IMG/VR virus record: IMGVR_UViG_3300012944_000032
Direction: 5' to 3' (one strand)
Length of the DNA stretch: 43,988 nucleotides
Origin: a virus
Shown here: positions 1-43,988 of the stretch, piece after piece
How the letters are laid out: each line of letters opens with the position of its first letter
Position numbering within the stretch: position 1 is the first letter of the stretch
Translations under genes and position numbers: made by a program
The notes under the pieces: generated by a model
What the model saw: the letters and a program-made list of their open reading frames with translations, nothing else
Told to the model about the DNA's origin: nothing
The model's database searches: none

Positions 1-123
1 AGTCTCGAAAAATCAACAGGTTGCGGTCGGGCGGACGTTCTTTTCTGTTACGACACATTACGACACATTACGACACATTACGACACATTACGAGCGACGT
101 TTCGCGTAAGATTCGCTTCTGAG
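1..123. repeat. Left copy of the exact 123-bp terminal direct repeat
   Basis: Bases 1..123 (agtctcgaaaaatcaacagg...gattcgcttctgag) are identical to 43866..43988. Confidence 0.95.
48..97 (+). repeat. 10-bp tandem array, 4 perfect CGACACATTA units (51..90) plus a degenerate unit
   Basis: ttaCGACACATTACGACACATTACGACACATTACGACACATTAcgagcgacg. The period is exactly 10 bp. It lies inside the terminal repeat, so a second copy sits at 43913..43962. Confidence 0.95.
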
Positions 124-158
124 TCGTGATGCAAGAGTAGCTTGAATTACTTGCAAAG

Positions 159-347
159 CTAGCCGTTTGTAATTAGGATTGAGGCGATGTTCGAGAGTGG
201 AAGAGACTTCATTACCTCGCTGTTCTGAAAGTAATGCAGAATCATCAATTCAGATGCCAGTTCGCTGTTCTGAGGATAGATTGTTGCCGTTCTGACATTC
301 TGAATTTGTTCTGGTTCCCTGTTCGTGAAACAGATATCTAGTATCAT
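159..347 (-). CDS. Hypothetical small protein (62 aa), doubtful
   Basis: ATG preceded by AAGGAA about 5 nt upstream. However, the ORF spans the CAGAAC repeat array and sits in an otherwise non-coding region. Confidence 0.3.
   Translation of the reverse strand: MILDICFTNREPEQIQNVRTATIYPQNSELASELMILHYFQNSEVMKSLPLSNIASILITNG
217..320 (-). repeat. Cluster of CAGAAC-core repeats, including the exact 12-mer TCAGAACAGCGA twice
   Basis: Plus-strand tcgctgttctga at 217..228 and 262..273 (45-bp period). Related copies are gccgttctga 286..295, attctga, ttgttctgg and ctgttcg. Confidence 0.8.
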
Positions 348-522
348 GTAAATTCCTTTGATGAAAGAATTAATGTAAACATAATTGAAAGCATGAAGTG
401 GGAAGAGAAGTGACTGGCAAGCAACGCTGATTAGGCGTCAAGGAAACCAGTTCTAAGTCTTGCATTCCATTTATCAGGCCTAGCTTTGGATGCTAGTCGA
501 GCTGAACGAAGTGAGGTGAGCG

Positions 523-1095
523 TTACTTCTTATCGAATTGCTTGCTGAATCCGGGCTTGATGAGTGCAACAGCATCTTCAAGCGGGACATTCGCACCACG
601 GGAATAGTTCCTTACAACGAGACGGAACTGAGTCTGGGCTTCAGGTGCCCAGCTAAGGTCAACGAACTCGGCCAATGGGTCAGATGCAGCCGTGTAAGCA
701 GCATCGTTGAATCCATCAATTAGGTAAGAGACGAGAGTTGGCTCATCTTTTACCGTAGTGATGTCCATGAACATCTGAATAGACGTTGGCAGAGTTTCTA
801 CCTTGCTGCGGTCGAATGCTTCCCAATCAATTACGATTGGATTCTTTCCACGAGTCTGACCAACCTGAACACGAACACCAACACCAGTTCGCTTGGCATT
901 CGTTTCATCAGCATCGACTTCACGGAGCTGCTGATTCAAATCACGAGTAACCTTCTCATCCTTTGATTCAGCAAGTTTTGCACGAATCGCAGCACGTTCC
1001 TTCTCGTAGTCTCGGACTGTGACTAATTCCTGTGGTGACGTTGCCTGTGTAGCCATTCCTGTCATTCCTTTTCCCGCGACTATCGTGCGCAGCAC
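523..1095 (-). CDS. Hypothetical early protein (190 aa from a GTG start; ATG starts at 1065 or 1056 are more likely)
   Basis: Long ORF directly downstream of a consensus sigma70 promoter. Visibly more GC-rich than the rest of the genome. No motif recognised. Confidence 0.8.
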   Translation of the reverse strand: MLRTIVAGKGMTGMATQATSPQELVTVRDYEKERAAIRAKLAESKDEKVTRDLNQQLREVDADETNAKRTGVGVRVQVGQTRGKNPIVIDWEAFDRSKVETLPTSIQMFMDITTVKDEPTLVSYLIDGFNDAAYTAASDPLAEFVDLSWAPEAQTQFRLVVRNYSRGANVPLEDAVALIKPGFSKQFDKK

Positions 1096-1125
1096 GGGGC
1101 GAAATTGCCCGTCTTCCCTGAAACG

Positions 1126-1154
1126 ATTATATCATGATTTGTGCGAAGTGTCAA
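1126..1154 (-). promoter_or_regulatory. Consensus sigma70 promoter with extended -10, reading leftward
   Basis: Minus strand reads TTGACA-cttcgcacaaatcatga(17)-TATAAT, with TGa immediately 5' of the -10. Upstream are (GCGAA)x3 and a T8 run. It is about 25-60 nt upstream of the candidate starts of 523..1095. Confidence 0.8.
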
Positions 1155-1534
1155 GCGCGAAGCGAAGCGAAAAAAAACCCAGGACCAGACTATCGTCTAG
1201 ATGCACGGCAGTTCATTCCGTGTCTCCGTTACTCTAGCTACATACTAGAGAGTGAATGATATCGCGTCACGAATAGTCCAGAGTCTAGGTATCCTCATGC
1301 TAGTCTTTTATTGCCTGTCGCGATAGACAGTAGGACTAGACTTACAGAGAACTTCCACCTAACTTTGCGAGCAATTCAGCGTATCGAACCTTGCGCCGTC
1401 GTCCCATACCCTACTACTACATGGGTCGTGCCAAGGCCCAAACCACAATATGTTGTGGTGTCAATCTGTGAAGACCCTATATGTTGGGGTGGCATATTAC
1501 CAAATTGTGATGCAACTAACGTCAATCGTAAGTT

Positions 1535-1965
1535 TGCACATTCTATCACTAAATTTCACATAAGAAATGATGTATAGTAGTGTGCAGTAGCAAGCAAAGA
1601 TGTAAATTACAATTCTAAATTGTACATTATGTCACCAGACTGCACACTTTAGCCAGTTTTGGCTCATTGTACACATTTGCATGTAATTGCACAATATTTC
1701 AATTGGCACGGCTTATGCCTATTACATATATGGTATGTGGCACATAGTTTGAACTGCATAAATCTGCACTGGCACGACTCTTGCCTTTACAGAATGACAC
1801 AGGGTTGCACTGGCATGATGTATGCTGTGTTCACTCTACTGCACATGTGCAATCCTGACTCAGCCGGTGTCATAGTGTGCAAGTCTTTCACATAGCTGCA
1901 CAATTCTTACTAAGAATTCATATCACAGGGGTATACATAGCTGCACGTAAGGTTCCATATGTGCA
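1535..1965. repeat. Dense array of TGCAC/GTGCA motifs in non-coding DNA
   Basis: At least 13 TGCAC/GTGCA occurrences counted by eye in about 430 bp. Includes the perfect palindrome TGCACATGTGCA (1840..1851), GTGCAC (about 1960), and ACATAGCTGCAC twice (1890..1901 and 1935..1946). Confidence 0.85.
1704..1826 (+). promoter_or_regulatory. Three to four GGCA-N7-TGCC dyads, equally readable as sigma54-like TGGCAC-N5-TTGC elements
   Basis: The sites are tTGGCACggcttATGCC (1704..1719), TGGCACgactcTTGCC (1770..1785, a perfect -24/-12 consensus), TGGCATgatgtATGCT (1811..1826), and a weaker TGGCACatagtTTGA (1738..1752). Confidence 0.5.
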
Positions 1966-2080
1966 CAAAATTTCCGGATATTAATCGTATTTGTGTCATC
2001 ATATTATTTAATCACATTTGTATGTTATCATTATTTAATTATTCATCAATTAAAAGCTGGTTCCATATGTGGTTCCATAC
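1951..2080 (+). repeat. GGTTCCATA(TGTG) repeated three times, flanking AT-rich direct repeats
   Basis: ggttccatatgtg occurs at 1951..1963 and 2059..2071, and ggttccatac at 2071..2080. Between them, ATCAT(AT)TATTTAAT occurs twice (about 1998..2013 and 2027..2040). Confidence 0.8.
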
Positions 2081-2167
2081 AACGTACTATGAATTATGAT
2101 GCTTTCAAAAAATGAAATCTTCAACGGCTACGCCGAGTTTTCCTAGGGTTTATGCGATGTTTACCTC

Positions 2168-2196
2168 TTGACAAACGGCTTCGCCGGGTGTATGAT
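2168..2196 (+). promoter_or_regulatory. Near-consensus sigma70 promoter for the rightward (late/structural) arm
   Basis: TTGACA(2168..2173)-aacggcttcgccgggtg(17)-TATGAT(2191..2196), about 45 nt upstream of the first plus-strand gene. Confidence 0.75.
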
Positions 2197-2238
2197 GACA
2201 ACCACAGGAGAAGTGTATTACCTCGCAAGTAAAGGGAT

Positions 2239-2637
2239 ATGTGTATGCTACTTGAAGAAGAAGAATTAAAGAAGAGAATGGAATCTCCTATGAATCTTCT
2301 TAATAAGCTTAAGAGCGCAATAAATCCACATACCATTTCCATTCCAGCTTTGCCACCTTCATCTGATGATGTTATTGATGATATTGAACAGAAGATTACA
2401 ATTGGTTCCATCAAAGGTAAAGCTCTAGGTCTTATGAGCTCTGCATTAGATGAGCTTAAAGCTAAATTGCCAGAAGTAAGTAGACCTGAAAAGCTTGCTG
2501 CAATAGCTGCTGATATGGGTAAGGTTATCAATAACACTGAACAGCGTAAAGATGCACCTGTAGCACAAGCTCAAATTATTATTTATGCTCCACAGATGAT
2601 GGACGAGAATGTATTTAACGTAGTCGAAGTTGAGTAA
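2239..2637 (+). CDS. Hypothetical protein (132 aa; start at 2245 is possible)
   Basis: First ORF after the rightward promoter. AAGGGA lies 7 nt before ATG 2245. Its stop overlaps the next start (TAATG). Confidence 0.7.
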   Translation: MCMLLEEEELKKRMESPMNLLNKLKSAINPHTISIPALPPSSDDVIDDIEQKITIGSIKGKALGLMSSALDELKAKLPEVSRPEKLAAIAADMGKVINNTEQRKDAPVAQAQIIIYAPQMMDENVFNVVEVE

Positions 2638-3113
2638 TGCCTGATATCTTAGCGGCTATTAAGAAGGTTAAGGGAGAACAGCCGGACCAGGCTGACACTT
2701 CTGTAGAACCACGTGGCTTATTTGGTCGTCTGTTAGGTGGAAACTCACAAGCGACAACCAATCCATTCACTGGAAGCATTAGCTATAATCCAGAAGCATT
2801 GAACAAGCTATCGCCTCCTGAATTGGAGAATTTGATGGTACATGAATTAACTCATTCTAGACAAGTTCAACAAACACCTTATTTACAGCGGCTAGGTTCA
2901 GTCATGCAATCGATGATTCCTGGTATTGGTAATGAAGATTATTACCAGCGTCCTAGGGAGATGGAAGCGTTTCAAGCAGAAAGAAACAGGAGCATGCAGC
3001 AGGGTCAAAGTGTTCCAGACCCTGCTAGTGGAGCAACAGATATTAACCTCCCTGCACCATCTCCACGTCGTAAGATACTTGGAATGTTTACTAATGATAG
3101 AGGAACTCGATGA
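2637..3113 (+). CDS. HExxH zinc-metallopeptidase-like protein (DUF4157-like)
   Basis: The motif LMVHELTHSRQVQQ, followed by EMEAFQAE, resembles the DUF4157 HELxHVxQ signature. Confidence 0.55.
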   Translation: MPDILAAIKKVKGEQPDQADTSVEPRGLFGRLLGGNSQATTNPFTGSISYNPEALNKLSPPELENLMVHELTHSRQVQQTPYLQRLGSVMQSMIPGIGNEDYYQRPREMEAFQAERNRSMQQGQSVPDPASGATDINLPAPSPRRKILGMFTNDRGTR

Positions 3114-3799
3114 AGGTATATATTGGCGTACCTACATCTGAACAAGCTCGGCATGCAGCATTCTATGATTATCTCTCGCTGCTTGAGAAGCCAGAAGGTA
3201 CTTGTGGTGCTAGCTTTCATTCTAATACCGCTGCATATAATCGTAACTTGATTATTGATGATGCACTAGCCGCTAAGTCGAGCCATGTTTTGTTTATTGA
3301 CGATGACATGGCTATGCCTACTGATTCACTCATCAGGTTGCTATCACATGATAAAGATATTGTTTCAGGACTCTATGTAAACAGGCAGTATCCTCATCCA
3401 CCTGTTATCTTCAATTTTATAAATGGTACCATGTCTAGGATTTATCTAACCCCAGAGAACGCAGGTTTGATGGAGGTTAGTGCGGCTGGATTTGGTTTTC
3501 TTTTGGTTAAGACGAAAGTCTTTGCAAGTCTTGATAAGCCTTACGTGAGGAATGGTGAGATTGTTAAAGATAGACGCAATGAAGATATAGACTTCTGTAA
3601 TAGAGCACGAGCGGCTGGGTTTAAGATTTATTGTGATTTAGATTGCCCTATTGGACATATTGGAACTACTACATTCTGGCCTGCATTCTCTGAAGGTAAA
3701 TGGGCAACAACCATTGATACTGGAGGAGATGAGGTATTCGTAGCAGCACAGAATCCTACAAAATTTGGTGAGATTAGAACACCTTTGACTAAATCATAA
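3110..3799 (+). CDS. GT-A fold (family 2-like) glycosyltransferase
   Basis: DxD motif LFIDDDM. Clear paralog of the N-terminal domain of 13275..14489 (AFYDY, LFxDDD, HDKDxVSGLY, HxPVIF). Confidence 0.7.
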   Translation: MKVYIGVPTSEQARHAAFYDYLSLLEKPEGTCGASFHSNTAAYNRNLIIDDALAAKSSHVLFIDDDMAMPTDSLIRLLSHDKDIVSGLYVNRQYPHPPVIFNFINGTMSRIYLTPENAGLMEVSAAGFGFLLVKTKVFASLDKPYVRNGEIVKDRRNEDIDFCNRARAAGFKIYCDLDCPIGHIGTTTFWPAFSEGKWATTIDTGGDEVFVAAQNPTKFGEIRTPLTKS

Positions 3800-3807
3800 A
3801 ATTTATA

Positions 3808-4125
3808 ATGAAATGCAGAGATTTTTTATCATTTCTTCTATCAACGCCGTTAGCAGCGGTGATTGATTATGAAAAACTTTTTTGGGTTAAAGAGAAGACT
3901 ATATTTCTGACTGCAATAGCCCCAGTTGAATTTAATTACGATATTGTTATCCCATCACATTGGTCATCTGGAATTGGCAGACAAATAATAGATACTATAA
4001 ACGATACAGAAGTTAAATATAGATTAATTAACAGAGCCGAGGCCATTAAGAGGGGTATCCTTATCAAAGGTCAAGGATTGGAAGATATTGATATGTATAT
4101 TAGGAACATGCAAAAACTGAAATGA
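3808..4125 (+). CDS. Hypothetical protein with a hydrophobic N-terminus
   Basis: ORF packed in the operon. N-terminus is MKCRDFLSFLLSTPLAAVI. Confidence 0.6.
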   Translation: MKCRDFLSFLLSTPLAAVIDYEKLFWVKEKTIFLTAIAPVEFNYDIVIPSHWSSGIGRQIIDTINDTEVKYRLINRAEAIKRGILIKGQGLEDIDMYIRNMQKLK

Positions 4126-4373
4126 CTACTGCGGCGGTCATAGGTATTCTATCACTAGTCATTACATTTGCAATTTTTGTATTAAATGTCACATTTAAGT
4201 TAGGACATCACGCTGCCAGATTAGAAGCTCTGGAGAAGTGGCGTGATGGTATCAGAGATGATATGCATGAGATATCAGATAAGATGGAAGCAATGTTAAT
4301 TAACTTCCAAACATTAACTACACTAATTGAAGAACGAACTGAACGAAGAACATCAGCAAGGATGGCTCAGTGA
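4122..4373 (+). CDS. Small membrane protein (N-terminal TM helix plus coiled coil); holin or i-spanin-like candidate
   Basis: AAVIGILSLVITFAIFVLNV followed by a charged helical tail. ATGA-type overlaps on both sides. Confidence 0.6.
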   Translation: MTTAAVIGILSLVITFAIFVLNVTFKLGHHAARLEALEKWRDGIRDDMHEISDKMEAMLINFQTLTTLIEERTERRTSARMAQ

Positions 4374-4720
4374 AAAAGATTCTATTTAGTATTTTGTTTC
4401 TTCTATTTGCAGTGCCAGGATATAGCCAGGTTACAGCTACAGTGCAATGGAATATGCAGGAATCTCCTGCTACAGCACAAACATTTACTTACACATTGAA
4501 AATTGATGCGGCAGCTCCTACGACTCTTACCCCTGTCACCTGCAGCACAGTTAACGGAGTTAGCACTTGTAGTGCTTCTGTTGCTAATTATACTGTGGGT
4601 GTGCATACTGTTATCTTGACTGCATCAAATGCTAACGGCTCATCCTCTGGTACATTTGTTACTGGTGCTAATCCATCAGTGCCAACGGCCGGAAAAGTTA
4701 TTGTAATCATTATTCAGTAA
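4370..4720 (+). CDS. Secreted protein with a Sec signal peptide and an Ig/FN3-like beta domain
   Basis: MKKILFSILFLLFAVPGYSQ followed by a Thr/Ser/Ala-rich beta-strand pattern. Confidence 0.6.
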   Translation: MKKILFSILFLLFAVPGYSQVTATVQWNMQESPATAQTFTYTLKIDAAAPTTLTPVTCSTVNGVSTCSASVANYTVGVHTVILTASNANGSSSGTFVTGANPSVPTAGKVIVIIIQ

Positions 4721-4764
4721 TATCGCATCGCATGAACAATATCGCACCGCATCAATAAACATAA

Positions 4765-6375
4765 GTGGCTTTCACAACTGGAGAATGGAAACCTACTAGG
4801 AAACAAGAGATATTTCTATCTCTGCCATTATCAATTAAAGAAGCATTGTATGGTGGAGGAGCCGGTTCCGCCAAAACAGACGTTCTCTTAATCTACGCAT
4901 TAGTTCATAAATGGCATGAACATCCTGGGTTTAAGCAAGTGTTCATGCGTCGTACATTCCCTGAACTTCGTAATGAAGTGATTCCACGTAGTAGACAATT
5001 ATATCCTAAGTTTGGTGCAACATTAAATAAATCGGATATGGCATGGACATTCCCTGCGCCAGACCAAATTGGCGGAAGAGGATTGTCAAACGCGGGAGCA
5101 ATGATTTTCCTTGCACAGTGTGAGGACGAAAATGACGTACATAAATATGATTCTATGGAAATTAACTTATTTACTCCCGATGAGCTTACTTCTTTTCTTG
5201 AGTACATTTATTTGTACGTTGGGTTTACTCGTGTACGTACTAGTATCCCTGAACTCCCGGCAATAATTCGAGCCGCTGGCATGCCCGGTGGAGTAGGACA
5301 TACATTCACAAACAAAAGATTTGTATCACCGGCTAAGCCAGGCACTATCATTGTCGGACGTGGTGGAGTTAAACGCATTTATATTCACGCTACGTTAGCT
5401 GACAATCCTCACATCGACCCGGCCTACAGACAATCACTAGAAGCATTACCAGAAGCTGAAAAGAGAGCTAAGCTCTATGGGGACTGGAATGCTTATTCAG
5501 GTCAGGTATTTGACGAGTTCAGAGATAGAAGATATCCTGATGAACCAGATAATGCATTACATGTAATAGATGAATTTGAAATTCCAGCTTGGTGGCCTAG
5601 AATCCTCATTGGTGATTGGGGATTTGCGGCTATGACTTGGTTAGGTTGGGGAGCTATTAGTCCTAATAAAAGATTGTATATTTACAGAGAACAATCATGG
5701 ACTAAAACTAAGATTGAGGAATGGGCACCAATTGTTAGGGAATTGATTGATATTGACCATCCGAGAATGATTAAGTTTTGTAAATCTGCTGGCCAAGAGC
5801 ATGGTCAGGAACATACTATTCAGGAGCAGATTAGTGATGCTCTAGACTTCCCAATTGAGCTAACTAATAATAGTCCGGGCTCTAGAATCGCTGGCAAACA
5901 ACTAATTCATGAGTATATGAGATGGAGGTCAAAGCCAATCTCGATTAAGGAGAAAGCAGCATATAGTGAAGAGCACTCAATGTGGCTTCTTCGTAATAGA
6001 GGAATGAATGAATACAAGTCATACATGATGTCATTTATTGAGCCAGCAGAAGAATCTAATCTACCCAAGTTACAAATTTTTAGTTCCTGCAAGTTGCTCA
6101 TTGATGCTATTAAAGCATGTTCATACGACAAGAAGAAGATTGAGGATATTGCTGCATTCGCTGGTGATGACCCTATCGATGGACTTCGTTACTTGGTAGA
6201 TGCAGCAGAGAATTACTTTGAAATTGCGGCTGATGAATTCAAAAGGATTCAGAAGCAAGAAGAGTTAGTTCATAAGCTAAGCAGTGATAATGATTTTACT
6301 GCATTCTATAGACAGATGAGAACAGCTGAATCAGATGAATCATATAAACCAATTCGCATGTTTCATCATAGATAA
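4765..6375 (+). CDS. terL: Terminase large subunit
   Basis: GTG start. Walker A-like YGGGAGSAKTD. Nuclease-domain acidic motifs IGDWGF and GDDPIDGLRY. Located upstream of the portal. Confidence 0.88.
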   Translation: MAFTTGEWKPTRKQEIFLSLPLSIKEALYGGGAGSAKTDVLLIYALVHKWHEHPGFKQVFMRRTFPELRNEVIPRSRQLYPKFGATLNKSDMAWTFPAPDQIGGRGLSNAGAMIFLAQCEDENDVHKYDSMEINLFTPDELTSFLEYIYLYVGFTRVRTSIPELPAIIRAAGMPGGVGHTFTNKRFVSPAKPGTIIVGRGGVKRIYIHATLADNPHIDPAYRQSLEALPEAEKRAKLYGDWNAYSGQVFDEFRDRRYPDEPDNALHVIDEFEIPAWWPRILIGDWGFAAMTWLGWGAISPNKRLYIYREQSWTKTKIEEWAPIVRELIDIDHPRMIKFCKSAGQEHGQEHTIQEQISDALDFPIELTNNSPGSRIAGKQLIHEYMRWRSKPISIKEKAAYSEEHSMWLLRNRGMNEYKSYMMSFIEPAEESNLPKLQIFSSCKLLIDAIKACSYDKKKIEDIAAFAGDDPIDGLRYLVDAAENYFEIAADEFKRIQKQEELVHKLSSDNDFTAFYRQMRTAESDESYKPIRMFHHR

Positions 6376-6383
6376 AGGATAAT

Positions 6384-6809
6384 ATGTTTAGCTGGCTTCA
6401 TCACATATTAGAGCCTCATTGTCAACAGTGCAGAGAGGAACGACAAGAAGAGAGACAAGAAGATTCTGTCTGTGCATCTTGTGAAACATTAAGACTTCAG
6501 CTTGAAATTGCTAATTATGAGAAACGTCAATTATTGGAATCTATTCTCAGACCACAGCAAAGTGTCCCATCAGCAATACAGGGAACTCCTCAAGCATTAC
6601 AACCTAAATCAATTCCTTGGAGTGTGCGTAAGCAAATGCTTGAATCTGAAGATAGGAAACAGGCACAGCTTATGAGAGAGGCTCAAGAGCAATCAAATAA
6701 ATTAGCTACATCAATTCCACGAGGAACAGGTGGTGATTTATCAGTTTCTATTAAAGAATCACAAAGTATTGAATCACTGGAAAGAGAACTTGGCGTAGAT
6801 GACGTATAA
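6384..6809 (+). CDS. Hypothetical protein (CxxC..CxxC N-terminus plus coiled coil)
   Basis: CQQCREERQEERQEDSVCASCE, then a Q/E-rich helix. Confidence 0.6.
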   Translation: MFSWLHHILEPHCQQCREERQEERQEDSVCASCETLRLQLEIANYEKRQLLESILRPQQSVPSAIQGTPQALQPKSIPWSVRKQMLESEDRKQAQLMREAQEQSNKLATSIPRGTGGDLSVSIKESQSIESLERELGVDDV

Positions 6810-6822
6810 GGAGCTTAACTAA

Positions 6823-7002
6823 ATGGCGATTGGTCCATCAGGTGGAATGCTTAAGAAAGTATTTGACCCATCTACTATGAAAAGGAAGACTAAGGCAGCT
6901 CTTGGATATGCTAAGAGCGGTGGTCCAGATATTAAGAGTGCTAAGCCGTTCACAAAAGGCTCTAAAGGTTTGAAGTTAATGAATAGTAAAGGTGAAGACT
7001 AA
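6823..7002 (+). CDS. Small basic protein (59 aa), below the ORF-track cutoff
   Basis: AAGGAG lies 9 nt upstream of the ATG. My translation is MAIGPSGGMLKKVF...NSKGED. TAATG overlap with the next ORF. Confidence 0.6.
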   Translation: MAIGPSGGMLKKVFDPSTMKRKTKAALGYAKSGGPDIKSAKPFTKGSKGLKLMNSKGED

Positions 7003-7160
7003 TGCCTGCTAAATCTGAAAAACAATATAAATTTATGCAGATGATGGCTCACAATCCTGAGAAGAAAAAGACTAAGGGACCAGGACCATCACCAGAAGTA
7101 GCGGAAGAATTTATTAAGAAGACTCCTGCTGCAAAACGTAAGCAATTTGCAAAGAAGTAA
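7002..7160 (+). CDS. Small protein (52 aa), DUF3008-like
   Basis: My translation is MPAKSEKQYKFMQMMAHNPEKKKTKG...KRKQFAKK. The MPAKSxKQxxFM opening resembles DUF3008. The stop abuts the portal ATG. Confidence 0.5.
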   Translation: MPAKSEKQYKFMQMMAHNPEKKKTKGPGPSPEVAEEFIKKTPAAKRKQFAKK

Positions 7161-9491
7161 ATGACAGCAAAAGAACAAAGAAATGATAAGGTTCGTAACT
7201 TGCTTAAGCAGGTTGCAAATCATTTCGACCAAGAGGATAGAGCCGCTCGTGAGCGTCAATTAAGGAATTGGCGGCGGCTCAAGCTCCTTTGGGAAGGATT
7301 TCAGAGAGTATGGTACTCTGAAGTTGCTCATGATTGGCGCATTTGGGACGAAGAGATTAGCAACGCCGATAACGACCAGGCGTTTTATGATAAACCAATC
7401 AACGTATTTCGTGCCTATTTGGAATCTCTAATAGCTGCATTGTCAATTACGATTCCGGGTATTAAATGTTATCCTGACGATGCAGATAATCCTTTAGATT
7501 TAAGTACAGCTAAAGCTGGTGATAAAATTGCAGAATTAATTTATAGACATAATGATGCACCTATTCTCTGGTTGCATGCATTGTATATTAATATGACTGA
7601 GGGTATGACTGCTTGCTACTCATATCCTAAAGCAGATAATAAATTTGGAACTTATAAAGAGAATGAATATAAAGATGAAACTTCAGAAGTTTACATTTGT
7701 CCATTCTGTCAGCAGCAATTAGATGATGATTTATTTACTAAGCAGGAAGTTGATGAGTTTCAGCCAGATGATGACGATGTAGAACTTCATGATATCATTC
7801 TGAATCAAAATAAAGTAGTTTGCCCACAGTGCGCAACAATGTTAGACCCAGACTTGCAGAAGAGTTCACTAGTTGTTACTAGACTTGTTGGACAGAAAGA
7901 TGTTCCAAAGTCTAGAATTTGCATGGAAGCATATGGTGGTTTGTACGTAAAGGTACCAAATTATGCGATGAAACAGGAAGATATTCCATATTTAATCTTT
8001 AGTTACGAAACACATTATTCTAATGCTCTTGACAGATATGAACATTTGAGAGCTAAGTATACTGGCACTGGCAAGATTGGTGCTGCTGGCGGAGGAATGT
8101 ACGACCCGTATGAGCAATGGGCTAGACTCTCACCTCAATATCGTGGTGAGTATCCTACTAATAATGTTACTGTTCGCAATTGTTGGCTTCGCACTTCTGC
8201 TTTTAATATTTTAGCTAACGAAGAAGATATTGCTTTATTGAAGAAAGAATATCCTGATGGGGCTAAATTAGTTCTAGTTAACGATGAATGGGCCGAAGAC
8301 GAAAATGAGAGTCTTGATGATTGCTGGACCATTATCAAGAATCCTCTATCTGATTACATTCATTATTATCCTACAGGCTCATTGCTAGTTAGTGTACAGG
8401 ATATCACAAGTGACTTGATTAGTTTGGTATTGCAAACGATTGAACATGGTATTCAGCAGACATTTGCTGACCCTGGGGTTTTGAATTTTGAGAAGTACCG
8501 CCAAGCTGAAACAATGCCTGGTGGGGTATATCCTGCCATTCCTAAGACTGGTAAGTCGGTTAGTGATGGATTTTTTGAGACTAGAACTGCTACGCTGAGT
8601 CAGGAAGTGTTGCCATTTTTCAATATGATTCAGACGCTAGGTCAATCAGTTTCAGGAGCACAGCCTAGCCTATTTGGTGGGCAGCTTAGCGGCTCGAGAA
8701 CTGCATCTGAGTATTCAATGTCTAGAGCACAAGCTCTGCAGAGACTTCAGAATACTTGGAAGACATATACTCTTTGGTGGAAGACAATCTTTGCTAAAGT
8801 TATCCCAATGTATATTAAAGAAGTTCAAGAAGATGAGAAATCTGTTGAAAAGAATGAACAGGGTAATTTTATCAATGTATTCATTCGTAAAGCAGAACTC
8901 GAAGGTAGAATTGGTCGTATTGAACTAGAAGCCAACGAGAATCTACCAATTACATGGTCTCAACGTAAAGATACTTATATGGATTTGCTAAAACTTCAAA
9001 ATCCAGAAATCCTGAAAGCTCTTGCAGACCCAGAGAACGTTAAGTCTCTTGTTGAAGCTATTGGACTTGATGACTTTACTGTTCCTGGAGAAGATGATAG
9101 ACAAAAGCAGTATGAAGAAATTAGACTTCTAATTAATTCTGAACCTATTACGGTACCGGCTGACCCACAGCAAGTGGTAATGGCGTCTATGCAAGGAATG
9201 CCGCCTCCCCTGGATATTGAATTACCATCAGTTGAAATTGATCCTGACTTAGATAATCATGATATTGAAGCAGAGACATGTCGTACTTATCTAGTATCTG
9301 ATGCTGGACGGTTACTTAAACTTGAGAACCCGCTTGGCTATAAGAACGTGTTACTGCATATGAAAATGCACATGCAGGAAATTAAAATGAGCATGGCTCC
9401 CCCACAACAGCCTGGAATGCCATCTCCACCACAGCCAGCAGGCAGTAATATGCCTCTAGCAGGAAATTCAAATGTTGCTGCACAAACTTAA
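7161..9491 (+). CDS. Portal protein (776 aa)
   Basis: Size and position (terminase, then this ORF, then scaffold, then capsid). Contains an inserted CxxC...CxxC element at 7698..7832. Confidence 0.7.
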   Translation: MTAKEQRNDKVRNLLKQVANHFDQEDRAARERQLRNWRRLKLLWEGFQRVWYSEVAHDWRIWDEEISNADNDQAFYDKPINVFRAYLESLIAALSITIPGIKCYPDDADNPLDLSTAKAGDKIAELIYRHNDAPILWLHALYINMTEGMTACYSYPKADNKFGTYKENEYKDETSEVYICPFCQQQLDDDLFTKQEVDEFQPDDDDVELHDIILNQNKVVCPQCATMLDPDLQKSSLVVTRLVGQKDVPKSRICMEAYGGLYVKVPNYAMKQEDIPYLIFSYETHYSNALDRYEHLRAKYTGTGKIGAAGGGMYDPYEQWARLSPQYRGEYPTNNVTVRNCWLRTSAFNILANEEDIALLKKEYPDGAKLVLVNDEWAEDENESLDDCWTIIKNPLSDYIHYYPTGSLLVSVQDITSDLISLVLQTIEHGIQQTFADPGVLNFEKYRQAETMPGGVYPAIPKTGKSVSDGFFETRTATLSQEVLPFFNMIQTLGQSVSGAQPSLFGGQLSGSRTASEYSMSRAQALQRLQNTWKTYTLWWKTIFAKVIPMYIKEVQEDEKSVEKNEQGNFINVFIRKAELEGRIGRIELEANENLPITWSQRKDTYMDLLKLQNPEILKALADPENVKSLVEAIGLDDFTVPGEDDRQKQYEEIRLLINSEPITVPADPQQVVMASMQGMPPPLDIELPSVEIDPDLDNHDIEAETCRTYLVSDAGRLLKLENPLGYKNVLLHMKMHMQEIKMSMAPPQQPGMPSPPQPAGSNMPLAGNSNVAAQT

Positions 9492-10782
9492 TCTGACACC
9501 GTTCTTTGCTCCTGTAGATACTAGTAATGGCGTTGGTGCTATCGAAGATAAAGCATTATCACGTGATGAAGTTATTGACATGCTCGGTGAAGACGAGCCA
9601 GAATCAGAAACTCTTGAATTGGAAAAGCCTGCGAAAAAAGCAGCTAAAGATAATAATGAAGAAGATAAAGAAGAAGATAAAGATGATAAGGAAGAAAAAG
9701 AAAAGACCTTAGAAGAGGAAATTGAAGAGGAACTTGAAGAACCAGATGAAGACAAGTTAGAACTGACTGTTCCTATTCGTCGTAAGGAAGTTCTTGCAAA
9801 GTATCCTAATATCTTCAAAGAGTTTCCAGCTCTTGAAACATCTATGTATCGCGAAAGAGCTTATACAGAGATTCTTCCAACTATCGATGATGCAAAGATG
9901 GCAGTTGAAAAATCAGAAAGGCTGGATACTTATGAAAATGAAATTCTAAACGGTTCAACAGAATCTATTCTGACAGCCGTTCTCAACTCTGATAAAGACT
10001 CATTCAATAAAGTTATAGATAATTATCTCCCTACATTGTACAAGGTTAATGAAGCAGCTTATTATCATACTCTTGGAAATGTAATTAAGCATACCATTAT
10101 GACGATGGTTAAAGATGGGAAAGATAATGGTATTGATGATTTGATTGCAGCCGCCGATGTTGTTAATCAGTACATCTTTGGCAGCAAACAATTCACGCCA
10201 CCTCAGAAACTCTCTACTGATAGTGCAAAGAGTAAAGAAGTTAACGAAGTAGAAGAGAGAGAACAGAAGTTCGTTCAGCGTCAGTTTGATACGGCTAGGG
10301 ATAGTGTTACCACTAAAACAGAGAATATCCTAAAAGCTACGATTGATAAAAACATTGACCCCAATGAGTCAATGACTAATTATGTTAAGAAGAATGCTAC
10401 TCGTGAAGCGTACGAGCAGTTAGAATCTACTATTGCAGTCGATTCCAGATTTCGGATTGTTTTGGATAAACTCTGGGAGAAGGCTTTTAGTGATGATTTT
10501 AGCACAGAGTCAATGGACAGAATCAAATCAGCCTACTTGTCCAAGGCAAAGACTCTACTGCCATCTATTATCAAGAAGAATAGGAATGAAGCACTTAAAG
10601 GACTCGGTAAGCGAGTCCGAGATGATGATGAAGATACTAATAAGAGAGATAAGAGAGGTCCACTACCTGTTGGCAAGGCAAGGAGTCAATCCACCTCCCC
10701 TCAAAGTGGAAAGACAGTAAAGGACCAAGCTAGAGCCATTCCAAAAGGAACGAGCACTCTAGACTACTTGATGCGAGATTGA
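9472..10782 (+). CDS. Scaffolding protein
   Basis: Highly acidic and Lys-rich, helical (EEDKEEDKDDKEEKEKTLEEEIEEELEE). Lies between portal and capsid. Confidence 0.6.
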   Translation: MLLHKLNLTPFFAPVDTSNGVGAIEDKALSRDEVIDMLGEDEPESETLELEKPAKKAAKDNNEEDKEEDKDDKEEKEKTLEEEIEEELEEPDEDKLELTVPIRRKEVLAKYPNIFKEFPALETSMYRERAYTEILPTIDDAKMAVEKSERLDTYENEILNGSTESILTAVLNSDKDSFNKVIDNYLPTLYKVNEAAYYHTLGNVIKHTIMTMVKDGKDNGIDDLIAAADVVNQYIFGSKQFTPPQKLSTDSAKSKEVNEVEEREQKFVQRQFDTARDSVTTKTENILKATIDKNIDPNESMTNYVKKNATREAYEQLESTIAVDSRFRIVLDKLWEKAFSDDFSTESMDRIKSAYLSKAKTLLPSIIKKNRNEALKGLGKRVRDDDEDTNKRDKRGPLPVGKARSQSTSPQSGKTVKDQARAIPKGTSTLDYLMRD

Positions 10783-10792
10783 GGATACTAAC

Positions 10793-12040
10793 ATGGCACT
10801 TGTTGAGTCTCAAGTCACAGCACTTGAGCTTGAAAGAGTAATCCCGAAGATTCGTACTCTCTTTGAGAGAGACGATAAGTTCTTTTCAAACATTCAGAAG
10901 AGGGATGTTGAAAAGATTTCTAACCGTCAGATGCGAGTTCCTCTTGAACTGCGTCCCGGTGGCTCATTTCAGTATTTCAATCCTGATGGTGGAGATTTGG
11001 GACGTGGTGGTGGACCAACCTTCGATAAGGCTGTTCTCTCATGCGTGTTCGTCTCAGAGAATATTGAATATACCAAGCTAGCTCAGTGGGCAACCGATGA
11101 TGATAGAAAGTCTATTGTCAATGGTGTGCGTCGTCTTACAGCTACGGCATTAGATGAACTCCGGCGTCAGCTGGATTCTCAGATGATGCAGGCTGGAAAT
11201 GGTGTTATTGGTACTGTTACCACTGATACACCTGCCGGTGGAAGCAATGTTATTACACTAACAACTGATGGATTTGGTGCTCGTCTGATGCGCTTTGGTC
11301 AGACAGTTCAAGTCTTTAACGCTGCCCTCTCAACAAATCGTGGTAGCGGTCTTATCACGAATTGGGATGTTGAGAACAAAACCATTAGTATCACTCCTCA
11401 GATTGCTGGTGTGATTGGTACTGATGTGATTGTTACCAACGGCATCACTGCACCAACTGCATTGCCTGCTCTGTTTGGTATTCCATACCATCATAGCAAT
11501 GCTTCTACTGGTACGTGGCTTGGATTCTCCAGGAGCACTACACCAGAGATTCGTGCAAACAGAGTGAATGCAGCTTCGGCTGCTCTCACATTGCCTCTGC
11601 CACGTCTTGCTATCAATAAGATTGGTAACAGGATTGGTATTGACAACGACTTCTCTCCAAATGCATGGATGCATCCTGCTCAGAAGGCAGCTTATGAAGA
11701 GATTGGGCAGCTCATGTCCACTATCTTCAAGAAGCCTACTGATGAAAGTCTTAACGTCTATTTCGATGGAATGCAGATGGCTGGCGCACCAGTCAAATGT
11801 TCATTCAATTGGGATAAGACACGTATTGACTTCGTAACGGATTCAGTGTGGGGACGTGGTGAAATTCTCCCACTTGGATTCTATACTACTGATGGAAGGA
11901 ATATCTTTGAAATTCGTGGGGCATCTGGCGGTGTTGCTACGGCAGAGATCTTCTACATGGTTATTGGTACTCAGACATTCGTCAATAACCCTGCTGGCTG
12001 TGCATTCATTGACACGCTAGCCGTTCCTTCGGGGTATTAA
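10793..12040 (+). CDS. Major capsid protein
   Basis: 415-aa ORF after the scaffold. GAGGA SD. Called by position and size. Confidence 0.65.
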   Translation: MALVESQVTALELERVIPKIRTLFERDDKFFSNIQKRDVEKISNRQMRVPLELRPGGSFQYFNPDGGDLGRGGGPTFDKAVLSCVFVSENIEYTKLAQWATDDDRKSIVNGVRRLTATALDELRRQLDSQMMQAGNGVIGTVTTDTPAGGSNVITLTTDGFGARLMRFGQTVQVFNAALSTNRGSGLITNWDVENKTISITPQIAGVIGTDVIVTNGITAPTALPALFGIPYHHSNASTGTWLGFSRSTTPEIRANRVNAASAALTLPLPRLAINKIGNRIGIDNDFSPNAWMHPAQKAAYEEIGQLMSTIFKKPTDESLNVYFDGMQMAGAPVKCSFNWDKTRIDFVTDSVWGRGEILPLGFYTTDGRNIFEIRGASGGVATAEIFYMVIGTQTFVNNPAGCAFIDTLAVPSGY

Positions 12041-12041
12041 C

Positions 12042-12257
12042 ATGGCAGCAACAGTAACAGTGACAGGAACTGCTGGACCAGGACTTACCGTTACAGCAGT
12101 TGTATTTACTAACGTAACATCTTTTCAAGTTGATACAGTCAACAATATGTTAAACATGATTCAGGGTAGTGTTCCATTGCCTGGCATTGCTGTGCAAGCG
12201 GCTACTACTGTTACCGCTACGAAGAGTGGTAGCACTTGGACACTAACAATTAGCTAA
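12042..12257 (+). CDS. Small Thr/Val-rich virion-associated protein (71 aa)
   Basis: Immediately follows the capsid gene. All-beta composition. Confidence 0.6.
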   Translation: MAATVTVTGTAGPGLTVTAVVFTNVTSFQVDTVNNMLNMIQGSVPLPGIAVQAATTVTATKSGSTWTLTIS

Positions 12258-12292
12258 CTAGGAATCTATCTTTATGGTGGAGGAGGAAAAGA

Positions 12293-12598
12293 ATGATTCC
12301 AGGTCTAACAACAAAGTTATCAGAAACTAACGTAGCAGCAGCTGCATCTATTTTTGCAAAATCTGACGTTGTCAGGGTTACTGACACTACTAGCACCACA
12401 GTACTGACCACAATCGTACCAGGTGGTGCTGGTTTTAGTCAGGTAATCTTTTTGCAAAACAAAACAGCTGCTGCAATTACTATTGTTACTACTGGAAATG
12501 TTTCCGGTCAGGGCACATTTACTATTGCAATAAATAGAATGGCTGTATTGGTATTTAGTAAGTTAGAAGCTAAATGGTCAGTTTGCAACGACACGTAA
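12293..12598 (+). CDS. Small beta-rich protein, paralog family member 1
   Basis: Strong SD GGAGGAGG. Shares TTIVPGG...TTGNVSG...MAVLVFS...W with the next two ORFs. Confidence 0.7.
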   Translation: MIPGLTTKLSETNVAAAASIFAKSDVVRVTDTTSTTVLTTIVPGGAGFSQVIFLQNKTAAAITIVTTGNVSGQGTFTIAINRMAVLVFSKLEAKWSVCNDT

Positions 12599-12610
12599 AG
12601 GAGAATTTAA

Positions 12611-12922
12611 ATGCCGGACCTTAGTTTCCAGGATATCTCTACAGTACAAAATTCACTGCAGCCTAAACCTGTAACATTCGTGGCTGCAGCTACTATTTCT
12701 CCAGTAACATTTCTTACAATTCTTACTGGTAACACATCGGTATCAACGATTGTACCGCCTGTTACTGGTTCACATATGTTGGCTATTGTTCCTGGTACCA
12801 CTCTTGGTTTTACTACTGGTGGTAACGTGACTGGTGGAACAACTACTATTTCTGGAAGAGCAGTATTGCTTGTATACAATCCATTGACTAATGGGTATGC
12901 TGCTCAGTTTTCGAATGGGTAA
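12611..12922 (+). CDS. Small beta-rich protein, paralog family member 2
   Basis: SD AAGGAG. Shares STIVPPV...TTGGNVTG...RAVLLVYN. Confidence 0.7.
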   Translation: MPDLSFQDISTVQNSLQPKPVTFVAAATISPVTFLTILTGNTSVSTIVPPVTGSHMLAIVPGTTLGFTTGGNVTGGTTTISGRAVLLVYNPLTNGYAAQFSNG

Positions 12923-12970
12923 CTAGACAAGGAGTGGGGTGCGCATACACATCACGCACACTGGAGTGTT

Positions 12971-13243
12971 ATGGTTTCATTAAGTTTAGGAAGTCCTTTA
13001 ACTGTTATTGATAATACTATTACACCTACTCATGATGTTCATCGTGTCTCTGGTGAATATCCAGCTGTTATTAAAACTATTAATATTCCAAATCCGAGTT
13101 TTTGTGGTATGTTAATATTAATTGTAGATGGCTGGCTTGCATTTGAGGCTGGAGGAAATGTTATACCAAGCTCTGCACATGACCAACAACCAACTATTTT
13201 GATATATGACACTGTAATAGAAAAATGGTGCCCAAGTGCATAA
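12971..13243 (+). CDS. Small beta-rich protein, paralog family member 3
   Basis: Shares KTINIPNP...EAGGNVIP...TILIYD...W. Confidence 0.65.
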   Translation: MVSLSLGSPLTVIDNTITPTHDVHRVSGEYPAVIKTINIPNPSFCGMLILIVDGWLAFEAGGNVIPSSAHDQQPTILIYDTVIEKWCPSA

Positions 13244-13274
13244 TATAATTTTATATTGCCAGAATTGAGTAGGC

Positions 13275-14489
13275 ATGACTAAAGTTTTAGTAGCTGTTCC
13301 AACTGGTGAAACATCTAGATATGCTACTTTCTATGATTATTATAATCAATTAGAGAGGGCTGAAGGAACTCTTCATATGTTTGCTAGAGGCCAATCACCG
13401 GCTAAAGGCAGAAATATGATGATTCAGGCAGCTATTGATAATGAATGCACTCACATCTTATTTCTTGATGACGATGTAATTCCTCCGTCAGATATTCTTA
13501 AGAAGTTGCTAGCTCATGATAAAGATGTAGTATCAGGTCTCTATCCAATGAGGGATTTTCCACATTATCCAGTAATATTCGACAAGAGATTTCAAAACGG
13601 ATTTAATAGACACACTCATCTCAAGAGTGAAATTGACGGTCTAATTGAAATTACTAATTGTGGTTTTGGATGTGTATTGATTAAGATGCACGTTTTTAAT
13701 CTACTTAAAAAGCCTTGGGTTACTCTTGGTGAGTTAGAAGCTGACGGCTGGTGTGATGACATTGCATTCTTCAATAAACTTGGGGATGCTGGCATCAAAA
13801 TGTACTGTGATACCAGCGTACTTGTTGACCACATGATGACAATTCATGTTGGTTTTAGACGTGTTAATGATAGTTGGATGATTAATTATGATAATCGGGG
13901 TAAAGGTAATTTACAGTTTCCAATTACATATCCATCTTCTGACGTTGATATTGCAAGGCGTATCGATGGATGGTTATCAGATAAAGAATTAGATTTTCTT
14001 GGGGTAGCTGGTAAGACATACAAATATATCCTCGAGGTTGGTTCTTATAAGGGTAAGTCAGCTAGGGCATTTGCAGATAATACATCTGGACAAGTAATGT
14101 GCATTGATACATGGAATTCTGTTGTTTGTGGTGCAGATGGTAAGCCAATCTACACAACAAATGATGCTACTTATGTAGATTTTGTAAAGAATTTACAAGA
14201 ACATATCGAAACTAAGAAGGTAATTATCAATAGAATGAATTACAAAGATTTTGTTCCCAATGGTTTCAAGCCTGACTTTATTTTCATTGACGCTGCTCAT
14301 GATTATGAATCAGCAAAGCATGATATTGAAAAATCTATGTCAATGAATCCTTGGATTATTGCAGGTCATGACTATGATTCAAAAGTATGGCCTGGCGTCG
14401 TTAAAGCTGTGGATGAAAAATTCAGCAAAATCAACCTCGTTGATACAATTTGGTGGGTGGAAAATGACAGATTTGGTGAATCCGTTTGA
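13275..14489 (+). CDS. Bifunctional GT-A glycosyltransferase / class I SAM-dependent methyltransferase fusion
   Basis: N-terminal half is paralogous to 3110..3799 (LFLDDDV). C-terminal half has GWLSDKE, ILEVGSYKGKSARAFA, FIFIDAAHDYES and AGHDY, a Methyltransf_24-like pattern. Confidence 0.75.
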   Translation: MTKVLVAVPTGETSRYATFYDYYNQLERAEGTLHMFARGQSPAKGRNMMIQAAIDNECTHILFLDDDVIPPSDILKKLLAHDKDVVSGLYPMRDFPHYPVIFDKRFQNGFNRHTHLKSEIDGLIEITNCGFGCVLIKMHVFNLLKKPWVTLGELEADGWCDDIAFFNKLGDAGIKMYCDTSVLVDHMMTIHVGFRRVNDSWMINYDNRGKGNLQFPITYPSSDVDIARRIDGWLSDKELDFLGVAGKTYKYILEVGSYKGKSARAFADNTSGQVMCIDTWNSVVCGADGKPIYTTNDATYVDFVKNLQEHIETKKVIINRMNYKDFVPNGFKPDFIFIDAAHDYESAKHDIEKSMSMNPWIIAGHDYDSKVWPGVVKAVDEKFSKINLVDTIWWVENDRFGESV

Positions 14490-14700
14490 TCCTCTTGTTC
14501 CTGTTGAACCTGTAGTAGAACCAGAACCTGAAAAAAAACCTGTAGAACCAGAAGTACCAGTAGTAGAACCTGAGCCTACAGAAAAAGCAAAACTTCTTTT
14601 ATCTATTCAAGATGCACTAGCGGAGGCTAATGGACTTGAATCAAATATTGGTACTAGCCATCCATATTGGGGTTGGGTTAATAAGTATCGTGGAATGTAA
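14464..14700 (+). CDS. Small Pro/Glu/Val-repeat protein (78 aa)
   Basis: ATG at 14464 within the longer ORF 14359..14700. Sequence is VPVEPVVEPEPEKKPVEPEVPVVEPEP. Overlaps the 3' end of the GT-MTase gene. Confidence 0.5.
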   Translation: MTDLVNPFDPLVPVEPVVEPEPEKKPVEPEVPVVEPEPTEKAKLLLSIQDALAEANGLESNIGTSHPYWGWVNKYRGM

Positions 14701-15284
14701 TGGAAATCAATGAACCAGTAGAGTCAATTAACGCTTCGTTAGTTGACTATTACGGCGTAGATACAATCACAGGTGATCCTATCTGGCGTGTTGTATGGTC
14801 AGAGGATCAATTTGAACATAGGTTGGGAACGTATGATGATTTTGTTCCTAACACTGAAATATATCTCAGGACTGTAACTGAAGTTAGATACGTTCCTAAA
14901 TATAGACAATGGATTAAACAAAAATTCGTGTTGGAACGGCTGGTTGTTATTCCAGAATCTAACATTCCAGAGCTTCCTGCAACAAAAGTATCTTATGAAC
15001 CTATTTATGTATTTGAGACTGGTTCTGGTAAATATTTGCCACCTAATCTTCAAGCAGCTAAATTTGTTGTTGATACAATATATGCTGCTACCGGAAAGAG
15101 TTCTATGGCCAAATATAAAGATCCTGACGCCGGATTGAATAAAGAAGATCAGTTTGATAAGAAAGTTTCTGAAATTGATGCAATTCAAAAAGAATTGTTT
15201 GGTAATGAGTCCCTTGTAGGTGATGCCTTGGCACATGACCAGGCTATTGTTGTTCCACGTAACTACGAGAAAAAGGTGAATTGA
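14700..15284 (+). CDS. Virion structural protein (hypothetical)
   Basis: 194-aa ORF. ATGG/TAATG coupling inside the structural block. Confidence 0.65.
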   Translation: MEINEPVESINASLVDYYGVDTITGDPIWRVVWSEDQFEHRLGTYDDFVPNTEIYLRTVTEVRYVPKYRQWIKQKFVLERLVVIPESNIPELPATKVSYEPIYVFETGSGKYLPPNLQAAKFVVDTIYAATGKSSMAKYKDPDAGLNKEDQFDKKVSEIDAIQKELFGNESLVGDALAHDQAIVVPRNYEKKVN

Positions 15285-15285
15285 A

Positions 15286-15984
15286 ATGGGAGTTGTTGGT
15301 CAGTTTCCTCTAATGTCTGATTTGAAGCGCAGAACTATTCGTGCGCCAGTGAATCCGATGGATAAATGTACTGTAGTTTCCATTTACCCAAAACATATTC
15401 CACCTGAAACTAAGCCAACTATCCAACCTGGAGTGTTTCAGATTCCATATGGAACATACGAACATCCTGGTATTTTGGTGGTTGGTCCTAGTTCATGGTG
15501 GAAAGAGTTGGATGAGAATCAACCGTTACTTGAAATTCCACAGTCATCTATTCAAGTTGCGGACTCAATCGTTAAGGATTGGGCTAATGGTATTTATGGA
15601 TGTGATATGGGTGAACAGATGCCTGGATTGTTTTATCTTCCTGGTGAATGGACTGTAATTAAAATTAAAATGGAGAAACAAGCTGAACTTCAAGAAGCCA
15701 ATCGCAAACAGCGTAATTGGTTTCAGTTTCTAGTCAATTCAGCTGATTCTTCATGGGCTAGAACGAATGGTAGTCCACTCTCTATCAGTGATGATATGAG
15801 AATGGCTGCTCGTGAATTGAATCTTATTCAGAAAGAATGGCTTAGGGACGCTGAAATTGTTGATCTTGTTCGTTGCAAGGCTTGTGGTGCTCTAAAGAAT
15901 CCAGCTTATCCAATTTGCCCAAATTGCAAATCTATTGATGACCCAGCTAAAGCTAAAACACTTGGTTTGACGTTCGCACAATAA
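15286..15984 (+). CDS. Virion structural protein with a C-terminal zinc ribbon
   Basis: CKACGALKNPAYPICPNCKS at the C-terminus. Confidence 0.65.
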   Translation: MGVVGQFPLMSDLKRRTIRAPVNPMDKCTVVSIYPKHIPPETKPTIQPGVFQIPYGTYEHPGILVVGPSSWWKELDENQPLLEIPQSSIQVADSIVKDWANGIYGCDMGEQMPGLFYLPGEWTVIKIKMEKQAELQEANRKQRNWFQFLVNSADSSWARTNGSPLSISDDMRMAARELNLIQKEWLRDAEIVDLVRCKACGALKNPAYPICPNCKSIDDPAKAKTLGLTFAQ

Positions 15985-16698
15985 ATGGGGACAACTTCAT
16001 TAACAGCCGCACAAGTAATGGATAGGTCTGCGTCTTTAATGAATGACACAGCCAGAACAACCTATACTTATCAAGCTCAGCTACCATATCTTAATATGGC
16101 ATTTGATGAGTTACAAGAAGCATTTGAACTTAATAACATTCCAATTACGAATCAAACTGCTGCTACTATTGTTGTAAATGTTGGTGTCTTATCAATCAAT
16201 CCAGTGGATGGTCAAGGTGCAGGAGTAGCACCTAACTATCCAACTGATTTGGTTGAAATTCAAGGATTATACGAAAGACTTAGTGGTAGTCAAGACCCAT
16301 TTGTTCCTATGGTTCAAAGGGAATTTCTACCACATGCACTCGATAATCTTCCAACAGAATCACTTCAGTATTGGATTTTCGAGAATCAGCAGATTAAATT
16401 CATTGGTGCTCTCACTATACGAGATGTTAGAATTGATTATATCAAAGCTATCTTCTCTAGTGAAATCAATTCGAGCAGTCTTATTGGAGTTATCAATGCT
16501 AGGAGTTTTCTGTATTATAGAACGGCTGCTCTCTGCAGTCAATTTATTGGTGAAAACAAAACAAGAGCAGATGAATTGAATCAATTTGCTACACTAGCTA
16601 TGGATAGAGTTACAGGAATTGGTGTGAAAGGTAAGCAATCCATTCAGACGAGAAGGCGACCATTCATGGCAGCCTACAAACGTCGTAGCTTCACATAA
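15985..16698 (+). CDS. Putative tail tubular/adaptor protein
   Basis: 237 aa, immediately upstream of a 634-aa ORF, in a podovirus-like order. Called by position only. Confidence 0.4.
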   Translation: MGTTSLTAAQVMDRSASLMNDTARTTYTYQAQLPYLNMAFDELQEAFELNNIPITNQTAATIVVNVGVLSINPVDGQGAGVAPNYPTDLVEIQGLYERLSGSQDPFVPMVQREFLPHALDNLPTESLQYWIFENQQIKFIGALTIRDVRIDYIKAIFSSEINSSSLIGVINARSFLYYRTAALCSQFIGENKTRADELNQFATLAMDRVTGIGVKGKQSIQTRRRPFMAAYKRRSFT

Positions 16699-18602
16699 TG
16701 AGAGACCATGACCCTATCACCATAGAAGAATTTAATGGTTACTTCAATAGAGGTGATCAAGAGACAGTACCGAAAGATCACTTTACTGAAGTTAATAATA
16801 TTAATTATACAGAATCAGCATTCGAAACTAGAGATGGAATTGACCCATTCAATTCTCCTGTAAGTATTGCACCTGATAATGTTCTGAGAATTCATCCATA
16901 TAAGATGCAAACACAACAGTCATTACTTGTATTGACTACTGGCGGTCACATTCATCATATACTATCTTCGACAGTAGTTTTTAATGATATTTTAGTTAAA
17001 CCTTTAATGACAGATTTTAACACTGTAGCTATTGCTGGAAGAGCTTATATCACTCCATTCTTCACTAATGCTAGCGGTCAAGAAGTTGGTCTTCAAAATG
17101 AATTTCTTTATGTATATAAAGGTGATGGAGTAGCCGCTCGCAAGGCCGCAGGTGATGCTCCTACTGGCACGCCACTAATTGCCAACGCAAGTGGTGCTGG
17201 ATTTAGTGATTTAGGATTTAAATTATTTGCAGTAGTATATGAAACTGACACAGGCTATTTAACGGCTCCTGGACCAGAGGTATTTGCTAGCGCAACATCT
17301 ATTGACAATAATTTAGGATTTGACATTACTAATATTCCTGTAGCTCCAGGAACTACTGTAACTGTCAAACATATTGTAGCTACTAAAACAATTAATAATT
17401 ATAATGGGGATCAAACTGGATTTCAGTTCTTTTTTGTCCCTGATTCAGATATGACTAATGCAACTACTACTAAACACATTGATTTCTTCGATATCGATTT
17501 GCTCGATGATGCTAGCCATCTAATCGATAACTTCGCAGACATTCCGGCTGGTGTTGGGCTTAACACGTATCATGGAAGATTAGTTCTTACAACTACATTT
17601 GCTGATATTTCAGTCGCTTACGCTTCAGAACCTGGTGAACCAGAAGCAATTAATCAGGTTGATGGAGTAATGATTGTTACTCTTGATGGTAAGCCGCTAA
17701 CGAATTGTCAAGAATATAGAGATGTTTTATATCTATACAAAGCTACTACTACAGTTGGTTATTCAGATAATCAGGATGTTCCATCTACATGGCAACCATT
17801 CATCGTAGATGAGAGTATTGGTGCTCCTGTTCATGGAATTGGTACTGTATTAGACTCTGGAGGAGTGAATGTTGACTATCTTCTTGTCGCTGATTATAGT
17901 GGCATATTCTTATTTAATGGCGCATACACTAGACCAGAGCTATCATATAAAATTCAAAATTTCTGGTTCGGACTTGATAGAACAACCTTTCGTAAGATAG
18001 AATTAGTTAATGATTCAGTTGCTCAAATATTATATTGTGTATTGCCAACTGGTACAGTTCTCGTTGGTGATTATAATAATGGAAATGATTCACAGAATAT
18101 TAGATGGTCTAAATGGACATTTAATATTTTAATTACATCTATTGATCTTATTGATACAAGCACTCTGCTTCTTGGTGCAAATGCTAATGGAGTTAATCAA
18201 TCTGGTTTATACAAAGTTGTAGTTGATAAGACTAATGACTCACTGTATGATAATGTCAATACCATCTCTAACGTCAAGATTCCTGACCCGCTGATTAAGA
18301 CAGCATATCCACAACTAAGTGCTAACGAAGCAATTCTTCATTTTGCGGCAATTAGAGTAAGGGCTGTAGGAGTTGGTAACTTACTACCAAAGTTTTACTC
18401 ATTGGACAATGTTCTAACAAGTTCATTGGTAGCATTGCCAATGTTGACAGCTAGTGCCAGACATCTCACAAGAACAGCTAATTTTCAGACTGATAGAGCC
18501 GCTCTTGAATTGAAAACTTCTGTGATTAACGAAGTATTCAATATTAACAGGATTGTACTGTATGCTAAGGAAGTATTTATCGATTATCCATCGGTTCAAT
18601 AA
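16698..18602 (+). CDS. Putative tail tubular (nozzle) protein
   Basis: 634 aa, beta-rich. Called by position only. Confidence 0.4.
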   Translation: MRDHDPITIEEFNGYFNRGDQETVPKDHFTEVNNINYTESAFETRDGIDPFNSPVSIAPDNVLRIHPYKMQTQQSLLVLTTGGHIHHILSSTVVFNDILVKPLMTDFNTVAIAGRAYITPFFTNASGQEVGLQNEFLYVYKGDGVAARKAAGDAPTGTPLIANASGAGFSDLGFKLFAVVYETDTGYLTAPGPEVFASATSIDNNLGFDITNIPVAPGTTVTVKHIVATKTINNYNGDQTGFQFFFVPDSDMTNATTTKHIDFFDIDLLDDASHLIDNFADIPAGVGLNTYHGRLVLTTTFADISVAYASEPGEPEAINQVDGVMIVTLDGKPLTNCQEYRDVLYLYKATTTVGYSDNQDVPSTWQPFIVDESIGAPVHGIGTVLDSGGVNVDYLLVADYSGIFLFNGAYTRPELSYKIQNFWFGLDRTTFRKIELVNDSVAQILYCVLPTGTVLVGDYNNGNDSQNIRWSKWTFNILITSIDLIDTSTLLLGANANGVNQSGLYKVVVDKTNDSLYDNVNTISNVKIPDPLIKTAYPQLSANEAILHFAAIRVRAVGVGNLLPKFYSLDNVLTSSLVALPMLTASARHLTRTANFQTDRAALELKTSVINEVFNINRIVLYAKEVFIDYPSVQ

Positions 18603-19024
18603 TGCCGTTCAAACCTCCGGTTGAAAAACCACAATTTGCTGATTTAATTGTTTCGCTAGATAATTCTCGTTCACAAACTAAAGACAATGCCTTTTATCAA
18701 ACAGTTTATTTACTTTTACAGAGACTTACCAAATTTAGAAATCTAGTTATTAATGATATCAATGGTCTAGCAACGGCTTCTGATTCATTTAAAAATGCTA
18801 CCTATTTAACTCAAGATGATGAAACTATTGCATTACCAAATTCTCGTAAAGTAATTAGAACTCTTGGTATTGGATTTGACGATTCTGTTCCAGGCGAAAG
18901 AATTGTAACGCTAACTCATTATTGGACTCCATTAACAGATGGTGATGTTGATCAGACTGATATAATTTATGCTAATGGTGAAGCAATAGCCGTAGAAGTT
19001 CCTATTATTGCTCCATTCCCGTAG
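18602..19024 (+). CDS. Hypothetical structural protein
   Basis: 140-aa ORF, translationally coupled (TAATG). Confidence 0.6.
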   Translation: MPFKPPVEKPQFADLIVSLDNSRSQTKDNAFYQTVYLLLQRLTKFRNLVINDINGLATASDSFKNATYLTQDDETIALPNSRKVIRTLGIGFDDSVPGERIVTLTHYWTPLTDGDVDQTDIIYANGEAIAVEVPIIAPFP

Positions 19025-19032
19025 AGATAACT

Positions 19033-19200
19033 ATGCCACTGAATCCGCCACAAAACTTTCGTAAATATATTTCACTTCATAGGCGTGGTCTAGCCGCTAA
19101 TAGGCCAAACGCAGCTGATGTATTGCCAGGAACATTATATTTTTCTACAGATACTTTAGTTTTAGAACGGTCTAATGGGACCATCTGGGAAAGTTACTAA
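19033..19200 (+). CDS. Free-standing 55-aa copy of the fibre N-terminal module
   Basis: My translation is MPLNPPQNFRKYISLHRRGLAANRPNAADVLPGTLYFSTDTLVLERSNGTIWESY. It aligns with residues about 9-48 of 19554..20321. Confidence 0.55.
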   Translation: MPLNPPQNFRKYISLHRRGLAANRPNAADVLPGTLYFSTDTLVLERSNGTIWESY

Positions 19201-19209
19201 GGAGACAGA

Positions 19210-19554
19210 ATGGCGCGCATACCTAAGAGACTTGTTGGTCCTGCATTAATTGCTACTGGACCAACCACTGTGTATACAGTACCAGCTCTAACCAAGACTA
19301 TTATTAGACAAATTCATATTTCCAATCCATCCGGTGCTGCAGTAACATTTACACTTTCAATTGGTGCTGATGCTGCTGCTACTAGATTGTGGTCTGCATA
19401 CTCTATTCCTGCTGCTGCGGCTGGTGTTACTGACTCAGTACGTGATATTTTCATGTACGAAATCATGGACGCAGCCGAAATTCTCACTCTCTCAGCTGGA
19501 ACCAATAATATTCTTGATATTACCATCTCTGGTGATGAAATCGTTCTAGGTTAA
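19210..19554 (+). CDS. Small beta-rich structural protein
   Basis: SD AAGGAG. Ala/Thr-rich beta pattern. Confidence 0.65.
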   Translation: MARIPKRLVGPALIATGPTTVYTVPALTKTIIRQIHISNPSGAAVTFTLSIGADAAATRLWSAYSIPAAAAGVTDSVRDIFMYEIMDAAEILTLSAGTNNILDITISGDEIVLG

Positions 19555-20321
19555 TGGCTAGCCGTTTACAAGATGTAATACAGCGTGGAACTGCTGCGGC
19601 TAGACCATTAGCTACGGCAGTTGCACCTGGAACTCTGTATTATTCAACTGATACAGCCACCACAGATAGGTCTGATGGAACTAATTGGCAAACATTTGCT
19701 GATAGCTCTGGTGGTGGAGGTGGTGGTGCTAGTGGAAGAGGAATACCTGGAATAGATGGTCTTGATGGCCAAGATGGTATTGATGGTTTTCCCGGTACTA
19801 TTGGTCCTGTAGGTAATAGAGGTCCAACAGGCAATCAAGGACCACCAGGACAAACATCTCCATTTGTTATTGAACAAGAAGAATATATTTATGAACCTCC
19901 AATACCAACCCCAGGAATAATTGGCCCAGCAGGACCATCTGGCTCAATTACTACTGCACAAAAAACTAGACAGATTGGGTTAACTGTAGATGGTGGTGGT
20001 TCAGTTATTACTACAGGACAAAAAGGATATAAATCATTTCCTGTAGCTGGAACTATTACAGGAGTTAGATTACTAGCTGACCAAAGTGGTTCTACTGTTA
20101 TTGATGTATGGAAAGATACATTTGCTAATTATCCTCCGACAGTAGCAGATACTATTACTGCGTCGGCAAAACCAACGCTATCAACTCAAGACCATTCAGA
20201 AGATGTAATTCTTTCAGGTTGGACTACAGCGGTGGCGGCTGGTGATGTATTTGGATTCAATGTCAATTCAGCATCTACGATTACTCGTGTTACACTTGAG
20301 TTAACGATTGTAGTGACATAA
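19554..20321 (+). CDS. Collagen-like tail fibre protein
   Basis: Gly6 run, then G-X-Y repeats GIPGIDGLDGQDGIDGFPGTIGPVGNRGPTGNQGPPG. Conserved fibre N-terminal motif PGTLYYSTDT...DGTNW. Confidence 0.75.
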   Translation: MASRLQDVIQRGTAAARPLATAVAPGTLYYSTDTATTDRSDGTNWQTFADSSGGGGGGASGRGIPGIDGLDGQDGIDGFPGTIGPVGNRGPTGNQGPPGQTSPFVIEQEEYIYEPPIPTPGIIGPAGPSGSITTAQKTRQIGLTVDGGGSVITTGQKGYKSFPVAGTITGVRLLADQSGSTVIDVWKDTFANYPPTVADTITASAKPTLSTQDHSEDVILSGWTTAVAAGDVFGFNVNSASTITRVTLELTIVVT

Positions 20322-20983
20322 TGGCTATTACATTTGTAGATGCAAATTCTTTTTTTAATTCATCATCTACTACGAGCAATGTTTTTTCTGCGTTGAATGT
20401 AACAACTGGTGATACAATTGTTGTAGGATCTCGAACTGGTCTTCCATCTAGTTATATAACTTCAGTTACAGATACAGCTGGAAATGTATATAGGCAAGCC
20501 TTTAATCAACTTGGTAATGTTCCGACCGAAGTGTGGTATTGTACTAATTGTACAGGTAATGCTTCAAATGTCGTTACCATGAACTATTCTAATAGTACAG
20601 GTAATGCTTCTGGTGCCATAGCTCAATTTAGAGGTCTTGCTATCATTAGTCCAATTGATGTTCAGGTAGGCAAAACTAATCTTTCTTCTTTTACTATTAC
20701 ATCTCCTTCGTTCTCAACTGCTGTAGCTAATTCAGTATTAATTGGTTATGCAATGATAAATGATACTAACGGAATTTGGACTGTTGATACAGGTTGGACA
20801 CAAGCTACTGTAGATGCTACTGACGTTAATATTATTCAATATAAAATTGTTAGCGCCTTACAATCTGGAGTTACCACTACTATGACTAATACTAAAAATA
20901 CTGATAAAACTTTTATTGTCATCTCATTACATGAAACCATCTCTAGTGGTGGTGGTGGTTCTGGTGGAGCATTCGTCTTCTAA
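20321..20983 (+). CDS. Tail fibre / receptor-binding candidate, Asn/Ser/Thr-rich
   Basis: Follows the collagen-like fibre. Internal repeat TGNAS...TGNAS. Gly-rich C-terminus SSGGGGSGGAFVF. Confidence 0.55.
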   Translation: MAITFVDANSFFNSSSTTSNVFSALNVTTGDTIVVGSRTGLPSSYITSVTDTAGNVYRQAFNQLGNVPTEVWYCTNCTGNASNVVTMNYSNSTGNASGAIAQFRGLAIISPIDVQVGKTNLSSFTITSPSFSTAVANSVLIGYAMINDTNGIWTVDTGWTQATVDATDVNIIQYKIVSALQSGVTTTMTNTKNTDKTFIVISLHETISSGGGGSGGAFVF

Positions 20984-21363
20984 TGAATATACGTCCATTA
21001 GAACCTAAAGATATTGAAGCTATAAAACGTATTCATGGTCATTATTTCATTAACGATTTTGCATTCCCAGATTTCTTTAATAAATTTTTATGCAGATTTG
21101 TTATAGAAGGGGATGACAGGGTTATTTGCGCTGCCGGAGTTAGAACTATAGCTGAATCAATCATGATTACTGACCAAGATATTACAGCAAGAGAAAAGCG
21201 AGATATTCTCTTGCAGGCTTTAGATATATCTACATATATGGCTAACCAGCACGACTTCACTCAGTTACATGCCTTTGTCCAGGGTGATATATGGAACAGT
21301 ATACTTCGTAAGGTTGGATTTAGGAATTGCAAAGGCAATGCCTTAGTCATTGACTGTAGGTAG
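20983..21363 (+). CDS. GNAT-like (acetyltransferase-fold) small protein, degenerate
   Basis: IRPLEPKDIEAIKRI opening and a C-terminal LRKVGF. The canonical R/QxxGxG/A CoA loop is not evident. Confidence 0.4.
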   Translation: MNIRPLEPKDIEAIKRIHGHYFINDFAFPDFFNKFLCRFVIEGDDRVICAAGVRTIAESIMITDQDITAREKRDILLQALDISTYMANQHDFTQLHAFVQGDIWNSILRKVGFRNCKGNALVIDCR

Positions 21364-21366
21364 AAC

Positions 21367-22350
21367 ATGTCAAAGGGTGATGATCAGAGAGTTCAAGCTG
21401 GAATCAATCAGCAAAATCAAACACAGCAGGCTAACGCTGCTGCTCAAACTCAAAGAACTAACCAGGCTAATGATATTTTTTATGGCACTCCTGGTCAGCA
21501 ATCTACTTTAAGTAGCACTCAAGCTCCTTCTGGTGGAATGAATCAAGGTGGTCAGCAAGCTACTGGTGAAGAACCAGCATATGATCCTAAAGACCCAAAA
21601 TCAGTTGATGCATATATTGCTTATATGCAGCAACAGCCTGGGGTTAATCCATCAGTAAAGAATGACCCCGGTTACTGGCGTCAAAAGATGCTAGCAGATA
21701 CCAATGCTGGTGGACTTGGACCCGATGCTAATTATGTAAAAGGTAAAATGATGACACCAGAAGGGGCTCCTGCCGGTTCTGGTGGATTTGGTAGAGCTGG
21801 AACTGGAGCTAGCGGAGGCGTAGCAGGTCAAGCCGTCTCTGATTATGGCAATATTGCTGGTAGATACAGTGATTTTGCTGATACTGGTGGATTTAGTCCT
21901 AATGATTTGAATCAGATTCGCGCTCGTGCTTTGTCTCCGCAACGAGCTATTTATGCTAATGCTCAAAGTGGACTTAATAGACAAAGAGCTTTACAAGGTG
22001 GTTATTCTCCAGGATTTTCTACTGCCACTGCTAGAATGGCTAGAGAGCGAAGTCAAGGCATGTCAGATGCTACTACTGGTGCAGAATCAAATATTGCTTC
22101 GATGGTTCAGCAAGGTAAACTAGCTGGATTAGGTGGAATGACTAGCGCTTATGGTGCTACTCCTGGACTAGCCAATATGTTTGGTCAGCAAGCATTAGAG
22201 CAAGGTCAACAGCAAATTGGACAGCAGGGTTCTGCTGGAAATATTAATACACAACAGCTTGATTTGGCTAATGCTGGTCGTGGTGGTGCAATGAGAACTA
22301 TTGGTGGTATTGCTAAAGTTGGCGCTGGCTTAGCTACAGCAGGAATCTAA
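21367..22350 (+). CDS. Gln/Gly/Ala-rich putative internal virion protein
   Basis: Low-complexity Q/G/A/N composition. First of three consecutive large ORFs. Confidence 0.45.
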   Translation: MSKGDDQRVQAGINQQNQTQQANAAAQTQRTNQANDIFYGTPGQQSTLSSTQAPSGGMNQGGQQATGEEPAYDPKDPKSVDAYIAYMQQQPGVNPSVKNDPGYWRQKMLADTNAGGLGPDANYVKGKMMTPEGAPAGSGGFGRAGTGASGGVAGQAVSDYGNIAGRYSDFADTGGFSPNDLNQIRARALSPQRAIYANAQSGLNRQRALQGGYSPGFSTATARMARERSQGMSDATTGAESNIASMVQQGKLAGLGGMTSAYGATPGLANMFGQQALEQGQQQIGQQGSAGNINTQQLDLANAGRGGAMRTIGGIAKVGAGLATAGI

Positions 22351-23601
22351 ATGCCACTACCAGACTACTTCCGAATGAAAAATATTTTTGGCGATGATAG
22401 TAATATGCCTGGAATGGGCTTAGATTATAAGAATCCTAATCAACCACAAAATTATTTCACCACTGGCGGAGGCTATTCTCTTGGTCAAAATCCTCCTACT
22501 GATGATGTTCCTAATAGCCTTAGTAATACTAGTGCTAATGATGACGTTATATCTCCTCCACAGAATAGTGGGGGATATACTCCACAGACTAGAGATACAG
22601 AAGCACTTAGGGTCTTAATGAATCAATATCCTGATAGAGAAAAATATAAGCCTGGAATTTTGCGCAGGATTGGAGCTGGTTTTATTGGATTCGATCAAGG
22701 TGCTCAAGCTGGTGATAAATATCTAAATGATCCATATAATATGGCCATAACTGATTGGAAAAATAGAATTGCACCTGCTGAACAAGCCGCTAATTTAGAG
22801 AGATATGGCAATGCTAACATGCGGCAAAGCCAGTATCAAGGTGCTAGAACTGATATTGCTGGCAGAGAAGTAACTAGGAAGACTGAACAAGGAAATCGTA
22901 GACTAGACCAGGGTGATGTTAAATCTGACCAGGCTCAGCAGAAGATTGACCAGGCTGAAGAAAGAATTCAGCTTAATCAAGATAAACTTGATCATCTAAA
23001 ATCTCGACAAGACCTTACTGACTCTGAGAAGATAACGCTTGCTAATAAATATAAACAGGAACAGGCTGATGCAAAAGCTGAAGCTGACCTTACTAAACAA
23101 ACATTAATCGGAACTCAAAAGACTGGACAAATCACTGCTAAAGGTGAAGTAGATAAAGATATTCAAACTTTAAGAGGAACACAAGCTGAATCTCTCGCTG
23201 GTACAAAGGGAGCGGAAGCTAGAGCTACTAAAGCTATTGTACCTGGAAGTGCTGGCTCTACTAGTCAACTACCATCTCAAAAGAAAGTATCAGTACAGAA
23301 TAAAGCTGCTCAAGGTATTAGGGAGAATCCATCTTGGGCTAACTATATGAAAACCGATGCTAATGGACAAGTATCTATTCAGCCCCCAGGTAGATTCTCT
23401 GGACCAGACCAAAAGACTTATGATGCTATGGTTAATTATATCGAAAGCGGTTCAAATGTTATTGATTTGGGAAAACGCGGCAGTTCTCCTGGAGGTTCTG
23501 GTCCTGTTGGTAAAGTTAGAGTCCAAGCTCCTGATGGAAAGACTGGCACTTGGGACTATAGTAAAGGACCATTACCAACTGGATTTACGGTAGTTAAATA
23601 A
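22351..23601 (+). CDS. Putative internal virion protein with a central coiled coil
   Basis: DQAQQKIDQAEERIQLNQDKLDHLKSRQD. Called by position. Confidence 0.45.
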   Translation: MPLPDYFRMKNIFGDDSNMPGMGLDYKNPNQPQNYFTTGGGYSLGQNPPTDDVPNSLSNTSANDDVISPPQNSGGYTPQTRDTEALRVLMNQYPDREKYKPGILRRIGAGFIGFDQGAQAGDKYLNDPYNMAITDWKNRIAPAEQAANLERYGNANMRQSQYQGARTDIAGREVTRKTEQGNRRLDQGDVKSDQAQQKIDQAEERIQLNQDKLDHLKSRQDLTDSEKITLANKYKQEQADAKAEADLTKQTLIGTQKTGQITAKGEVDKDIQTLRGTQAESLAGTKGAEARATKAIVPGSAGSTSQLPSQKKVSVQNKAAQGIRENPSWANYMKTDANGQVSIQPPGRFSGPDQKTYDAMVNYIESGSNVIDLGKRGSSPGGSGPVGKVRVQAPDGKTGTWDYSKGPLPTGFTVVK

Positions 23602-26456
23602 TGGCTTATCCTCCTGGTTTCACACCTGATTACGATACATCTGGCTTTGAACCTGATGAGCCAGATAAGCCTATAAGTCGTAAAGTTACATCTGGTCCAC
23701 CAGATACTAATTTAGCTGAGACTACAACTAGATTACCATCCCAGTCGGTTAATAAGTTTGTTACAACTCCGACTAGTAAGATATTGAAGCCGGCCAGTTC
23801 AAATTTTATTTCAAGTGCTTATCATGCTGCTAATGACCCATTACTTAATAAACTTAAGATTAACGATACACAAATATTTGACCCTAGAGCCGCTGCCGAC
23901 TATTATGACCCAGCAGGTGCTAACAAGGAAAATCAAGCTAGAATTCCGTCATGGGTTCCATATATCGGTGGAGGTACATGGAGATCATTAGGAGCTGGAA
24001 CACTTGAAGGTGCTGGTAATGCTGTTAGTGGTCTTTCAACACCACTTAACTTAGCTACTATGGGTGCCTTCAAAGGTGCTAGTGCTTTAGGAGATATTGC
24101 ACCAGCAGCTGCTAGAGGATTGAAATTAGCTGGTGAAGCTATGTCTGCACCTGTTGCTGCTCATGGTGCATATCAAGCTGCTACAGCACCAACTCTTGGT
24201 GAAAAGGCATTCGGGGCTGCTGAAATGGCTGGCGGAGCGGCTGGTATGATGGGTGGCATGAGGTCATCTGTTAAGCCTAATCTATCACCAGAAATACAAC
24301 CAAATCTAGGAGAACTAACTGCACAACGTATTAACGAACTTAGAATGAAGGCTGACCAAGTAGTTAAATCTGGTCCTGAACCCCTAATGAAGCCTGAAGA
24401 AATTCCAGCTGCTAAAGCTAGATATAATGAATTACTTAATAAGGCTACTAGTGGTCAAATTTCTCATCCTGAACTTATCGAAGGTCAACAGTTAGATAAG
24501 CATTTAAGGGAAGTTAACTTTGGTGAGACTGGACAGCCTGGTAGTACAGAACAACAGCGACAGCAACCTAAATTACCAGAACAAGGTGTTCAACCAGAAG
24601 TCATACCACAAACTGAATCATCATTAGAAACTGGTGGAACAGAGCCTGTACCATTCAATAGAAGAAAGAACGTAACTGATTACGAAGCTAAAATTGATGA
24701 ATTAATTAGCAGCTTACCACCTGAAATGCAACAGTCATTCAATGTAGATTCATTACAGGGACTTGATAAAACTCCTAATGCTTCTAGTCAAACAGCTGCT
24801 AGCGCTGAAGCTCTATCACGCCAACAAGGCATGAGGAAACGTAGTGAACAGTATGTTGTATTTGATAGAGCTGGCAATAAGAGAGTTCTAGTTGGACCCG
24901 AAGCCGTTGACTACCAGCCATCTAAAGGTGAAACCTATGCTATTGAGACACCAAGAGGATTTGTCAAATTAACTGACAATGGTGGCAATATTGTAGGTAA
25001 AGTAGTTAAAGGTCGTAAAACTGAATATCCTGGATATAAGGGAACGACTGAAGAACCGTCAACTTCTAATGACGTAAGCACTTCAACCATTCCTAAACAA
25101 GCGGCTGGATTTGGTTCTGTTCCTGCTTCTGAGACTGTTCCTGAAACACAAACTGATGGAAATGGAGGAAATGAAATACCTCCTGGTGGAACTCCCGGTG
25201 GTGTATTTGGTAGCAATCAACAACTAAGTCAACCAATGATGCCAATGAGTCCACCTCAATTAAAAACTAAGCCATCTATGCCACCAGGCATACCAACAGC
25301 AACAAAAGATGGAATTATCAGAAACATTCTAGGTGCTAACAAAGCTATTCTAACATCATGGGATTTGTCTGCACCTGGTAGACAAGGTAAGGCATTCATT
25401 CTTAACAAGTCATGGTGGAATTCACTAGATGATATGGTTAAAGCATGGGGCTCTAAAGACGCAGCTCATATGATTGACCAGTCTATTATAGATCATCCAT
25501 CTGGCTATTTCAAACCAGATTCGAATGGTAAGTCATTTGCTGATAAGGTTGGACTTGATATTGCTCCACATGAGGAAATGTTCAATACTACTGTTGGTAA
25601 AACTATTGGCAAACTCGGATTAGTCGAACGCTCAAGCCGTGCTCATACAGCATTTCTGAATAAGCTAAGGTCTGATCAGTTTGTAGCATTTATGGATGCT
25701 GCTAAAGCTACTGGTCAAAATCCAGAGACTAACTTAGTTCAAGCTAAAGCATTTGCAGACTTTATAAATGACGCTACTGGTCGTGGTAGTCTAAACTTTG
25801 GTAAATATAAATTAGAGAAGAATGCTAATGCATTAAACGATTTATTCTTTGCTCCAAGGAATATGTCTGGCCAAATTAGAACTTGGAATAGGGTATTGAA
25901 TCCGTATGAATACTACAAAGCTGACCCAATACTCAGAAAACAAGCATTAAAATCTTTGTTTGCTATTGCTGGTACAGGAGTGGCTGCTGGAGAGATGGCT
26001 AAGCTAGTTCCTGGTGTTCAGGTAAGTAATGACCCAACCAGTGCTGACTTTAGAAAGATAAAGATTGGTGATACCAGAATTGATTTTTTTGGCGGCTATC
26101 AGCAACTTCCAGTAGCCGCTATGAAATTACTAACTGGAACATCTGCGTCTACTACATCTGGTAAGGTTACCGATTTAACTGGCAATAGATTTGGTCAGCA
26201 AACAAGAGCATCTGTAGCAGAACGATTCTTCACTAATAGACTTGCTCCACTCCCATCGTTTGTATGGGCTTGGATGAATAATAGAGAATTTGATGGCAAA
26301 CCATTTGAGGTTAAAAAAGCTCTATTTGAAAGGGTTTTTCCAATTGCTATGAAAGATATTTATGATATGGCCCAGACAGACCCAGTTCTAGCCGCTGTCA
26401 TGGCTGCACCTACAACACTTGGATTGTCCAACACTCAAACTTACACTGGGAGATGA
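23601..26456 (+). CDS. Large (951 aa) putative internal virion / DNA-ejection protein
   Basis: Largest ORF in the genome. Low-complexity N-terminal half and a globular C-terminal half. Called by position. Confidence 0.45.
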   Translation: MAYPPGFTPDYDTSGFEPDEPDKPISRKVTSGPPDTNLAETTTRLPSQSVNKFVTTPTSKILKPASSNFISSAYHAANDPLLNKLKINDTQIFDPRAAADYYDPAGANKENQARIPSWVPYIGGGTWRSLGAGTLEGAGNAVSGLSTPLNLATMGAFKGASALGDIAPAAARGLKLAGEAMSAPVAAHGAYQAATAPTLGEKAFGAAEMAGGAAGMMGGMRSSVKPNLSPEIQPNLGELTAQRINELRMKADQVVKSGPEPLMKPEEIPAAKARYNELLNKATSGQISHPELIEGQQLDKHLREVNFGETGQPGSTEQQRQQPKLPEQGVQPEVIPQTESSLETGGTEPVPFNRRKNVTDYEAKIDELISSLPPEMQQSFNVDSLQGLDKTPNASSQTAASAEALSRQQGMRKRSEQYVVFDRAGNKRVLVGPEAVDYQPSKGETYAIETPRGFVKLTDNGGNIVGKVVKGRKTEYPGYKGTTEEPSTSNDVSTSTIPKQAAGFGSVPASETVPETQTDGNGGNEIPPGGTPGGVFGSNQQLSQPMMPMSPPQLKTKPSMPPGIPTATKDGIIRNILGANKAILTSWDLSAPGRQGKAFILNKSWWNSLDDMVKAWGSKDAAHMIDQSIIDHPSGYFKPDSNGKSFADKVGLDIAPHEEMFNTTVGKTIGKLGLVERSSRAHTAFLNKLRSDQFVAFMDAAKATGQNPETNLVQAKAFADFINDATGRGSLNFGKYKLEKNANALNDLFFAPRNMSGQIRTWNRVLNPYEYYKADPILRKQALKSLFAIAGTGVAAGEMAKLVPGVQVSNDPTSADFRKIKIGDTRIDFFGGYQQLPVAAMKLLTGTSASTTSGKVTDLTGNRFGQQTRASVAERFFTNRLAPLPSFVWAWMNNREFDGKPFEVKKALFERVFPIAMKDIYDMAQTDPVLAAVMAAPTTLGLSNTQTYTGR

Positions 26457-26459
26457 CTA

Positions 26460-26699
26460 ATGCCAACACCTCAGCTTCAAGTCGGATATCCACAAACAAT
26501 GGTAGTGGGTACTGTTTATGCTTTACCAGCTTCTAGATGTCTATTTTTCGCTGGCGGTACCGGAACGTTTACTCAGTCTAGCGATGCAGCATTTACAGTT
26601 CCTGTTGCATTGACACTTACAAGTGGTCAAGCAGAAGTCTCAGGTGCATTTATTAAATGCGCAGTTGCAGATACAGTTGTTACAGTTAAGAAATTATAA
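26460..26699 (+). CDS. Small beta-rich protein (79 aa)
   Basis: Coupled ORF with composition like the other small beta-rich proteins. Confidence 0.55.
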   Translation: MPTPQLQVGYPQTMVVGTVYALPASRCLFFAGGTGTFTQSSDAAFTVPVALTLTSGQAEVSGAFIKCAVADTVVTVKKL

Positions 26700-27082
26700 T
26701 GGGCACATTTGAGCCAGTTGGTGTTGTTGAGAGATACTGGCCGCTATTTCAAATTCCTGGCAACTCAGTTACTAAGTTATTTAACCATACAGAAATGTCA
26801 TCTAGTGACCATACAGTAGATGTACTATTGCCTAGTGAGAGTCAAAAGCTCATGATTCAATGGGTTTATGATAATTATAATAATTACTCTAATATTCAAC
26901 CTATTAATTTTGATTGGCTCATATATGGTTCATTAAATGGGGAAAATTTCTGTAAAGTTAAAGAATTTAAAAATCCTGACCCGCTTATTCTTGAAATGGA
27001 ATTTTGCTATTCGTATGTTAGAATTGAAACAGTAAGCGGTACAAGTCAGTATCCTCTTACTCTATATTGTATGGCGATTTAA
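26699..27082 (+). CDS. Hypothetical protein (127 aa)
   Basis: Coupled ORF (TAATG). Confidence 0.6.
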   Translation: MGTFEPVGVVERYWPLFQIPGNSVTKLFNHTEMSSSDHTVDVLLPSESQKLMIQWVYDNYNNYSNIQPINFDWLIYGSLNGENFCKVKEFKNPDPLILEMEFCYSYVRIETVSGTSQYPLTLYCMAI

Positions 27083-27091
27083 CAAAGGAGA

Positions 27092-28381
27092 ATGAAGATG
27101 GCAGCTAAAGCCGTTATCGTCGTTAACCCATCTGGACAAGCATTACCAAATGCTGAACCATATTTATCTATTGGTTCTCAGCATGAAACAATGCCGCTAA
27201 CTAATCAGGATGGATATTCACTTTCTGCACAGAGTTGGTCTGATGGTAACGGCTATCTTAAAGTTACTGCTAATGGATATCTCTCATATGTACAAATATT
27301 ATCTATTGATGGAGAGAATCAGAACATATTTGTTGGGGAGAATGGTACAGATGCTAATGCAGTAATTTTGCCTGGTTTGAAGACTGCGAGTGGTAACACT
27401 TTCCCTAGCTATCCCACAAGAGAAGAAGTTTGTAATGTCTTTTGTGGGTTTCAGGGTATCAATATTCTCACTAAACAGTATGGTTGGATTCCAGCATTCG
27501 GACCTGAATGTGGTGCATTAGATGATGAAGATACTATCTCATACTGTCAGCAAATGAAGGAGTTTGGATTTACCCATGTGGAAATGGACATTTCTTGGCA
27601 GTATTCAGAGCCAGATTTTAATTATCCTGTACGCGGTATGGACCTCGCTTATAATCTTGAAGAGGTCGCTAGACGGCTCGATTTAATTATTCGCCAAGGA
27701 ATGTTCGTTAAATTCTCTTTAGCTGGTGATGGAATGTCTGTCAATGACAATCCTCAACAGGGAGAATACAACGACCCACAAGGATGGACATATGGATTTC
27801 AATGGCTAATGAATAATGTACAAAGAATTATGTCATTCCTAAGTGATTATCAGGGACATGACTTAACTAAATTTTGTTTGTTTGTACCAGGATATGATGC
27901 TGTATTCTATGGCTGGGGAATTCCTAATGAGGTGCCTGACCAACAGCCGCAACGTGTGATTGATTTTGGTAATCATTTTAGGACTATTTTGCCAAATGGG
28001 TATCTTGGAATTGAACACTCTACTGGTAAAATTCCTGTTGGTGAATCTGGCAAGGATTGGTTAACAAATGGTCCTCTTGATTCTTATGATACATTACTAT
28101 CTGAATATGACCCATTTAATCTTCACTCCGATAATACCTGGCAAATCTTAAGCCGCTGTACCAGACCATATAATCGTCCATCAGACCAACCAGCTGATGA
28201 TGACACTAATCCTCCATATATCATTGAAGATTGTAGTCGTGGTAAAAGATTCTACATTATGTATGAATTGTTAACTTATCTCTGGGTTCGCAATGAAGTA
28301 AATTTAGAAGACTGTAATAATGCTTATGACTATTTTAAAGCAATGGCTCCATCTGCTACTTTGTGCATGGTTAAGTCTTAG
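27092..28381 (+). CDS. Hypothetical protein, possible glycoside-hydrolase-like enzyme (depolymerase or lysin candidate)
   Basis: SD AAGGAG. N-terminal beta-sandwich-like segment, then alternating beta/alpha segments (FTHVEMDISWQY...). The assignment is weak. Confidence 0.3.
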   Translation: MKMAAKAVIVVNPSGQALPNAEPYLSIGSQHETMPLTNQDGYSLSAQSWSDGNGYLKVTANGYLSYVQILSIDGENQNIFVGENGTDANAVILPGLKTASGNTFPSYPTREEVCNVFCGFQGINILTKQYGWIPAFGPECGALDDEDTISYCQQMKEFGFTHVEMDISWQYSEPDFNYPVRGMDLAYNLEEVARRLDLIIRQGMFVKFSLAGDGMSVNDNPQQGEYNDPQGWTYGFQWLMNNVQRIMSFLSDYQGHDLTKFCLFVPGYDAVFYGWGIPNEVPDQQPQRVIDFGNHFRTILPNGYLGIEHSTGKIPVGESGKDWLTNGPLDSYDTLLSEYDPFNLHSDNTWQILSRCTRPYNRPSDQPADDDTNPPYIIEDCSRGKRFYIMYELLTYLWVRNEVNLEDCNNAYDYFKAMAPSATLCMVKS

Positions 28382-29618
28382 CCTTCTTAGCCATGTACTT
28401 CTTGTACCCATCTAACGGCTCTCCTGCCAAATGAACCAGCCAATCCATATTACTTCCAATTCCGATTTTCTCGCGCTTAACCCAATTCATCTCAAGGAGA
28501 TTATCAATAATTTGGTCTAATGTAAAACTATTGAATATCCCATATCCACGCCATAATAGTTGTTTTCTCGACATCTCTTGACTATCAGCCGCTAACAGAT
28601 AGTCAATAACGGCTTTCGTACTAGCTGCCATTGGGTCTGGTCCTCTCCCATCAACAGTCCTCTTACTTGAATAAACAAGATTAGTTACTTTCTCAATTGA
28701 TTCTTCCATCGACAGTTCAGTTATCTCACCGTTAAAATCAAAATCAGCTAGTGTCAAACACATAGCTACTTTCAATACATGGTCTGGAACCCTATTCAAA
28801 AATCCAGTTTTATCATGTGTTTGACCACTACGCCACTTACGGCGCCATGTATTGAATAGTTCTCTTGCTTCTATTGATGGGGTTAATTGTCCTTTAAGAG
28901 ATGATATTTTACTAAGATGTGGTACGTACTTTGGCGATATATAATTATCAAATTTATCCCCATCACTTTTATCATCACCATCATCACTTAATAGGTCCAC
29001 ATTCTGTGACCTTTTTTCTTCGTAAACAATGAGATTCCTACCAATGTATCCCCCTTCGATATTCGCTTGGGGAATTGAATCATAAAAGTGAGCTGGTGAA
29101 CTACCGAATAATGCTGTAATATAAGGCTTCTTAAGCTTTTCAGCACCATCACCCTTAAGAAGATTGACCCATTCCGAGTTATAATTTCCATCGAACAGGT
29201 CCGTGAGAATCTGTAAGGCATCAGGGTCAGCTATGATGGCTGATGATAATTCGCCATTAATAATATACATTCTACTATCATCAATTGGTTTTTTACCTTC
29301 TACAGTCTTTGTAGTAGCTCCTTCTTTGACGATAGCTTGAATTGAGCTTCTTCCTTTAATGACTCTTGTAACTCCTGCATTTGTTACTAACTGAGCCGCT
29401 CGATTGATTGGAAATCCCTTACCAAGTCCAGACTCTCCTAGCAACATGATGTATAAGTTTGGCTTATATATCAAGTCACCTTTGAGCGTCTTCAGACTAT
29501 AGTTGTTACCGGCTGCTGCGCTAATGCAACTGATGAAACTCCACCATAGCCACGATTGGGGCGTCTCGACGTGTGAACACTCTGATACTAATGAATCTAT
29601 CCAGTTAAGTTGCCGCAC
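28371..29618 (-). CDS. P-loop NTPase, probable replicative helicase/primase-associated protein (VirE/DUF3987-like)
   Basis: GTG start. Walker A LLGESGLGKG near residue 60. Candidate Walker B MYIINGE. Last gene of the replication arm. Confidence 0.5.
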   Translation of the reverse strand: MRQLNWIDSLVSECSHVETPQSWLWWSFISCISAAAGNNYSLKTLKGDLIYKPNLYIMLLGESGLGKGFPINRAAQLVTNAGVTRVIKGRSSIQAIVKEGATTKTVEGKKPIDDSRMYIINGELSSAIIADPDALQILTDLFDGNYNSEWVNLLKGDGAEKLKKPYITALFGSSPAHFYDSIPQANIEGGYIGRNLIVYEEKRSQNVDLLSDDGDDKSDGDKFDNYISPKYVPHLSKISSLKGQLTPSIEARELFNTWRRKWRSGQTHDKTGFLNRVPDHVLKVAMCLTLADFDFNGEITELSMEESIEKVTNLVYSSKRTVDGRGPDPMAASTKAVIDYLLAADSQEMSRKQLLWRGYGIFNSFTLDQIIDNLLEMNWVKREKIGIGSNMDWLVHLAGEPLDGYKKYMAKKAKT

Positions 29619-29627
29619 GATTTAGCT

Positions 29628-29765
29628 TCAAGAAGTCTCACGCAATTTATCTCTTAGTTTCATAACCAAGTCAAATGCTCGTCGTTGCATATCGAGTGGA
29701 TATTGACTACCTGTCATGCCAATGATGATAATGTTAACTTCTTCTTTACTTAGTTCTATGTTCAT
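29628..29765 (-). CDS. Small ORF (45 aa), below the track cutoff
   Basis: My translation is MNIELSKEEVNIIIIGMTGSQYPLDMQRRAFDLVMKLRDKLRETS. Fills an otherwise empty gap. Confidence 0.4.
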   Translation of the reverse strand: MNIELSKEEVNIIIIGMTGSQYPLDMQRRAFDLVMKLRDKLRETS

Positions 29766-29922
29766 TCTTTCTCCTATCAGCAAATCTAGCTAGTTTGTCA
29801 TATAAAGTATCTATTAATTCTTCAGCTTCATCAGAACTCAAATTGAATGCATCTCTGATGGTAACTACGGCTATGCCAATGGCTGTTACAATTGCCATGT
29901 CAGATTCATCATCATTTATCAT
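29746..29922 (-). CDS. Small ORF (58 aa), below the track cutoff
   Basis: My translation is MINDDESDMAIVTAIGIAVVTIRDAFNLSSDEAEELIDTLYDKLARFADRRKNEHRTK. Overlaps its neighbours as elsewhere in this arm. Confidence 0.4.
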   Translation of the reverse strand: MINDDESDMAIVTAIGIAVVTIRDAFNLSSDEAEELIDTLYDKLARFADRRKNEHRTK

Positions 29923-30139
29923 TTCTGTTCTGTCTCCCTCTTTGCTTCGCTAATGCAAATAGTTTCTCGAAATAGTTTATTGGTAATTGATATGCTGAGC
30001 CAACAACCAATACATGAAATCCATTCTTATCGTATAAATCTTCTAGTTCTCCTGGATAAAACCATTCGTTAGTATCTAGCTGCTGTCCAAAAGCCCAGTT
30101 CTTTGCTTCATTGTAATTGCCTGCTATGATGCAAATCAT
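29912..30139 (-). CDS. Hypothetical protein (75 aa)
   Basis: ORF in the packed early operon. Confidence 0.55.
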   Translation of the reverse strand: MICIIAGNYNEAKNWAFGQQLDTNEWFYPGELEDLYDKNGFHVLVVGSAYQLPINYFEKLFALAKQRGRQNRNDK

Positions 30140-30142
30140 CTA

Positions 30143-30301
30143 TCACTCATGTTTCCACGGACATCTAAACTCATCACCAATTTTAGGTAATAGTTTACCA
30201 GTCCATTTATACCAATGTCCGCAATCAAGAATGAGCCAATAACCATTACTAGTATCATTTTTCTGTACGTCAATAATCTCTTGTAAGCTAGGCTCTGTCA
30301 T
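30143..30301 (-). CDS. Small ORF (52 aa)
   Basis: My translation is MTEPSLQEIIDVQKNDTSNGYWLILDCGHWYKWTGKLLPKIGDEFRCPWKHE. Confidence 0.4.
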   Translation of the reverse strand: MTEPSLQEIIDVQKNDTSNGYWLILDCGHWYKWTGKLLPKIGDEFRCPWKHE

Positions 30302-30473
30302 TTTCTTTTAGTTTTTTAATGATTGTGTGAAGATTAATCTTTATTTCATTAGTATTATGAGGTATGATTTCTCTTTTTGAATTAATCATAGTAGATTCAA
30401 ATACTAATTTATCAATTTCCCCAAGCATTACTTTTATACGATGTATGTACCAATCAGTACCCGGCTCGCTCAT
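30288..30473 (-). CDS. Hypothetical protein (61 aa)
   Basis: ORF in the packed operon. Confidence 0.5.
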   Translation of the reverse strand: MSEPGTDWYIHRIKVMLGEIDKLVFESTMINSKREIIPHNTNEIKINLHTIIKKLKENDRA

Positions 30474-30643
30474 CTTCGTTCAACCTCCACATTAACATCC
30501 AGTTTCTCAAATAGTATCTTTAATGCATAGTATACCGAATCAACATTTGGGGCATCATCTATAGTTACTATGAATTTACCATCTACAGATATATCAATAT
30601 TGTAATTATTTTTGGCGTGAATAATCACTTTAACTATACTCAT
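30470..30643 (-). CDS. Small ORF (57 aa)
   Basis: My translation is MSIVKVIIHAKNNYNIDISVDGKFIVTIDDAPNVDSVYYALKILFEKLDVNVEVERR. ATGA overlap with the downstream gene. Confidence 0.45.
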   Translation of the reverse strand: MSIVKVIIHAKNNYNIDISVDGKFIVTIDDAPNVDSVYYALKILFEKLDVNVEVERR

Positions 30644-30652
30644 ATTTTCATC

Positions 30653-30841
30653 TCAAAATGGAATATCATCGTCCTCCAAAAATGGATATGATGTCTTGGT
30701 TAATCTATCTTCAGCCGCTTTTAAAGATACATCTAATTGTGTATCTAATTCTTCAAATGAATTGGCTTCTATCCTGTCTCTTGACTTGAATAAGCCTGCT
30801 TCCCATATTACAATTACAACTTCGATTCTTATATCATTCAT
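30653..30841 (-). CDS. Hypothetical acidic protein (62 aa)
   Basis: ORF in the packed operon. Confidence 0.5.
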   Translation of the reverse strand: MNDIRIEVVIVIWEAGLFKSRDRIEANSFEELDTQLDVSLKAAEDRLTKTSYPFLEDDDIPF

Positions 30842-31013
30842 ATTCTATTTCATCAATTTCAATAATTACTTTATTTTTGCAATTAGTACATTCATATTGA
30901 CTTAGTAATTTAGTTGGCATATTTTCAGCTGCCATCCTATCAGAATGTTTCATATACACTTTAATGCTTTTGAATGCATGACTACAATTACCACAAACAA
31001 TCCTAATATTCAT
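30834..31013 (-). CDS. Small zinc-ribbon protein (59 aa)
   Basis: My translation is MNIRIVCGNCSHAFKS...YECTNCKNKVIIEIDEIEYE (CxxC...CxxC). ATGA overlap with the polymerase stop. Confidence 0.5.
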   Translation of the reverse strand: MNIRIVCGNCSHAFKSIKVYMKHSDRMAAENMPTKLLSQYECTNCKNKVIIEIDEIEYE

Positions 31014-33466
31014 ATTTTAATCGGTCTCATCTCAGAATAATTAGTGTCACTAAATTCAATTGAACATGGAATAGTTAACATGTAATCACGTTTCAAGCTA
31101 CAGCCAGAGAAATCAATTGGAACTTCAAAATGTTTCTTCATCAGCCTAGCATACGGTTCCCAGTTGTTAGCGGGAACCTGCATCTTTAGGCTATCATGGT
31201 CTTCACTTAGCCACATATGCTCTACATCGCCATTCAATTCATCTTCAATAGTTAATCCTGCACCTTGCACAAGATGTGCTACTGTTCTTTGCGGTATGTT
31301 TGCATATCCTTCTTTATAGAGCTGAGTGTCCATTCTTCCATTGAAGATACGAAGACCGCCATACGGGTCCACAATCGCTCTTGTGCTCTGGAGACAATCA
31401 ATGATATCCTTATGGAACTTATTTCTAATCCTTGGCGATGCGCCATGAAAAAGTTCAAGCATCTGACCAGAACGCCATTCAGATATAGACATAGGTATAT
31501 CGAACTTCTGAGCATCAGTATTGAAATTAACCATAAACTCATTTTTGCCCATGTCGTAATTCCCAGCGTGCCTAGTCTTTTTTCCACAGAACCTCTCAGG
31601 ACCATCCTTTTCCATTATGTCAACGACGGGAACAATACCAGTCGTCAGGACTAATTCTCTAGTATATCCAAATATCATTCCTGCCGTTCGTCTATGTATG
31701 TCAACCTTATCAAACGCCTCTAATAATTCCCAATCTTCTGCTAATACTGCCACGACCCTAGCTTCAGCTTGGCTGCTATCGGCTCCGATAATGACGTATC
31801 CTGGGTCGCAGATAAACATGCTTCGTATATCTTTGGCAAGTCTGCCATGTTTAGCGATAGTATGAAATGCCAATCCAATTTTCTTTGGTCTGACAGGCTT
31901 TTTGAGAATTCCAGTAGAGCTTCTGCAAGTCTCCGTTGCTGATATGCTGAAAGATGTTTTACACCTCCCATCATAATCTGGAGAGAAGCTGATGTTCCTT
32001 GACTTTTGAGTACGTATTCTTCGTTCTTCAAGGATGTTCGTAAGAATGTCTTTTTTCTCTTTTGTTTTAGCATGATTCCCCAGTAGTGCTACAATTGTGT
32101 CTTCAGATGTTGGATTGCGTTTCATAAATTTAAACTTCATTTCTTTATATAATAATTCAAACATCTGAGGATAGCTAGCTACATTTACTTCATGCCCTAC
32201 GAGTTCTGTTATCTTGTCATGAACTGCCTTAGCCATCTCTCCATACTTCTTAGATAGCTCTTTCTTTCTTGGCAAATCAATGAGGAAGCCGTTGTTCTCC
32301 ATCTTCAAATAGAATTTATGTTTCCTCATCATATACTTATAATAATAGTTCAACAGCTTTAATCCATAAACATCGCTTAAATCAATTAAGTCTTGTTCCT
32401 GTACCTCATCAATTTCATATGTAACGGCACAATCCTTAGCATTATATTTGAATAACTGTTCAACTTTCTGCTTGCCGAACTTAAACTCTTTGCCTTCCTC
32501 TTTGTAATAAGGCTCTCTTGTCCATAAAGACGATTGAACGTGGAGCTTCTTTTGTGGTAATTCTGGGAAGATAACTCTTGTCTTAATGAGGGTGTCGCTG
32601 TACAAGTTTGGGCATTGAAAACCAATAAGATTAAGTTTGAACTCGTCATACTTGAAGTTTTGCCCAATAATACGTAGCCGTCTGAGCTGGCTGTCAATCA
32701 ATCTCCATATTTCGTCAAGTTCATAGTCTCCCATATCAGTGAGCTTATGCTTACCAATAGTCCTAAGTAAAGGCACAGAGATTGCGTGGTGCCTGTTGAA
32801 AGCAAAGCCAACACAAACTGGCACGCAATTAATAGATTCGATATCAACCGACGCTTTGTCGAAGTTTTTGTATTTGTCGAAGAATCTGTAGAGGTCAAGC
32901 GAATTGTGACATATATCGAGTTCTTTATTCGGTAGAGATAACTGCCTACTTTTGGATTCTTCAACAGCCCGTGCAATATCTGATTCAATGAGCTTGATGT
33001 ACGTGTATTCAAGTCCACCTTTGTCACCTCGGTTAAACAGAGCGGCTGGATGTATAGTTGGGACTACCTTTGTAACGCCATCTTTAGCCAGGAGAATACT
33101 CCCGCGATAATTAAGTATGCCAGAATATCCAGTAATATGATTAAGAGCAGTATCCCCAATAGCCAAGATACACTTGGGTCTTCTCGGTTTGATTTCATCA
33201 TTCCAGAGATTCTCCGATTCCTTATTTATGTCAACACCTATTAAATGTAACTTCGTTAAGTCATTCATAGGTGGTTGATACTTGCATACATTAGTTATAT
33301 ATACATCACTTCGTCGAATATTTGCTTTTCTTAAACAATCATCAAATATTTCACCGGCTGGACCTGAGAATGGTACACCTGTCTCATGCTCATGTTTACC
33401 AGGTGCCTCTCCCACTGCCATTAAATCTGGCTCTAATGGACCGATCCCTCCTACGTATCTAGGCAT
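31010..33466 (-). CDS. Family A DNA polymerase with 3'-5' exonuclease and an N-terminal family-4 uracil-DNA glycosylase-like domain
   Basis: UDG4 motifs VGEAPGKHEHETGVPFSGPAGEIF and TIHPAA. Exo I motif VDIESIN. Pol motif A GADSSQAEARVVA. Motif C-like EDHDSL. Confidence 0.9.
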   Translation of the reverse strand: MPRYVGGIGPLEPDLMAVGEAPGKHEHETGVPFSGPAGEIFDDCLRKANIRRSDVYITNVCKYQPPMNDLTKLHLIGVDINKESENLWNDEIKPRRPKCILAIGDTALNHITGYSGILNYRGSILLAKDGVTKVVPTIHPAALFNRGDKGGLEYTYIKLIESDIARAVEESKSRQLSLPNKELDICHNSLDLYRFFDKYKNFDKASVDIESINCVPVCVGFAFNRHHAISVPLLRTIGKHKLTDMGDYELDEIWRLIDSQLRRLRIIGQNFKYDEFKLNLIGFQCPNLYSDTLIKTRVIFPELPQKKLHVQSSLWTREPYYKEEGKEFKFGKQKVEQLFKYNAKDCAVTYEIDEVQEQDLIDLSDVYGLKLLNYYYKYMMRKHKFYLKMENNGFLIDLPRKKELSKKYGEMAKAVHDKITELVGHEVNVASYPQMFELLYKEMKFKFMKRNPTSEDTIVALLGNHAKTKEKKDILTNILEERRIRTQKSRNISFSPDYDGRCKTSFSISATETCRSSTGILKKPVRPKKIGLAFHTIAKHGRLAKDIRSMFICDPGYVIIGADSSQAEARVVAVLAEDWELLEAFDKVDIHRRTAGMIFGYTRELVLTTGIVPVVDIMEKDGPERFCGKKTRHAGNYDMGKNEFMVNFNTDAQKFDIPMSISEWRSGQMLELFHGASPRIRNKFHKDIIDCLQSTRAIVDPYGGLRIFNGRMDTQLYKEGYANIPQRTVAHLVQGAGLTIEDELNGDVEHMWLSEDHDSLKMQVPANNWEPYARLMKKHFEVPIDFSGCSLKRDYMLTIPCSIEFSDTNYSEMRPIKI

Positions 33467-33672
33467 CCTTTTTTCTCTACATCTGTCATTCGCTTAATGA
33501 TAGATTCAGGTAATGAATTAACAACTTTATTATGTAGATGATTTATCCAGGAACATACATCACACAGATATGGATATGGTGTTTCATTGTCCCATTCTCT
33601 ATTTTTCCTACTAAGGCAACGGGAGCATAAATCGCTATATGCCTTAGAGATTCTATCTTGATGGCTTGGCAT
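33451..33672 (-). CDS. Small Cys-rich (zinc-binding) protein
   Basis: CSRCLS...YLCDVCSW. Confidence 0.55.
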   Translation of the reverse strand: MPSHQDRISKAYSDLCSRCLSRKNREWDNETPYPYLCDVCSWINHLHNKVVNSLPESIIKRMTDVEKKGCLDT

Positions 33673-33869
33673 TATTTAATTTGAATAACCACACCATCAG
33701 GCGTCTCGTGCATCTTAACAATCTGTTTAGATATATGAACTCTATCATCAGTAATATCAATAACGTGAGCAACTTTTAACCTATTAAATAAATTGTCCAT
33801 TATAACATTTAATTTAATTTCTATACTATCAAATAGATTCATAATCAGTTTAGCCTCTTCTACAGTCAT
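33672..33869 (-). CDS. Hypothetical protein (65 aa; the track ORF extends to 33944)
   Basis: The ATG at 33869 forms an ATGA overlap with the stop of the upstream gene. The longer form would overlap it by 79 nt. Confidence 0.5.
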   Translation of the reverse strand: MTVEEAKLIMNLFDSIEIKLNVIMDNLFNRLKVAHVIDITDDRVHISKQIVKMHETPDGVVIQIK

Positions 33870-34141
33870 ATTTCTATGTCCTCCAATTGCATTTCTTTTC
33901 TCTTCAGCCGCACCCATGCAATAGCATCTCTCATACTTGAGCAACGCCTTAATTGCTTTTCGTGAGTTTTGAACCAGCTAGCTAACAATAAATCTTGAGA
34001 TACAGAACCAATCGAGCGATTGAGAGCTTTAGCTGTCTTTTCTATTGTCCAATCGTTCTCATCCTTTAGTTGATGTATGTGGAACTTGTGAATATCAATA
34101 GCTCTCTCTATCCAGCTCTGCTTAACTGGTGGCTGTCTCAT
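33866..34141 (-). CDS. ParB-like helix-turn-helix DNA-binding protein
   Basis: WTIEKTAKALNRSIGSVSQDLLLASW resembles the ParB/Spo0J HTH pattern (xxAxxLGxSxxxVSxxLxL). Confidence 0.5.
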   Translation of the reverse strand: MRQPPVKQSWIERAIDIHKFHIHQLKDENDWTIEKTAKALNRSIGSVSQDLLLASWFKTHEKQLRRCSSMRDAIAWVRLKRKEMQLEDIEI

Positions 34142-34524
34142 CTCCGCCGTTCAAACCTGAATCCGTCTTGTTGAATAACTTCTTCTTTATCTTGTCCTCT
34201 CTCTGCTGCTATCTCTTCTTTACTACGACCTTGATTGTCCCTAGTGCCTCTGCACTTTGGATACTGTTTGCATCCCCAGAATGAACCATGCGGTCCTTTA
34301 CGTGATGCCATCTCCCCATCACATTCAGGACATTTAACATTCTCTAATATGGGCCGCTTTGTTATATCAGCCATATTATAATGGCTAAATAACCATGTAG
34401 CCAGTTCAATATAGTTAGTCCAACCAAGTGGTGCATTATCATTATGAACTTCAGATAACTTAAATGCTAATGCCCATTCTCTTTTACTTTCAATCTGCTC
34501 TTTGACGTATGTGAAATCTTCCAT
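34138..34524 (-). CDS. Protein with a topoisomerase-type C4 zinc ribbon
   Basis: CPECDGEMASRKGPHGSFWGCKQYPKCRGT matches the zf-C4_Topoisom pattern. Confidence 0.6.
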   Translation of the reverse strand: MEDFTYVKEQIESKREWALAFKLSEVHNDNAPLGWTNYIELATWLFSHYNMADITKRPILENVKCPECDGEMASRKGPHGSFWGCKQYPKCRGTRDNQGRSKEEIAAERGQDKEEVIQQDGFRFERRR

Positions 34525-34680
34525 AGATTCTCCAAAGACTGGCTGCTAGGACTATTTCCAGCCCAACACAACGGGGCTTGTGTCGGTCTATCCTAACTTT
34601 TTTATAGTATCTGCGGATGTAGAAGCCAGCATAGCTAACTAGAAACCAAGGCTAAACAACCAATCGAAAATTTCACCCGT

Positions 34681-34896
34681 TTATCGTCCCTCACATGCGA
34701 TGCATGCATTTGCAGTCATAACAGCCTCCCTAACCTTACGAATAGCGGCTGATTGGTCTGCTGATGGTACCGTATTATCTAGAATAGAACCAGCTAATAC
34801 TCGTGCAGCGTCCCTAATTTCCTGATACTGCTGAATCTGTTCAGGTCTAGGAGCGTGATACGTAAACCAGTTTTCTAAATCATTCATTGAAATCAT
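34681..34896 (-). CDS. Conserved phage protein of unknown function (71 aa)
   Basis: The FTYHAP...PEQ...Y..IRDAA...AIRKVREAVMTANACIA pattern recurs in many phages, from memory. I cannot name the family. Confidence 0.6.
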   Translation of the reverse strand: MISMNDLENWFTYHAPRPEQIQQYQEIRDAARVLAGSILDNTVPSADQSAAIRKVREAVMTANACIACEGR

Positions 34897-35117
34897 TAGA
34901 AATTATTCCTTTGCATAATATTAATAAGCTCTTCTAAAGCTGGATGCTTTTCAAATATTTCTTTGGCCCTCTTAACATCGGCAAGTTTAACCTCTGCCTG
35001 TTTGATAGCCATATCGAGTCTTTCTTTCATATTGGCTGGTCTAACTTGTGCTCCACTGTATGATGGGTTACTATAGGCCATTGATACATTTTCAGATGCC
35101 GGATTGTCAAATTCCAT
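34896..35117 (-). CDS. Hypothetical protein (73 aa; the track ORF extends to 35180)
   Basis: ATG at 35117 has GGAGA 6 nt upstream. The longer start has no SD. Confidence 0.55.
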   Translation of the reverse strand: MEFDNPASENVSMAYSNPSYSGAQVRPANMKERLDMAIKQAEVKLADVKRAKEIFEKHPALEELINIMQRNNF

Positions 35118-35186
35118 GAATTTTCTCCAAAGGCGTGGGTTGAAATAGGACATAAACAATGGTACTATTTCAACCCACATAATTAA

Positions 35187-35579
35187 TTACGCTGACAGCG
35201 GCCTGAAATCAACAACATCATTGAATTCATTGCCCTTGTTGCTCTTACCCCTCTTGATATAAATCATGAGCTTCTTGCCAATTTGAGCCTTAAATGACTC
35301 AGAATTGAGCTGGTCAGCCGTATATCCCTTTACTGGGTCTGGTGGTCCAAGAACCACTACAAACAAAGCCTTACCAAATCCCAATGCCTTCTCATTTAAT
35401 AGACGACGGGGAGAAATTCCCTTGTTAGGTCCATCAATAATCTTAAAGATGAAAATGCAATTTGTGCTACCATCTGTATCAGCATCTTCTTCTTTGTAGT
35501 CAGTAATTTCAGCTGGATGCCAGCCGACTTCTGCTAGGTCTCCCTTTTTCAGGTCATCGGGGGTAAGTGCTGCTCTCAT
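35187..35579 (-). CDS. Putative ssDNA-binding protein (DUF669-like)
   Basis: 130 aa, directly downstream of the Sak4-like ATPase, as in many phage recombination modules. The sequence pattern match is weak. Confidence 0.4.
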   Translation of the reverse strand: MRAALTPDDLKKGDLAEVGWHPAEITDYKEEDADTDGSTNCIFIFKIIDGPNKGISPRRLLNEKALGFGKALFVVVLGPPDPVKGYTADQLNSESFKAQIGKKLMIYIKRGKSNKGNEFNDVVDFRPLSA

Positions 35580-36514
35580 GTGTACGTTCCTTTTTCTGGG
35601 TTCCAGATCTTGGTTGATTGTTCGGTTGGTTGTACTTGTGGTTGCTGTTTAAATGGATTTACGTTGGGAACGACAAATTCAACTATTTCATTTGTTTTCT
35701 CTTTTGAATCATACTCTGCCTGCACTTGTGCAAGAGCCTCAAGCCACACCTCATAGAAAAATTTATCTGTGAAATCAAGCTCTTTTGGCAAGCCTAAACT
35801 TGTCTTGGCATACTCATCTCCAATGGCTTCAGTTGAAACCTTATACTTAATTGAAGATGTTCCTGTTGCGTAGCTTGTTTCTTTGGTGAAATGGTAAATT
35901 TCGGTGAACTGACCCGGAACGATGCCAGCTACTTTGGAACCGTATGTTACTATAGTATTAACTTTGGATACTTTCATGCTGCTTCCACTACCTTCAATCT
36001 TAATACCTGGTAATGGATGTGCTGTCCATATCACATGACATGGCAGCACTCTACAAATGTCAAGAGCTTGAGATACGATAGAGGTTTCAGTTTTATACTC
36101 GTCAAATTGTGGAATTAGCTGTTGAGGATTATCAGCCTTAGATGCAATCTTTTTACCCTTCTCGTTAAATCCGAGACTCCAGTTAACTGCACCAGCCGTT
36201 AAGTTGGTTACACTATCTGTAATGAATGCTGTGTATCTACAATCAGACTCAAAATCATAACATTTATTAATGTATGCGTTGGCATTGGTCTTTCCATACA
36301 CATCAATTTCTAAATTATCTAATACTTTCTTGCCTTTCTCACCCATCTTACGATAGAATGTGATAAGCTCCACTGGCTTCTTCTTATCCCAATAAGCTAG
36401 ATATGTTGGTCCACCTAAAGCGAATGACGCAGCGGCTATGGTCTTTCCAAATCCCCAAGGAGATTTGAATAAGAAACTAGTTGGGCCAGCTATGTTAATA
36501 CCACTAGCCTTCAT
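35576..36514 (-). CDS. RecA-fold ATPase (Sak4/AAA_24-like)
   Basis: N-terminal P-loop FKSPWGFGKT. Sits in a nuclease / ATPase / SSB context. Confidence 0.55.
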   Translation of the reverse strand: MKASGINIAGPTSFLFKSPWGFGKTIAAASFALGGPTYLAYWDKKKPVELITFYRKMGEKGKKVLDNLEIDVYGKTNANAYINKCYDFESDCRYTAFITDSVTNLTAGAVNWSLGFNEKGKKIASKADNPQQLIPQFDEYKTETSIVSQALDICRVLPCHVIWTAHPLPGIKIEGSGSSMKVSKVNTIVTYGSKVAGIVPGQFTEIYHFTKETSYATGTSSIKYKVSTEAIGDEYAKTSLGLPKELDFTDKFFYEVWLEALAQVQAEYDSKEKTNEIVEFVVPNVNPFKQQPQVQPTEQSTKIWNPEKGTYT

Positions 36515-36677
36515 TTTTTATCTCATCATTTTCAATTTTATCTACATTATCTGGAATCTCTTCAAGAAGACTGTGTGCCTTCTCTAATTGATTATGGGCA
36601 TTATTAATGGTATCAGTTATATCACTTATCTCATCATATACTTCTTGAATCTTTGCTATCAATTCACTCTTTGTCAT
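36504..36677 (-). CDS. Small acidic helical protein (57 aa; alternative GTG start at 36707)
   Basis: MTKSELIAKIQEVYDEISD... Confidence 0.5.
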   Translation of the reverse strand: MTKSELIAKIQEVYDEISDITDTINNAHNQLEKAHSLLEEIPDNVDKIENDEIKNEG

Positions 36678-36786
36678 TGATTTGCCATCCTTCGCTTCTC
36701 CAACCACAATCTAAACATTCTAAGTATATTTTGCCATCAAGACAATGCCTGATTGTCTCATGATGCTTACACTTAAATATCTTCAT
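36664..36786 (-). CDS. Small zinc-ribbon protein (40 aa from the internal ATG of track ORF 36664..36909)
   Basis: MKIFKCKHHETIRHCLDGKIYLECLDCGW. The longer form would overlap 36773..37129 extensively. Confidence 0.4.
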   Translation of the reverse strand: MKIFKCKHHETIRHCLDGKIYLECLDCGWRSEGWQINDKE

Positions 36787-37129
36787 CTGCAACTGGTGTA
36801 ATAGCGTTGTCAAGACGTGAACGCAAATCATTAGTATTTTCGCTAGCAAGGGAAGCCATAACAGGAAGACTATCACGACGAATGTATCTCTTTTTACCAT
36901 CTGAGCCATTCACCTTAATCTTGCTGCACTTCTCACAATGTGGTTTAGCTAGCTTAACAGTATATTCTGTCATAATAAATTCACTATTACAAAGATTGCA
37001 AATGGATTTCTTGCCAAGTGCTAGCGCACAATCAATTTTAAATTGGCAGTCAGGTAGTATGCAGAAATATACCATGCTACCTGTAGAATATCTATGCCTT
37101 TTGAGTTTATGAGTGTGTTTCGCTGTCAT
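36773..37129 (-). CDS. Zinc-finger protein (118 aa)
   Basis: CILPDCQF...CNLCNSEF...CEKCSK. Confidence 0.6.
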   Translation of the reverse strand: MTAKHTHKLKRHRYSTGSMVYFCILPDCQFKIDCALALGKKSICNLCNSEFIMTEYTVKLAKPHCEKCSKIKVNGSDGKKRYIRRDSLPVMASLASENTNDLRSRLDNAITPVADEDI

Positions 37130-37138
37130 CTTTCACTT

Positions 37139-37405
37139 TCACTGAATAGAACGAGGAATAACAACAAGTTTAGCCTCATTAGTTGTTACTATGTTATACC
37201 AACCTTCTGGTAGTTTAACTCCCATAATATCAAATAAAGTTGGCCGAAATACTTTACCATCATTTCGATGAACTATCCATCCAGTACCAATGATACCTTG
37301 GCCATTCTGATCATACACTAATACCTTTTGCATTATTCCGTTATATGATACTTTATTATTAGGTTTACAATAACCAACTCCTGTGTAGTTATATAATTTA
37401 ATCAT
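37139..37405 (-). CDS. Hypothetical protein (88 aa)
   Basis: ORF in the packed operon. Confidence 0.6.
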   Translation of the reverse strand: MIKLYNYTGVGYCKPNNKVSYNGIMQKVLVYDQNGQGIIGTGWIVHRNDGKVFRPTLFDIMGVKLPEGWYNIVTTNEAKLVVIPRSIQ

Positions 37406-37434
37406 TTATCTTACTTAACTCACTTTGCTCCCTA

Positions 37435-38340
37435 TTACTTTGCTCCCTGTTGCGTTGTGGAGTGTTGCGTTGCTGTCAATATCTCTGAAGCCTTACGCAA
37501 CACTTTACTAACATCCCAAGGTTCAGTAACGACAAAGTCTCTGCTCATCTTATAAAGTTTAGCTTCTTTACCAGAAGAATCACAAATATCAAAATATTCA
37601 CAACGTCTGTTATACTTATCACATGACGTTTCATTCATCGGCCATGCACCTTCAGCAATACATTGTAAATAATGCATAATATTTCTAACTACATTATCTT
37701 TCCACAAATCAATAACAGCTTTGTCGTAGCTAAGCATTGGTCTTAGATACTTCTCGTGCGGTTTGAGCGTCTTCTGAAAGCCAATGCGATTAACTACCAA
37801 ATAATCGCTTTTCAACGCATTGGCATAATTCTTAAACTGATTACTCATCCTATGAACTTCAAAACTTCTATCAAATGACTTGTGGTCATATGGTAGATTG
37901 GTGTACTTGTTGTCGCTGACAATCAAGTCAATCTTACCAGCCATATGAATACGTACTTCATCATCTTCGTGTAGAAGATAAATGAACGGCTGTTCTACGT
38001 CAACGATATGAAAATTCTGGTCAGCCACTCTCCAGTAATCAAAGTTCTCTTCCATTACATCAAGGATTCTTTCAATCTCTTCCGGCTCTAATTCAGATGT
38101 AGTGACACCAGCTTCTCGAATTTTTGACAATGCCATTGGAACTGCATCGTTGTAATGAATTCCATCTTTTAGAGCTTGATAGTACACTTCACATCCGACG
38201 TGAACAACTGTTCCCCTATCCAACTGCTTAGCTTTAGCTGGCTTCGATAGATTCAAATTATATCTATTGTGGAAGCGTTGTGCGCACAATAAGAATAAAT
38301 CATACTGACTTGCGTCCATTACAATGTTAACTTTTGACAT
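37435..38340 (-). CDS. PD-(D/E)XK nuclease, Cas4/RecB-like, with a Cys cluster
   Basis: GKIDLIV...PYDHKSF (motif II/III-like). N-terminal Cys in FLLCAQRF plus a C-terminal CDKYNRRCEYFDIC. Confidence 0.7.
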   Translation of the reverse strand: MSKVNIVMDASQYDLFLLCAQRFHNRYNLNLSKPAKAKQLDRGTVVHVGCEVYYQALKDGIHYNDAVPMALSKIREAGVTTSELEPEEIERILDVMEENFDYWRVADQNFHIVDVEQPFIYLLHEDDEVRIHMAGKIDLIVSDNKYTNLPYDHKSFDRSFEVHRMSNQFKNYANALKSDYLVVNRIGFQKTLKPHEKYLRPMLSYDKAVIDLWKDNVVRNIMHYLQCIAEGAWPMNETSCDKYNRRCEYFDICDSSGKEAKLYKMSRDFVVTEPWDVSKVLRKASEILTATQHSTTQQGAK

Positions 38341-38497
38341 TTATACTTTCCTTTTTAGATTCGTTAATCTTGCCATTCCATTTTATACCATATTCTGGCT
38401 TCCACTTGTGAGCACCAGTGTATACAGACTGAATAGTATTTACTATTGTGTTAGCTTGCCAATGCTGAAATACAATTCCCATTATTTGATTGTTCAT
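38327..38497 (-). CDS. Small ORF (56 aa)
   Basis: My translation is MNNQIMGIVFQHWQANTIVNTIQSVYTGAHKWKPEYGIKWNGKINESKKESINVKS. Overlaps both neighbours. Confidence 0.45.
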   Translation of the reverse strand: MNNQIMGIVFQHWQANTIVNTIQSVYTGAHKWKPEYGIKWNGKINESKKESINVKS

Positions 38498-38658
38498 GTT
38501 AGCTCTATCTTAACAATTTTATAATATCTAGTTAATTGACAGGTTACTCTAATAAGATGTTTGTTTTCAGATGATTCTATATCTGTATTGGAGACATGAT
38601 TATCTAATGGCCTAATCTCATTCTTACACCACTGACAAATCTTTGACTCATTTTCCAT
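38494..38658 (-). CDS. Small ORF (54 aa) with CxxC
   Basis: My translation is MENESKICQWCKNEIRPLDNHVSNTDIESSENKHLIRVTCQLTRYYKIVKIELT. ATGA/TAATG coupling. Confidence 0.45.
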   Translation of the reverse strand: MENESKICQWCKNEIRPLDNHVSNTDIESSENKHLIRVTCQLTRYYKIVKIELT

Positions 38659-38852
38659 TAATTTAAACTTCCTGCGGCTGTTCTAGGTTCAACTTGTGCT
38701 GACTTAACTACTTTGTAAATTGATTGAATCCATGCTTCAATAGTTGACTCTTTAGAATGCTTGAACAATGTCAAGACTATACCTTTCTCAGCGTCAGTCA
38801 TTAAATGAAACGCATTACAAGCTAACTCAAATTCTTCTTTTTTACCTATCAT
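38658..38852 (-). CDS. Hypothetical protein (64 aa)
   Basis: ORF in the packed operon. Confidence 0.55.
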   Translation of the reverse strand: MIGKKEEFELACNAFHLMTDAEKGIVLTLFKHSKESTIEAWIQSIYKVVKSAQVEPRTAAGSLN

Positions 38853-39061
38853 TCAAATCTCCAACCACACTGCTTACGACAAATCAATTCATCCTGACCA
38901 ATCCTACCAAAATCAAGTGGTGCTTTACAGCTAGGACAAATAGATGGAAGAGTACCATATCCTAAATCATTTCTTACATCTTCACTCACCCGGAAAGTTT
39001 CTGACTCGAGGATTTTTGATACTCTCTCTGATGCCCTCTCCATTTTCCACAATCCTTGCAA
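38849..39061 (-). CDS. Zinc-ribbon protein (start uncertain; a GTG at 38989 would remove most of the overlap)
   Basis: CPSCKAPLDFGRIGQDELICRKQCGW. The long form overlaps 38982..39179 by 80 nt. Confidence 0.5.
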   Translation of the reverse strand: MQGLWKMERASERVSKILESETFRVSEDVRNDLGYGTLPSICPSCKAPLDFGRIGQDELICRKQCGWRFE

Positions 39062-39179
39062 TGTGATGTAAGCTAATGACTACATCACTGATTAGAGTTT
39101 CAGCTTTCGAATAAATACGGTACTGCTTTCTCAACTCTGCCAGGTCGTCAGCGAACGTACGAATAAATTGTGCATCCAT
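38982..39179 (-). CDS. Hypothetical protein (65 aa)
   Basis: ATG abuts the stop of the upstream gene. Confidence 0.5.
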   Translation of the reverse strand: MDAQFIRTFADDLAELRKQYRIYSKAETLISDVVISLHHIARIVENGEGIRESIKNPRVRNFPGE

Positions 39180-39577
39180 TATCTAGCCATCCTCCTTAAT
39201 CCAAACTCTCTGAACTGCGAAGGCGTATGTTTGTGTGGATTCTTATTGTATCTCTTTAAATGAGCCTTTTTCTTACTACTTAAAGCTCGCATCTTTCTCT
39301 GTCTCATGTAACCAGCCGCAAGCGTGAATGAGAACGGCTTTACCTTGACACCTTGGTCAAACATAACAATTGCTTTTTGTGCTTCTGGTGGAGTTAGAAA
39401 GATGTATCTCTTACCAGCTTTTTTATTGTTAAATCTGATAGACTGTGTGTCAGCTTGAACGTACGTTGCCCATTTTAGTCTATCATGTACAGCATCTGCA
39501 ATCATACAGTGATGTGAATCTCTTCGTGTTGCGTTCTCAACGTGTTCCTTTGTTACCGGCACCTTGATGTTCCACAT
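39179..39577 (-). CDS. Hypothetical protein with a basic C-terminal tail
   Basis: 132 aa, ending KKKAHLKRYNKNPHKHTPSQFREFGLRRMAR. Confidence 0.6.
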   Translation of the reverse strand: MWNIKVPVTKEHVENATRRDSHHCMIADAVHDRLKWATYVQADTQSIRFNNKKAGKRYIFLTPPEAQKAIVMFDQGVKVKPFSFTLAAGYMRQRKMRALSSKKKAHLKRYNKNPHKHTPSQFREFGLRRMAR

Positions 39578-39580
39578 ATG

Positions 39581-40087
39581 TTATCTCTTCACATCTATGA
39601 AATCTTGCCAACTAATTACATTGCATTCATAAATTTCTGCAAGTTTGCTGATTTTAATATTAAATTTACCTACCCATTCCAGAAATTCATTTGAACCAAC
39701 CACACTAATCTCTTTTATATTAAATAATGTTTCTATTTTTGCATACTCAGACCTATATCCTGCTATATGAATGGCTACTTTACCCCACTGTTTAATAATT
39801 CCAGGCATGTTGTAGTAGTTGCTGTAGTTGTTGTTGTAGTAGTAGTTGCTGTATTTGTAGCTGTAATTGTAGCTGTAATTGTTGTTGTAGCTGTAGTAGT
39901 TATAAGAATATATGCCAGAATCTTCTGATTTAACTAGGTGTGGCCCTTCAAATTTAGACCATTTATAATCTTGATTTTCTGAAAATAAAGTTTCATCATT
40001 TCTAATACTATTTCTCCAATTTCTATATCCGGTAACCGCCTCTGATTCATCTATCTGTTTGAATTCTATAAAATCTGGCAAGCACAT
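39581..40087 (-). CDS. Conserved-type phage protein carrying a roughly 37-aa Asn/Tyr/Ser low-complexity insert
   Basis: GIYSYNYYSYNNNYSYNYSYKYSNYYYNNNYSNYYNM lies between VTGYRNWR... and IKQWGKVAIHIAGYRSEYAKI. The DNA at about 39808..39905 is an imperfect GTAGTT/GTAGCT repeat. Confidence 0.65.
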   Translation of the reverse strand: MCLPDFIEFKQIDESEAVTGYRNWRNSIRNDETLFSENQDYKWSKFEGPHLVKSEDSGIYSYNYYSYNNNYSYNYSYKYSNYYYNNNYSNYYNMPGIIKQWGKVAIHIAGYRSEYAKIETLFNIKEISVVGSNEFLEWVGKFNIKISKLAEIYECNVISWQDFIDVKR

Positions 40088-40088
40088 C

Positions 40089-40661
40089 CTATTCTCCCAT
40101 TTTAATTTCCCAAGTTACGTTTTTAGCACCGTAATCATAAATTAAATCTTTAATCATCTCAGCGTTATCTTCAGGCTCCCTATCATCATTAAAATAAACT
40201 CTATATTCAATATATTTAACCGGAATGGGTTTTGGTTCAGGTGGTAACTCAGCTCTCTTAATCACCTTTTGTGCTGCTAATACTTGCTGACCTAATCTTG
40301 CAGATGATGCCGCTGGAATTGGTTCTTTCGTATGATTGTCACAGAAGTAAATCTTCTTGTCTACCACTTCAATCGTAACGAAATGATTTGGAACTGTAAT
40401 GATATACATTCCATCTTCGTTCACTAGACGAATAAGTGTTCCATATAGAGTGTTAGCTTTGGTAGCTGGAATACAATCAAAGCCTAGCCGCGAAGCGGCT
40501 AATAGTAAATCATTAAGTTGAACACCAGTTACGTTGTATTTTCCATTGATGTTACTGATTACTCTTGCACATTCATCTGTTGATTTGCCCGTAAGAATGG
40601 ACAATACGGCTGGTCCACAATACTTGTTCATTCCGACGTTGACTGTTTTAAGGTTTGTCAT
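40089..40661 (-). CDS. Papain-fold cysteine peptidase-like protein (Peptidase_C39-like)
   Basis: NKYCGPAVLSILTG (candidate nucleophile Cys) and a downstream VPNHFVTIE (candidate His). Confidence 0.45.
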   Translation of the reverse strand: MTNLKTVNVGMNKYCGPAVLSILTGKSTDECARVISNINGKYNVTGVQLNDLLLAASRLGFDCIPATKANTLYGTLIRLVNEDGMYIITVPNHFVTIEVVDKKIYFCDNHTKEPIPAASSARLGQQVLAAQKVIKRAELPPEPKPIPVKYIEYRVYFNDDREPEDNAEMIKDLIYDYGAKNVTWEIKMGE

Positions 40662-40686
40662 TTTTTTCTTTTTAGCTGTTTAATTA

Positions 40687-42255
40687 TTAGAGTTTCCATG
40701 ACTTTTTTCCTTTCGTAACAAGTACCTGAGCTAACTCAGTCATAAGACTCTTTTCATCCCAGCTACTTTCTGTCCCATCTAGTGAACTGTCAACAACGGC
40801 TCTCTTCTGTTCAACTAGCTCAGTGAAATATTCATCAATAGTATTAATTGCAATCATATAAGTGATGATTACATTGTTCTTCTGCCCGTAACGATGATGT
40901 CTTTTCTCAGCTTGTGATTCCTTGCTAGGATTCCATTGTCGTTCCATCATCACTGCATCACTCACAAATTGTAGGTTACCTCCTACACCTCCAGCTTGTG
41001 TAGATGCAATCATTACTCTTGAGTCAGAATTCTTGAATGCTTCACCTTTAACTTGAAAATCATCACCAGCTTTGAATCTCATACATTTGGCAAATCCACC
41101 TTCGATAAGCCAACTATTCAATTCAATTTCTAACTTGTCTTCAGCTGCATGGTGATGTGCAAAGACTACAATCTTTCTGTCACAACTTAACAGAAACTCA
41201 GTAACAAAGTCAACACACTCTGTTACTTTCGAAATACCTGTAATTTGCCGCAATTTGTTCATGATTGCGAGCATGTTACCTTGCTTCTCAAATCCGCTCG
41301 TATCTTCGTTGTAATATTCTTCTTCTAGTTCTTCCATCAGAGCAGCATATGCCTTGTTCAATTTCCTGTCAAACTCAACCTGATAGAACCTACGCTGCAA
41401 ATCAGGCAAATCTTTCAAAACATCTTTCTGTCTTCTGCGAATGAAGAAATCTTTTACTTTCTCGTGGAAACCGGCTGGGTCTTTTAACCCACCAACTTTG
41501 TACCCAAAACCACTCTGATAGCTATCACATTCATTCTCAATAAATCTTGTATACTGTGGAAACATTCTTGGTGCGACTAAATTAAAGATTGTGAATGCTT
41601 CACCAGCATTATTCTCAATTGGAGTTCCAGACATAGGAATAACCCGTTCAATTTGCATGTCCTTTACAAACTTCTGAACGGCTTTAGCCCTACCGGTATC
41701 GTGATTCTTAATACGTTGACACTCATCGAGTGCTACGAACTTAATTTGACCCTTAACGAACTTCCAGCACTCTTCGTTCTTGAGTAAGTCATAGGTTGTG
41801 ATGTAGATGTTAAACCCCGGTGCTGCAAATACCTTACCGCTATCAATGACCTGTGTTAAGAATCCCTCAACACCACACTTACTTAGAATTTCGTGATGCC
41901 ATTGTAGCTTGACGCTAGATGGCACCACGATTACGGCTGGTGTCAACTCTTCCTGATGTAGTTTGATTAGTGCAAGTATCTCAATTGTCTTGCCTAGACC
42001 TTGCTCATCAGCAAGTATTGCCCTAGCATTAGCTTCCTCTAGAAATTTGACTCCCTTTACTTGATAATCCATTAAAGTGCAACCATTTAGTATGTGAGCT
42101 ATGTCGGCTTCGCCGCCAGACATAATGATATCACTTACTAAATGACCACATTCTAATGTGATTAGCTTGCTAGTCCCAAAAGAAATACGGCTCTTCTCAA
42201 CAGCGAGTTTTCCGCATTCCTTGCACGTCTGTTTAATTATCGAGCTTAGTGCCAT
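40687..42255 (-). CDS. SNF2/Rad54-family helicase with an N-terminal zinc ribbon
   Basis: ADEQGLGKT (motif I), LDECQRIKN (motif II), and the C-terminal helicase motif WNPSKESQAEKRHHRYGQ. N-terminal CKECGK...CGH. Confidence 0.88.
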   Translation of the reverse strand: MALSSIIKQTCKECGKLAVEKSRISFGTSKLITLECGHLVSDIIMSGGEADIAHILNGCTLMDYQVKGVKFLEEANARAILADEQGLGKTIEILALIKLHQEELTPAVIVVPSSVKLQWHHEILSKCGVEGFLTQVIDSGKVFAAPGFNIYITTYDLLKNEECWKFVKGQIKFVALDECQRIKNHDTGRAKAVQKFVKDMQIERVIPMSGTPIENNAGEAFTIFNLVAPRMFPQYTRFIENECDSYQSGFGYKVGGLKDPAGFHEKVKDFFIRRRQKDVLKDLPDLQRRFYQVEFDRKLNKAYAALMEELEEEYYNEDTSGFEKQGNMLAIMNKLRQITGISKVTECVDFVTEFLLSCDRKIVVFAHHHAAEDKLEIELNSWLIEGGFAKCMRFKAGDDFQVKGEAFKNSDSRVMIASTQAGGVGGNLQFVSDAVMMERQWNPSKESQAEKRHHRYGQKNNVIITYMIAINTIDEYFTELVEQKRAVVDSSLDGTESSWDEKSLMTELAQVLVTKGKKSWKL

Positions 42256-42279
42256 CGTTTCCTTCTGTGAATGCTTTGA

Positions 42280-42606
42280 TTACTTTGCTACTTCAACTTT
42301 CGAGTCTGTTGATGCGATGCGAGGTGAATTGAACGCTGTCATACTCTCATAAGTATCTAGAATGAGAGATTCAAGCTGCCCAATCTGTGACTCTTCACTC
42401 GGACGAAGAAAAAAGAACGGCTTGCTTTCATCATTTCTCTTCACAATTGATGCAGGAAATAACACGAATAAACCTTTTTCCTTATCATCACAGATTGTGA
42501 ATCCAACCATGTGGAAGCCGCTAAGGAATCCCTCTTCAAATTCAATAGCTGCTTTCGCTACTCGATTGCCTTTCCTCATCAAGAAAGGTTCTACCTTGAT
42601 TTTCAT
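42280..42606 (-). CDS. SpoVG-like nucleic-acid-binding protein
   Basis: RVAKAAIEFEEGF...ICDDKEKGLFVLFP...ILDTY parallels SpoVG (RMRAIASITLD...IDGNNGLFVAMP...VLNEY). Confidence 0.5.
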   Translation of the reverse strand: MKIKVEPFLMRKGNRVAKAAIEFEEGFLSGFHMVGFTICDDKEKGLFVLFPASIVKRNDESKPFFFLRPSEESQIGQLESLILDTYESMTAFNSPRIASTDSKVEVAK

Positions 42607-42631
42607 CTTATCTCTCCGTTTGCTGTTTCAC

Positions 42632-42658
42632 GTTCATGCGATGTTTGTTCATGCGATG
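42632..42658 (-). promoter_or_regulatory. Two exact tandem copies (15-bp period) of CATCGCATGAAC upstream of the SpoVG-like gene
   Basis: Plus-strand gttcatgcgatg occurs at 42632..42643 and 42647..42658, 25 nt from the ATG at 42606. Confidence 0.7.
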
Positions 42659-42665
42659 CGTTGCG

Positions 42666-43304
42666 CTAGAGCTTACTTTTGAATGTTAGTGCTGCCGGAT
42701 TGAATGGTGACGCTATCGCGTCAGGTTTCTTTACTTCCACCTGAACTGCTTTTGTCTCTGTTACTGGAGTGTTGAACGTAACAACCTTGAGGTTTGCTTC
42801 TGTTGCTTTACGCTCAAGATTGTTAATCATCTCCTTAACAGTCTCTTCGTCAATGCCTGCATTGAGCAATTGCATTCTCATCTTATCCATCTTGCTCATT
42901 CGTTCTTTACGAACTTTTACGGCATTGATAGCATCTGAAGTGACTACGTCTGGTCCTGAAGGAGTAATAACCCACTCCTTCTTACCTGACTTAGCTTTTC
43001 TCTCACGCAATTCATCATCGGCAGCGGCTAGAGTCGCCTTTGCTTCAAATGCAATCTGAGAGAGATTTTCTCTGTGCTCTCTTAACTGAGTTATATCCAT
43101 GTCCTTAACAAAGATTTTACCTCTGTTATAGAACTGAGCATATAACTCTTCTTGTGGTGTCATGTACCCCCAATCAATGAATATTCCACGTTTGATTGCT
43201 ACTAAACCTCGAAGATAATGACTTAACGAAGACTCCACATTGCATACTCTGCAATATATTGTTAAGTCATCATTTTCGAAATTGCAATCCTTACAGTGCC
43301 ACAT
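42666..43304 (-). CDS. Protein with an N-terminal RanBP2-type zinc finger
   Basis: WHCKDCNFENDDLTIYCRVC fits W-x-C-x2-C-x3-N-x6-C-x2-C exactly. The rest is helical and charged. Confidence 0.6.
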   Translation of the reverse strand: MWHCKDCNFENDDLTIYCRVCNVESSLSHYLRGLVAIKRGIFIDWGYMTPQEELYAQFYNRGKIFVKDMDITQLREHRENLSQIAFEAKATLAAADDELRERKAKSGKKEWVITPSGPDVVTSDAINAVKVRKERMSKMDKMRMQLLNAGIDEETVKEMINNLERKATEANLKVVTFNTPVTETKAVQVEVKKPDAIASPFNPAALTFKSKL

Positions 43305-43306
43305 TA

Positions 43307-43510
43307 CTAATACTTGATGATGTTCTTATTTGATTTCTGAGCAATAGAAGCGAGAACTTCTGAGTATGCTGATGTAAATGCTAGCTTCTGTTTGTCCGAT
43401 GTTAGTTCGCGATTGACCTTATCTCGATTGAGCCTACTTCTGTGCCTCCTGCGGAGGCAATCTTTAGCCTTTGCTTTTTCTTGATTCTCCTTTGAATTGA
43501 AAAACTTCAT
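43307..43510 (-). CDS. Small basic protein (67 aa), first gene of the early arm; DNA-binding regulator candidate
   Basis: Internal ATG of track ORF 43307..43693. Sequence is MKFFNSKENQEKAKAKDCLRRRHRSRLNRDKVNRE... The upstream extension is only a translation of the repeat array. Confidence 0.55.
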   Translation of the reverse strand: MKFFNSKENQEKAKAKDCLRRRHRSRLNRDKVNRELTSDKQKLAFTSAYSEVLASIAQKSNKNIIKY

Positions 43511-43554
43511 GTTACTCTTTACTGACTGATGGTGTCCACTAAAGTAGACAAAAC

Positions 43555-43614
43555 GTGTCGGAGCGTGTCGGAAAGTGTCGGATTGTGTCGGAACGTGTCG
43601 GAAAGTGTCAAAAC
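43555..43614 (-). repeat. 10-bp phased array: five CCGACAC cores plus one degenerate unit
   Basis: Plus strand reads GTGTCGGAgc GTGTCGGAaa GTGTCGGAtt GTGTCGGAac GTGTCGGAaa GTGTCAAAac. Inverted relative to the CGACACATTA array. Confidence 0.95.
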
Positions 43615-43664
43615 GTGCATCCGTCCGCAAGTTGTTGTCCCACTTGGGGTTGCGCCACAAACGG

Positions 43665-43693
43665 ATTATACAACACTCTCTGCCGAAAGTCAA
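43665..43693 (-). promoter_or_regulatory. Near-consensus sigma70 promoter for the leftward early arm
   Basis: Minus strand reads TTGACT-ttcggcagagagtgttg(17)-TATAAT. The repeat array lies in the predicted transcribed leader. Confidence 0.75.
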
Positions 43694-43865
43694 CCCCTAT
43701 CCCTTCCCCTGTGGGTAGTGTTTGGTTTCTTGTATTTCTTATTATATATTTTTATATATATTAATAAGAAGAACAACAGAAACCCAGCACGGAAACCCGA
43801 GAGCCCCAAAAAGGGAGGGGGGTAGGCTATGCCAGAGAGGGGTATCGTCGGCCGAAACGGCGATA

Positions 43866-43988
43866 AGTCTCGAAAAATCAACAGGTTGCGGTCGGGCGGA
43901 CGTTCTTTTCTGTTACGACACATTACGACACATTACGACACATTACGACACATTACGAGCGACGTTTCGCGTAAGATTCGCTTCTGAG
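43866..43988. repeat. Right copy of the exact 123-bp terminal direct repeat
   Basis: Identical to 1..123. Implies a 43,865-bp genome unit. Confidence 0.95.
43913..43962 (+). repeat. Second copy of the CGACACATTA x4 array, within the right terminal repeat
   Basis: Identical to 48..97. Confidence 0.95.

Follow-up and report, generated by a model that had tools for sequence, protein, structure and literature searches.

A conserved non-coding region with divergent promoters, a folded element and a cluster of sigma-54-type sites in a family of uncultured phages

The non-coding region and its flanking genes

The window analysed here is a stretch of 43,988 nucleotides of viral DNA (IMG/VR record IMGVR_UViG_3300012944_000032), whose assembly is circular, positions 1-121 being repeated at 43868-43988. 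If ORFs of 40 aa or more are called on whichever strand dominates locally, the region 1096-2238 (1143 nt) is the longest stretch of this genome left uncovered; it sits where gene orientation switches, between a leftward gene (523-1065) and a rightward operon starting at 2245. Two ORFs starting at TTG lie within it (1311-1577, 88 aa; 1659-1895, 78 aa) and had been dismissed in the original prediction, according to which the region has no credible ORF. This is borne out by the size of the uncovered stretch and by tblastn comparison of every stop-to-stop segment of the region, in six frames, with all relatives. The matches are of 18-44 aa only and, as the same DNA blocks yield them on both strands and in several different frames, conservation is at the nucleotide level and not in a reading frame. 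The region 1096-2238 is a non-coding region under selection. Its GC content is not the lowest nearby, with 0.35 at 2001-2400 and 0.33 at 3801-4200 in the 6 kb profiled.

The same architecture is found in more than 40 metagenomic relatives, which form a large family of uncultured phages from soil and groundwater; judged from the 718 homologues of the 523-1065 product, the family has hundreds of metagenomic members. The region, which had been considered unusual for a phage, is rather shared by the whole family, with a length of 1.1 to 2.2 kb in relatives. The accompanying statement that the genome otherwise has almost no intergenic DNA is wrong, since beyond the leftward gene there is another gene-free stretch, of about 0.7-0.9 kb (43511 or 43694 to 43867, joined to 1-522). 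There, inverted arrays of 10-bp-period repeats with a GTGTCG core, at 43552-43617 and 48-93, flank an AT-rich tract; 8 relatives share this layout, with (TA)n tracts. This second stretch (43511..522) is a better candidate for a replication origin than 1096-2238.

A single protein query with the 523-1065 product retrieved no relatives, whereas an alignment query did, and the copies found at NCBI are metagenome contigs. A nucleotide search with 900-2500 gives no match in 50,697 phage records. No cultured relative was found: the terminase is at most 30% identical to those of the closest isolates, and the polymerase is nearest, at 25-27%, to those of Microcystis, Desulfofustis and spring-water phages. 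The host search gives no match in 185,579 species genomes (one genome per species); the Nitrososphaera MAG label carried by one homologue, on a 2.6-kb contig, is regarded as a binning error. One relative that is 97% identical (L127) was left out of footprinting, as it differs mostly by single-base indels which hit even the coding gene, and it is therefore taken as error-prone sequence. Scans of the early proteins reveal no recognisable regulator, sigma factor or partition protein; a partition site, one of the functions first proposed for the region, has no support, no ParA/ParB family match being found among the early proteins scanned.

Two outward sigma-70 promoters bound the region, as originally predicted, and every relative examined keeps both, in place as well as in sequence. 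The leftward one, PL (1154-1126, minus strand), is TTGACA-N17-TATAAT with an upstream TG, a 12/12 consensus match; 6 relatives share its -35 and extended -10 without any change. PL is predicted to drive a single conserved gene, 523-1065, which is the most conserved of the genes compared in the locus (64-84% identity across 34 homologues). Its product has no match in Pfam, among PHROG families or among PDB sequences, and its AlphaFold model (pLDDT 87.5) has no fold match better than E 0.2 in PDB or BFVD. The rightward promoter, PR (2168-2196, plus strand), is TTGACA-N17-TATGAT (11/12), and CTTGACW and TAnnnT are kept in all relatives compared. The operon that follows at 2245 begins with a gene for a small helical protein (2245-2637), whose homologue lies directly before the large terminase gene in the relative L070; elsewhere, variable genes intervene before the terminase (at 4765). 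This product belongs to no terminase family in Pfam, PHROGs or PDB sequence profiles, and its model is poor (pLDDT 68) and without fold match.

The folded element, repeats and conserved DNA blocks

The sequence 1267-1362 corresponds, on the minus strand, to a three-stem folded element of about 95 nt, called here HP, with stems of 7, 6 and 5 bp, conserved internal loops and a GCGWWA-type loop. A covariance model (R1) finds HP at 51 loci, always between PL and the cluster of sigma-54-type sites described below. The covariation analysis that had been suggested along with the original prediction shows that its pairs are kept through compensatory changes. In the model-fitted alignment (47 distinct sequences), 92.5% of cells are paired, vs 25-46% in slid controls, and compensatory changes are found at 18 of 18 pairs, with 261 compensatory cells vs 24-54 in controls. 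In a MAFFT alignment, which is not fitted to the structure, 79% of cells are paired (32-44% in slid controls) and 11 pairs show double changes (3-5 in controls). HP is a real folded element, previously undescribed: Rfam 15 gives no match at E up to 1 on either strand of 1-3000, and no tRNA or tmRNA is found. It is probably an RNA read in the leftward sense, 21 G.U-compatible pairs being counted on the minus strand vs 7 on the plus strand, with a minus-strand fold of -22 kcal/mol (z -2.1).

In the 23 relatives scanned, the 300 nt upstream of HP are free of any conserved sigma-70 or sigma-54 site. In L010, L031 and L007, unrelated small leftward ORFs are located between the sigma-54 cluster and HP, which starts 40-93 nt past their stops. 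HP was also considered as an intrinsic terminator and rejected, as no T-run follows the stems on either strand and as it is absent from the terminator scan. In phage T7, RNase III processing hairpins are located between transcription units. HP is like them in being irregular, with about 18 stacked bp and asymmetric internal loops, in lying between units and in having no U-tract. It is unlike them in the strong conservation of its internal loops, which read AAUAAAAG and GUAAGU in the leftward sense; this conservation points to a specific partner protein more than to a nuclease acting on any double strand. The likeness is one of shape and place.

The most abundant repeats belong to the TGCACA family (YTGCACAMT), present between 1535 and 1967 as 10 exact copies in both orientations. 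They are irregularly spaced and grouped in two clusters, 1535-1693 and 1840-1967, which flank the sigma-54-type sites. The region thus holds 10 of the 28 genome copies, for 0.44 expected (P 5e-11). This enrichment is specific to a few phages, other relatives being enriched for different short words such as GTCATAT, AGTGTAT or CATATAG: TGCAC recurs at the aligned position in L010 and L006, and L031 and L009 carry other repeats there, 21 bp apart. Further repeats are the palindrome CCACAA-N4-TTGTGG (1443-1458), which is part of repeat D7 and also found in the relative L004, and two copies each of ACATAGCTGCAC and AACGGCTWCGCCGRGT. The repeat families noticed from the outset are therefore present, and one of them is the sigma-54 -24/-12 motif, which had then gone unrecognised.

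Between the TGCACA repeats and PR, alignment of 8 relatives delineates conserved DNA blocks at 1928-1986, namely GGGG-TATAC, TGCAC-N16-TGCAC flanking GGTTCCATA, and CCGGATATTAATC. They are followed by an AT-rich stretch (1981-2057) with a 27-nt tandem pair (1981-2034), which is AT-rich but variable in length in relatives, and by two plus-strand copies of GGTTCCATA with a 12-nt period (2059-2079). With the third copy at 1951-1959, the region contains 3 of the 4 exact copies of GGTTCCATA in the genome, and GGTYCCAT is kept in most relatives. As RNAalifold, applied to the PR-proximal 330 bp of 9 relatives, gives only an invariant inverted repeat and no covariation, the PR-proximal blocks are treated as DNA sites.

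An operator-like element, TTCAAA-N3-TGAAA-N2-TTCA, occurs once in the genome, at 2104-2123, centred near -93 and -85 of PR, and consists of invariant columns in 9 relatives. It is helically phased to PR: of 26 relatives, 19 have it 64 nt before the -35, four at 52-53 nt, closer by about one helical turn, two at 63 nt and one at 56 nt. It is a candidate operator or activator site. Class I activator sites of the CRP type are found near -61.5, -71.5, -82.5 and -92.5. The TTCAAA element resembles them as an inverted repeat at a fixed distance from the -35, with an alternative about one turn off (64 vs 52-53), but its sequence fits no regulator site that can be named with confidence. Since PR already has a consensus -35, repression or an architectural role is as likely as activation.

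Sigma-54-type sites in the window and across relatives

The sites were scored with a sigma-54 position weight matrix derived from 28 ChIP-enriched sites of Salmonella (PMC3844500, Table 3). The top five matches of the genome (43.9 kb) all start at 1433-1811, with 21.2, 17.7, 14.6, 13.5 and 12.6 bits, the real Salmonella sites scoring 14.2-22.3 bits in a leave-one-out test. Dinucleotide-preserving shuffles of 1400-1900 (n=2000) give a mean of 0.14 matches and never more than 2, vs 5 observed. Three sites, with 14.6-21.2 bits, fit the sigma-54 promoter pattern, in which GG (-24) and GC (-12) stand exactly 10 bp apart within TGGCAC-N5-TTGCW: site 1 at 1704-1721 (TGGCACGGCTTATGCCTA, 17.7 bits), site 2 at 1770-1787 (TGGCACGACTCTTGCCTT, an exact YTGGCACG-N4-TTGC with 21.2 bits, the best of the genome and near the top of the real-site range) and site 3 at 1811-1828 (TGGCATGATGTATGCTGT, 14.6 bits), which has orthologues with a similar spacer (GGCATGATTTATGC) in several relatives. 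The motif TGGCAYG-N4-WTGC occurs in 3 copies, all on the plus strand between 1704 and 1825, for 0.08 expected genome-wide. A degenerate sigma-54-like sequence at 1738-1755, also on the plus strand (TGGCACATAGTTTGAACT, 13.5 bits), misses the GC of the -12, and all four sites at 1704-1811 are rightward and in tandem, without face-to-face pairs. The fifth match of the genome is a weak, leftward sigma-54-like sequence at 1416-1433 (TGGCACGACCCATGTAGT, 12.6 bits), which misses the -12 GC too; read leftward, it precedes HP by about 45 nt.

The TGCACA cluster 1535-1693 separates the weak leftward site (1433) from the rightward sites (1704-1811), its copies being 15-170 nt upstream of the latter, 16-169 nt upstream of site 1 and 102-148 nt upstream of the weak leftward one. 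Enhancers at sigma-54 promoters are located about 80-150 bp upstream (PMC3844500). The TGCACA repeats are candidate enhancers, which may be bound by a specificity-determining protein; they match no activator site that could be verified. NtrC-type dyads (TGCAC-N7-GTGCA) were looked for by eye and are absent. No PF00158 match is found among the early proteins of at least 250 aa, and no GAFTGA or ESELFGH signature in the six frames of the window; as the phage encodes no enhancer-binding protein, a host activator would be needed.

Across the family, the motif is found at promoter-grade scores and is confined to the region. The density of GGCA-N7-TGC in 7 relatives is 14-fold higher in the region than elsewhere; the spacings N4-N6 and N8-N11 are unenriched (0-1.9-fold), and the rare N3 is 6-fold enriched on counts of 2 and 3. 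In 22 relatives anchored on the TTCAAA element, 62 matches of at least 12 bits are intergenic (1.82/kb), vs a single one in downstream coding sequence (0.03/kb). At least one match is present in 21 of these 22 relatives, and the matches are concentrated 200-500 nt to the left of the anchor (median 369 nt). L010, L007, L011 and L047 are without match above 12 bits, and L068 has only one match, of 12.8 bits, outside the assumed intergenic span.

The orientation of the sites across relatives is exactly balanced (31 on each strand), and there are 0-7 copies per relative. Such balance and such copy numbers are odd for a core promoter, an observation that counts against reading the region as a transcription hub. 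In relatives, the sites often form overlapping face-to-face pairs (eight pairs, with an offset of 32-34 nt), whose arms agree at consensus positions only, the 4-nt spacers being different. Selection thus acts on each site and not on a hairpin, and two polymerases could not bind a pair at once, because each start lies inside the partner promoter. No conserved sequence, RNA structure or ORF is found downstream of the rightward sites. The TGGCA half-site is far better conserved than the TGC+W half-site. The base before TGC is an A in 23 of 46 phage sites vs about 3 of 28 Salmonella sites (our own tally), and many phage sites run on as TGCTATA; these preferences could reflect a different host or a different protein.

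The sites share with bacterial sigma-54 (RpoN) promoters the motif, the GG-N10-GC spacing, the flanking preferences and the score range of ChIP-verified sites, as well as repeats at enhancer-like distances and an intergenic position between divergent units. Unlike bacterial promoters, the phage sites are clustered (3-7 per locus), balanced in orientation and often overlapping face to face, with A favoured before TGC, and they have neither a nearby gene for an enhancer-binding protein nor an immediate downstream gene. Bacterial sigma-54 promoters, with their upstream enhancers, include divergent pairs served by a single enhancer. Neighbouring sigma-54 sites are represented in the Salmonella list by hycA/hypA (PMC3844500). 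From their sequence, the phage sites would be bound by sigma-54, and may fire as promoters.

Possible roles of the region

Among the functions first listed for the region, a regulatory hub and a source of non-coding RNA are now the best supported, by the conserved architecture, the phased operator-like element and the covarying RNA. The reading that we favour, with a confidence that stays just short of even, is a conserved, enhancer-dependent non-coding transcription hub, in which the sigma-54 cluster is nested between PL and PR. Host RNA polymerase with sigma-54 would sit on the inner sites as closed complexes, which would fire only in the presence of an active enhancer-binding ATPase; the candidate enhancer sites are the repeats scattered among them (TGCACA here, other words in most relatives). 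Transcripts from the cluster would exit both ways. Those going leftward would reach HP (1267-1362), a possible 3' structure for processing or stabilisation located before PL, and those going rightward would traverse the conserved blocks into the PR operon. PR would be further controlled by a conserved factor acting on the TTCAAA..TGAAA..TTCA element.

Two related readings give the sites a role in capture rather than in initiation. It is possible, though we consider it rather unlikely, that these lytic phages carry an orientation-independent, high-affinity sigma-54 array which, together with a new class of structured RNA at the hub's edge, captures the host holoenzyme, either as a sink that would disarm host responses dependent on sigma-54 or as a sensor of stress or starvation that would link phage gene expression to the enhancer-binding proteins of the host. 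A plain sink, in which a DNA decoy with a few sites per copy of the replicating phage genome would titrate a scarce sigma factor, by locking the sigma-54 of the host (or the holoenzyme) into stable closed complexes, is unlikely. It would silence host sigma-54 responses or park polymerase beside PL and PR. Sites of high quality but without promoter logic, in view of their 31:31 orientation, 0-7 copies, packing at about 32-34 nt and lack of anything conserved downstream, are what a sink would need, and so are closed complexes that are stable without activator (PMC3844500) in a phage encoding none; the absence of sites from some relatives also fits an accessory, host-specific function. However, a face-to-face pair accommodates one holoenzyme only, so that pairing adds no capacity, and a parked holoenzyme also ties up core polymerase that the phage needs. 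The constrained position of the sites relative to the conserved blocks (the median of 369 nt) would moreover be needless for a pure sink. No precedent for a sigma-factor DNA decoy was found in the literature searched, and none is known to us.

A packaging site (pac or cos), another of the functions first listed, has a similarly low probability. The 2245-2637 product, as a proposed small terminase, would bind the blocks upstream of PR, the conserved core being the cut site and the phage-specific repeats the terminase specificity sites. Lambda-type sites have a conserved nicking site, whereas their terminase-binding sites vary from phage to phage. The layout of the region resembles them, in that repeats proper to each phage, 21 bp apart, surround an invariant core of blocks; the adjacency of the 2245-2637 homologue to the large terminase in L070 and the contigs of L006, L009 and L013, which end within the region, point the same way. 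The 2245-2637 product has, however, no terminase match by family, sequence or fold, and the assembly of the window breaks at another place. That the TTCAAA element is in strict helical phase with the -35 rather indicates promoter control, and the sigma-54 motif would be left unexplained.

It is improbable that TGGCA-N7-TGC is instead bound by a conserved phage protein, for example the 523-1065 product as a symmetric oligomer on 32-bp palindromic pairs. The face-to-face pairs, with their fixed offset of 32-34 nt, do look two-fold symmetric, the ATGC and TGCTATA preferences are unlike those of enterobacterial sigma-54 sites, and the 523-1065 product is highly conserved, with 718 homologues and a confident but unmatched fold. 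However, about 12 informative positions, the 10 bp from GG to GC and the Y/R at -21/-20 fit an independent sigma-54 model, and chance convergence on this model is unlikely, as about 12 positions and the exact spacing match at the scores of real promoters. In addition, the window has tandem sites only, without pairs, and the asymmetry between TGGCA and TGC+W is typical of sigma-54 sites and not of a palindromic operator.

T7 and T4 origins consist of a promoter and a downstream AT-rich tract. A replication origin in 1096-2238, with TGCACA iterons, an unwinding element at 1981-2057 and transcription from the inner promoters as activator or primer, is very unlikely, for although phage-specific repeats in both orientations adjoin the AT-rich tract at the switch of gene orientation, the repeats are irregularly spaced, no DnaA box is present in the region, the GC content is not the lowest nearby (0.35 vs 0.33) and the second gene-free stretch has a more origin-like structure.

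Phages are generally thought to rely on the main sigma factor of the host, or else on sigma factors or polymerases of their own. As sigma-54 is silent by default and depends on an activator driven by ATP, it is barely documented in phages. The single case that we found in the literature searched is the Pseudomonas phage YuA (Yuavirus), a lytic siphovirus, in which three promoter-trap fragments are annotated as -24/-12 (NC_010116) and one sigma-54-like promoter region is tied to a mapped transcription start (PMC10914365). The YuA sites are single, co-oriented and dispersed among structural genes, whereas those of the window are clustered and gene-free, with both orientations in relatives. The two phages show no sequence relationship (the nucleotide search is empty and the terminase is at most 30% identical to that of any isolate). 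The YuA precedent is a loose one, as the same Salmonella matrix gives its -24/-12 promoters less than 11.3 bits, the window sites being much stronger.

If the sigma-54 sites are real, either part of the phage programme would be tied to a host signalling ATPase, responding for example to nitrogen, membrane or RNA-damage stress, or the sigma-54 pool would be manipulated. HP is a new structured motif, of which about 50 members are known, and its support is very strong. For a phage, such an element is unusual, and so is the sigma-54 cluster. The family offers a compact, conserved system for phage regulation in uncultured soil and aquifer settings.

Setting and layout of the region

The genome is complete and circularly assembled (about 43,867 bp, with 43868-43988 repeating 1-121). 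The rightward genes, among them the terminase at 4765 and the structural genes, occupy 2245 to about 28.4 kb. On the leftward side, the replication and early genes extend from 43510 to 28371; their products include a UDG-PolA fusion, an SNF2 helicase, a DUF3987 protein and a PD-(D/E)XK nuclease. The fusion (31010-33466, minus strand) is a single 818-aa protein combining a uracil-DNA glycosylase-superfamily domain and a family A DNA polymerase. The product of 39581-40087 (minus strand) has a long Tyr/Asn/Ser-rich low-complexity stretch, coded by 6-24-nt tandem repeats (39808-39901). When ORFs are called permissively, just three stretches of at least 100 nt stay uncovered: 1096-2238, 43694..522 and a gap of 156 nt at 34525.

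A lone leftward gene with a perfect promoter, 523-1065, sits between the two large gene-free stretches. Its product is 64-84% identical across 34 homologues (718 were found), and belongs to no Pfam or PHROG family. A confident AlphaFold model (pLDDT 87.5) shows a long helical N-terminus together with a basic beta-hairpin and a helical domain; neither PDB nor BFVD contains a matching fold.

The phage has no close cultured relative (terminase identity at most 30%, polymerase 25-27%), and 1096-2238 gave zero nucleotide matches among 50,697 phage records. Relatives were gathered via the terminase, from IMG/VR via an alignment of the 523-1065 protein, and from metagenomes, and their sample names suggest a soil and groundwater origin. 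In every relative, the homologues of 523-1065 and 2245-2637 are divergent and 1.1-2.2 kb apart, and the order of the elements between them is constant: (i) the leftward promoter PL, (ii) a folded element, (iii) in some relatives, unrelated small leftward ORFs, (iv) a cluster of TGGCA-N7-TGC sites, (v) short repeats varying from phage to phage, (vi) the blocks GGGG-ATA, GGTYCCAT and CGGATATTAATC, (vii) an AT-rich stretch, (viii) a second GGTYCCAT, (ix) TTCAAA-N3-TGAAA-N2-TTCA and (x) the rightward promoter PR.

The original prediction of a gene-free region rich in repeats and bounded by two promoters is borne out. PL (1154-1126) matches the consensus at 12/12 positions with an extended TG, and PR (2168-2196) at 11/12. 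Two TTG-initiated ORFs do exist. Translated comparison of the region with relatives gives short matches only; a given DNA block is hit in more than one frame and on either strand, as expected of conservation at the nucleotide level. The repeat families comprise TGCACA, GGTTCCATA, TGGCAYG-N4-WTGC and several two-copy families.

Sigma-54-type sites

TGGCAYG-N4-WTGC is present in three copies, for 0.08 expected, and at 1770 TGGCACGACTCTTGC fits the textbook YTGGCACG-N4-TTGC exactly. So as not to rely on visual judgement, a weight matrix was derived from 28 intergenic Salmonella sigma-54 sites determined by ChIP-chip (PMC3844500, Table 3), whose own leave-one-out scores are 14.2-22.3 bits. With this Salmonella matrix, the top five positions on both strands of the window are 1770 (21.2 bits), 1704 (17.7), 1811 (14.6), 1738 (13.5) and, on the minus strand, 1433 (12.6); the sixth (11.4 bits) lies elsewhere in the genome. 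Dinucleotide-preserving shuffles of the local 501 nt give a mean of 0.14 matches and a maximum of two.

The same motif recurs in relatives. In seven of them, GGCA-N7-TGC reaches a 14-fold enrichment within the region, and none is seen for the spacings N4-N6 and N8-N11. When 22 relatives are anchored on the TTCAAA element and a cut-off of at least 12 bits is applied, 62 matches are intergenic and 1 is in adjacent coding DNA (1.82 versus 0.03 per kb), clustering 200-500 nt left of the anchor. At least one match is found in 21 of the 22, and in 16 a match equals or exceeds the lowest score of a real site. In the logo of 46 sites, where the TGGCA half is invariant by construction of the search, T precedes GG in 72%, Y then R follow GGCA, and W stands on both sides of TGC; the second half-site consists of TGC plus W only. 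Judged from the motif, this asymmetry is that of sigma-54 sites and not of a palindromic operator, and we have fair confidence that the cluster would bind sigma-54.

Less confidence is placed in these sites firing as promoters, because their orientation is balanced across relatives (31 versus 31, with 0-7 copies), some are arranged face-to-face, no activator gene is encoded in the window, and nothing is conserved downstream of the rightward sites. The eight face-to-face pairs have an offset of 30-35 nt, so that each predicted start falls inside the partner site. The arms of a pair match at consensus positions only, which points to selection for two protein sites rather than for a hairpin. The early proteins include no recognisable regulator. 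Also at odds with a simple promoter, A outnumbers T in the position before TGC, and the sequence often runs on as TGCTATA. A sink for sigma-54, instead of promoters, is a live alternative. It is also possible that the motif is bound by a phage protein and not by sigma-54, but the motif would then have had to converge remarkably on the model of a sigma-54 site. A phage precedent is YuA: three promoter-trap fragments with a -24/-12 annotation lie among the late genes in its record, and one sigma-54-like promoter region was associated with a mapped start (PMC10914365). The YuA -24/-12 sites score poorly with the Salmonella-derived matrix.

Folded element, short repeats and proposed PR control

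Six relatives conserve the block at 1267-1362, and its nested inverted repeats vary in concert. In a MAFFT alignment, 79% of cells are paired versus 32-44% with slid partners, and double changes occur in 11 pairs versus 3-5 in slid controls. A covariance model finds 51 loci, all of which lie between PL and the sigma-54 cluster and share one relative strand. Among the 47 distinct sequences, aligned by fitting to the model, 92.5% of cells are paired, compensatory changes affect all 18 pairs, and the covariation score is 0.77 versus 0.04-0.16, with which the unfitted MAFFT alignment agrees. The element has no Rfam match.

Wobble pairs are rare and three times commoner in the leftward sense (21 versus 7). 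The window's own outer stem requires G.U pairs on the leftward strand, where the fold reaches -22 kcal/mol, and no U-tract follows it. In three relatives (L010, L031 and L007), the element starts 40-93 nt past the stop of unrelated small leftward ORFs. We infer that, as a 3' structure, it would serve to process or stabilise leftward transcripts. Those ORFs, one or two per phage and mutually unrelated, lie between the sigma-54 cluster and the element (L010 4672-5229, L031 4758-5273, L007 5125-5316); at this place the window has neither such ORFs nor their remnants. A second small hairpin, CACGG-N9-CCGTG, is found at 1203-1224, between PL and the folded element. Both its arms are altered in L010 (CGCCG / CGGCG), the block being common to these two lineages only and its support thin.

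Of the 28 genome copies of TGCACA, 10 fall in the region, as do 3 of the 4 exact copies of GGTTCCATA. The enriched short words differ among phages: TGCACA in the window, GAGTCATAT in L004, AGTGTAT in L031 and CATATAG in L011. One orthologous position has a conserved GGTTCCATA / AGTTACATA core between two repeat copies spaced 21 bp apart; these copies are TGCAC in the window, L010 and L006, ATCCNTTAG in L031 and CTTCGT in L009. By their pattern across relatives, the repeats behave as candidate sites for a protein of diverged specificity. The 108-aa early protein of 42280-42606 (minus strand), without a Pfam or PHROGs match, resembles by eye SpoVG-type nucleic-acid-binding proteins and is a candidate repeat-binding protein.

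TTCAAA-N3-TGAAA-N2-TTCA is unique in the genome and invariant in nine aligned relatives. From its start to the -35 hexamer, the distance is 64 nt in 19 of 26 relatives, 52-53 nt in four (about one helical turn less), 63 in two and 56 in one; this fixed or one-turn-shifted phasing indicates that the element is functionally tied to PR. Just upstream of PR, AACGGCTACGCCGAGTTTT (2125-2142) forms a 4-bp hairpin followed by a T-run, and may be a terminator of rightward transcripts from the inner cluster. In L004, L006 and L011, other small hairpins occupy the position of AACGGCTACGCCGAGTTTT, a near copy of which fills the PR spacer (2174-2189). The second gene of the rightward operon (2637-3113, plus strand) encodes a HELTH (HExxH) metalloprotease-like motif and, in several relatives, is absent beside the first operon gene or apart from it. 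Between that first gene and the terminase, gene content (glycosyltransferase, small membrane proteins) differs among relatives.

Packaging and origin alternatives

The region could alternatively serve packaging, with the 2245-2637 product as small terminase. Its gene immediately precedes the large terminase in L070, but no other evidence supports this identity. P0155, a homologue of this product encoded on a 2.6-kb contig, was deposited under a Nitrososphaera MAG, probably through a binning error, since the phage has bacterial-type sigma-70 and sigma-54 promoter motifs.

A replication origin at 1096-2238 is made less likely by its lack of DnaA boxes and by the second gene-free region (43511-43988 joined to 1-522), which is a better candidate on account of its conserved inverted arrays and AT-rich tract. 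There, a leftward promoter TTGACT-N17-TATAAT (43692-43664, minus strand) is followed by six GTGTCGG repeats of 10-bp period (43552-43617); an AT-rich tract lies at 43733-43775, and TTACGACACA, repeated 4.6 times at 48-93, has the same GTGTCG core, inverted. Eight relatives conserve this layout of inverted 10-bp-period arrays around an AT-rich tract, using repeat words of their own and (TA)n tracts; the region resembles a replication origin and/or an early operator.

The region originally reported is real and of greater interest than first described. It is a conserved control hub, which brings together known kinds of parts in an unusual combination and one new structured element, rather than a single unknown device.

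Follow-up and report, generated by a model that had tools for sequence, protein, structure and literature searches.

The window (the whole stretch of DNA that was analysed, 43,988 bp) is a complete-looking genome of an uncultured tailed phage. A rightward gene arm, extending from 2239 to ~28,381, holds the gene for the terminase large subunit (4765-6375) together with structural genes, and a leftward arm runs from the far end back to 28,371, with an additional leftward gene at 523-1065. Pfam assignments for the leftward arm comprise a DUF3987 protein, a family A DNA polymerase fused to a UDG-like domain, a PD-(D/E)XK nuclease and a SNF2 helicase, with weak matches below the Pfam cut-offs to AAA_24 (RecA-like) and DUF669. 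A 212-aa early protein (42666-43304, minus strand) similarly shows a weak match, just below the cut-off, to the H-NS N-terminal domain (PF22470, E = 6.5e-5). No DNA-level match to cultured phages was found, the terminase being at most ~30% identical to its closest cultured-phage counterparts, and a search of 185,579 species genomes for prophage relatives returned none that was useful. No RNA family was detected by Rfam in positions 1-2600, and no tRNA in the window.

The arms are separated by a 1.1 kb stretch (1096-2238) that is without a credible ORF and has a sigma-70 promoter at either edge (Table 1). The original prediction was that this region contains three good matches, and a weaker one, to sigma-54 -24/-12 promoters within 123 bp, and all four were found as described, at 1704, 1770, 1811 and 1738 respectively, the middle site being a perfect match to the consensus. 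These four elements share a strand and face the late arm, with 32-41 bp between copies and 400-530 nt from the array to the first late gene; a sigma-70 promoter does lie in between, nearer to that gene, as had been noted. The accompanying claim that all sites face the late arm holds for the four that were listed, but a fifth, left-facing element was overlooked. The GG-to-GC distance is exactly 10 nt (TGGCAC-N5-TTGCW) in the 1704, 1770 and 1811 elements. In the 1738 element (TTGA) and the left-facing element (ATGT) the -12 C is missing.

Table 1. Promoter-like elements and repeats in the control region of the window
Feature	Position	Strand	Remarks
Sigma-70 promoter, consensus, TTGACA-17-TATAAT	1126-1154	-	Serves leftward gene 523-1065; conserved in alignment of relatives
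Left-facing sigma-54-type element TGGCACgacccATGT, GT at -12	1419-1433	-	12.5 bits; predicted start near 1407
Palindrome CCACAATATGTTGTGG	1443-1458 (weaker copy 1474-1491)		Just upstream of left-facing element
Lineage-specific repeat block (TTGCACAnTnTnTCA, TGCAC words)	1534-1701		Between divergent sigma-54-type sites
Sigma-54-type -24/-12 element TGGCACggcttATGC(C)	1704-1718	+	16.8 bits; predicted start near 1730
Weaker element TGGCACatagtTTGA, GA replacing GC at -12	1738-1752	+	Predicted start near 1764
Perfect-consensus element TGGCACgactcTTGC(C)	1770-1784	+	20.9 bits; predicted start near 1796
Element TGGCATgatgtATGC(T)	1811-1825	+	15.8 bits; -361 from late -35; predicted start near 1837
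Sigma-70 late promoter, near-consensus, TTGACA-17-TATGAT	2168-2196	+	Between array and first late gene (2239)

Two further features of the leftward side were recorded. Upstream of the leftward sigma-70 promoter there is a two-stem hairpin or palindrome at 1300-1339 (CTAGTC..CTGTC-GCGATA-GACAG..GACTAG), which shows compensatory changes in relatives, where the inner stem reads CAGTC/GACTG, GTGTC/GACAC or GCATC/GATGC and the outer stem CTAGC/GCTAG or CTTTC/GAAAG; a structured element of RNA or DNA is one possibility, a co-varying palindromic operator another. The gene at 523-1065 (minus strand), which adjoins the control region, is conserved, with 64-76% identity in eight relatives and 35% in the distant locus L037. 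Its product gave no match in Pfam, PHROG, PDB-sequence or Foldseek searches, despite a confident AF2 model (pLDDT 84), and with no sequence or fold match it cannot be named as a regulator.

Fit of the elements to sigma-54 promoters

Matches to the pattern TGGCAY-N5-WTGC number three in the 43,988 bp, both strands considered, and all of them lie at 1704-1825 on the plus strand. Shuffled sequence gave a mean of 0.51 matches, with at least three anywhere in the genome in 2 of 100 shuffles, so that the matches exceed chance. The elements were also scored with a 19-position sigma-54 matrix built from 50 curated promoters (S2 table, PMC12316311), of which EcoCyc supplied 24 from E. coli and RegPrecise 26 from Desulfomicrobium. 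Leave-one-out scores of the training promoters range from 8.9 to 22.2 bits (median 16.3), and among these real promoters the 1770, 1704 and 1811 elements fall at the 96th, 62nd and 46th percentiles. The top four matrix matches of the window (scores in Table 1) are all in the control region, the best match outside it reaching 11.6 bits (both strands, 88 kb), and the scores of the three strong sites fall inside the curated-promoter range and clearly exceed the genome background. Variants of the boxes are known from real promoters, with ATGC in fdhF, hycA, hyfA and zraP, and TTGT in pspA and pspG (PMC12316311, S2); the GT at -12 of the left-facing element is thus also that of E. coli pspA.

The fit extends beyond the bases by which the sites were selected. 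When the nine unselected positions of 30 sites from the phage family (described below) were scored under the sigma-54 matrix, the mean was +0.72 bits, compared with -2.55 ± 0.56 for random 19-mers from the same regions, and none of 20,000 samples reached the observed value (z = 5.8). Immediately after TGGCAY, G is enriched and T depleted, T is depleted again one position further on, and W follows GC as it does in real promoters. Weak secondary sigma-54 preferences are therefore present outside both boxes, and the proposed resemblance to sigma-54 promoters is borne out by promoter-like scores, by these preferences, and by boxes that are conserved while the spacer varies. On this evidence the boxes are probably bound by sigma-54 or its holoenzyme.

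The same sites had additionally been described as GGCA/TGCC dyads, as would be expected for a dimeric regulator, and this part of the original prediction did not stand. The dyad is present in only two of the four right-facing sites, and none of the 30 family sites contains TGCCA: the two bases after TGC are TA, TT, AA or AT in 23 of them, CT in three (the only sites with a C directly after TGC) and CA in none. Since no family site continues with CA, the symmetry of the two window sites is not a conserved feature; the sites are asymmetric, and a palindromic operator of a dimeric regulator was rejected because symmetry is not conserved across orthologous sites. The two window sites do resemble TGGCA-N7-TGCCA operators in reading GGCA-N7-TGCC, but perfect palindromes of that type peak in bacterial contigs (offset +2, 20 pairs among the matches listed) as opposed to viral arrays. 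An extended -10 sigma-70 reading, for which the left-facing site offers ATGC and TATAnT, was likewise set aside, the right-facing sites being without it.

Conservation and arrangement among relatives

Relatives of the window were collected with a terminase search of IMG/VR, which gave 44 loci, and with the DNA block upstream of the late promoter, which gave more viral and metagenome contigs, the total being 27 non-redundant control regions. The block used as the search pattern behind these 27 viral and metagenome loci is TTCAAA-N3-TGAAA-N2-TTCA (2101-2120), which, like GGTTCCATA at 2059-2067, is kept upstream of the late sigma-70 promoter and is in register in all 11 regions compared. A small ORF spans it, and the third-codon positions are the conserved ones, for which reason the block is read as a DNA site and not as a micro-ORF. 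The CTTGAC box of the late promoter itself is kept in 27/27 of the loci found.

Strict matches to the sigma-54 pattern number 20 in the window plus four complete relatives; 17 of them fall within a ~350-bp zone that extends from -666 to -314 relative to the late -35, and the top five matrix matches in each of two of these relatives (G001 and G004) are all inside it. A left-facing site, YGGCAY-N5-ATG(C/T), is found at -471 to -753 in 13 non-redundant relatives, the window included, and reads YGGCAY-N5-ATGC at the equivalent place in twelve relatives. A right-facing site, (C/T)GGCAY-N5-WTG(C/A), is found at -295 to -384 in 11 loci with the window and ten without it. The boxes are fixed across these relatives, while each N5 spacer and most of the flanking DNA differ. 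The 1704 and 1770 elements, for example, align with TGGCATatgttTTG and ATCTGCACTTGGCATggttcTTGC in G004 (locus L048), the terminase of which is 59% identical to that of the window, and in both cases the spacer is different. The elements at 1811-1825 and 1419-1433 are the orthologs of the right-facing and left-facing sites, respectively, that relatives retain. The core design of the family would seem to be one left-facing and one right-facing site with lineage-specific repeat words between and around them, and the cluster in the window is most likely a tandem expansion, to four copies, of the conserved right-facing site.

Copy number and arrangement vary around this core. G001 has four leftward copies and one rightward, plus a weak leftward TTGA copy that faces the rightward one, and G004 has two overlapping face-to-face pairs; the predicted starts in the face-to-face pairs of both genomes fall within the partner site. 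Relatives also carry WTGA variants of the kind seen at 1738, with the TTGA-type TGGCATatgttTTGA in L048, just upstream of TGCAT/TGCAC words, one further example in G001, and three ATGA sites in L061. In seven lineages the base at -26 is C and not T (CGGCAT), and such sites in G002 and G003 score only 11-14 bits. Both the C at -26 and the WTGA and ATGT variants, which miss the GC at -12, count against a promoter reading.

The control region is also dense in other repeats, with 13 TGCAC words in 1535-1966; such words abut two of the sigma-54-type sites, including the 1770 element on its upstream side. The sigma-54 consensus is itself a near-repeat with 11-bp spacing, and it was considered whether the sites are a by-product of TGCAC/TTGCA words, two of which one helical turn apart would mimic TGGCAC-N5-TTGCA, or simply the product of chance. 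However, loci L007, L031, L064, L067, L071 and L079 are without TGCAC words and still keep the sites. Moreover, an expectation of ~4e-6 per position compares with 13 left-facing and 11 right-facing orthologous loci, and 17 of 20 genome-wide matches would have to have fallen in a single ~350-bp zone. This explanation is accordingly very improbable, being largely refuted by the comparison of sequences.

The repeat words themselves differ by lineage at equivalent places, the window, L047 and L048 having TGCAC or TTGCACAyTAT and the others (the L007, L031 and L064-L079 regions) GCCGCT and GTTAC/GTAAC. Because they differ in this way, the words suggest a phage DNA-binding protein of shifted specificity, and the 1534-1701 block is possibly an enhancer or a regulator array. 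Conversely, the sigma-54-type boxes have remained constant where these words have changed, which suggests an unchanging, host-supplied reader in preference to a co-evolving phage protein. The palindrome just upstream of the left-facing element has related sequences in most relatives, at 8-9 or 16-20 nt from TGG in the seven that were measured, distances that roughly keep helical phase. A regulator or a DNA-bending protein may bind there, and its CAA-N4-TTG core has a possible resemblance to the IHF core.

Two additional observations were made in relatives. Downstream of the left-facing site, at 200-480 nt, some encode a family of small, very basic ORF products (SSLYNRP...VN..R.N....LKRKLRLAS[FY]V), together with one or two more small ORFs; members lie on the minus strand of L004 (3618-3830), L007 (4306-4455), L011 (2312-2449), L031 (4311-4517) and L005 (1735-2004). 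The window, in which the left-facing site has GT and not GC at -12, is without these small ORFs. In a more distant relative, the G005 contig (13849-13946; L020 40-137), a divergent pair of sigma-54-type sites surrounds a 64-bp AT-rich core and forms part of a larger, imperfect inverted repeat whose arms are CT/GA-rich; the left site is 15 nt upstream of a TTGACA-17-TAGAAT promoter.

The arrangement of the sites, clustered in both orientations amid other repeats, invites the alternative that they are operators of a well-conserved putative phage DNA-binding protein, bound as a tandem or asymmetric dimer, the bipartite site being merely sigma-54-like. Their function would be to control the divergent sigma-70 promoters, or else to serve as the mark of an origin or of a packaging site. 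The TGCAC words abutting two sites, the deviation of the conserved C at -26 and the WTGA variants from the sigma-54 optimum, and the conserved gene without a fold match that adjoins the region are all in keeping with this explanation, as is the G005 pair, which flanks an AT-rich core and has one site 15 nt upstream of a sigma-70 -35. With regard to replication-origin iterons or packaging repeats the observations point both ways, the boxes being invariant between lineages, unlike the other repeats, and the G005 pair flanking an AT-rich core. A phage operator would also have to match sigma-54 promoters by chance in both boxes, in their exact spacing and in the secondary preferences, which is improbable; the dyad is not conserved; the boxes are unchanged in lineages with altered repeat words; and the same boxes occur in arrays in many unrelated viral contigs, for which a universal host reader is a better fit. 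Taken together, these considerations make the operator explanation an unlikely one.

Possible roles of the arrays

Transcription dependent on sigma-54 requires an ATP-driven activator and is viewed as a tightly gated bacterial route, and the usual view of phages is that they rely on sigma-70, on sigma factors of their own or on phage-encoded polymerases. Use of host sigma-54 by phages is little documented. A Pfam scan of 30 window ORFs, nearly all of those of at least 200 aa, revealed no bacterial enhancer-binding protein (bEBP), sigma factor or RNA polymerase domain, in agreement with the original prediction that no enhancer-binding AAA+ protein is encoded. Similarly, neither the bEBP domain (PF00158) nor the sigma-54 DNA-binding domain was found in five complete relatives, in searches whose positive controls worked. 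Given that related phages keep the boxes without encoding an activator, the phage probably uses or captures host sigma-54.

The reading favoured here, to which about an even chance is given, is that the four right-facing elements are promoters for the host sigma-54 (RpoN) holoenzyme, firing toward the late arm. The holoenzyme would dock at the boxes as a closed complex, and since the phage is without an AAA+ activator, open-complex formation would depend on an enhancer-binding protein of the host, or else on a phage factor that has escaped recognition. Candidate enhancers are the TGCAC repeats and the CCACAA palindrome. Transcripts would then begin near the predicted starts listed for the four elements in Table 1 and extend ~400-500 nt, across conserved non-coding blocks, before reaching the late operon, such that the array might serve as a condition-gated input upstream of a constitutive-looking sigma-70 late promoter. 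It is doubtful, however, that the sites drive the late genes, because that near-consensus promoter lies between them and the first late gene. The spacing of 32-41 bp between tandem sites and the overlapping face-to-face pairs are also unusual for promoters.

These features raise the alternative that the sites form a docking array without productive transcription, where sigma-54 or its holoenzyme would be held in stable closed complexes, and the hundreds of replicated copies would titrate a scarce factor or park polymerase. As a consequence, sigma-54-dependent host responses would be shut down, or local regulation shaped. All of the sequence evidence for sigma-54 recognition applies equally to a docking array, which would also be consistent with the failure to find an activator gene, with late genes that are already served by a sigma-70 promoter, with tandem copies 32-41 bp apart, and with predicted starts that lie inside the partner site in the face-to-face pairs of G001 and G004. 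Against this, the conserved core consists of two outward-facing sites that point the same way as the flanking genes, which is promoter-like, small ORFs lie downstream of the left-facing site in relatives, and any benefit to the phage of titrating sigma-54 is hypothetical.

The arrangement of sites in unrelated contigs also bears on a docking array. Contigs with tandem pairs were compared among the matches listed, 120 of them viral (IMG/VR, L097-L216) and 120 bacterial (L217-L336). At least three sites within ~860 bp were present in 79/120 viral versus 40/120 bacterial contigs, and at least five in 32/120 versus 5/120, again among the matches listed. Opposite-strand pairs in the viral contigs, among the matches listed, are found at fixed offsets, with 49 face-to-face pairs at +18 to +20 and 35 back-to-back pairs at -22 to -25, whereas the bacterial contigs listed show only the offset of +2 that corresponds to a perfect palindrome (20 pairs) and neither viral peak. 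Fixed-offset pairs in unrelated viral contigs favour docking, although the comparison is one of statistics within matches, among those listed. On balance, the docking array is considered improbable.

A suggestion in the original prediction that sigma-54-dependent phage transcription would be rare was overstated, -24/-12 promoters of Pseudomonas phage YuA having been published (Ceyssens et al. 2008, as described in PMC10914365). The YuA record (NC_010116) has three high-activity promoter fragments annotated with the -24/-12 consensus in the structural-gene region, and the best matrix match within them is 10.6 bits. YuA and the window phage are alike in encoding a family A DNA polymerase, helicases, and an exonuclease or nuclease. 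However, the YuA sites are single, dispersed before or inside structural genes and of poor consensus, whereas those of the window are consensus-grade, clustered and restricted to the divergent control region. The phage-specific promoter motif of YuA shows only a short, CACTATAC-like likeness to the TGCAC words.

Bacterial sigma-54 promoters are another close parallel. In E. coli, hycA/hypA and zraP/zraSR are divergent promoter pairs that share a central enhancer. The phage sites resemble these in the TGGCAY-N5-WTGC pattern, in the 10 nt between GG and GC, in matrix scores within the curated range and in the secondary preferences, and the conserved outward-facing pair with repeats between is likewise reminiscent of the E. 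coli divergent pairs. They differ in that here no bEBP gene was found and no enhancer is recognisable, in the four tandem copies and, in relatives, the overlapping face-to-face pairs, and in the sigma-70 promoter that stands between array and genes in a lytic-type phage genome.

An uncultured phage family whose master control region retains consensus-grade sigma-54 sites, while no activator was found to be encoded, is an exception to the usual view of phage transcription. The implication is that phages may tie expression to the signalling state of the host, disarm sigma-54, or open sigma-54 complexes by an unknown route. Since sigma-54 recognition is conserved across bacteria, the sites could be tested with E. 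coli components. More speculatively, and at low confidence, arrays of consensus-grade sites without an activator, whether tandem, face-to-face or back-to-back, might constitute a decoy device by which sigma-54 or its holoenzyme is captured from the host and sigma-54-dependent responses are silenced, or else a platform that is opened by a new phage factor outside the AAA+ class. In either case, the four tandem copies of the window would be one instance of a widespread and undescribed strategy. The fixed-geometry pairs in unrelated viral contigs hint at something more than a single oddity.

Follow-up and report, generated by a model that had tools for sequence, protein, structure and literature searches.

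A phased array of TGCACA-type decamers adjoining sigma-54-type promoter elements in the control region of an uncultured soil phage

Within a 1.1-kb non-coding region, the genome of an uncultured soil phage carries an array of short decamers that follow one another at exact 10-bp steps and stand in recurrent geometry to sigma-54-type -24/-12 elements. The array most likely provides the docking sites of a single sequence-specific protein. Our preferred reading, which we hold tentatively, is that it is an operator or proximal-enhancer array cooperatively binding a regulator of sigma-54-type transcription. The window, i.e. the whole stretch of 43,988 nucleotides that was analysed, is a complete circular phage genome of 43.9 kb. 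In it, the non-coding region separates the leftward gene X from the rightward packaging and structural genes, and the TGCAC-rich stretch would make up the central part of the phage's main control region between gene X and that operon. With a near-consensus sigma-70 promoter on either side of the region and a putative NrdR operator next to the array, its context is one of transcription control (Table 1).

The earlier note had singled out this stretch for at least 13 TGCAC/GTGCA pentamers and an enrichment of about 16-fold. The count is exactly 13 in 1535-1966 and the enrichment is indeed local, but it amounts to about 20-fold rather than 16-fold, with 0.64 pentamers per 430 bp in the rest of the genome and 0.60 expected from base composition (P = 2.7e-13 for at least 13 given 0.64, Poisson estimate). 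The best 430-bp windows elsewhere in the genome hold four. The palindrome, the GTGCAC site and the 12-mer repeated 45 bp apart were also found where that note had placed them. A depletion of the motif elsewhere, which it had raised, is at most mild. TGCACA occurs 28 times genome-wide, versus 31.8 +/- 5.7 in dinucleotide shuffles, and as 10 of these copies fall in 1535-1967 and 18 outside, the motif is concentrated in the array.

The repeated unit is a decamer composed of a 4-nt spacer and the hexamer T[G/A/T][C/T]ACA, with TGCACA as its best copy and the TGCAC pentamer as its best-conserved portion. Hexamers of the type T[GAT][CT]AC[AGT] number 25 in 1530-1970, as against 5.1 in shuffles. Four pairs of them in the window array lie exactly 10 bp apart (0.04 in shuffles), and none at 8, 9, 11 or 12 bp. 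Such repetition might be a functionless by-product of tandem duplication, as the 47-bp super-repeat formed by runs C and D and the exact 12-mer repeat could suggest, or it might reflect a transcribed structured RNA. However, motif and register persist between lineages that are unalignable outside the hexamers. Structured RNA was rejected as a candidate, as the array folds no better than its shuffles (z = -0.42) and the window has no Rfam match, even at E <= 5 for positions 1-2400; the lack of an RNA-structure signal fits a role at the DNA level. No tRNA was found in the window. We thus regard an array without function as extremely improbable.

Table 1. Features of the control region, in window coordinates
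Feature	Position	Strand	Description
Sigma-70 promoter of gene X (boundary)	1126..1154	-	TTGACA-N17-TATAAT, 12/12
Degenerate leftward -24/-12 element	1419..1433	-	TGGCACGACCCATGT, GT for expected GC; flanks array
Tandem NrdR boxes (canonical putative operator)	1443..1489		CCACAATATGTTGTGG and ACCCTATATGTTGGGG, linker 15 bp; flanks array
Decamer array, whole	1535..1967	both	about 25 hexamers T[G/A/T][C/T]AC[A/G/T], 13 with TGCAC; runs of 2-5 units, exact 10-bp steps
Run A	1535..1560	+	TGCACA-N4-ATCACT-N4-TTCACA
Run B	1561..1586	-	TGCACA-N4-TATACA-N4-TTCTTA, 20-bp unit TACTGCACACTAYTATACA
Run C	1621..1656	+	TGTACA, GTCACC, TGCACA, AGCCAG, 10-bp steps
Run D	1668..1693	+	TGTACA-N4-TGCATG-N4-TGCACA; ends 11 nt upstream of P1 GG
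P1, sigma-54-type element	1704..1719	+	TGGCACGGCTTATGCC (GG 1705-06, GC 1717-18); matches 10/12
Run E	1755..1770	+	TGCATA-N4-TGCACT; abuts P2
Fusion site, two copies	1765-1774, 1806-1815		TGCACTGGCA
P2, sigma-54-type element	1770..1785	+	TGGCACGACTCTTGCC; 11/12 of TGGCACG-N4-TTGCW, best match in genome
Run F	1796..1811	+	GACACA-N4-TGCACT; abuts P3
P3, sigma-54-type element	1811..1826	+	TGGCATGATGTATGCT; matches 10/12
Run G	1830..1851		TTCACT-N4-TGCACA; overlaps palindrome
Palindrome, 12 bp	1840-1851		TGCACATGTGCA
Sites on both strands	1876..1902		TGCACA minus (1876-1881), then TTCACA-N4-TGCACA plus (1887-1902)
Exact 12-mer, two copies	1890-1901, 1935-1946		ACATAGCTGCAC
Right-end module	1922..1967	+	five decamers: ATCACA, TATACA, TGCACG, GTTCCA, TGCACA
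GTGCAC	1961-1966
Conserved box	1974-1986		CCGGATATTAATC
Sigma-70 promoter of packaging/structural operon (boundary)	2168..2196	+	TTGACA-N17-TATGAT, 11/12

The same TGCAC motif and register are present in about a third of a large metagenomic phage family, and some of the phages that share the motif have proteins only 40-55% identical to those of the window. Of the relatives' intergenic regions, about a third contain an array of at least 10 TGCAC. This conservation, the 10-bp register and a motif frequency far beyond chance back the interpretation, already put forward in the earlier note, that the short sites of the array all serve one DNA-binding protein. Where they lie on the same strand, the hexamers of eight TGCAC-bearing relatives are spaced by 10 bp (28 pairs), 20 bp (16), 30 bp (10) or 40 bp (5) and never by 9 or 11 bp, and the coding background shows no peak. 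The base following TGCAC is A at 42 of 56 sites and C at a single one. Counts of 8-mers over six homologous regions gave 13 copies of ATTGCACA and 11 of TGCACACT, versus none of either in the background.

With the distant relative L013, whose neighbouring proteins are 40-53% identical, the window has blocks of 19-31 bp in common. The 31-bp block at 1876..1902 is 87% identical between the two, and the 20-bp unit of run B is present in three copies in L013. The left cluster lies on one strand and the right cluster on the opposite one, with a variable centre between them. The most widely conserved part of the array is its right-end module, bounded by GGGGTAYA and a second conserved box (Table 1). 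This module is kept even in relatives devoid of the other array parts, and across relatives its hexamers are preserved while its spacers vary. L102 was discarded as a close relative for substitution analysis, as nearly all of its differences from the window are indels of one base; sequencing errors in the same phage are the probable cause. The family has no cultured relatives. No DNA similarity to cultured phages was found for 1100-2300, and the large terminase and the polymerase reach at best about 25-30% identity with cultured-phage proteins. As for gene X, its 718 homologues are all metagenomic, the named ones bear no functional name, and its confident structure model (pLDDT 88.7) yielded no significant match in a PDB fold search.

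Other relatives have different 10-bp repeats at the place of the TGCACA array, and the close relatives L001 and L010 have no such array, which indicates that it is replaceable. Arrays of a GAGTCATAT type also occur in the family besides those of the TGCACA type. The alternative repeats of L010 and L033 contain GANTC (GAGTC/GACTC), a known methylation motif. One might imagine a methyltransferase acting on the palindromic TGCA core and a sensor of methylation state reading the phased sites, for which the GATC clusters at oriC/SeqA or P1 pac provide precedents; TGCA is present in most strong units, and whole helical turns separate the sites. Nevertheless, many in-register units lack TGCA (TATACA, TGTACA, TTCACA, GTTACA), and no DNA methyltransferase was detected in the genome, the Methyltransf_24 domain found in 13275-14489 being a generic SAM-methyltransferase domain. 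We consider methylation sensing very unlikely.

Two copies of TGCAC had been described in the earlier note as fused to dyads. The fusions do exist, at the two TGCACTGGCA sites, but the supposed dyads correspond to the asymmetric sigma-54 -24/-12 pattern, whose GG-N10-GC spacing is strict in P1, P2 and P3. The pattern TGGCAY-N5-WTGC has only three matches in the genome, all on the + strand in 1704-1825, versus 0.32 expected, and P1-P3 are all co-oriented toward the late genes. The sigma-54 consensus TGGCACG-N4-TTGCW is well established. Judging from their sequences, sigma-54 RNA polymerase presumably acts at the -24/-12 elements, and a transcript from P1 would, under the usual -12 rule, be predicted to start near 1730. 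In 18 relatives, GGCAY-N6-TGC occurs 43 times, versus 0-5 times with each of the other spacers between N1 and N10. The resulting family logo is T-GGCA-Y-R-N4-W-TGC-W; its elements are asymmetric, with C after TGC in 8 of 43, and deviate from the sigma-54 consensus in that position -14 is more often A (ATGC) than T. TTGCAC was also considered as a sigma-70 -35 box and rejected, as no consistent -10 was seen by eye at 16-18 bp and a scan gave background.

The decamers are aligned with these elements. Run D stands to P1 as in the conserved promoter module of the relatives, where, in about ten lineages, the GG of a leftward -24/-12 element follows a decamer triple at a distance of 11 nt. Across relatives, hexamers most often begin at positions -17, -27 and -37 counted from GG. 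The degenerate element at 1419..1433 is the positional homologue of this leftward element, which is conserved in nearly all relatives and is followed by conserved downstream sequence, suggesting a real transcription unit.

The slot beside the leftward element is occupied by NrdR boxes in the window and in many relatives and by a TGCACA triple in others. As the same slot accommodates either, it appears to be a regulator-binding position. NrdR is a host sensor of dNTPs. The putative NrdR pair of the window lies 46 bp left of the array. An NrdR operator consists of two partially palindromic 16-bp boxes separated by a linker of 15-16 bp, with C4, A6, A8, T9, T11 and G13 conserved (PMC13584703), and all six key positions are found in both window boxes. 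Among the boxes of the relatives, a distance of 31 bp from box to box is the commonest (21 pairs), and one of them agrees at 16/16. The array resembles this operator in that its extended motif TGCACACTAT includes an NrdR half-box (ACACWAT). In contrast, it has no full NrdR boxes (none at >=12/16 inside 1535-1967), whereas NrdR requires both.

We read the array as an operator or proximal enhancer because its runs stop 0 or 11 nt short of -24/-12 elements and the decamers share a slot with the NrdR operator. One protein would sit side by side along the decamers on one face of the helix, like P2 Cox, 186 Apl or TorR, and transcription leaving the control hub, driven by host sigma-54 RNA polymerase, would be gated by the array. 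P1-P3 would direct such transcription rightward, and no terminator-like site was found on the + strand from P1-P3 to the first late gene. We infer that a protein binds the array, and the direction of its regulatory effect is likewise conjectural. Several points count against this operator reading. The targets of classical sigma-54 activators are dyads located 80-150 bp upstream, not direct decamers adjoining -24. The fixed decamer geometry is seen at only about 7-10% of the -24/-12 elements, and some elements of the relatives form convergent pairs, which would be odd for productive promoters.

Such pairs, placed back to back and unable to both fire, would be in keeping with a decoy, in which the cluster of -24/-12 and TGCACA elements, instead of chiefly driving transcription, would sequester a host factor, be it sigma-54 RNA polymerase and/or a TGCACA-binding protein, as the phage genome amplifies. 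Sigma-54 RNA polymerase forms stable closed complexes, relatives carry one to seven near-consensus -24/-12 copies in either orientation, and no activator gene was found. This idea comes close to the titration mentioned in the earlier note. However, the window has three elements only, all directed toward the late genes, the conserved sequence downstream of the leftward element suggests a real transcription unit, and sequestration does not explain the exact 10-bp register. We thus view a decoy as improbable.

The short repeats in both orientations adjoin a stretch of 82% A+T (1981-2056), and the genome encodes a DUF3987 primase-helicase (28371-29618) and a family-A polymerase. The decamers could thus be iterons for a phage initiator, such as this primase-helicase, in a replication origin of which the AT-rich stretch would be the unwinding element, just as the alpha protein of P4 binds short type I iterons at ori and crr. 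Different repeats at the same place in relatives are expected if initiator and iterons co-evolve, and the cumulative GC skew changes direction at about 2 kb and about 28 kb. These turns are not independent evidence for an origin, as they coincide with the switch in gene orientation. The array does not co-vary with the primase-helicase or the polymerase, and the primase-helicase is 78% identical in L018, which derives from one contig with the array-less L010. A more origin-like layout exists elsewhere, with inverted tandem decamer arrays around an AT-rich stretch (43552-43617, 43733-43762 and 48-93), and it is conserved in relatives. Furthermore, a role in transcription is indicated by the fixed distance of 0 or 11 nt to the -24/-12 elements and by NrdR boxes taking the place of decamers. 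No perfect DnaA box (TTWTNCACA) is present in the array region. A DnaA-box cluster was rejected, as its matches are only weak (five with one mismatch in 1532-2016); genome-wide, DnaA-box matches number 80 versus 123 expected. An origin at this site therefore seems unlikely.

Packaging was considered as well, since the array lies upstream of the operon containing the large terminase gene (4765-6375). The hexamer clusters would then be bound by the small terminase subunit to start headful packaging, as in phage P1, whose pac site consists of clustered TGATCA/G hexamers, or SPP1, with phased boxes in pacL and pacR. The circular assembly of the window and the breakage of the relatives' contigs at arbitrary places are compatible with circular permutation, and the left and right clusters on opposite strands flank a variable centre as a pac site might. 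Yet no small terminase was recognised in the genome, the conserved first late gene having no family match and a low-confidence helical model (pLDDT 67). The array-less L001 and L010 have retained the large terminase (86% and 82% identity) and the first late protein (60% and 63%), and a pac site leaves the geometry to the -24/-12 elements unexplained. We give a pac site as little weight as a decoy.

Returning to the operator, we looked for the protein that might bind it by comparing window proteins with relatives and by clustering ORFs in 19, then 44 lineages. No ORF within about 4-10 kb co-varies with the array between 21 array-bearing and 23 array-lacking lineages. The array-associated ORF clusters in the 44 lineages were discarded as spurious Cys/His-rich ORFs encoded by the array itself. 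Four proteins have features of DNA-binding proteins and are kept in array-lacking relatives too: 33866-34141, an apparent HTH by eye with no Pfam or PHROGs match; 42666-43304, with a zinc finger by eye and a sub-threshold H-NS-like Pfam match; and 34138-34524 and 36773-37129, with zinc-finger/zinc-ribbon features according to Pfam. Pfam and PHROGs searches, in which most ORFs have no match at all, revealed no enhancer-binding AAA+ activator, sigma factor or recognisable repressor, and no ORF has a Pfam Sigma54_activat domain. The centromere-like site also envisaged in the earlier note finds no backing in the gene content: no ORF has a Pfam match to ParA/ParM/TubZ or ParB/ParR partition genes, which is weak evidence against a centromere, as most ORFs have no Pfam match. 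Genome-collection scans for a host gave no match, and a glycosyltransferase search returned mostly metagenomic proteins, with no host clue. A Nitrososphaera MAG label on one homologue is regarded as a binning artefact because the promoters are of bacterial type.

It is tempting to speculate further, even if we hold this larger scenario to be rather doubtful, that an uncultured soil and groundwater phage family relies on host sigma-54 RNA polymerase, in a new way, to operate its central switch. In that scenario, decamers abutting -24 would be bound by a non-AAA+ phage regulator that gates, activates or traps the holoenzyme without a distant enhancer, and sister lineages would have wired the same slot to NrdR. 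If true, sigma-54 control would gain a new mode, and phages a new route by which they read host physiology.

Known systems include the small phage HTH proteins P2 Cox and 186 Apl, whose targets are 5-9 direct repeats, set roughly one helical turn from each other, in a switch region of divergent or face-to-face promoters. Tandem-box operators of this kind have at least three direct repeats beside promoters, evenly spaced by roughly one turn, and the runs of three to five units at 10 bp have this organisation. The window array shares with these systems many short phased direct repeats in a central switch region beside promoters, an implied cooperative, filament-like binding and a motif that differs among related phages. 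Unlike them, it has a step of exactly 10 bp, runs on both strands and adjoining -24/-12-type promoters, and the window phage has no recognised Cox/Apl/Xis-like gene, integrase or lysogeny module. The P1 pac and P4 ori/crr iterons, which are recognised by a phage protein, are similar in being two-group clusters of 6-8-bp repeats on both strands over a few hundred bp. However, no terminase small subunit or initiator can be linked to the array, which does not co-vary with terminase or primase, and its coupling to promoter elements finds no explanation in those systems.

As for sigma-54 promoters with activator sites, the window elements match the GG-N10-GC consensus at 10-11 of 12 positions and sites cluster upstream. 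At glnAp2, the NtrC sites read TGCACC-N5-GGTGCA, and the TGCAC pentamer of the array is identical to the NtrC half-site. Nonetheless, an NtrC enhancer was rejected because the 17-bp dyads are absent, a TGCAC-to-GTGCA offset of 12 never being found in eight arrays. The array also departs from the glnAp2 type in that its units are direct decamers abutting -24 instead of dyads 80-150 bp upstream, position -14 is mostly A, and no enhancer-binding protein was found in the window phage.

The closest phage parallel for the promoters is YuA, whose -24/-12 promoters are experimentally active (PMC10914365; GenBank NC_010116 annotation). Both phages have sigma-54-type beside sigma-70 promoters, a family-A polymerase, helicases and primase, and no RNA polymerase of their own, YuA being virulent. 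In contrast to the near-consensus window elements, clustered in one non-coding hub inside a repeat array, the three of YuA are single promoters within structural genes with a loose match to the consensus, and the strict TGGCAY-N5-WTGC is absent from the first 50 kb of its 58.7-kb genome. Tandem-box phage control regions and, in one cultured phage (YuA), sigma-54-type promoters are thus already known. To our knowledge, no described case combines a 430-bp phased decamer array, embedded near-consensus -24/-12 elements and a canonical NrdR operator in a phage without a recognisable ribonucleotide reductase. If the sites work as proposed, they would provide handles on the family's expression timing and its dependence on host factors (sigma-54, NrdR), as well as clues to its hosts, and the motif set offers a sequence signature for finding further family members.

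The TGCAC-rich feature is genuine, conserved and far from random. As the earlier note had claimed, TGCAC motifs are concentrated there: thirteen TGCAC/GTGCA pentamers lie within 1535-1966, against 0.64 per 430 bp elsewhere in the genome and at most four in any other 430-bp window (chance by Poisson estimate, 2.7e-13). The palindrome, GTGCAC, the repeated 12-mer and both TGCACTGGCA copies were also found at the positions claimed. Genome-wide, TGCACA occurs 28 times, about as often as in dinucleotide shuffles (31.8), and 10 of these copies fall in the array. When 56 TGCAC sites taken from six homologous regions were aligned, CACA appeared eight bases before the motif and TATACA ten bases after it. 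In eight relatives with the array, same-strand T[GAT][CT]ACA hexamers are spaced by 10 bp (28 pairs), 20 bp (16), 30 bp (10) or 40 bp (5) and never by 9 or 11 bp; the coding background has no 10-bp peak. The array is therefore built of decamers, each combining a 4-nt spacer with a hexamer; the best copy is TGCACA, and TGTACA, TATACA, TTCACA and GTTACA are tolerated variants. They form runs of two to five units on either strand. The window alone contains 25 array hexamers versus 5.1 in shuffles, and four exact +10 pairs versus 0.04.

The window represents a complete phage genome of ~43.87 kb (39% G+C) assembled as a circle, since bases 1-122 are identical to 43867-43988 and the same contig recurs as a MEGAHIT assembly. 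The leftward module encodes an SNF2 helicase, a PD-(D/E)XK nuclease, AAA_24 and DUF669 proteins, a family-A polymerase fused to a UDG-like domain and a DUF3987 primase-helicase. It also encodes a 71-aa protein (34681-34896, minus strand) matching the Acb2/Tad1 hairpin domain (E = 2e-12). Phage proteins that act as sponges for immune signalling nucleotides have this fold, which makes this a candidate anti-defence gene. Within the ORF at 39581-40087, 39808-39901 is a degenerate tandem repeat of a hexamer (GTTGTA) and a 12-mer. On the plus strand, 18 of the 19 large ORFs in 7161-26456 have no Pfam match at E <= 0.001, the remaining one (13275-14489) being methyltransferase/glycosyltransferase-like. 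The 18 presumably include the portal, capsid and tail proteins, and the virion module is very divergent. As for gene X, the leftward gene next to the array, its structure is predicted with confidence (pLDDT 88.7) and has no significant PDB match; its 718 homologues are all metagenomic, and the named ones carry no functional name.

Positions of the main features in the window
Feature	Position	Strand	Detail
Gene X	523-1065	-	lone leftward gene with its own sigma-70 promoter (12/12 match)
Non-coding stretch (1.1 kb) with array	1096-2244		between gene X and first rightward gene
Sigma-70 promoter, gene X side	1154-1126	-	TTGACA-N17-TATAAT
Sigma-70 promoter, late side	2168-2196	+	TTGACA-N17-TATGAT
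Leftward -24/-12 element	1433-1419	-	degenerate, GT replaces GC
NrdR box 1, CCACAATATGTTGTGG	1443		6/6 key positions
NrdR box 2, ACCCTATATGTTGGGG	1474		6/6 key positions
P1, TGGCACGGCTTATGCC	1704 (start)	+	TGGCAY-N5-WTGC match
P2, TGGCACGACTCTTGCC	1770 (start)	+	TGGCAY-N5-WTGC match
P3, TGGCATGATGTATGCT	1811 (start)	+	TGGCAY-N5-WTGC match
Right-end module	1922-1967		five decamers
Family box GGTTCCAT	1951-1958, 2059-2066, 2071-2078		three copies
Family box CCGGATATTAATC	1974-1986		
Family box TTTCAAAAAATGAAATCTTCA	2103-2123		~45 bp upstream of late sigma-70 promoter
Rightward genes	2245-28381	+	include large terminase
Large terminase	4765-6375	+	
Leftward genes	43510 down to 28371	-	replication and recombination module

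Protein-anchored scans of IMG/VR and of soil and groundwater metagenomes yielded ~100 related loci, all with the order gene X, non-coding region, first late gene; no relative was found among 185,579 reference genomes. Two near-consensus sigma-70 promoters, kept in relatives, border the non-coding stretch and fire outward. About one-third of the recovered intergenic regions contain at least 10 TGCAC. Locus L013, whose neighbouring proteins are merely 40-53% identical to those of the window, carries the array and shares blocks of 19-31 bp with the window, such as TGTATARTAGTGTGCAGTA. The right-end module is the most conserved part; across relatives its hexamers are retained and its spacers vary. 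The array is absent from two of the closest relatives, L001, which retains the right end alone, and L010. L010 (at about 3560-3730) and the L033 intergenic region harbour GAGTCATAT / ACTCTATGAT repeats in 10-bp steps without a TGCAC array; these repeats contain GANTC motifs and often abut a -24 element. Because the array is conserved in a distant relative, missing from close ones and replaced in L010 by other 10-bp repeats, we infer that it is functional yet replaceable, with lineage-specific motifs.

The 'dyads' to which the earlier note saw two TGCAC copies fused are better described as an asymmetric sigma-54-type promoter pattern, in which the base after TGC is seldom C. Sigma-54 promoters have the consensus TGGCACG-N4-TTGCW and a rigid GG-N10-GC geometry. 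P1-P3, which agree with it at 10-11 of 12 positions, are the only TGGCAY-N5-WTGC matches in the genome (0.32 expected), all within 122 bp. Among 18 non-redundant relatives there are 43 GGCAY-N6-TGC sites and 0-5 sites at each other spacing (N1-N10), a bias that, at the sequence level, is that of the sigma-54 geometry. The leftward element at the left border is found in almost all lineages, with the consensus T-GGCATGGCCGATGC-TATATA followed by conserved sequence, which argues for a real transcription unit. In 32 of 44 relatives this element is followed downstream by a basic ORF of 89 aa (e.g. L001 4685-4954), which the window lacks. The -24/-12 elements of relatives occur in both orientations, including convergent pairs, so that a role as decoys for sigma-54 polymerase fits as well as one as promoters.

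Decamers and -24/-12 elements are coupled. In about ten lineages, exactly 11 nt separate the end of an upstream TGCACA-N4-TATACA-N4-TATACA triple from the GG of the leftward element. Relative to 98 non-redundant elements, hexamers in the same orientation start preferentially at -17, -27 and -37, and opposite-strand hexamers have no preferred position. In the window, decamer run D (1668-1693) lies 11 nt from P1, run E abuts P2 and run F abuts P3. As 0 and 11 nt differ by about one helical turn, proteins bound at either distance would lie on one and the same face of the promoter element.

NrdR is a bacterial dATP- and ATP-sensing repressor. Paired 16-bp palindromes, 31 bp apart, occupy the slot 9-11 nt from the leftward element in the window and in many relatives. 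Six positions are highly conserved in NrdR boxes (PMC13584703). The window pair (1443-1489, linker 15 bp) has the sequence of a canonical tandem NrdR operator; box spacing in relatives peaks sharply at 31 bp, and the best relative box is a 16/16 match. No complete NrdR box was found within the array, nor any ribonucleotide reductase in the phage. Since these boxes sit where other lineages carry the decamer triple, they identify the slot as a putative regulator-binding position, and the simplest reading of the TGCACA units is an operator role. A homologue of the 2245-2637 product, P0154, lies on a contig assigned to a Nitrososphaera sp. MAG; the assignment is probably a binning artefact, because the sigma-70, sigma-54 and NrdR sites are bacterial in type.

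A conserved structured element at 1289-1352 (minus strand) has three stems, an invariant GUAAGUCU internal loop and compensatory changes at 14 of 17 pairs (24 lineages). On the minus strand, G-U pairs exceed A-C mismatches, suggesting a leftward RNA. Rfam contains no match to the element, and the 243-nt stretch as a whole folds unexceptionally (z = -0.46). Pistol self-cleaving ribozymes above the Rfam gathering threshold sit downstream of gene X in L004 (4036-4103), L013 (1094-1156, minus strand) and L024 (4954-5018); none was found in the window. The three boxes conserved family-wide (table) matched no regulator that could be named.

The array is probably a cis-acting set of protein-binding sites. 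The best explanation, more tentatively, is an operator or proximal-enhancer array: a protein would bind the decamers and thereby control sigma-54-type transcription out of this hub. In the window phage, P1-P3 point to the late operon, and no terminator-like site intervenes. Three co-variation analyses found no binder, and no activator gene was detected. NtrC, DnaA and RNA readings of the array were tested and rejected. A packaging (pac) site is possible, but the terminase does not co-vary with the array. A replication origin is likewise possible; however, the primase-helicase does not co-vary with the array either, and a more origin-like region exists. There, at 43552-43617, 43733-43762 and 48-93, two tandem decamer arrays in inverted orientation, AACGTGTCGG x6.6 and TTACGACACA x4.6, lie on either side of an AT-rich stretch, upstream of the early operon that runs leftward. 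The region is a candidate for an origin or an early operator, and its layout recurs in L030 and L043 with other decamers.

The array is best classed as a phage operator array, a function that we infer, with unusual partners for such an array, namely sigma-54-type elements and an NrdR operator. Phage YuA provides a precedent for sigma-54-type promoters in a phage; its own sites match the sigma-54 consensus loosely.

Follow-up and report, generated by a model that had tools for sequence, protein, structure and literature searches.

We asked what a glycosyltransferase fused to a methyltransferase does among the head genes of a phage, and how a stand-alone glycosyltransferase encoded by the same genome relates to it. 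The window, that is, the whole stretch of DNA analysed, comprises the 43,988 nucleotides of IMG/VR virus record IMGVR_UViG_3300012944_000032, and it is the complete 44-kb genome of an uncultivated phage with a 123-bp terminal repeat (DTR) at its ends. The gene in question (13275..14489, + strand) starts with ATG and encodes 404 aa, as an earlier note on this DNA had described, and its product is predicted to be a soluble two-domain enzyme. The AF2 model of this fusion had a mean pLDDT of 90.2 and consisted of two domains, a GT-A glycosyltransferase (GT) domain (aa 1-200, 13275..13874, +) and a class I SAM methyltransferase (MT) domain (aa 226-404, 13950..14486, +). A stand-alone GT-A glycosyltransferase of 229 aa is encoded at 3110..3799 (+), upstream of the terminase gene, in a position hereafter called slot A. 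BLASTP aligned residues 3-189 of the fusion with residues 2-186 of this protein at 83/187 identities (44%, E = 7e-52), so that the paralogy claimed by the earlier note for the N-terminus of the fusion lies far past chance. All motifs quoted there were also present, namely (A/T)FYDY, LF(L/I)DDD, HDKD(V/I)VSGLY and PH(Y/P)PVIF, as well as ILEVGSYKGKS and FIDAAHDYES, and the assignment of the two domains and of the paralog is fully supported by motifs, profiles and fold.

The GT-A fold is a Rossmann-like alpha/beta fold, and its common core, as Taujale et al. are said to have defined it, consists of a DxD motif for the metal and the nucleotide-sugar, a G-loop, an xED motif with the catalytic base and a C-terminal His. 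We found all four in the AF2 model and the motifs of the GT domain, where the DxD is D65-D66-D67, the G-loop lies at G88, the xED is D161-D162 and the C-terminal His is His186, together with R46. In an alignment of 21 GT-MT fusions with identities down to 29%, R46, D65, D67, G88, D162 and H186 were invariant, while D66 and D161 were at least 90% conserved; the equivalents of the core residues were invariant in 30 stand-alone GTs. The family of the GT, which the earlier note had left to a profile search, could be placed with a 30-member family profile against the PDB, in which A197 of STIV was the best match (E = 2.2e-6) and the next match had an E value of 0.014. Foldseek with the GT domain likewise found A197 (TMt 0.63), and also COLGALT1, the LH3 GT domain and KfiA. 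Both proteins matched PHROG 1574, which is annotated 'unknown function' (E = 8.2e-16 for the fusion and 3.4e-22 for the paralog). Judged by these profiles, the GT domain is a member of the A197-like viral GT-A family, PHROG 1574; the GT family comprised 1,286 representative clusters at E <= 1e-30. In Pfam, the GT half of the fusion stayed below the thresholds of Anp1 (27.1 bits vs a cutoff of 28.8), Glycos_transf_2 (15.7 vs 23.3) and Glyco_transf_21, the paralog reached 22.3 bits against the Anp1 cutoff of 28.8, and NCBIfam gave only insignificant matches for the fusion and no usable family. Filing of the GT under GT2 (PF00535) or GT62 (Anp1, PF03452) was therefore rejected. A collagen-type hydroxylysine acceptor, considered for the COLGALT1 and LH3 matches and for a G-X-Y run in the ORF at 19554..20321, was also rejected, because the run contains no lysine.

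The methyltransferase half passed the Pfam threshold, with a Methyltransf_24 (PF13578) match on residues 253-354 of 33.9 bits against a gathering score of 26.3. Its motif I reads E254-V-G256-S-Y-K-G260-K-S262 and is followed by D278, FID339AAH342 and GH365D366; E254, G256, G260, S262, D278, D339, H342, H365 and D366 were invariant in the 21 fusions. As far as these residues and those of the GT domain indicate, the catalytic equipment of the fusion is intact and conserved. The best PDB match of the MT profile was MeT1 of M. hassiacum (E = 1.1e-7), followed by cation-dependent catechol/CCoA O-methyltransferases, and Foldseek with the MT domain also found MeT1 (TMt 0.63-0.67). Because of this homology and of the fusion to a GT, we infer that the domain is a MeT1-like O-methyltransferase whose substrate class would be sugars. 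A sequence scan found no TM segment or signal peptide in either enzyme, and no 19-mer of the two GT proteins exceeded a KD of 1.4, indicating that both would act in the cytoplasm, the site of virion assembly.

We then considered where the two genes lie. Both belong to one closely packed run of late genes on the + strand, and the replication module, which is of lytic type (PolA, DUF3987 primase-helicase, SNF2 and PD-(D/E)XK), is on the opposite strand. The placement of both genes in the late structural operon, as stated earlier, thus holds for the late run, and the fusion does lie in the head block, but the paralog occupies the slot before the terminase gene. Its neighbours there are not head genes: next come genes whose products are a TM protein and a signal-peptide protein, and the large terminase gene (TerL, 4765..6375) lies downstream. 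Orthologs of the paralog with 57-66% identity were found in slot A of five relatives (L001, L090, L098, L103 and L016). A scan for promoters and terminators around the fusion gene gave nothing over shuffled background. Apart from TerL, whose identification comes from PHROG only, every ORF of 200 aa or more was scanned with Pfam, as were smaller ORFs flanking both slots; the scan found no integrase or repressor domain and no ThyS, TET/5mYOX (TET_JBP), C5-MT or DNA methylase. Nucleotide-sugar genes were likewise not found in the genome. Full-length homologs of the fusion, with 40-79% identity, were carried by phage-like contigs of 39-48 kb. Near-DNA and capsid-protein searches of 50,697 phage records gave no match and hence no cultured relative or host, and the capsid protein had 0 relatives in 185,579 species genomes, which leaves no prophage or host clue. 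A tblastn search of the same phage records with the fusion (E <= 1e-5) returned 8 records, 0 of them actinobacteriophages, and the host is probably not an actinobacterium.

The fusion gene sits in a variable position, slot B, between the capsid gene and a core gene. The upstream border is the major capsid gene (10793..12040, +, 415 aa; PHROG 14242 major head protein, E = 3.7e-6), which is conserved more strongly than any other gene of the clade (69-95% protein identity, 80 IMG/VR loci); on its 5' side lie an ORF of portal size (776 aa) and a scaffold-like one with 37% charged residues. The downstream border is a 194-aa core gene (14700..15284, +), homologs of which flank slot B in all relatives; two genes past this homolog, relatives showed a weak Pfam SU10_adaptor match. 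A conserved small gene (14464..14700, +, 78 aa) overlaps the 3' end of the fusion by 26 nt. Four small ORFs separate the capsid gene from the fusion. One of them (12042..12257, +) encodes a Thr/Val-rich head-region protein of 71 aa with 22.5% Thr and 2.8% charged residues, and its homologs lie directly 3' of the capsid gene in relatives, where they are sometimes duplicated; we regard it as a candidate head-region accessory protein and glycan acceptor. The other three (12293..12598, 12611..12922 and 12971..13243, all +) encode paralogous beta-rich proteins of ~90-103 aa. One HMM recovered all three with E values from 1e-40 to 2e-24, a result that is partly circular, as all three are in its alignment, and their kinship is independently supported by a T(T/G)GN motif, by cross-family tblastn/BLASTP matches and by a joint alignment. 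AF2 gave an all-beta model of such a small protein with a pLDDT of 70.8. A profile search of the PDB with the 103-aa protein found no match, and Foldseek gave a weak, non-significant likeness to the C-terminal sandwiches of tail fibres and depolymerases (best E 0.12). These proteins are candidate capsid-surface proteins or acceptors.

In all assessable relatives, also those without a GT, the gene after the capsid gene or close behind it encodes at least one member of this small-protein family, indicating that the small proteins do not depend on the cassette. As core genes kept in GT-less relatives, they were rejected as obligate partners of the GT. N-x-S/T sequons in them were also rejected as acceptor sites, because the invariant G-N often precedes a residue other than S/T in homologs. 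No conserved acceptor motif was found. When S/T enrichment was compared between relatives with and without a GT, a single column emerged in each of two proteins, T222 in the capsid protein and T63 in the 103-aa protein, and both signals were weak and confounded by phylogeny.

In a capsid-anchored census, slot B contained a GT at 12/53 assessable loci, and no GT was present in 19/31 relatives with both slots covered, in which the small proteins were retained; the cassette is accessory within the clade. At each of the 12 census loci with a GT in slot B, the cassette lay between the capsid and small-protein genes and the head-tail genes. Among loci selected for the GT that hold the capsid gene, 12/14 carried the cassette in slot B; the exceptions were L015 and L016, and in L015 a small protein and the GT had been relocated together and now lie upstream of the portal. 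The cassette took the forms GT-MT, MT then GT, and MT plus X-GT, and upstream of the terminase gene MT plus GT-radical-SAM. Adjacent genes in the order MT then GT were found at ten loci (L009, L010, L012, L013, L014, L090, L094, L101, L119 and L122), and both fusion orders occurred among distinct 50%-identity clusters. Since GT and MT are fused here and encoded by adjacent genes in relatives, this gene organization indicates that they are functionally coupled. Further domains joined to the GT family were a second GT, GT17, radical SAM, an FkbM MT and a nucleotidyltransferase, and one relative (P0107) combines three domains as GT2-MT24-GT17. A second lineage with a P22-like portal and coat (L017, L019 and L165) encodes a GT-MT fusion of 30% identity in the same position, the order being coat, a Thr/Ala/Val-rich repeat protein of 563/594 aa, GT-MT and, further downstream, an SU10-type adaptor. 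No homology was detected between these 563/594-aa repeat proteins and the ~100-aa small proteins. Because slot B is a hot spot for variable genes in general, the position by itself might mean no more than that insertions are tolerated there.

The earlier note had proposed that the virion carries a methylated glycan. This is the best-supported reading, because the position is kept in two capsid lineages, A197 and MeT1 are the nearest relatives of the two domains, the enzymes are soluble, and the genome has no integrase or hydroxymethyl-base pathway; the support is nevertheless circumstantial, and the cassette is missing from most relatives. That the two genes bring about O-methylated glycosylation of virion proteins is, in our judgement, about evenly balanced between true and false. 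Such a role has precedents in the O-methyltransferase and GT cassettes of mycobacteriophages and in A064R of a chlorovirus. The two genes would form an accessory glycan cassette whose expression goes together with that of the late structural genes. During assembly in the cytoplasm, virion proteins would receive sugar from host nucleotide-sugars through the A197-like GT-A domains, by a metal-dependent mechanism using the DxD, the xED base and the C-terminal His. The sugar would most plausibly be accepted by the capsid protein or by the Thr-rich small beta proteins from the genes directly upstream. The MeT1-like MT domain would then O-methylate the sugar with SAM, so that the glycan is capped or diversified, and the stand-alone paralog would attach another sugar or act on another acceptor. 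The benefit could be surface shielding or altered adhesion.

The enzymes could instead modify a host glycan, such as an O-antigen, a capsule, a teichoic-acid precursor or a lipid-linked intermediate, from the cytoplasmic face, with the late effect that a masked receptor would keep progeny from being trapped on debris and would block superinfection. Phage-encoded GT-A enzymes that alter host surface polymers do exist, as in the Gtr systems and TarP. The weak sequence resemblance of the GT to polysaccharide GTs (Mnn9/Anp1, GlfT2 and KfiA), the patchy accessory spread, like that of a host-range or fitness moron, and the TM-protein and signal-peptide-protein genes after the slot-A GT all point in this direction. 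Moreover, TarP is a named structural homolog of phage GT-A enzymes (bioRxiv 2023.12.21.572611), and the substrate of MeT1 is a polysaccharide and not a glycoprotein (PMC9883506). However, the complete genome, in which no integrase or lysogeny genes were found, argues against lysogenic conversion, and neither the integrase or repressor of a temperate phage nor the membrane partner or membrane-associated GT that belongs to Gtr- or TarP-type modifiers was found: a flippase and a membrane-bound partner GT are both lacking, and the two enzymes contain no TM segment. The genes also lie within the head-gene run and not in an early or immunity region, and action on a host glycan would not explain why they recur directly behind the coat gene in both capsid lineages. 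We therefore consider it rather unlikely.

A further explanation, which we find quite improbable, is that a host cytoplasmic protein or small molecule is glycosylated and the sugar then methylated, for takeover or anti-defence and unrelated to the virion. GT-A toxins, which inactivate host proteins through mono-glycosylation, offer a parallel, and the predicted soluble, cytoplasmic nature of the enzymes, their accessory distribution and a family lacking an annotated function (PHROG 1574 'unknown', no NCBIfam match) would fit. Such functions are normally those of early genes, whereas both GTs lie in the late structural run; the fusions with further glycan-tailoring domains suggest an elaborated glycan and not a single inactivating sugar, and the positional link to the coat genes would again be unexplained. 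Very unlikely, finally, is that the GTs glycosylate phage DNA at a hydroxymethyl-pyrimidine or other modified base against restriction, with the MT modifying the sugar or the DNA. Many phage GT-A enzymes act on 5hmC and have common R...DDD...ED(Y/F) motifs, and hydroxylated-base pathways are normally clustered with the GT (bioRxiv 2023.12.21.572611). Weak PHROG matches joined the MT half to a 'DNA methyltransferase' family and the GT half to beta-glucosyl-HMC-alpha-glucosyltransferase (E = 5e-4), and Pfam TAGT matched one relative (P0058) below threshold and did not match the window protein. However, those shared motifs are the generic GT-A core, and no co-occurring hydroxylated-base pathway was found, the complete genome having no thymidylate-synthase-like hydroxymethylase, TET/5mYOX or C5-methyltransferase among ORFs of at least 200 aa. 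The genes also belong to the head module, the replication module being on the other strand, and the nearest relatives of the MT are sugar and catechol O-methyltransferases, not DNA methyltransferases.

To our knowledge, glycosylated virions have been documented for few phages only, namely mycobacteriophages, whose glycan shield changes antibody recognition. If O-methylated glycosylation of the virion is correct for this phage, it would reach an abundant uncultivated soil/freshwater phage clade and a second capsid lineage, PHROG 1574 as a large family lacking functional annotation would gain a role, a compact enzyme of two domains would become available for placing methylated glycans on protein scaffolds, and a GT-MT gene directly behind the coat gene would be a genomic marker of glycosylated phages in metagenomes. 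More tentatively, and as a possibility that falls short of probable, A197-like GT cassettes with swappable MT, second-GT and radical-SAM modules may be a widespread, horizontally exchanged capsid-glycan module that tailed phages of the environment place directly behind unrelated coat genes, adding O-methylated sugars to coat or small Thr-rich proteins. In that case virion glycosylation would be common far past actinobacteriophages and giant viruses.

Among solved structures, MeT1 (PDB 6G7D/6G80) is the closest relative of the MT domain and shares the motifs E-x-G-x-x-x-G-x-S, F-I-D-G/A-x-H and H-D. It is the 1-O-methyltransferase of methylmannose polysaccharide and methylates a sugar hydroxyl (PMC9883506); unlike the fusion, it is a stand-alone bacterial enzyme acting on the anomeric OH of a cytoplasmic polysaccharide precursor, and at an identity of only ~18-20% its regiochemistry and substrate are not transferable. 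For the GT, the closest relative of solved structure is STIV A197 (PDB 2C0N), both by profile (~145 positions) and by fold; with its single domain of ~200 aa, it is as minimal in size as the protein of 3110..3799. A197 is essential, and it is suspected of glycosylating its virus's major capsid protein, which does carry glycans (PMC10551542), but it comes from a crenarchaeal virus with another capsid architecture, has no methyltransferase partner and is only ~18% identical. A064R of chlorovirus PBCV-1 is a single polypeptide made up of a GT-A rhamnosyltransferase, a second rhamnosyltransferase and a class I SAM methyltransferase; it builds and 2-O-methylates the terminal sugar of a capsid-protein glycan (PMC9614988). 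Like the fusion, it is a virus-encoded soluble multidomain protein in which a DxD GT-A domain is joined to a sugar O-methyltransferase, a predicted one in the fusion; it differs in belonging to a eukaryotic giant virus and in having three domains (GT-GT-MT) where the fusion has two in the order GT-MT, and its GT34-like first domain was not among the top 50 PDB Foldseek matches of the window protein. As for mycobacteriophages, PMC11600133 (citing Freeman 2023) describes an O-methyltransferase and three GTs by which capsid and tail tube of cluster O phages are modified, and the same paper and PMC11256854 describe an O-methyltransferase gene followed by tandem glycosyltransferases in Che8 (cluster F) and Corndog-type (cluster O) phages. 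The Che8-type cassette lies near the right genome end (PMC11256854), whereas here GT and MT are fused inside the head block. The Che8 and Corndog enzymes showed no sequence-level homology with the fusion (tblastn, 50,697 phage records, E <= 1e-5), the Che8 GT (Q855A2) being a Foldseek match at the level of fold only (E = 7.9e-9), and the mycobacteriophage glycans have been shown on capsid and tail-tube proteins. The two systems nevertheless share their composition, since phage-encoded soluble GTs and an O-methyltransferase, here one fused ORF and a second co-directional GT, stand together in a cassette that is accessory within its phage group.

Both genes described in the earlier note are present on the + strand, an ORF at 13275..14489 encoding a 404-aa protein and one at 3110..3799 encoding a 229-aa protein. 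The longer product carries the two domains reported there, a GT-A glycosyltransferase (GT) fused to a class I SAM methyltransferase (MT), and every motif quoted was found in the sequence. The claimed paralogy also held, with residues 3-189 of the fusion aligning to residues 2-186 of the stand-alone GT at 44% identity (BLASTP, E = 7e-52). In Pfam, Methyltransf_24 matched fusion residues 253-354 with 33.9 bits, above the gathering score of 26.3, while the Anp1, Glycos_transf_2 and Glyco_transf_21 matches on the N-terminal half were all sub-threshold. PHROGs assigned both GT domains to phrog_1574, annotated as 'unknown function', and the NCBIfam search gave no family for either protein.

Conservation was assessed in an alignment of 21 full-length fusions, reaching down to 29% identity. 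In the GT half, R46, D65, D67, G88, D162 and H186 were invariant and D66 and D161 were conserved in at least 90%; together they make up the DxD motif, G-loop, xED base and C-terminal His that define the common core of GT-A enzymes. In the MT half, E254, G256, G260, S262, D278, D334, D339, H342, H365 and D366 were invariant. The AlphaFold2 model of the fusion (mean pLDDT 90.2, pTM 0.73) shows a small beta subdomain joining the two domains. Foldseek matched the GT domain in the PDB to A197 of the archaeal virus STIV (TMt 0.63), human COLGALT1, the LH3 GT domain and KfiA. The placement of the GT family called for in the earlier note was obtained with a profile of 30 stand-alone members, which put it nearest A197 (E = 2.2e-6; next match 0.014), an essential viral GT suspected of glycosylating the STIV capsid protein (PMC10551542). 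The MT domain matched Mycobacterium hassiacum MeT1 (TMt 0.63-0.67), followed by cation-dependent O-methyltransferases, and its profile also found MeT1 (E = 1.1e-7), a sugar 1-O-methyltransferase of the methylmannose polysaccharide pathway (PMC9883506). Neither window GT contains a hydrophobic segment (maximum Kyte-Doolittle 19-mer 1.4), indicating that both are soluble cytoplasmic enzymes.

The first and last 123 bases of the window (1-123 and 43866-43988) form an exact direct terminal repeat, and the window is therefore a complete phage genome with 43,865 bp of unique sequence. Within the repeat, the tandem 10-mer ACGACACATT occurs in 4-5 copies at about 49-95 and may be a packaging or replication signal. 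Late genes occupy the + strand from about 2.2 to 28.4 kb and include the large terminase (4765..6375), a portal-sized ORF of 776 aa, a scaffold-like ORF (37% charged), the major capsid protein (10793..12040, PHROG 14242) and tail genes. A replication module of lytic type occupies the - strand, with a DUF3987 primase-helicase, PolA, a PD-(D/E)XK nuclease, an AAA_24 protein and a SNF2 helicase; PolA, a family A DNA polymerase (31010-33466), has an N-terminal uracil-DNA-glycosylase-superfamily domain (Pfam UDG, E = 1.5e-24). A search of 50,697 phage records gave no cultured relative by DNA or capsid protein.

The fusion gene is co-oriented with the head genes and tightly packed, with a 31-nt gap upstream and a 26-nt overlap downstream with a 78-aa + strand ORF (14464-14700). 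The N-terminal half of this ORF is Pro/Glu-rich; several related loci (L093, L103, L118) have small ORFs with its C-terminal ESNI..YW..N..R motif immediately ahead of the conserved 194-aa gene (14700..15284 in the window). Full-length fusions with 40-79% identity were found on phage-like contigs of 39-48 kb. We mapped synteny in 19 loci picked by GT and in 80 IMG/VR loci picked solely by capsid protein, and both sets place the GT cassette in one variable slot, bounded by the capsid gene plus its small proteins on one side and the 194-aa gene on the other. The slot may hold a GT-MT fusion, the window's own arrangement, or separate MT and GT genes in reverse order (L009, L010, L012, L013, L014, L090, L094, L101, L119, L122), an MT with a two-domain X-GT protein (L083) or a GT by itself. 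A second slot, upstream of terminase, holds orthologs of the stand-alone GT in L001, L090, L098, L103 and L016, and in L084 (5458-7600) a stand-alone Methyltransf_24 gene followed by a GT-radical-SAM fusion. Among capsid-selected loci, 12 of 53 assessable ones have a GT after the capsid genes, nine of these with an MT, and 19 of the 31 with both slots covered have no GT whatever; the cassette is thus accessory in this clade. L015 differs in that the small protein and the GT both lie upstream of portal, having moved there together.

The capsid-to-194-aa-gene interval is hypervariable, from 380 nt to 2.9 kb across the clade (12040-14700 in the window; equivalents in L086-L164). It gathers small, nearly uncharged, beta-rich ORFs (the 71-aa, 61-aa 'MPKDxIQ' and ~210-aa 'MPGNEQFGRGN' families) and, in L142 and L156, a ~300-aa beta-helix-like ORF, a pattern that suggests a site for capsid-surface accessories but also a general insertion hot spot. 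The small proteins at 12293..12598, 12611..12922 and 12971..13243 are three paralogs, sharing a T(T/G)GN motif, full-length alignment and cross-family matches; the HMM score that recovers all three is partly circular because the HMM was built from an alignment containing them. The family belongs to the core genes of the clade and was found after the capsid gene at each locus that could be assessed. The predicted structure of the 103-aa member was moderately confident, and Foldseek and a PDB profile search gave no significant structural neighbour. A comparison of Ser/Thr enrichment between relatives with and without a GT, aimed at acceptor positions, picked out a single weak column in the capsid protein (T222) and one in the 103-aa protein (T63), both confounded by phylogeny.

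A second phage lineage, with a portal and coat that score as P22_portal and P22_CoatProtein in Pfam, also carries fusions, about 30% identical to the window protein; the window's own portal and coat match neither family. Reading downstream, L017, L019 and L165 have portal, scaffold and P22-like coat genes, then one for a 563/594-aa repeat protein and the GT-MT gene, with an SU10-type adaptor farther on. The order 'coat, low-charge beta protein(s), GT-MT' therefore recurs across Pfam-distinct capsid lineages, and no other evidence argues as strongly that the placement serves a function and is not accidental. The 563/594-aa proteins (L017, 8001-9689; L165, 5927-7708) are Thr/Ala/Val-rich and may be capsid decoration or fibre proteins and candidate glycan acceptors. 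They consist of ~100-aa repeats, each with a terminal conserved (Y/F)-x-N-x-T-(A/S)-A-x-(I/V)-T-P motif.

Searched against 1.84 billion 50%-identity clusters, the fusion profile found 75,152 representatives at E <= 0.001 and 1,286 at E <= 1e-30. Of the 150 best matches, about 50 run the full length as GT-MT by our own count of the match ranges listed; others have an N-terminal MT and a second matched stretch, which we read as MT-GT. Further fusion partners of the GT domain are radical SAM, on either side (P0031, P0037, P0091, P0099, P0100), FkbM methyltransferase, and GT2 or an N-terminal domain of no known type. Three-domain GT2-MT24-GT17 proteins were found as well, and a 609-aa protein combines an NTP-transferase-like domain, an MT24 domain and a putative GT domain. 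These modular fusions point to synthesis of elaborated, tailored glycans. On a 190-kb T4-like contig (L085, 7968-20873), a GT-FkbM protein lies between neck-protein and collagen-like fibre genes, beside a 678-aa GT1/GT2 protein, a second FkbM MT, a sulfotransferase and an APS kinase, an arrangement suggestive of a cassette that makes a glycan both methylated and sulfated. Foldseek matches in BFVD were mostly GT/MT proteins of uncultured Caudovirales, and included a Che8 glycosyltransferase as well as giant-virus proteins of both GT and MT type.

Several neighbouring + strand ORFs were also inspected. A 158-aa ORF (2637-3113) meets the start of the stand-alone GT in an ATGA overlap and gave no match in Pfam, PHROG or NCBIfam; it contains HELTHSRQ, an HExxH(xxQ) zinc-metallopeptidase-like motif reminiscent of DUF4157, and has homologs at different positions in L006, L010 and L013. 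Between the stand-alone GT and terminase lie an 83-aa ORF with an N-terminal TM helix (4122-4373) and a 116-aa ORF (4370-4720) with a Thr/Ser-rich body of just 5% charged residues. The latter's Bacteroidota-style signal peptide, MKKILFSILFLLFAVPGYSQ, may give a weak hint of the host phylum. A 255-aa ORF (19554-20321) with a collagen-like G-X-Y run, GIPGIDGLDGQDGIDGFPGTIGPVGNRGPTGNQGPPGQ, is probably a fibre; the run was rejected as a COLGALT-type substrate because it has zero lysine. By tblastn, the 55-aa ORF at 19033..19200 cross-matches in relatives the N-terminal region of homologs of this 255-aa ORF.

We consider it an even call that the cassette acts on the virion: the GT domains would glycosylate virion proteins with host nucleotide-sugars during assembly, the MT domain would O-methylate the attached sugar, and the stand-alone paralog would add a second sugar or serve a second acceptor. 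The two catalytic domains are intact, the enzymes cytoplasmic, the gene co-oriented with head genes and its position recurring; GT and MT are coupled by fusion in both orders and by adjacency. We found no integrase, nucleotide-sugar enzyme or tRNA in the window. The accessory distribution and the polysaccharide-type relatives are also compatible with modification of a host glycan or masking of a receptor, but this is unlikely because lysogeny genes and membrane partners are absent and the link to the coat gene would be left unexplained.

A cytoplasmic host target is less probable still, fitting poorly with both the late-operon placement and the glycan-tailoring fusions. DNA glycosylation we regard as very improbable: hydroxymethyl-base pathways normally cluster with the GT (bioRxiv 2023.12.21.572611), yet this complete genome has none, with no thymidylate-synthase-like hydroxymethylase, TET/JBP enzyme or DNA C5-methyltransferase found in the window, and the MT is of the O-methyltransferase type.

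Two known systems come closest in function. Mycobacteriophage cassettes of an O-methyltransferase and GTs modify capsid and tail tube (PMC11600133, PMC11256854, PMC13313380, all citing Freeman et al. 2023), and the GT-GT-MT protein A064R of a chlorovirus both assembles the terminal part of the capsid glycan and methylates it (PMC9614988). At sequence level the window cassette does not belong to the mycobacteriophage enzyme families. It joins an A197-like GT to a MeT1-like MT in one protein, is inserted directly behind the coat gene and comes from an uncultivated phage clade.

Follow-up and report, generated by a model that had tools for sequence, protein, structure and literature searches.

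The C1 repressor of phage P1 has 22 dispersed operators, each an asymmetric 17-bp element with the consensus ATTGCTCTAATAAATTT (PMC8546580). Here we describe a short word in the genome of a soil phage (IMG/VR record IMGVR_UViG_3300012944_000032, a stretch of 43,988 nt that we refer to as the window) that is likewise asymmetric and dispersed, with copies in either orientation, some single and some paired, and with one site adjoining a recognizable promoter and others lying inside transcription units. There are also clear differences from P1. The two sequences are unrelated, the phage has six sites only, all within 6.3 kb, and binding of a protein to them is predicted. Neither a C1-like gene nor any other recognizable repressor is present among the genes scanned here, and lysogeny functions are absent from them. 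With these differences taken into account, P1 C1 provides the closest working analogy for the putative sites in this genome.

Regulator sites placed close to promoters are familiar in other phages, including those of phi29 p4 upstream of the late A3 promoter, of lambda CII (TTGC-N6-TTGC at the -35 region) and of Mu Mor and C, and such sites tie early and late promoters together. The word studied here resembles them in being short and in lying upstream of the -35 element of a promoter of host sigma70 type from which an entire arm of the genome is transcribed, with further copies inside or after the genes of the other transcription unit. The phi29, lambda and Mu sites are dyads or repeats that flank the -35 elements of weak promoters, whereas in this phage a single asymmetric copy lies 8 nt upstream of a near-consensus promoter and the other copies have no recognizable promoter beside them.

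Control can also be exerted on translation in phage polycistronic mRNAs, as with the RegA operators of T4 and with termination-reinitiation coupling. The phage word shares with these devices the character of a sense-strand, unstructured, A/C-rich word between packed genes, and the mini-ORFs associated with it end next to a downstream start, as in coupling devices. RegA-type operators overlap the start codon or ribosome-binding site, whereas the phage word lies 8-52 nt from the start, and, unlike RegA operators, one conserved copy of it (termed D below) is not transcribed in the sense direction. The clustering of short repeats around a control or origin-like region is reminiscent of iterons and parS sites. 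However, the word is non-palindromic where parS is palindromic and it lacks helical phasing, and separate iteron arrays with a 10-bp period are found elsewhere in the genome, at 43555-43619 and 48-92.

Organization of the phage genome

The first 123 nt of the window are identical to the last 123 nt, which indicates a circular assembly of a 43,865-bp genome; its GC content is 39%. The ENA contig ERZ27253147:k141_3893493 is identical to the window. No near-identical phage is present in GenBank, with no match by megablast, and the large terminase subunit (TerL) is at most 30% identical to its best matches in cultured phages. Relatives are found as hundreds of contigs in IMG/VR and other metagenome collections. 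When bacterial genomes were searched with TerL for a host, only a spurious match of 30 residues was obtained. The phage family is novel, and comes from soil.

The genome is tightly packed, with two divergent arms. Genes on the + strand span 2239-28381, with that for TerL at 4765 and the structural genes after it. Genes on the - strand run from ~43510 down to 28371, and their products include an SNF2 helicase, a PD-(D/E)XK nuclease, an AAA_24 protein, a PolA-UDG fusion and a DUF3987 primase-helicase. A promoter scan revealed three near-consensus sigma70-type promoters, at 43693-43665 (-), 1154-1126 (-) and 2168-2196 (+). The first of these is the leftward early promoter (TTGACT-17-TATAAT), which lies ~1 kb upstream of one cluster of the motif (cluster A below) and in the same operon. 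The last is the rightward promoter of the + arm (TTGACA-17-TATGAT); its hexamers are conserved in relatives, and it is presumably the element on which copy D of the motif acts. Directly upstream of copy D, at 2121-2142 (+), a GC hairpin followed by a T-run has the appearance of a terminator, in which the T-run is invariant and the stem varies with compensation.

Six copies of the motif at four loci

The 12-mer CATCGCATGAAC is found three times as an exact copy. Two of these, A1 (42647-42658, - strand) and A2 (42632-42643, - strand), form a tandem with a period of 15 bp. A1 is preceded by CGCAA-CGCAT pentamers that begin right after the TAG stop codon (42666-42668) of a gene encoding a 212-aa protein, and A2 lies 25 nt before the ATG (42606) of a gene encoding a 108-aa protein that we call SpoVG-like. 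The third exact copy, B1 (4726-4737, + strand), is located in a 44-nt spacer between the gene at 4370-4720 and that of TerL, and is separated by 27 nt from the terminase GTG start codon (4765). It is followed, 19 bp further on, by the degenerate copy B2 (CACCGCATCAAT; 4745-4756, + strand), which has three mismatches and lies 8 nt before the same GTG. Two other copies have one mismatch each. Copy C (CATCGCATCAAC; 42308-42319, - strand) lies within the variable 3' tail of the SpoVG-like gene, 52 nt before the ATG (42255) of the SNF2 helicase. Copy D (CATCGCATAAAC; 2148-2159, - strand) is inverted with respect to the + arm and is placed 8 nt upstream of the -35 hexamer TTGACA (2168), which places it roughly at -44 to -55 relative to the start site inferred for the rightward promoter. 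A preliminary description of this DNA, made from the letters alone, had listed the tandem pair, the third exact copy with its degenerate neighbor and the two one-mismatch copies, and all its coordinates and distances agree with ours. Five copies are sense and one (D) is inverted, the motif has no dyad symmetry, and the distances to the next start codon are 8, 25, 27 and 52 nt. A candidate partial copy of uncertain status, TGCATCGCATgtgag (34695-34704, - strand), is found at the 3' end of the Acb2-like gene, before a 156-nt gap.

Three exact copies compare with 0.01 expected from dinucleotide shuffles, and to this extent the earlier contention that such a 12-mer is beyond chance is borne out. 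Yet a dispersed exact repeat by itself is weak evidence, as there are five dispersed exact 16-mer pairs in the genome (four of the five in coding DNA) against ~1.1 in Markov-2 controls, where the maximum was 5. The case for non-randomness rests on gap position, tandem form, clustering and conservation in relatives. All six copies fit the consensus AYCGCATNAAY, a pattern derived post hoc, and when the genome was scanned with it there were six matches, exactly the six copies, against 0.37 expected. Allowing one mismatch gave 12 further matches where ~10 were expected. Because this relaxation adds matches only at the level of chance, there is no halo of weak copies and the family is discrete. An extended 15-mer, CGCATCGCATGAACA, with up to three mismatches gave five matches against 0.95 expected, each of which falls in one of these loci and has the orientation of the genes around it. 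Searching with mismatches against a shuffled control, as the preliminary description had proposed, revealed no further copies beyond chance, and the family of six sites is closed. Copies with two mismatches inside the terminase gene (4910 and 4941) were rejected as sites; they are conserved coding sequence.

All six copies fall within an arc of 6.3 kb (14% of the circle) that flanks the divergent control region and crosses the circular junction. Although the genome has hardly any spacers, three of its four motif loci fall in non-coding DNA. Inside the arms there are only four intergenic gaps of at least 40 nt; two of these consist of motif, and in both it is in tandem. Clusters A and B have a common 16-mer and ~30 nt of near-identity, without similarity in their flanks.

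Conservation in related phages

Comparative support comes from three or four lineages. The motif-bearing lineage comprises IMGVR_UViG_3300009012_000002 together with ENA CRIT18 scaffolds (loci L028, L078-L080 and L127), and its proteins are 82% (TerL), 85% (SpoVG-like) and 59% (212-aa protein) identical to those of the window. Copies of the motif within this lineage are mutually identical and therefore uninformative on microdiversity. At the position of D, L028/L078 have the exact 12-mer, again 8 nt from TTGACA, and a further lineage, L073, which is represented by SRR26786857, has ATTAATGCGATA at the same 8-nt distance. The window and L028 are identical in 11 of the 12 columns of D. In a three-way alignment of the window, L028/L078 and L073, 9/12 columns of motif D are invariant, compared with 4/17 in the promoter spacer, 4/14 in the terminator hairpin and 8/21 in the 5' UTR; the -35 hexamer is invariant. 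On this alignment, copy D has the character of a phylogenetic footprint, conserved like the -35 and -10 hexamers when the neighboring non-coding bases are not.

Cluster A has a counterpart in L078, where CGCACCGCATGAAC-AT-GCGTGAAC-N9-CATAGCATTAAC lies right after a stop codon behind the homologue of the 212-aa gene, within flanks that otherwise cannot be aligned to the window. Another lineage, L144, which is represented by SRR13378650 (45,895 nt), has the degenerate TGTTGCATAAAT at the position of D and GTTAGCATGAAT behind its 212-aa gene; to judge from these sequences, its D and A sites have drifted the same way.

The scaffold of the rightward promoter is constant across 25 further relatives, and consists of GGTTCCAT, an inverted repeat TTTCA-N5-TGAAA, the GC hairpin with its T-run, and the -35 and -10 hexamers. 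The ~12-nt slot that is occupied by D contains lineage-specific, unrelated sequence in those 25 relatives, and when this slot was searched in the motif-less relatives for repeated lineage-specific words only chance 9-mers were found. A 16-mer scan of IMG/VR gave four unrelated chance matches, and scans of IMG/VR and metagenome contigs with D-type patterns returned the 3300009012 lineage plus chance matches only.

Most relatives have neither the motif nor the spacers that it fills. In them the start codon of the terminase gene overlaps with, or directly adjoins, the stop codon of the gene before it (TAGTG or TAATG), the 44-nt gap occurs in this genome alone, and cluster B is absent in all relatives with TerL of 58-87% identity. 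The spacer before the SpoVG-like gene is 8-27 nt long and motif-free in relatives, including lineages in which the SpoVG-like protein is 86-92% identical, and zero to three extra small genes lie between the 212-aa gene and the SpoVG-like gene. Before the SNF2 gene the relatives have an extra gene of 47 aa or spacers of 96-190 nt, and before the terminase they have different genes. Copies B and C are specific to this genome, C having originated where the SpoVG-like gene encodes its variable C-terminal tail. The idea that the motif travels with a cassette upstream of the terminase was rejected; the homologue of this cassette in L120/L121 is motif-free. Conservation in relatives, to which the preliminary description had looked for confirmation, is therefore found, but on the sequences compared it holds only within a small subclade, most relatives being without the motif.

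The motif as a candidate operator

The motif is a lineage-specific cis-regulatory word, and the sequence comparisons suggest that it is most likely an operator. The earlier view that the word behaves like a regulatory signal near genes is upheld, and of the roles that had been put forward it is that of operator which is favored by the conserved, promoter-proximal footprint. Our preferred reading, to which we give a little less than even confidence, is that the six copies are putative double-stranded-DNA operators of one sequence-specific regulator, encoded by the phage or by its host. Such a regulator would recognize an asymmetric word of ~11 bp with the core (A)YCGCAT-N-AAY. Given the unequal spacings (12, 15 and 19 bp) and the lack of a palindrome in the word, it would bind as monomers or as a flexible head-to-tail array. 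At D it would modulate the rightward promoter of the structural genes. The in-operon sites are located after the second early gene, before the SNF2 gene and before the terminase, and on the tandem copies there the regulator might act as a roadblock or attenuator of read-through transcription, or as a looping partner for D. Either of these modes would couple the expression of the early and late arms. Copies B and C would be recent gains in this genome. We infer both the tuning of the promoter at D and the roadblock or looping steps.

The position of D is central to this reading. It lies downstream of the conserved + strand terminator and upstream of the start of the promoter, and is antisense to the motif. 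It is therefore outside any predicted sense transcript, and this favors a reading at the level of DNA. Recognition of double-stranded DNA is the simplest single function for the family, since D is inverted, untranscribed and fixed 8 nt from the -35 hexamer. Variation of the D slot between lineages is as expected if the specificities of operator and regulator diverge together. Of the six copies, D alone adjoins a recognizable promoter; at A, B and C no sigma70-like promoter stands out from background in either direction.

Some observations run counter to an operator. There is no gene whose presence or absence tracks the motif across the relatives, and no DNA-binding regulator of the HTH, RHH or any other family was detected among ~40 proteins scanned against Pfam and PHROGs. 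A DNA-level model does not predict that all five in-operon copies should be sense, nor that the first copy of each cluster should open an ATG mini-ORF. With its near-consensus sequence (11/12), the rightward promoter ought to work without an activator, and repressors do not usually bind at about -50. The motif is dispensable for the basic programme, because most relatives run the same promoter architecture without it.

Known elements were compared with the word individually. A PhoP box at D (GGTTTA-N5-TGTTTA) is ruled out by the relatives, which keep the middle ATGCGAT and not the GTTTA half-sites. An ECF-sigma element (AAC...CGT) has the wrong spacing, 14 nt, by eye, and MotA-box, marbox and IHF sites gave no fit by eye. 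The word is asymmetric, whereas parS is a 16-bp palindrome; the only likeness by eye is to a right half-site (ACGTGAAACA after A2), and no ParB was found. An antisense-promoter geometry like that at D was unconvincing at A, B and C, where the hexamers are weak (7-8/12). A literature search for the word returned primers only.

Proteins encoded next to the motif

The SpoVG-like protein had been proposed as the ligand of the motif, as its own gene carries the double site. The assignment of this 108-aa protein to SpoVG is itself unproven. Its nearly full-length match to Pfam SpoVG (PF04026) has E = 0.14 and 12.8 bits, against a cut-off of 29.6, and hhalign gives a probability of 23% against an approximate SpoVG query sequence. 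No sequence match was found in the PDB, even with a profile, and the exact protein is not on record; one JGI record is named SpoVG. The AF2 model (pLDDT 81) shows six strands together with a helix at the C terminus. No SpoVG structure is among its Foldseek matches, the best of which is a T5 PC4-like protein (E = 0.05, TM 0.3). Sequence comparison does not support this protein as the binder of the motif. It is a poor candidate because lineages with orthologues of 86-92% identity lack the motif both upstream of the gene and at the promoter. The neighboring 212-aa protein has an NZF/RanBP2-like zinc ribbon and a coiled coil, without a significant fold match.

Alternative explanations

The preliminary description also raised an RNA-level translational role. 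This is the main alternative; it is unlikely, though it accounts for features that an operator does not. The in-operon word would bind an RNA-binding protein, or its mini-ORF would relay terminating ribosomes to the next start. In the relay version, a Met-Asn mini-ORF that starts 8-13 nt after an upstream stop would restore coupling where gene insertions have opened spacers. The in-operon copies, five in number, all read in the sense direction, and the start ATG is supplied by the leading copy of each cluster. The mini-ORF of cluster A, MNKHRMNVKQQTER* (42608-42652, - strand), starts at the ATG in A1, shares its frame with the ATG of A2 owing to the 15-bp period, and ends in a TAA 1 nt short of the SpoVG-like ATG. 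That of cluster B, MNNIAPHQ* (4732-4758, + strand), starts at the ATG in B1 and ends in a TAA 6 nt short of the GTG of the terminase, which has no Shine-Dalgarno sequence. Since translation of the terminase is coupled to that of the preceding gene in all relatives, and only here has a gap opened, a ribosome-relay role for B is attractive. Mini-ORFs beginning MN are also found behind the 212-aa gene in L078 (MNMREQTSA*) and L144 (MNRLT*). When folded, the motif regions were less stable than shuffles (z-scores between +0.5 and +2.0); the same values speak against an intrinsic terminator or a structured RNA, no Rfam family was matched at the gathering score, and there is no terminator-like site at A, B or C.

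A translational role for the in-operon copies does not explain copy D, which is inverted, outside the predicted transcripts and free of ATG in the window, yet is the best-conserved copy. The ATG is also absent in copies C and B2 and in the third copy of L078. Moreover, 34 nt separate the end of the L078 mini-ORF from the following gene, and that gene is preceded by a strong Shine-Dalgarno sequence of its own. The SpoVG-like gene likewise has GGAGAG and needs no relay, and most of the conserved core ATCGCAT precedes the ATG.

It is rather more doubtful that the copies have no selected function. They could have arisen by replication slippage or short duplications (the CGCAT pentamers and the units of 15 and 19 nt) and by illegitimate recombination at insertion hot spots, as junction scars between mosaic modules. 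The copies do lie at junctions whose gene content varies among relatives, clusters A and B are similar over the 16-mer and ~30 nt without similarity in their flanks, dispersed 16-mer repeats are not rare in this genome, and B and C are unique to it. Against this, three lineages share D as a footprint with constant spacing to the -35 hexamer, L078 has retained cluster A although the flanks have diverged beyond alignment, and D and A co-vary in L144. In addition, a homologue of the gene upstream of B was found motif-free in another phage.

The word might work twice, as a DNA operator of the rightward promoter and, in mRNA, as a mini-ORF 'coupling patch' that restores translational coupling, for example at the terminase. 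We regard such a combination as improbable.

The suggestion that the word is a phage-specific promoter fares badly, and we consider it very improbable. It would be an element for a modified host RNA polymerase (through a sigma factor, a sigma appropriator or a MotA-like box) that gives middle or late starts before the SpoVG-like and SNF2 genes and the terminase. The sites do precede the block of replication genes and the first structural gene, and the TGAACA part of the word resembles TTGACA. But scans and manual reading found no -10-like hexamer at a consistent distance after any copy, with no TAnnnT at a constant offset, and the distance to the start codon varies, leaving room of only 8 nt at B2 and 25 nt at A2. 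Moreover, D points away from the adjacent gene, no gene for an RNA polymerase or sigma factor was detected among ~40 proteins scanned, and the same genes run without the word in relatives.

Antisense pairing is a distant prospect. Read-through of the terminator would put GUUUAUGCGAUG (copy D) into + strand RNA, which would pair with the sense copies in mRNA. D is the sole inverted copy, its RNA can pair with A1, A2 and B1 over 12 positions including one G-U pair, and the D and A sequences co-vary between lineages. However, D begins 3-5 nt past the expected end of the conserved terminator and upstream of the next promoter start, and so would be transcribed by read-through only; its fixed 8-nt distance to the -35 hexamer is left unexplained.

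Phage pac and cosB regions typically contain repeated binding boxes (SPP1, lambda and P1), and there are tandem repeats immediately upstream of the large terminase gene here, but it is scarcely credible that the copies form an array of pac or cos type to which a small terminase subunit binds: cluster B is absent from every relative, the conserved copies are far from the terminase start (D by 2.6 kb, A by 5.9 kb across the circular junction), the proteins scanned include no recognized small terminase subunit, and a circular assembly carries no information on termini.

Significance

The preferred reading, that of an operator, makes this a solid but conventional regulatory motif, a fairly ordinary phage control element. 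What is new, as far as the alignments indicate, is the footprint of D beside the rightward promoter, the retention of cluster A in a relative with ~60-85% protein identity, and a third lineage that is degenerate at both sites. If the mini-ORF reading were true, the motif would illustrate how translational coupling is mended in phages that have taken up new genes.

The alignment of the rightward promoter presents a fixed scaffold with one lineage-variable slot, which the motif occupies. This suggests that the specificity of the regulator is diverging between lineages, much as immunity specificities do. The phage family is known from metagenomes only, and hardly any early gene of this phage can be annotated. 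With an operator that is conserved and dispersed there would be a handle on the timing of its two divergent operons, and such an operator could serve as bait with which to pull down the regulator.

A repeat within the terminase gene

An inverted repeat resembling the AYCGCATNAAY motif, GCATGAAC-N19-GTTCATGC, lies within the terminase large subunit (TerL) gene (4913-4950, plus strand). It encodes the conserved residues KWHEHP...VFMRRT and is also present in distant TerL genes; we have therefore rejected it as a motif site, and regard it as a coding coincidence.

Elements around the early and rightward promoters

Directly downstream of the leftward early promoter (43693-43665, minus strand), within its 5′ UTR, there is an iteron array comprising six copies of (C)CGACAC with a 10-bp period (43555-43619). 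A second array, of four to five copies of TTACGACACA with the same period, lies ~300 nt upstream at 48-92 (equivalent to 43913-43957). The CGACAC core is common to both, and both are kept in L078, a locus of the motif-bearing 3300009012 lineage, at about 7950-8010 and 8295-8350. We take the two arrays as candidates for an origin or an operator array.

The plus strand carries three TGGCA(C/T)-N5-(T/A)TGC elements at about 1704-1826, and four of similar form are conserved in L078 (6348-6535). Two readings fit these elements: sigma54 -24/-12 promoters, or TGGCA-N7-TGCC dyads. They are followed, still upstream of the rightward promoter (2168-2196, plus strand), by a mini transcription unit (1951-2142, plus strand) that is conserved family-wide, containing GGTTCCAT repeats at 1951, 2059 and 2072, an invariant TATGAT at 2097, a TTTCA-N5-TGAAA inverted repeat, and a GC hairpin with TTTT in which variation within the stem is compensated. 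One possibility is that this unit is a short non-coding RNA; another is that it is an insulator.

The 17-nt spacer of the rightward promoter itself contains a GC-rich hairpin, CGGC-TTC-GCCG (2176-2186, plus strand), with the -35 hexamer on one side and the -10 hexamer on the other. In the window it is a near-duplicate of the upstream terminator stem CGGC-TAC-GCCG, and relatives have hairpins of other sequence at the same position.

Proteins encoded on the minus strand

The tandem motif copies of cluster A immediately follow the gene for a 212-aa early protein (42666-43304, minus strand); in L078 a short unannotated ORF separates the two. The N-terminal part of the protein is a CxxC...CxxC zinc ribbon that, as modelled, superimposes locally on NZF/RanBP2-type zinc fingers; after it comes a long coiled coil, with a below-cut-off match to Histone_HNS_N (E=6.5e-5). 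The 'SpoVG-like' gene (42280-42606, minus strand) adjoins replication genes, and its family comprises 264 homologues, all metagenomic, with no Pfam domain. The AF2 model is confident (pLDDT 81), with six strands and then a C-terminal helix, and its closest solved structure is the T5 PC4-like ssDNA-binding protein, at only E=0.05 and TM 0.3. This could represent a novel, small nucleic-acid-binding fold.

Elsewhere on this strand, a 168-aa protein (39581-40087) has a low-complexity, Tyr/Asn/Ser-rich core (YSYNYYSYNNNYSYNYSYKYSNYYYNNNYSNYYN) encoded by 12-bp tandem repeats (39799-39916). We detected it in the window and in the 3300009012 lineage but nowhere else; these are the two lineages carrying the motif for which there is sufficient sequence to compare. 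An 818-aa protein (31010-33466) carries an N-terminal uracil-DNA glycosylase domain fused to a family A DNA polymerase. Finally, a 71-aa product (34681-34896) matches the Acb2/Tad1 hairpin domain PF24729 above the gathering score (E=2e-12), and a homologue is also called in the relative L146. It is likely to be an anti-CBASS/anti-Thoeris nucleotide sponge.

Follow-up and report, generated by a model that had tools for sequence, protein, structure and literature searches.

Two short repeat arrays in the genome of a phage with an MCM-like DUF3987 helicase bracket an AT-rich block and the early promoter, which raises the question whether this locus is an origin of replication, an operator of the enclosed promoter or a site of another kind. 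To our knowledge, origins have been established experimentally in very few phages, and the many uncultured phages with helicases of this type are not among them. The element described here, located in a window of 43,988 nt (the whole stretch of DNA that was analysed), is a precise and conserved origin candidate of approximately 410 bp.

Anatomy of the two-array element

The initial annotation, made from the letters of this DNA, had described inverted, 10-bp-phased CGACAC arrays around an AT-rich core and an early promoter. This description was confirmed by TRF as well as by repeat and strand searches (Table 1). In array A, the GTGTCGGA units begin at 43555, 43565, 43575, 43585 and 43595, i.e. 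with a period of exactly 10, and the degenerate unit (GTGTCAAA) begins at 43605; TRF delimits the array at 43552..43617 (period 10, 6.6 copies, score 83). On the early-gene strand it reads TTCCGACAC. The perfect units of array B occupy 43913..43952, with CGACAC at 43916, 43926, 43936 and 43946, and are followed by a degenerate fifth unit, TTACGAGCGA (TRF: 4.6 copies, 100% match, score 92). Since the CGACAC core lies on the minus strand in array A and on the plus strand in array B, the arrays have opposite orientations. Inverted similarity runs past the arrays (arms 43558..43637 and 43879..43958, 80 nt, 71% complementary), and the likeness of A and B themselves is confined to the core, with different spacers, which makes a long-range RNA duplex between the arrays unlikely. 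At the score threshold used, the genome has no period-10 array other than A and B. CGACAC was counted 16 times in the window compared to 7.4 ± 2.9 expected (0 of 100 shuffles reached 16), four of these copies belonging to a second copy of array B at 51..90 in the assembly overlap. Judged from the repeat pattern, the 6 + 5 units, spaced by exactly 10 bp, would constitute multiple phased repeated sites as in iteron-type origins.

Table 1. Positions of the two-array element, its neighbouring features and two candidate protein genes in the window.
Feature	Position	Strand	Description
Array A (array 2 when counted along early transcription)	43555..43614	-	5 perfect and 1 degenerate 10-bp unit
Array B (array 1)	43913..43962	+	4 perfect TTACGACACA units and a degenerate fifth unit
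Early promoter of the minus-strand early and replication genes	43665..43693	-	TTGACT-17-TATAAT, near-consensus sigma-70
Leader box CAACAACTTGCGGA	43624..43637	-	Family consensus CAAC(G/A)ACTTACAGG
Mirror copy of the leader box	43876..43895	+	AATCAACAGGTTGCGGTCGG; adjoins array B; also matches IHF consensus WATCAANNNNTTR
Small palindrome GTCCAC-TAAA-GTAGAC	43534..43549		Between array A and the first start codon
Pure A/T block	43739..43767		29 nt; candidate unwinding element or flexible hinge
Palindrome arm, promoter side	43694..43738		Pyrimidine-rich on the plus strand
Palindrome arm, distal	43768..43830		Purine-rich on the plus strand
Assembly overlap	1..123		Identical to 43866..43988; assembler k-mer, not a biological repeat
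DUF3987 (SF6, MCM-like) helicase gene	28371..29618	-	Candidate self-loading initiator-helicase; Walker A, C-terminal winged helix
177-aa protein gene	523..1056	-	Own perfect promoter at 1154..1126; upstream of array B

The ends of the window overlap by exactly 123 nt, a length equal to the assembler k-mer, so that the unit genome has 43865 bp, and array B is duplicated at 48..97 through this overlap. The overlap had been taken for a terminal repeat holding array B, which was the basis for a proposed packaging role. In a second, independent assembly of this virus (k141, 43996 nt), the genome is cut elsewhere and the element is located mid-contig; the overlap is thus an assembly artefact, which led us to reject both a physical terminal repeat and packaging at array B. 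In the k141 assembly, array B contains exactly one 10-bp unit fewer, a behaviour expected of a slippage-prone iteron array.

The A/T block is the longest A/T run of the genome (the next longest has 18 nt) and contains the genome's least stable 25-bp and 40-bp windows. It sits at the centre of an imperfect palindrome, in which C/G runs occur. The DNA fold of this palindrome has a z of -3.85 in the window compared to dinucleotide shuffles, and only -1.2 with arm-preserving shuffles, the conservative control (median of -2.6 over 26 loci). An easily melted AT-rich region, as in iteron origins, is therefore present, but 140–155 bp away from the arrays and not adjacent to them.

The hexamers of the early promoter (TTGACT, 43693..43688; TATAAT, 43670..43665; 17 nt spacer) match the consensus at 11 of 12 positions. 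Relative to the predicted start, array A is located within the transcribed leader at about +47 to +104, array B at about -258 to -297. An equivalent rightward promoter was found in all 25 loci scanned (9–12 of 12 positions matching), while a mirror-image leftward promoter was found in none of them. A divergent or invertible promoter was rejected, as the direction is the same in all 25 loci and no recombinase was found. In 15 of 27 loci, the distance from the start of the -35 hexamer to that of the leader box downstream is 55–57 nt. The IHF consensus is present at 43876..43888, within the mirror copy of this box, but its genome-wide count corresponds to chance and its conservation in relatives is patchy. 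Elements of the form GTGTCCA-N5-TGGACAC, resembling the small palindrome next to array A, were seen by eye in five related loci (L006, L007, L008, L031 and L038). With regard to RNA features, Rfam gave no match and tRNAs were not found, and a terminator scan of the window revealed none on the strand of the upstream gene. In several relatives, hairpin-plus-T-run terminators are apparently located 3' of the upstream gene, as judged by eye, so that array 1 is probably not co-transcribed there.

The divergence of minus-strand early and plus-strand late genes lies close to the element, as does the minimum of the cumulative GC skew, which is confounded with gene orientation and hence not independent evidence. 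A second motif-rich non-coding region (1155..2167) represents an alternative cis-acting site.

Conservation and co-variation in related phages

Comparison with related phage genomes had been proposed in the initial annotation, and the two-array layout was found to be kept in about 25 uncultured relatives, which share the order array 1, approximately 150 bp, palindromic AT block, promoter, array 2 and early genes. The layout is retained at 49–82% helicase identity, and a similar one, with 11-bp units, is found in a clade with 35% helicase identity. An A/T run of at least 16 nt, followed by a promoter within 120 nt, is present in 30 of the 33 loci scanned (window included). The search for cultured relatives or published descriptions gave no DNA match in a phage collection, and protein searches gave only distant matches (<30% identity) or none; in a genome collection of 185,579 species genomes, no relatives were found.

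The repeat cores vary from genome to genome (e.g. GTGTCGGAA, CTCGGAGGAA, TCGTTTG, TGCTCG and ATCTGAG), although the cores of array 1 and array 2 agree inside each genome. The two arrays share 42, 21, 20 and 7 6-mers within a genome compared to 0–6 across genomes with different cores, and their consensus sequences match at 5–8 of 10 positions in inverse orientation versus 3–6 of 10 in direct orientation. Such co-varying cores are the pattern that would be expected of a co-evolving, element-encoded binding protein. Different cores in the same frame provide natural specificity-swap controls, and whatever the function of the element, whether origin or operator, the co-varying arrays could guide the search for a new, sequence-specific DNA-binding protein.

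Array placement is symmetric with respect to the AT block, the distance from inner edge to block being 156 ± 19 bp for array 1 and 141 ± 16 bp for array 2. The distance between promoter and array 2 offsets that between AT block and promoter (r = -0.68, p = 0.003), a compensation which argues that the reference point of the arrays is the AT block and not the promoter.

Candidate proteins and alternative functions

The reading that we tentatively prefer is that the two-array element is the replication origin of the phage, built like a SaPI origin and, more loosely, like the iteron origins of lambda and plasmids. It is favoured by arrays that are real, unique in the genome and inverted, by an AT block that is both stability minimum and palindrome centre, by the retention of the layout in relatives with co-varying cores and a set spacing between arrays and AT block, by the presence of a DUF3987 ATPase with a winged helix, for which SaPI Rep is a precedent, by the one-unit difference of array B between assemblies and by the location near the divergence of early and late genes. 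Of the earlier origin reading, the architectural part has thus been strengthened by the conserved layout, the array co-variation, the stability minimum and the symmetric placement, while the binding proteins proposed with it and the packaging rationale were not upheld.

In such an origin, a phage-encoded, sequence-specific protein would coat each array on one helix face, five to six units at 10 bp corresponding to roughly one oligomer per array, and the two array complexes would face one another over approximately 330 bp. Transcription from the strong, host-type early promoter, which is part of the right arm, would proceed outward from the AT block and leave negative supercoiling in its wake, which might help to open the (TA)n core or to extrude the imperfect palindrome. 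The MCM-like DUF3987 helicase would then be loaded in both directions. Since array A is part of the transcribed leader, the same complex would probably throttle early transcription once the binding protein accumulates, and the origin possibly doubles as an early-promoter switch. Origin activity, a binding protein of the phage and a coupling to transcription are what we infer from the arrangement as a whole.

Annotation scans and co-variation identified no array-binding protein, and an O-, RepA- or DnaA-like initiator was not found in scans of the flanking and early genes with Pfam, PHROGs and NCBIfam. When 14 conserved proteins or domains were compared with the array k-mer distance in 12 genomes, none diverged in step with the arrays (maximum rho 0.29–0.32). 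DUF3987 proteins have been classed as SF6 replicative helicases with a C-terminal wHTH (PMC4889955). The C-terminal winged helix of the DUF3987 protein encoded in the window has a confidently predicted structure, and Foldseek gave weak matches to MCM and Orc1/Cdc6; the protein, whose C-terminal domain comprises approximately residues 325–415, is a candidate for a self-loading initiator-helicase. With regard to the winged helix as a possible reader of the arrays, no clear specificity pattern was seen between it and the array cores, and its predicted third helix (FTLDQIIDNLLEM) is acidic.

The genes adjoining the arrays encode the 177-aa protein and variable small proteins. In most related loci, a homolog of the 177-aa protein is encoded upstream of array 1. 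The 546 homologs are unannotated, the C-terminal two-thirds are highly conserved, and the confident AF2 model (pLDDT 85) as well as the sequence gave no match in the PDB; although a candidate array binder, the protein showed no co-variation with the arrays. A 212-aa protein contains a RanBP2-type zinc ribbon, a coiled coil and a C-terminal FDPSSLxF motif. Its zinc ribbon was rejected as specificity determinant, being nearly the same in two relatives (L001 and L004) with different array cores. A 108-aa protein is SpoVG-like with a Pfam E-value of 0.14 as sole support, and it gave no PDB profile match. Two binding proteins had been put forward in the initial annotation. For the small basic protein (43307..43510), a general partnership with the arrays was not borne out, as recognisable relatives are encoded 3' of array 2 in only 6 of the 24 loci examined (an Arg-rich family with the motif [KR]x[FY]F[NK]S...), and it was rejected as universal binder for lack of BLAST homologs in the relatives. 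The protein described as ParB-like HTH (33866..34141) has only a weak match to sigma-70 region 4 (E-value 0.12). A coding repeat at 39808..39901 was rejected as a lambda-like intragenic origin, the gene that hosts it having no homolog in the relatives.

The origin reading is weakened by the lack of an initiator among the proteins scanned and of co-variation in any of the 14 proteins or domains, by the acidic third helix and missing specificity pattern of the DUF3987 winged helix, and by the distance of approximately 14 kb between the DUF3987 gene and the arrays. Moreover, the arrays are located about 150 bp from the AT block, far beyond the spacing in lambda or SaPIs, 10-bp units are short for classical iterons, and region 1155..2167 is available as an alternative site. 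The fixed position of the leader box and the location of array A in the leader also fit a purely transcriptional role.

Such a role, the main rival reading and somewhat less probable than an origin, would be that of a DNA-looping operator of the early promoter without origin function. An early or middle phage protein would bind both arrays, which, being inverted, would align in parallel when the DNA folds at the (TA)n hinge; the loop of approximately 330 bp would enclose the promoter, the array at +47 to +104 would block elongation, and early transcription would be shut off or autoregulated. Looping or repression of this kind has precedents in gal, deo, lambda OL-OR and R1 ParR-parC. The near-consensus promoter between the arrays in all 25 loci scanned, array A inside the leader, the box 55–57 nt past the -35 start in 15 of 27 loci and the possible IHF site at 43876..43888 are in line with an operator, and arrays co-vary as operators do with their repressors. 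In R1 parC, two five-repeat sets with a helical-turn period flank and repress a promoter (PMC2241845). However, neither array overlaps or abuts the -35 or -10 hexamer (nearest edges at about +47 and -258), and the distance that array 2 maintains is the one to the AT block and not the one to the promoter. Searches of the conserved neighbours yielded no protein of repressor type (HTH, RHH), the small basic protein of the first gene is encoded 3' of array 2 in only 6 of 24 loci examined, and the melting minimum of the genome inside a palindrome would be left unexplained. For a lytic phage, an early-transcription switch in the form of such an operator would be unusually elaborate.

A further reading, which appears improbable, combines both functions in a single dyad-symmetric nucleoprotein machine, in which a fast co-evolving DNA-binding protein of new fold couples early transcription to replication initiation. 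The protein, for which the always-adjacent 177-aa protein or the zinc-ribbon/coiled-coil 212-aa protein would be candidates, would coat the two inverted, 10-bp-phased arrays about 150 bp on either side of the (TA)n hinge. Folding of the DNA would then join the arrays and shut off the promoter between them, and the centre would be opened or exposed so that the MCM-like helicase can be loaded. We know of no phage origin or operator for which this architecture has been described.

Packaging and partition roles are unlikely. In a packaging site (pac or cos), which is very improbable here, a small terminase subunit would bind both arrays and the DNA would be cut in or near the central palindrome. 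Models are P1 pac, with hexamer clusters on either side of the cut, and lambda cosB, with repeats and an IHF site. The symmetric repeats around a central site and the IHF-like site resemble these, and seven related contigs (L008, L011, L062, L036, L041, L043 and L053) begin or end in the region. However, the terminal overlap of the window equals the assembler k-mer (123) and the k141 assembly is cut elsewhere, and the fragment contigs mostly end at the promoter or array 2, where strain-variable early genes begin, or at C/G runs of the palindrome, so that these ends are likely assembly breaks. A terminase site would be expected in or directly upstream of the terminase genes, whereas the large terminase gene (4765..6375) is about 4.4 kb away, with two promoters and at least seven ORFs between. 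For pac, a separate cluster of TGCACA motifs (1535..1967), located on the stretch from the arrays to the late operon, is the better candidate.

Hardly any likelihood is given to a plasmid-like centromere (parC/parS type), at which an adaptor on the arrays would segregate a plasmid prophage. The two repeat sets with helical-turn period around a promoter resemble R1 parC (PMC2241845), but no ParM, ParA, TubZ, ParR or ParB family was detected with Pfam in 49 window proteins, i.e. the products of the conserved early genes and the proteins encoded on the side of the arrays that faces the early genes, nor did ORFs 1311..1577 and 1659..1895, which fall into the non-coding region at the opposite side, give a match. 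An integrase or protelomerase was not found among the proteins scanned, the gene content looks lytic, and no relative was found in the 185,579 species genomes. A protelomerase target (telRL) was rejected, as the 49 proteins contain no protelomerase or tyrosine-recombinase domain and the palindrome is imperfect.

Comparison with known systems

An adjacent partition operon is part of the R1 parC-ParR system, which encodes ParM and ParR. In the phage, no ParM, ParA, ParR or ParB was found in the flanking and early genes with Pfam, PHROGs and NCBIfam. Both systems have two sets of about five repeats with roughly one helical turn per unit, and in R1 these flank and repress a promoter (PMC2241845). 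The R1 repeats are direct, 11 bp long and 39 bp apart, closely flanking the promoter core, whereas the phage arrays are inverted and approximately 300 bp apart, with inner edges at about +47 and -258.

The origins of lactococcal phage c2, T4 and T7 are intergenic and combine an early promoter with AT-rich DNA, and transcription contributes to initiation, the transcript entering the unwinding region or priming synthesis. The phage promoter, in contrast, is directed outward from the AT block, with a repeat array on each side. Iteron origins of lambda (ori-lambda with O) and plasmids (P1 oriR with incC/incA; pSC101) share with the element phased, repeated initiator sites and an AT-rich unwinding region, the dependence on or overlap with a nearby promoter and a specificity that diverges between relatives; ori-lambda is transcriptionally activated and the repA promoter lies inside the P1 incC iterons. 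Classical iterons, however, are 17–22 bp long and form one array directly beside the AT-rich region, often inside the initiator gene, and an O-, RepA- or DnaA-like initiator was not found in the phage. In SaPIs, lambda and plasmids, the initiator gene contains or adjoins the origin, and here the candidate helicase gene is located approximately 14 kb away.

The closest resemblance is to the SaPI origins. The Rep helicases of SaPIs, including those of SF6 type, read iterons of 5–6 nt via a C-terminal winged-helix domain, and the iterons are located on both sides of an AT-rich centre in opposite directions (PMC9371898). The same arrangement of two short, directional and opposed repeat sets flanking an AT-rich centre is found in the window, with 6 + 5 units compared to 6–12 repeats in all in SaPIs. 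In both, the repeat sequence varies between related elements and an AAA+ helicase with C-terminal winged helix is encoded by the element itself, the SaPIbov1-type Rep being classed as SF6 like the DUF3987 proteins (PMC9371898, PMC4889955). Differences concern the position of the phage arrays, which stand 140–155 bp off instead of adjoining the AT block directly, the much smaller length of this block (29 bp), the strict 10-bp period of the units, the sigma-70 promoter and conserved leader box inside one arm, and the helicase gene, immediately downstream of which the SaPI origin is located. Binding of the winged helix to the phage arrays is also not supported by co-variation. If origin activity is confirmed, the combination of SaPI-type opposed iteron sets with a self-loading helicase would be extended to virulent phages, in a geometry with arrays about 150 bp from the melting site and an early promoter inside the origin. 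The likeliest reading of the element is an origin, a known kind of site, in an unusual geometry.

Anatomy of the element and its genome

Re-derivation of repeat coordinates, tandem repeats and motif counts confirmed the two inverted CGACAC arrays as the initial annotation had described them, with a period of exactly 10 bp in array A and array B alike. At the score threshold used, these are the only period-10 arrays of the genome. CGACAC occurs 16 times (7.4 ± 2.9 expected; 0 of 100 shuffles reached 16), four of these copies being array B counted again in its duplicated copy. The inverted similarity continues about 25 nt inward from the arrays, forming 80-nt arms that are 71% complementary. The A/T block between the arrays is the longest A/T run of the genome (29 nt, the next 18 nt) and its least stable 25-bp and 40-bp window (−20.1 kcal/mol vs a mean of −32.1 ± 2.8). 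An imperfect palindrome is centred on it; folded as DNA, this palindrome scores z = −3.85 relative to dinucleotide shuffles. Arrays, A/T block, palindrome arms, early promoter and leader box are together referred to as the element.

Features of the element, in the order of early transcription, and genes discussed in the text
Feature	Position	Strand	Description
177-aa gene	1056..523	−	perfect sigma-70 promoter TTGACA-17-TATAAT with TG, 1154..1126
Array B, perfect units	43913..43952	+	n = 4, TTACGACACA; then a degenerate fifth
Mirror copy of conserved box	43876..43895		IHF consensus also fits
C-rich arm			
Pure A/T block	43767..43739		
G-rich arm			
Early promoter	43693..43665	−	TTGACT-17-TATAAT, 11/12 matches
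Leader box	43637..43624	−	CAACAACTTGCGGA
Array A, perfect units	43555, 43565, 43575, 43585, 43595	−	n = 5, GTGTCGGA; array at ~+47..+104 from predicted start
Array A, sixth unit	43605	−	GTGTCAAA
Small palindrome	43549..43534		
First start codon	43510	−	
212-aa early protein	42666..43304	−	
108-aa protein	42280..42606	−	
71-aa protein	34681..34896	−	
128-aa protein	34138..34524		
Family A DNA polymerase	31010..33466	−	
Large terminase	4765..6375	+	

Nucleotides 1..123 duplicate 43866..43988 exactly, and the overlap goes no further. An independent assembly of the same virus (ENA contig k141_3893493, L145, 43996 nt) holds the entire element mid-contig, within the record part 27720..34253, and is identical to the window across 4266 nt save for one 10-nt gap, corresponding to one array B unit fewer. 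The lengths of both contigs fit an overlap equal to the assembly k (43996 = 43855 + 141; 43988 = 43865 + 123), 123 and 141 being the top k values in common MEGAHIT settings. The terminal repeat of the window is therefore an assembly artefact, and the claim that array B sits inside a physical terminal repeat had to be abandoned. The one-unit difference between the two assemblies is a copy-number polymorphism of array B by slippage and shows that arrays vary naturally in copy number.

The window is a complete phage-like genome, assembled as a circle with a unit length of 43865 bp. Plus-strand genes extend from about 2239 to 28381. The early and replication genes are located on the minus strand, from 43510 down to 28371, and include those for an SNF2 helicase, a PD-(D/E)XK nuclease, an AAA_24 ATPase, a DUF669 protein, a UDG-PolA fusion and a DUF3987 ATPase. 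In the fusion, the family A DNA polymerase carries an N-terminal domain of the uracil-DNA-glycosylase superfamily; a topoisomerase-I-type zinc ribbon is found in the separate 128-aa protein. The 71-aa protein gave a Pfam match to the Acb2/Tad1 hairpin domain (PF24729, E 2e-12) and may act as a sponge for the cyclic nucleotides of defence signalling (anti-CBASS/anti-Thoeris). Since no DNA match was found among 50,697 phage records, the closest protein matches share <30% identity and no relatives were found in 185,579 species genomes, the phage belongs to an uncultured, virulent-looking clade.

Conservation, co-variation and geometry in relatives

Relatives were recovered from IMG/VR with the SNF2 helicase, the 177-aa protein and the DUF3987 protein as queries (L numbers denote uncultured viral contigs or loci). 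Following the direction of early transcription, the counterpart of array B is termed array 1 and that of array A array 2. In this comparison, which the initial annotation had proposed, the feature order was kept at 49–82% helicase identity. An A/T run of at least 16 nt with a promoter within the next 120 nt was found in 30 of 33 loci scanned (window counted). A promoter directed rightward, from the A/T block toward array 2, matched 9–12 of 12 positions in all 25 loci scanned, and its leftward mirror image was present in none of 25. In 15 of 27 loci, the leader box begins 55–57 nt past the first base of the −35 hexamer. Palindromy of the A/T-block arms exceeds composition in arm-preserving shuffles (median z −2.6; 14 of 26 loci below −2), the window arms reaching only −1.2 under this stricter control. 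Promoter, box and an array of 11-bp units are also kept in a clade at only 35% helicase identity, with inverted copies about 350 bp upstream.

The conserved box, CAAC(G/A)ACTTACAGG, sits at about +20 of the early transcript in the window and at the matching position in L029, L031, L036, L038, L039, L041 and others. It does not depend on the array core, and related motifs, CTTAC(A)GG, recur in both arms. The box may act as a host-factor site or, in the leader RNA, as an RNA element. When all are read in one gene orientation, the A/T block has a central A5 homopolymer in the window, L031 and L036 and a T5–7 homopolymer in L027 and L033; the palindrome centre appears to have flipped in the course of evolution. 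The replication module also has a relative at the end of the 205-kb contig L144 (ENA ERZ25039591 contig_25407, 204787 nt), which may reflect either concatemeric long-read assembly or integration.

Within one genome, both arrays bear the same core in opposite orientation. The cores are, among others, GTGTCG(G/T)AA (window, L003, L006, L008 and L035), CTCGGAGGAA (L031), ACTCGGAGCA (L030), (C/G)TCGTTTG (L004), CTGCTCG (L022), ATCTGAG (L009) and GTGGACG (L044). Array 1 and the reverse complement of array 2 have 42 6-mers in common in L009, 21 in L022, 20 in L004 and 7 in L001, compared to 0–6 across genomes with different cores. Consensus 10-mers of the two arrays match at 5–8 of 10 positions in inverse and at 3–6 of 10 in direct orientation, and the spacers between the cores show no match. 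Since the cores match but the spacers do not, the sequences speak for a protein that recognises double-stranded DNA rather than for base-pairing of one array with the other. The TCG(G/T) centre is kept in most cores, so that the core specificities look like drifting variants of a single recognition mode.

In the 17 loci in which geometry was measured, the inner edges of array 1 and array 2 lie 156 ± 19 bp and 141 ± 16 bp from the A/T block, respectively. The −35 hexamer is found 31 to 98 bp from the A/T block and 38 to 119 bp from array 2. The latter two distances compensate (r = −0.68, p = 0.003, relatedness uncorrected), their sum having a standard deviation of 16 vs 28 expected under independence. 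The arrays are thus placed about the A/T block with dyad symmetry, the promoter being carried along in one arm. It is mainly due to this geometry that arrays and A/T block are regarded as one machine and not as a promoter-proximal operator beside an unrelated AT tract.

Candidate binding proteins

No homolog of the 67-aa first-gene product was detectable by BLAST, and only 6 of the 24 loci examined have a member of a recognisable small basic protein family after array 2. The 177-aa protein belongs to a large unannotated family (546 homologs); its AF2 model is confident (pLDDT 85), and no PDB relative was found by sequence or by fold. Its gene is located directly upstream of array 1 in most relatives, with an apparent terminator hairpin after it in many of them; in L042 and L061, the late operon and no arrays come after the homolog. 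The conserved 212-aa early protein contains an N-terminal RanBP2-type zinc ribbon (PDB profile matches to Nup153/Nup358 zinc fingers, E ~1e-4), a coiled coil and a conserved C-terminal FDPSSLxF motif that resembles a peptide for docking onto a host replication protein. The zinc ribbon is almost the same in L001 and L004, in which the array cores are different; the 212-aa protein evolves faster than its neighbours. The 108-aa protein, highly conserved in relatives, gave a weak Pfam match over nearly the full length to SpoVG (E 0.14), whose fold binds nucleic acids, and no match in a PDB profile search. In a Mantel-type comparison of array k-mer distance with 14 proteins or domains in 12 genomes, no correlation above 0.32 was obtained.

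Origin, operator and packaging readings

The favoured reading of the element, at somewhat less than an even chance, is an iteron-type replication origin of unusual, dyad-symmetric and promoter-containing geometry. The interpretation given in the initial annotation is upheld in part. An origin is favoured by the unique melting minimum of the genome, which lies inside a palindrome, by two opposed phased arrays symmetric about this minimum, and by the co-evolving array specificity with slippage polymorphism in one array. A helicase of the right class is encoded, the element is close to the point of early/late gene divergence, and a strong promoter directs transcription outward from the AT block, comparable to the transcription of gidA away from E. 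coli oriC, which stimulates initiation. Counting against an origin, no initiator for the arrays was found among the proteins examined, the arrays are far from the AT block, their units are short, and the DUF3987 helicase gene is about 14 kb away.

The main rival, a looping operator for the early promoter, is considered somewhat less probable. The promoter is enclosed between the arrays, an arrangement for which R1 parC provides a precedent (PMC2241845), but its core is not overlapped by either of them. One array lies within the leader and the box position is locked downstream of the promoter; array position, however, tracks the AT block and not the promoter, and no repressor was found. Both roles are compatible and a dual role is plausible, P1 and pSC101 replicons pairing iterons with initiator-gene promoters.

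That the element is a packaging site is unlikely, the terminal repeat being an artefact and the contig ends in this region having a technical explanation. Moreover, the large terminase gene is 4.4 kb away, and a separate TGCACA cluster lies between the arrays and the late operon. Readings as a partition site, a protelomerase target or an invertible switch each lack a defining feature in the proteins and loci scanned.

The region of the TGCACA cluster (1155..2167) comprises about 1 kb between diverging consensus promoters (minus-strand 1154..1126 and plus-strand 2168..2196), with no credible ORF, Rfam match or tRNA. TTGCACA/CTGCAC motifs are dispersed and frequent in it, 10 of the 28 TGCACA copies of the genome lying within 1535..1967. 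The motif is unrelated to the array core, and at the corresponding place relatives have either TGCACA (L039, L048) or different motifs. This region may be a packaging or late-regulation site.

With regard to the origin reading, the DUF3987 protein (415 aa, Walker A motif GESGLGKG) gave an AF2 model that is poor across the ATPase core and contains a confidently predicted C-terminal helix-helix-helix-hairpin winged helix (residues 331-397, pLDDT 84–91). For this domain, Foldseek found matches in the winged helices of QsrR, PadR and MarR (probability 1.0, E ~5e-3); for the whole chain, it gave weak matches to MCM subunits and Orc1/Cdc6 (E 8e-3 to 2e-2). The predicted fold is in line with published work that places phage DUF3987 proteins among the SF6, MCM-like replicative helicases carrying a C-terminal wHTH (PMC4889955), and DNA unwinding was shown for a related DUF3987 protein (PMC11724360). 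SaPI Rep helicases include the SF6 type, and a winged helix of this kind reads 5–6-nt iterons (PMC9371898). In the window protein, the predicted third helix of the domain is acidic (FTLDQIIDNLLEM), and its changes across relatives do not visibly follow those of the array core. Among described architectures, the SaPI origin comes closest to the window element: its 6–12 iterons lie half on each side of an AT-rich centre, the sides being oppositely directed, and the Reps are proposed to load themselves as two hexamers (PMC9371898).
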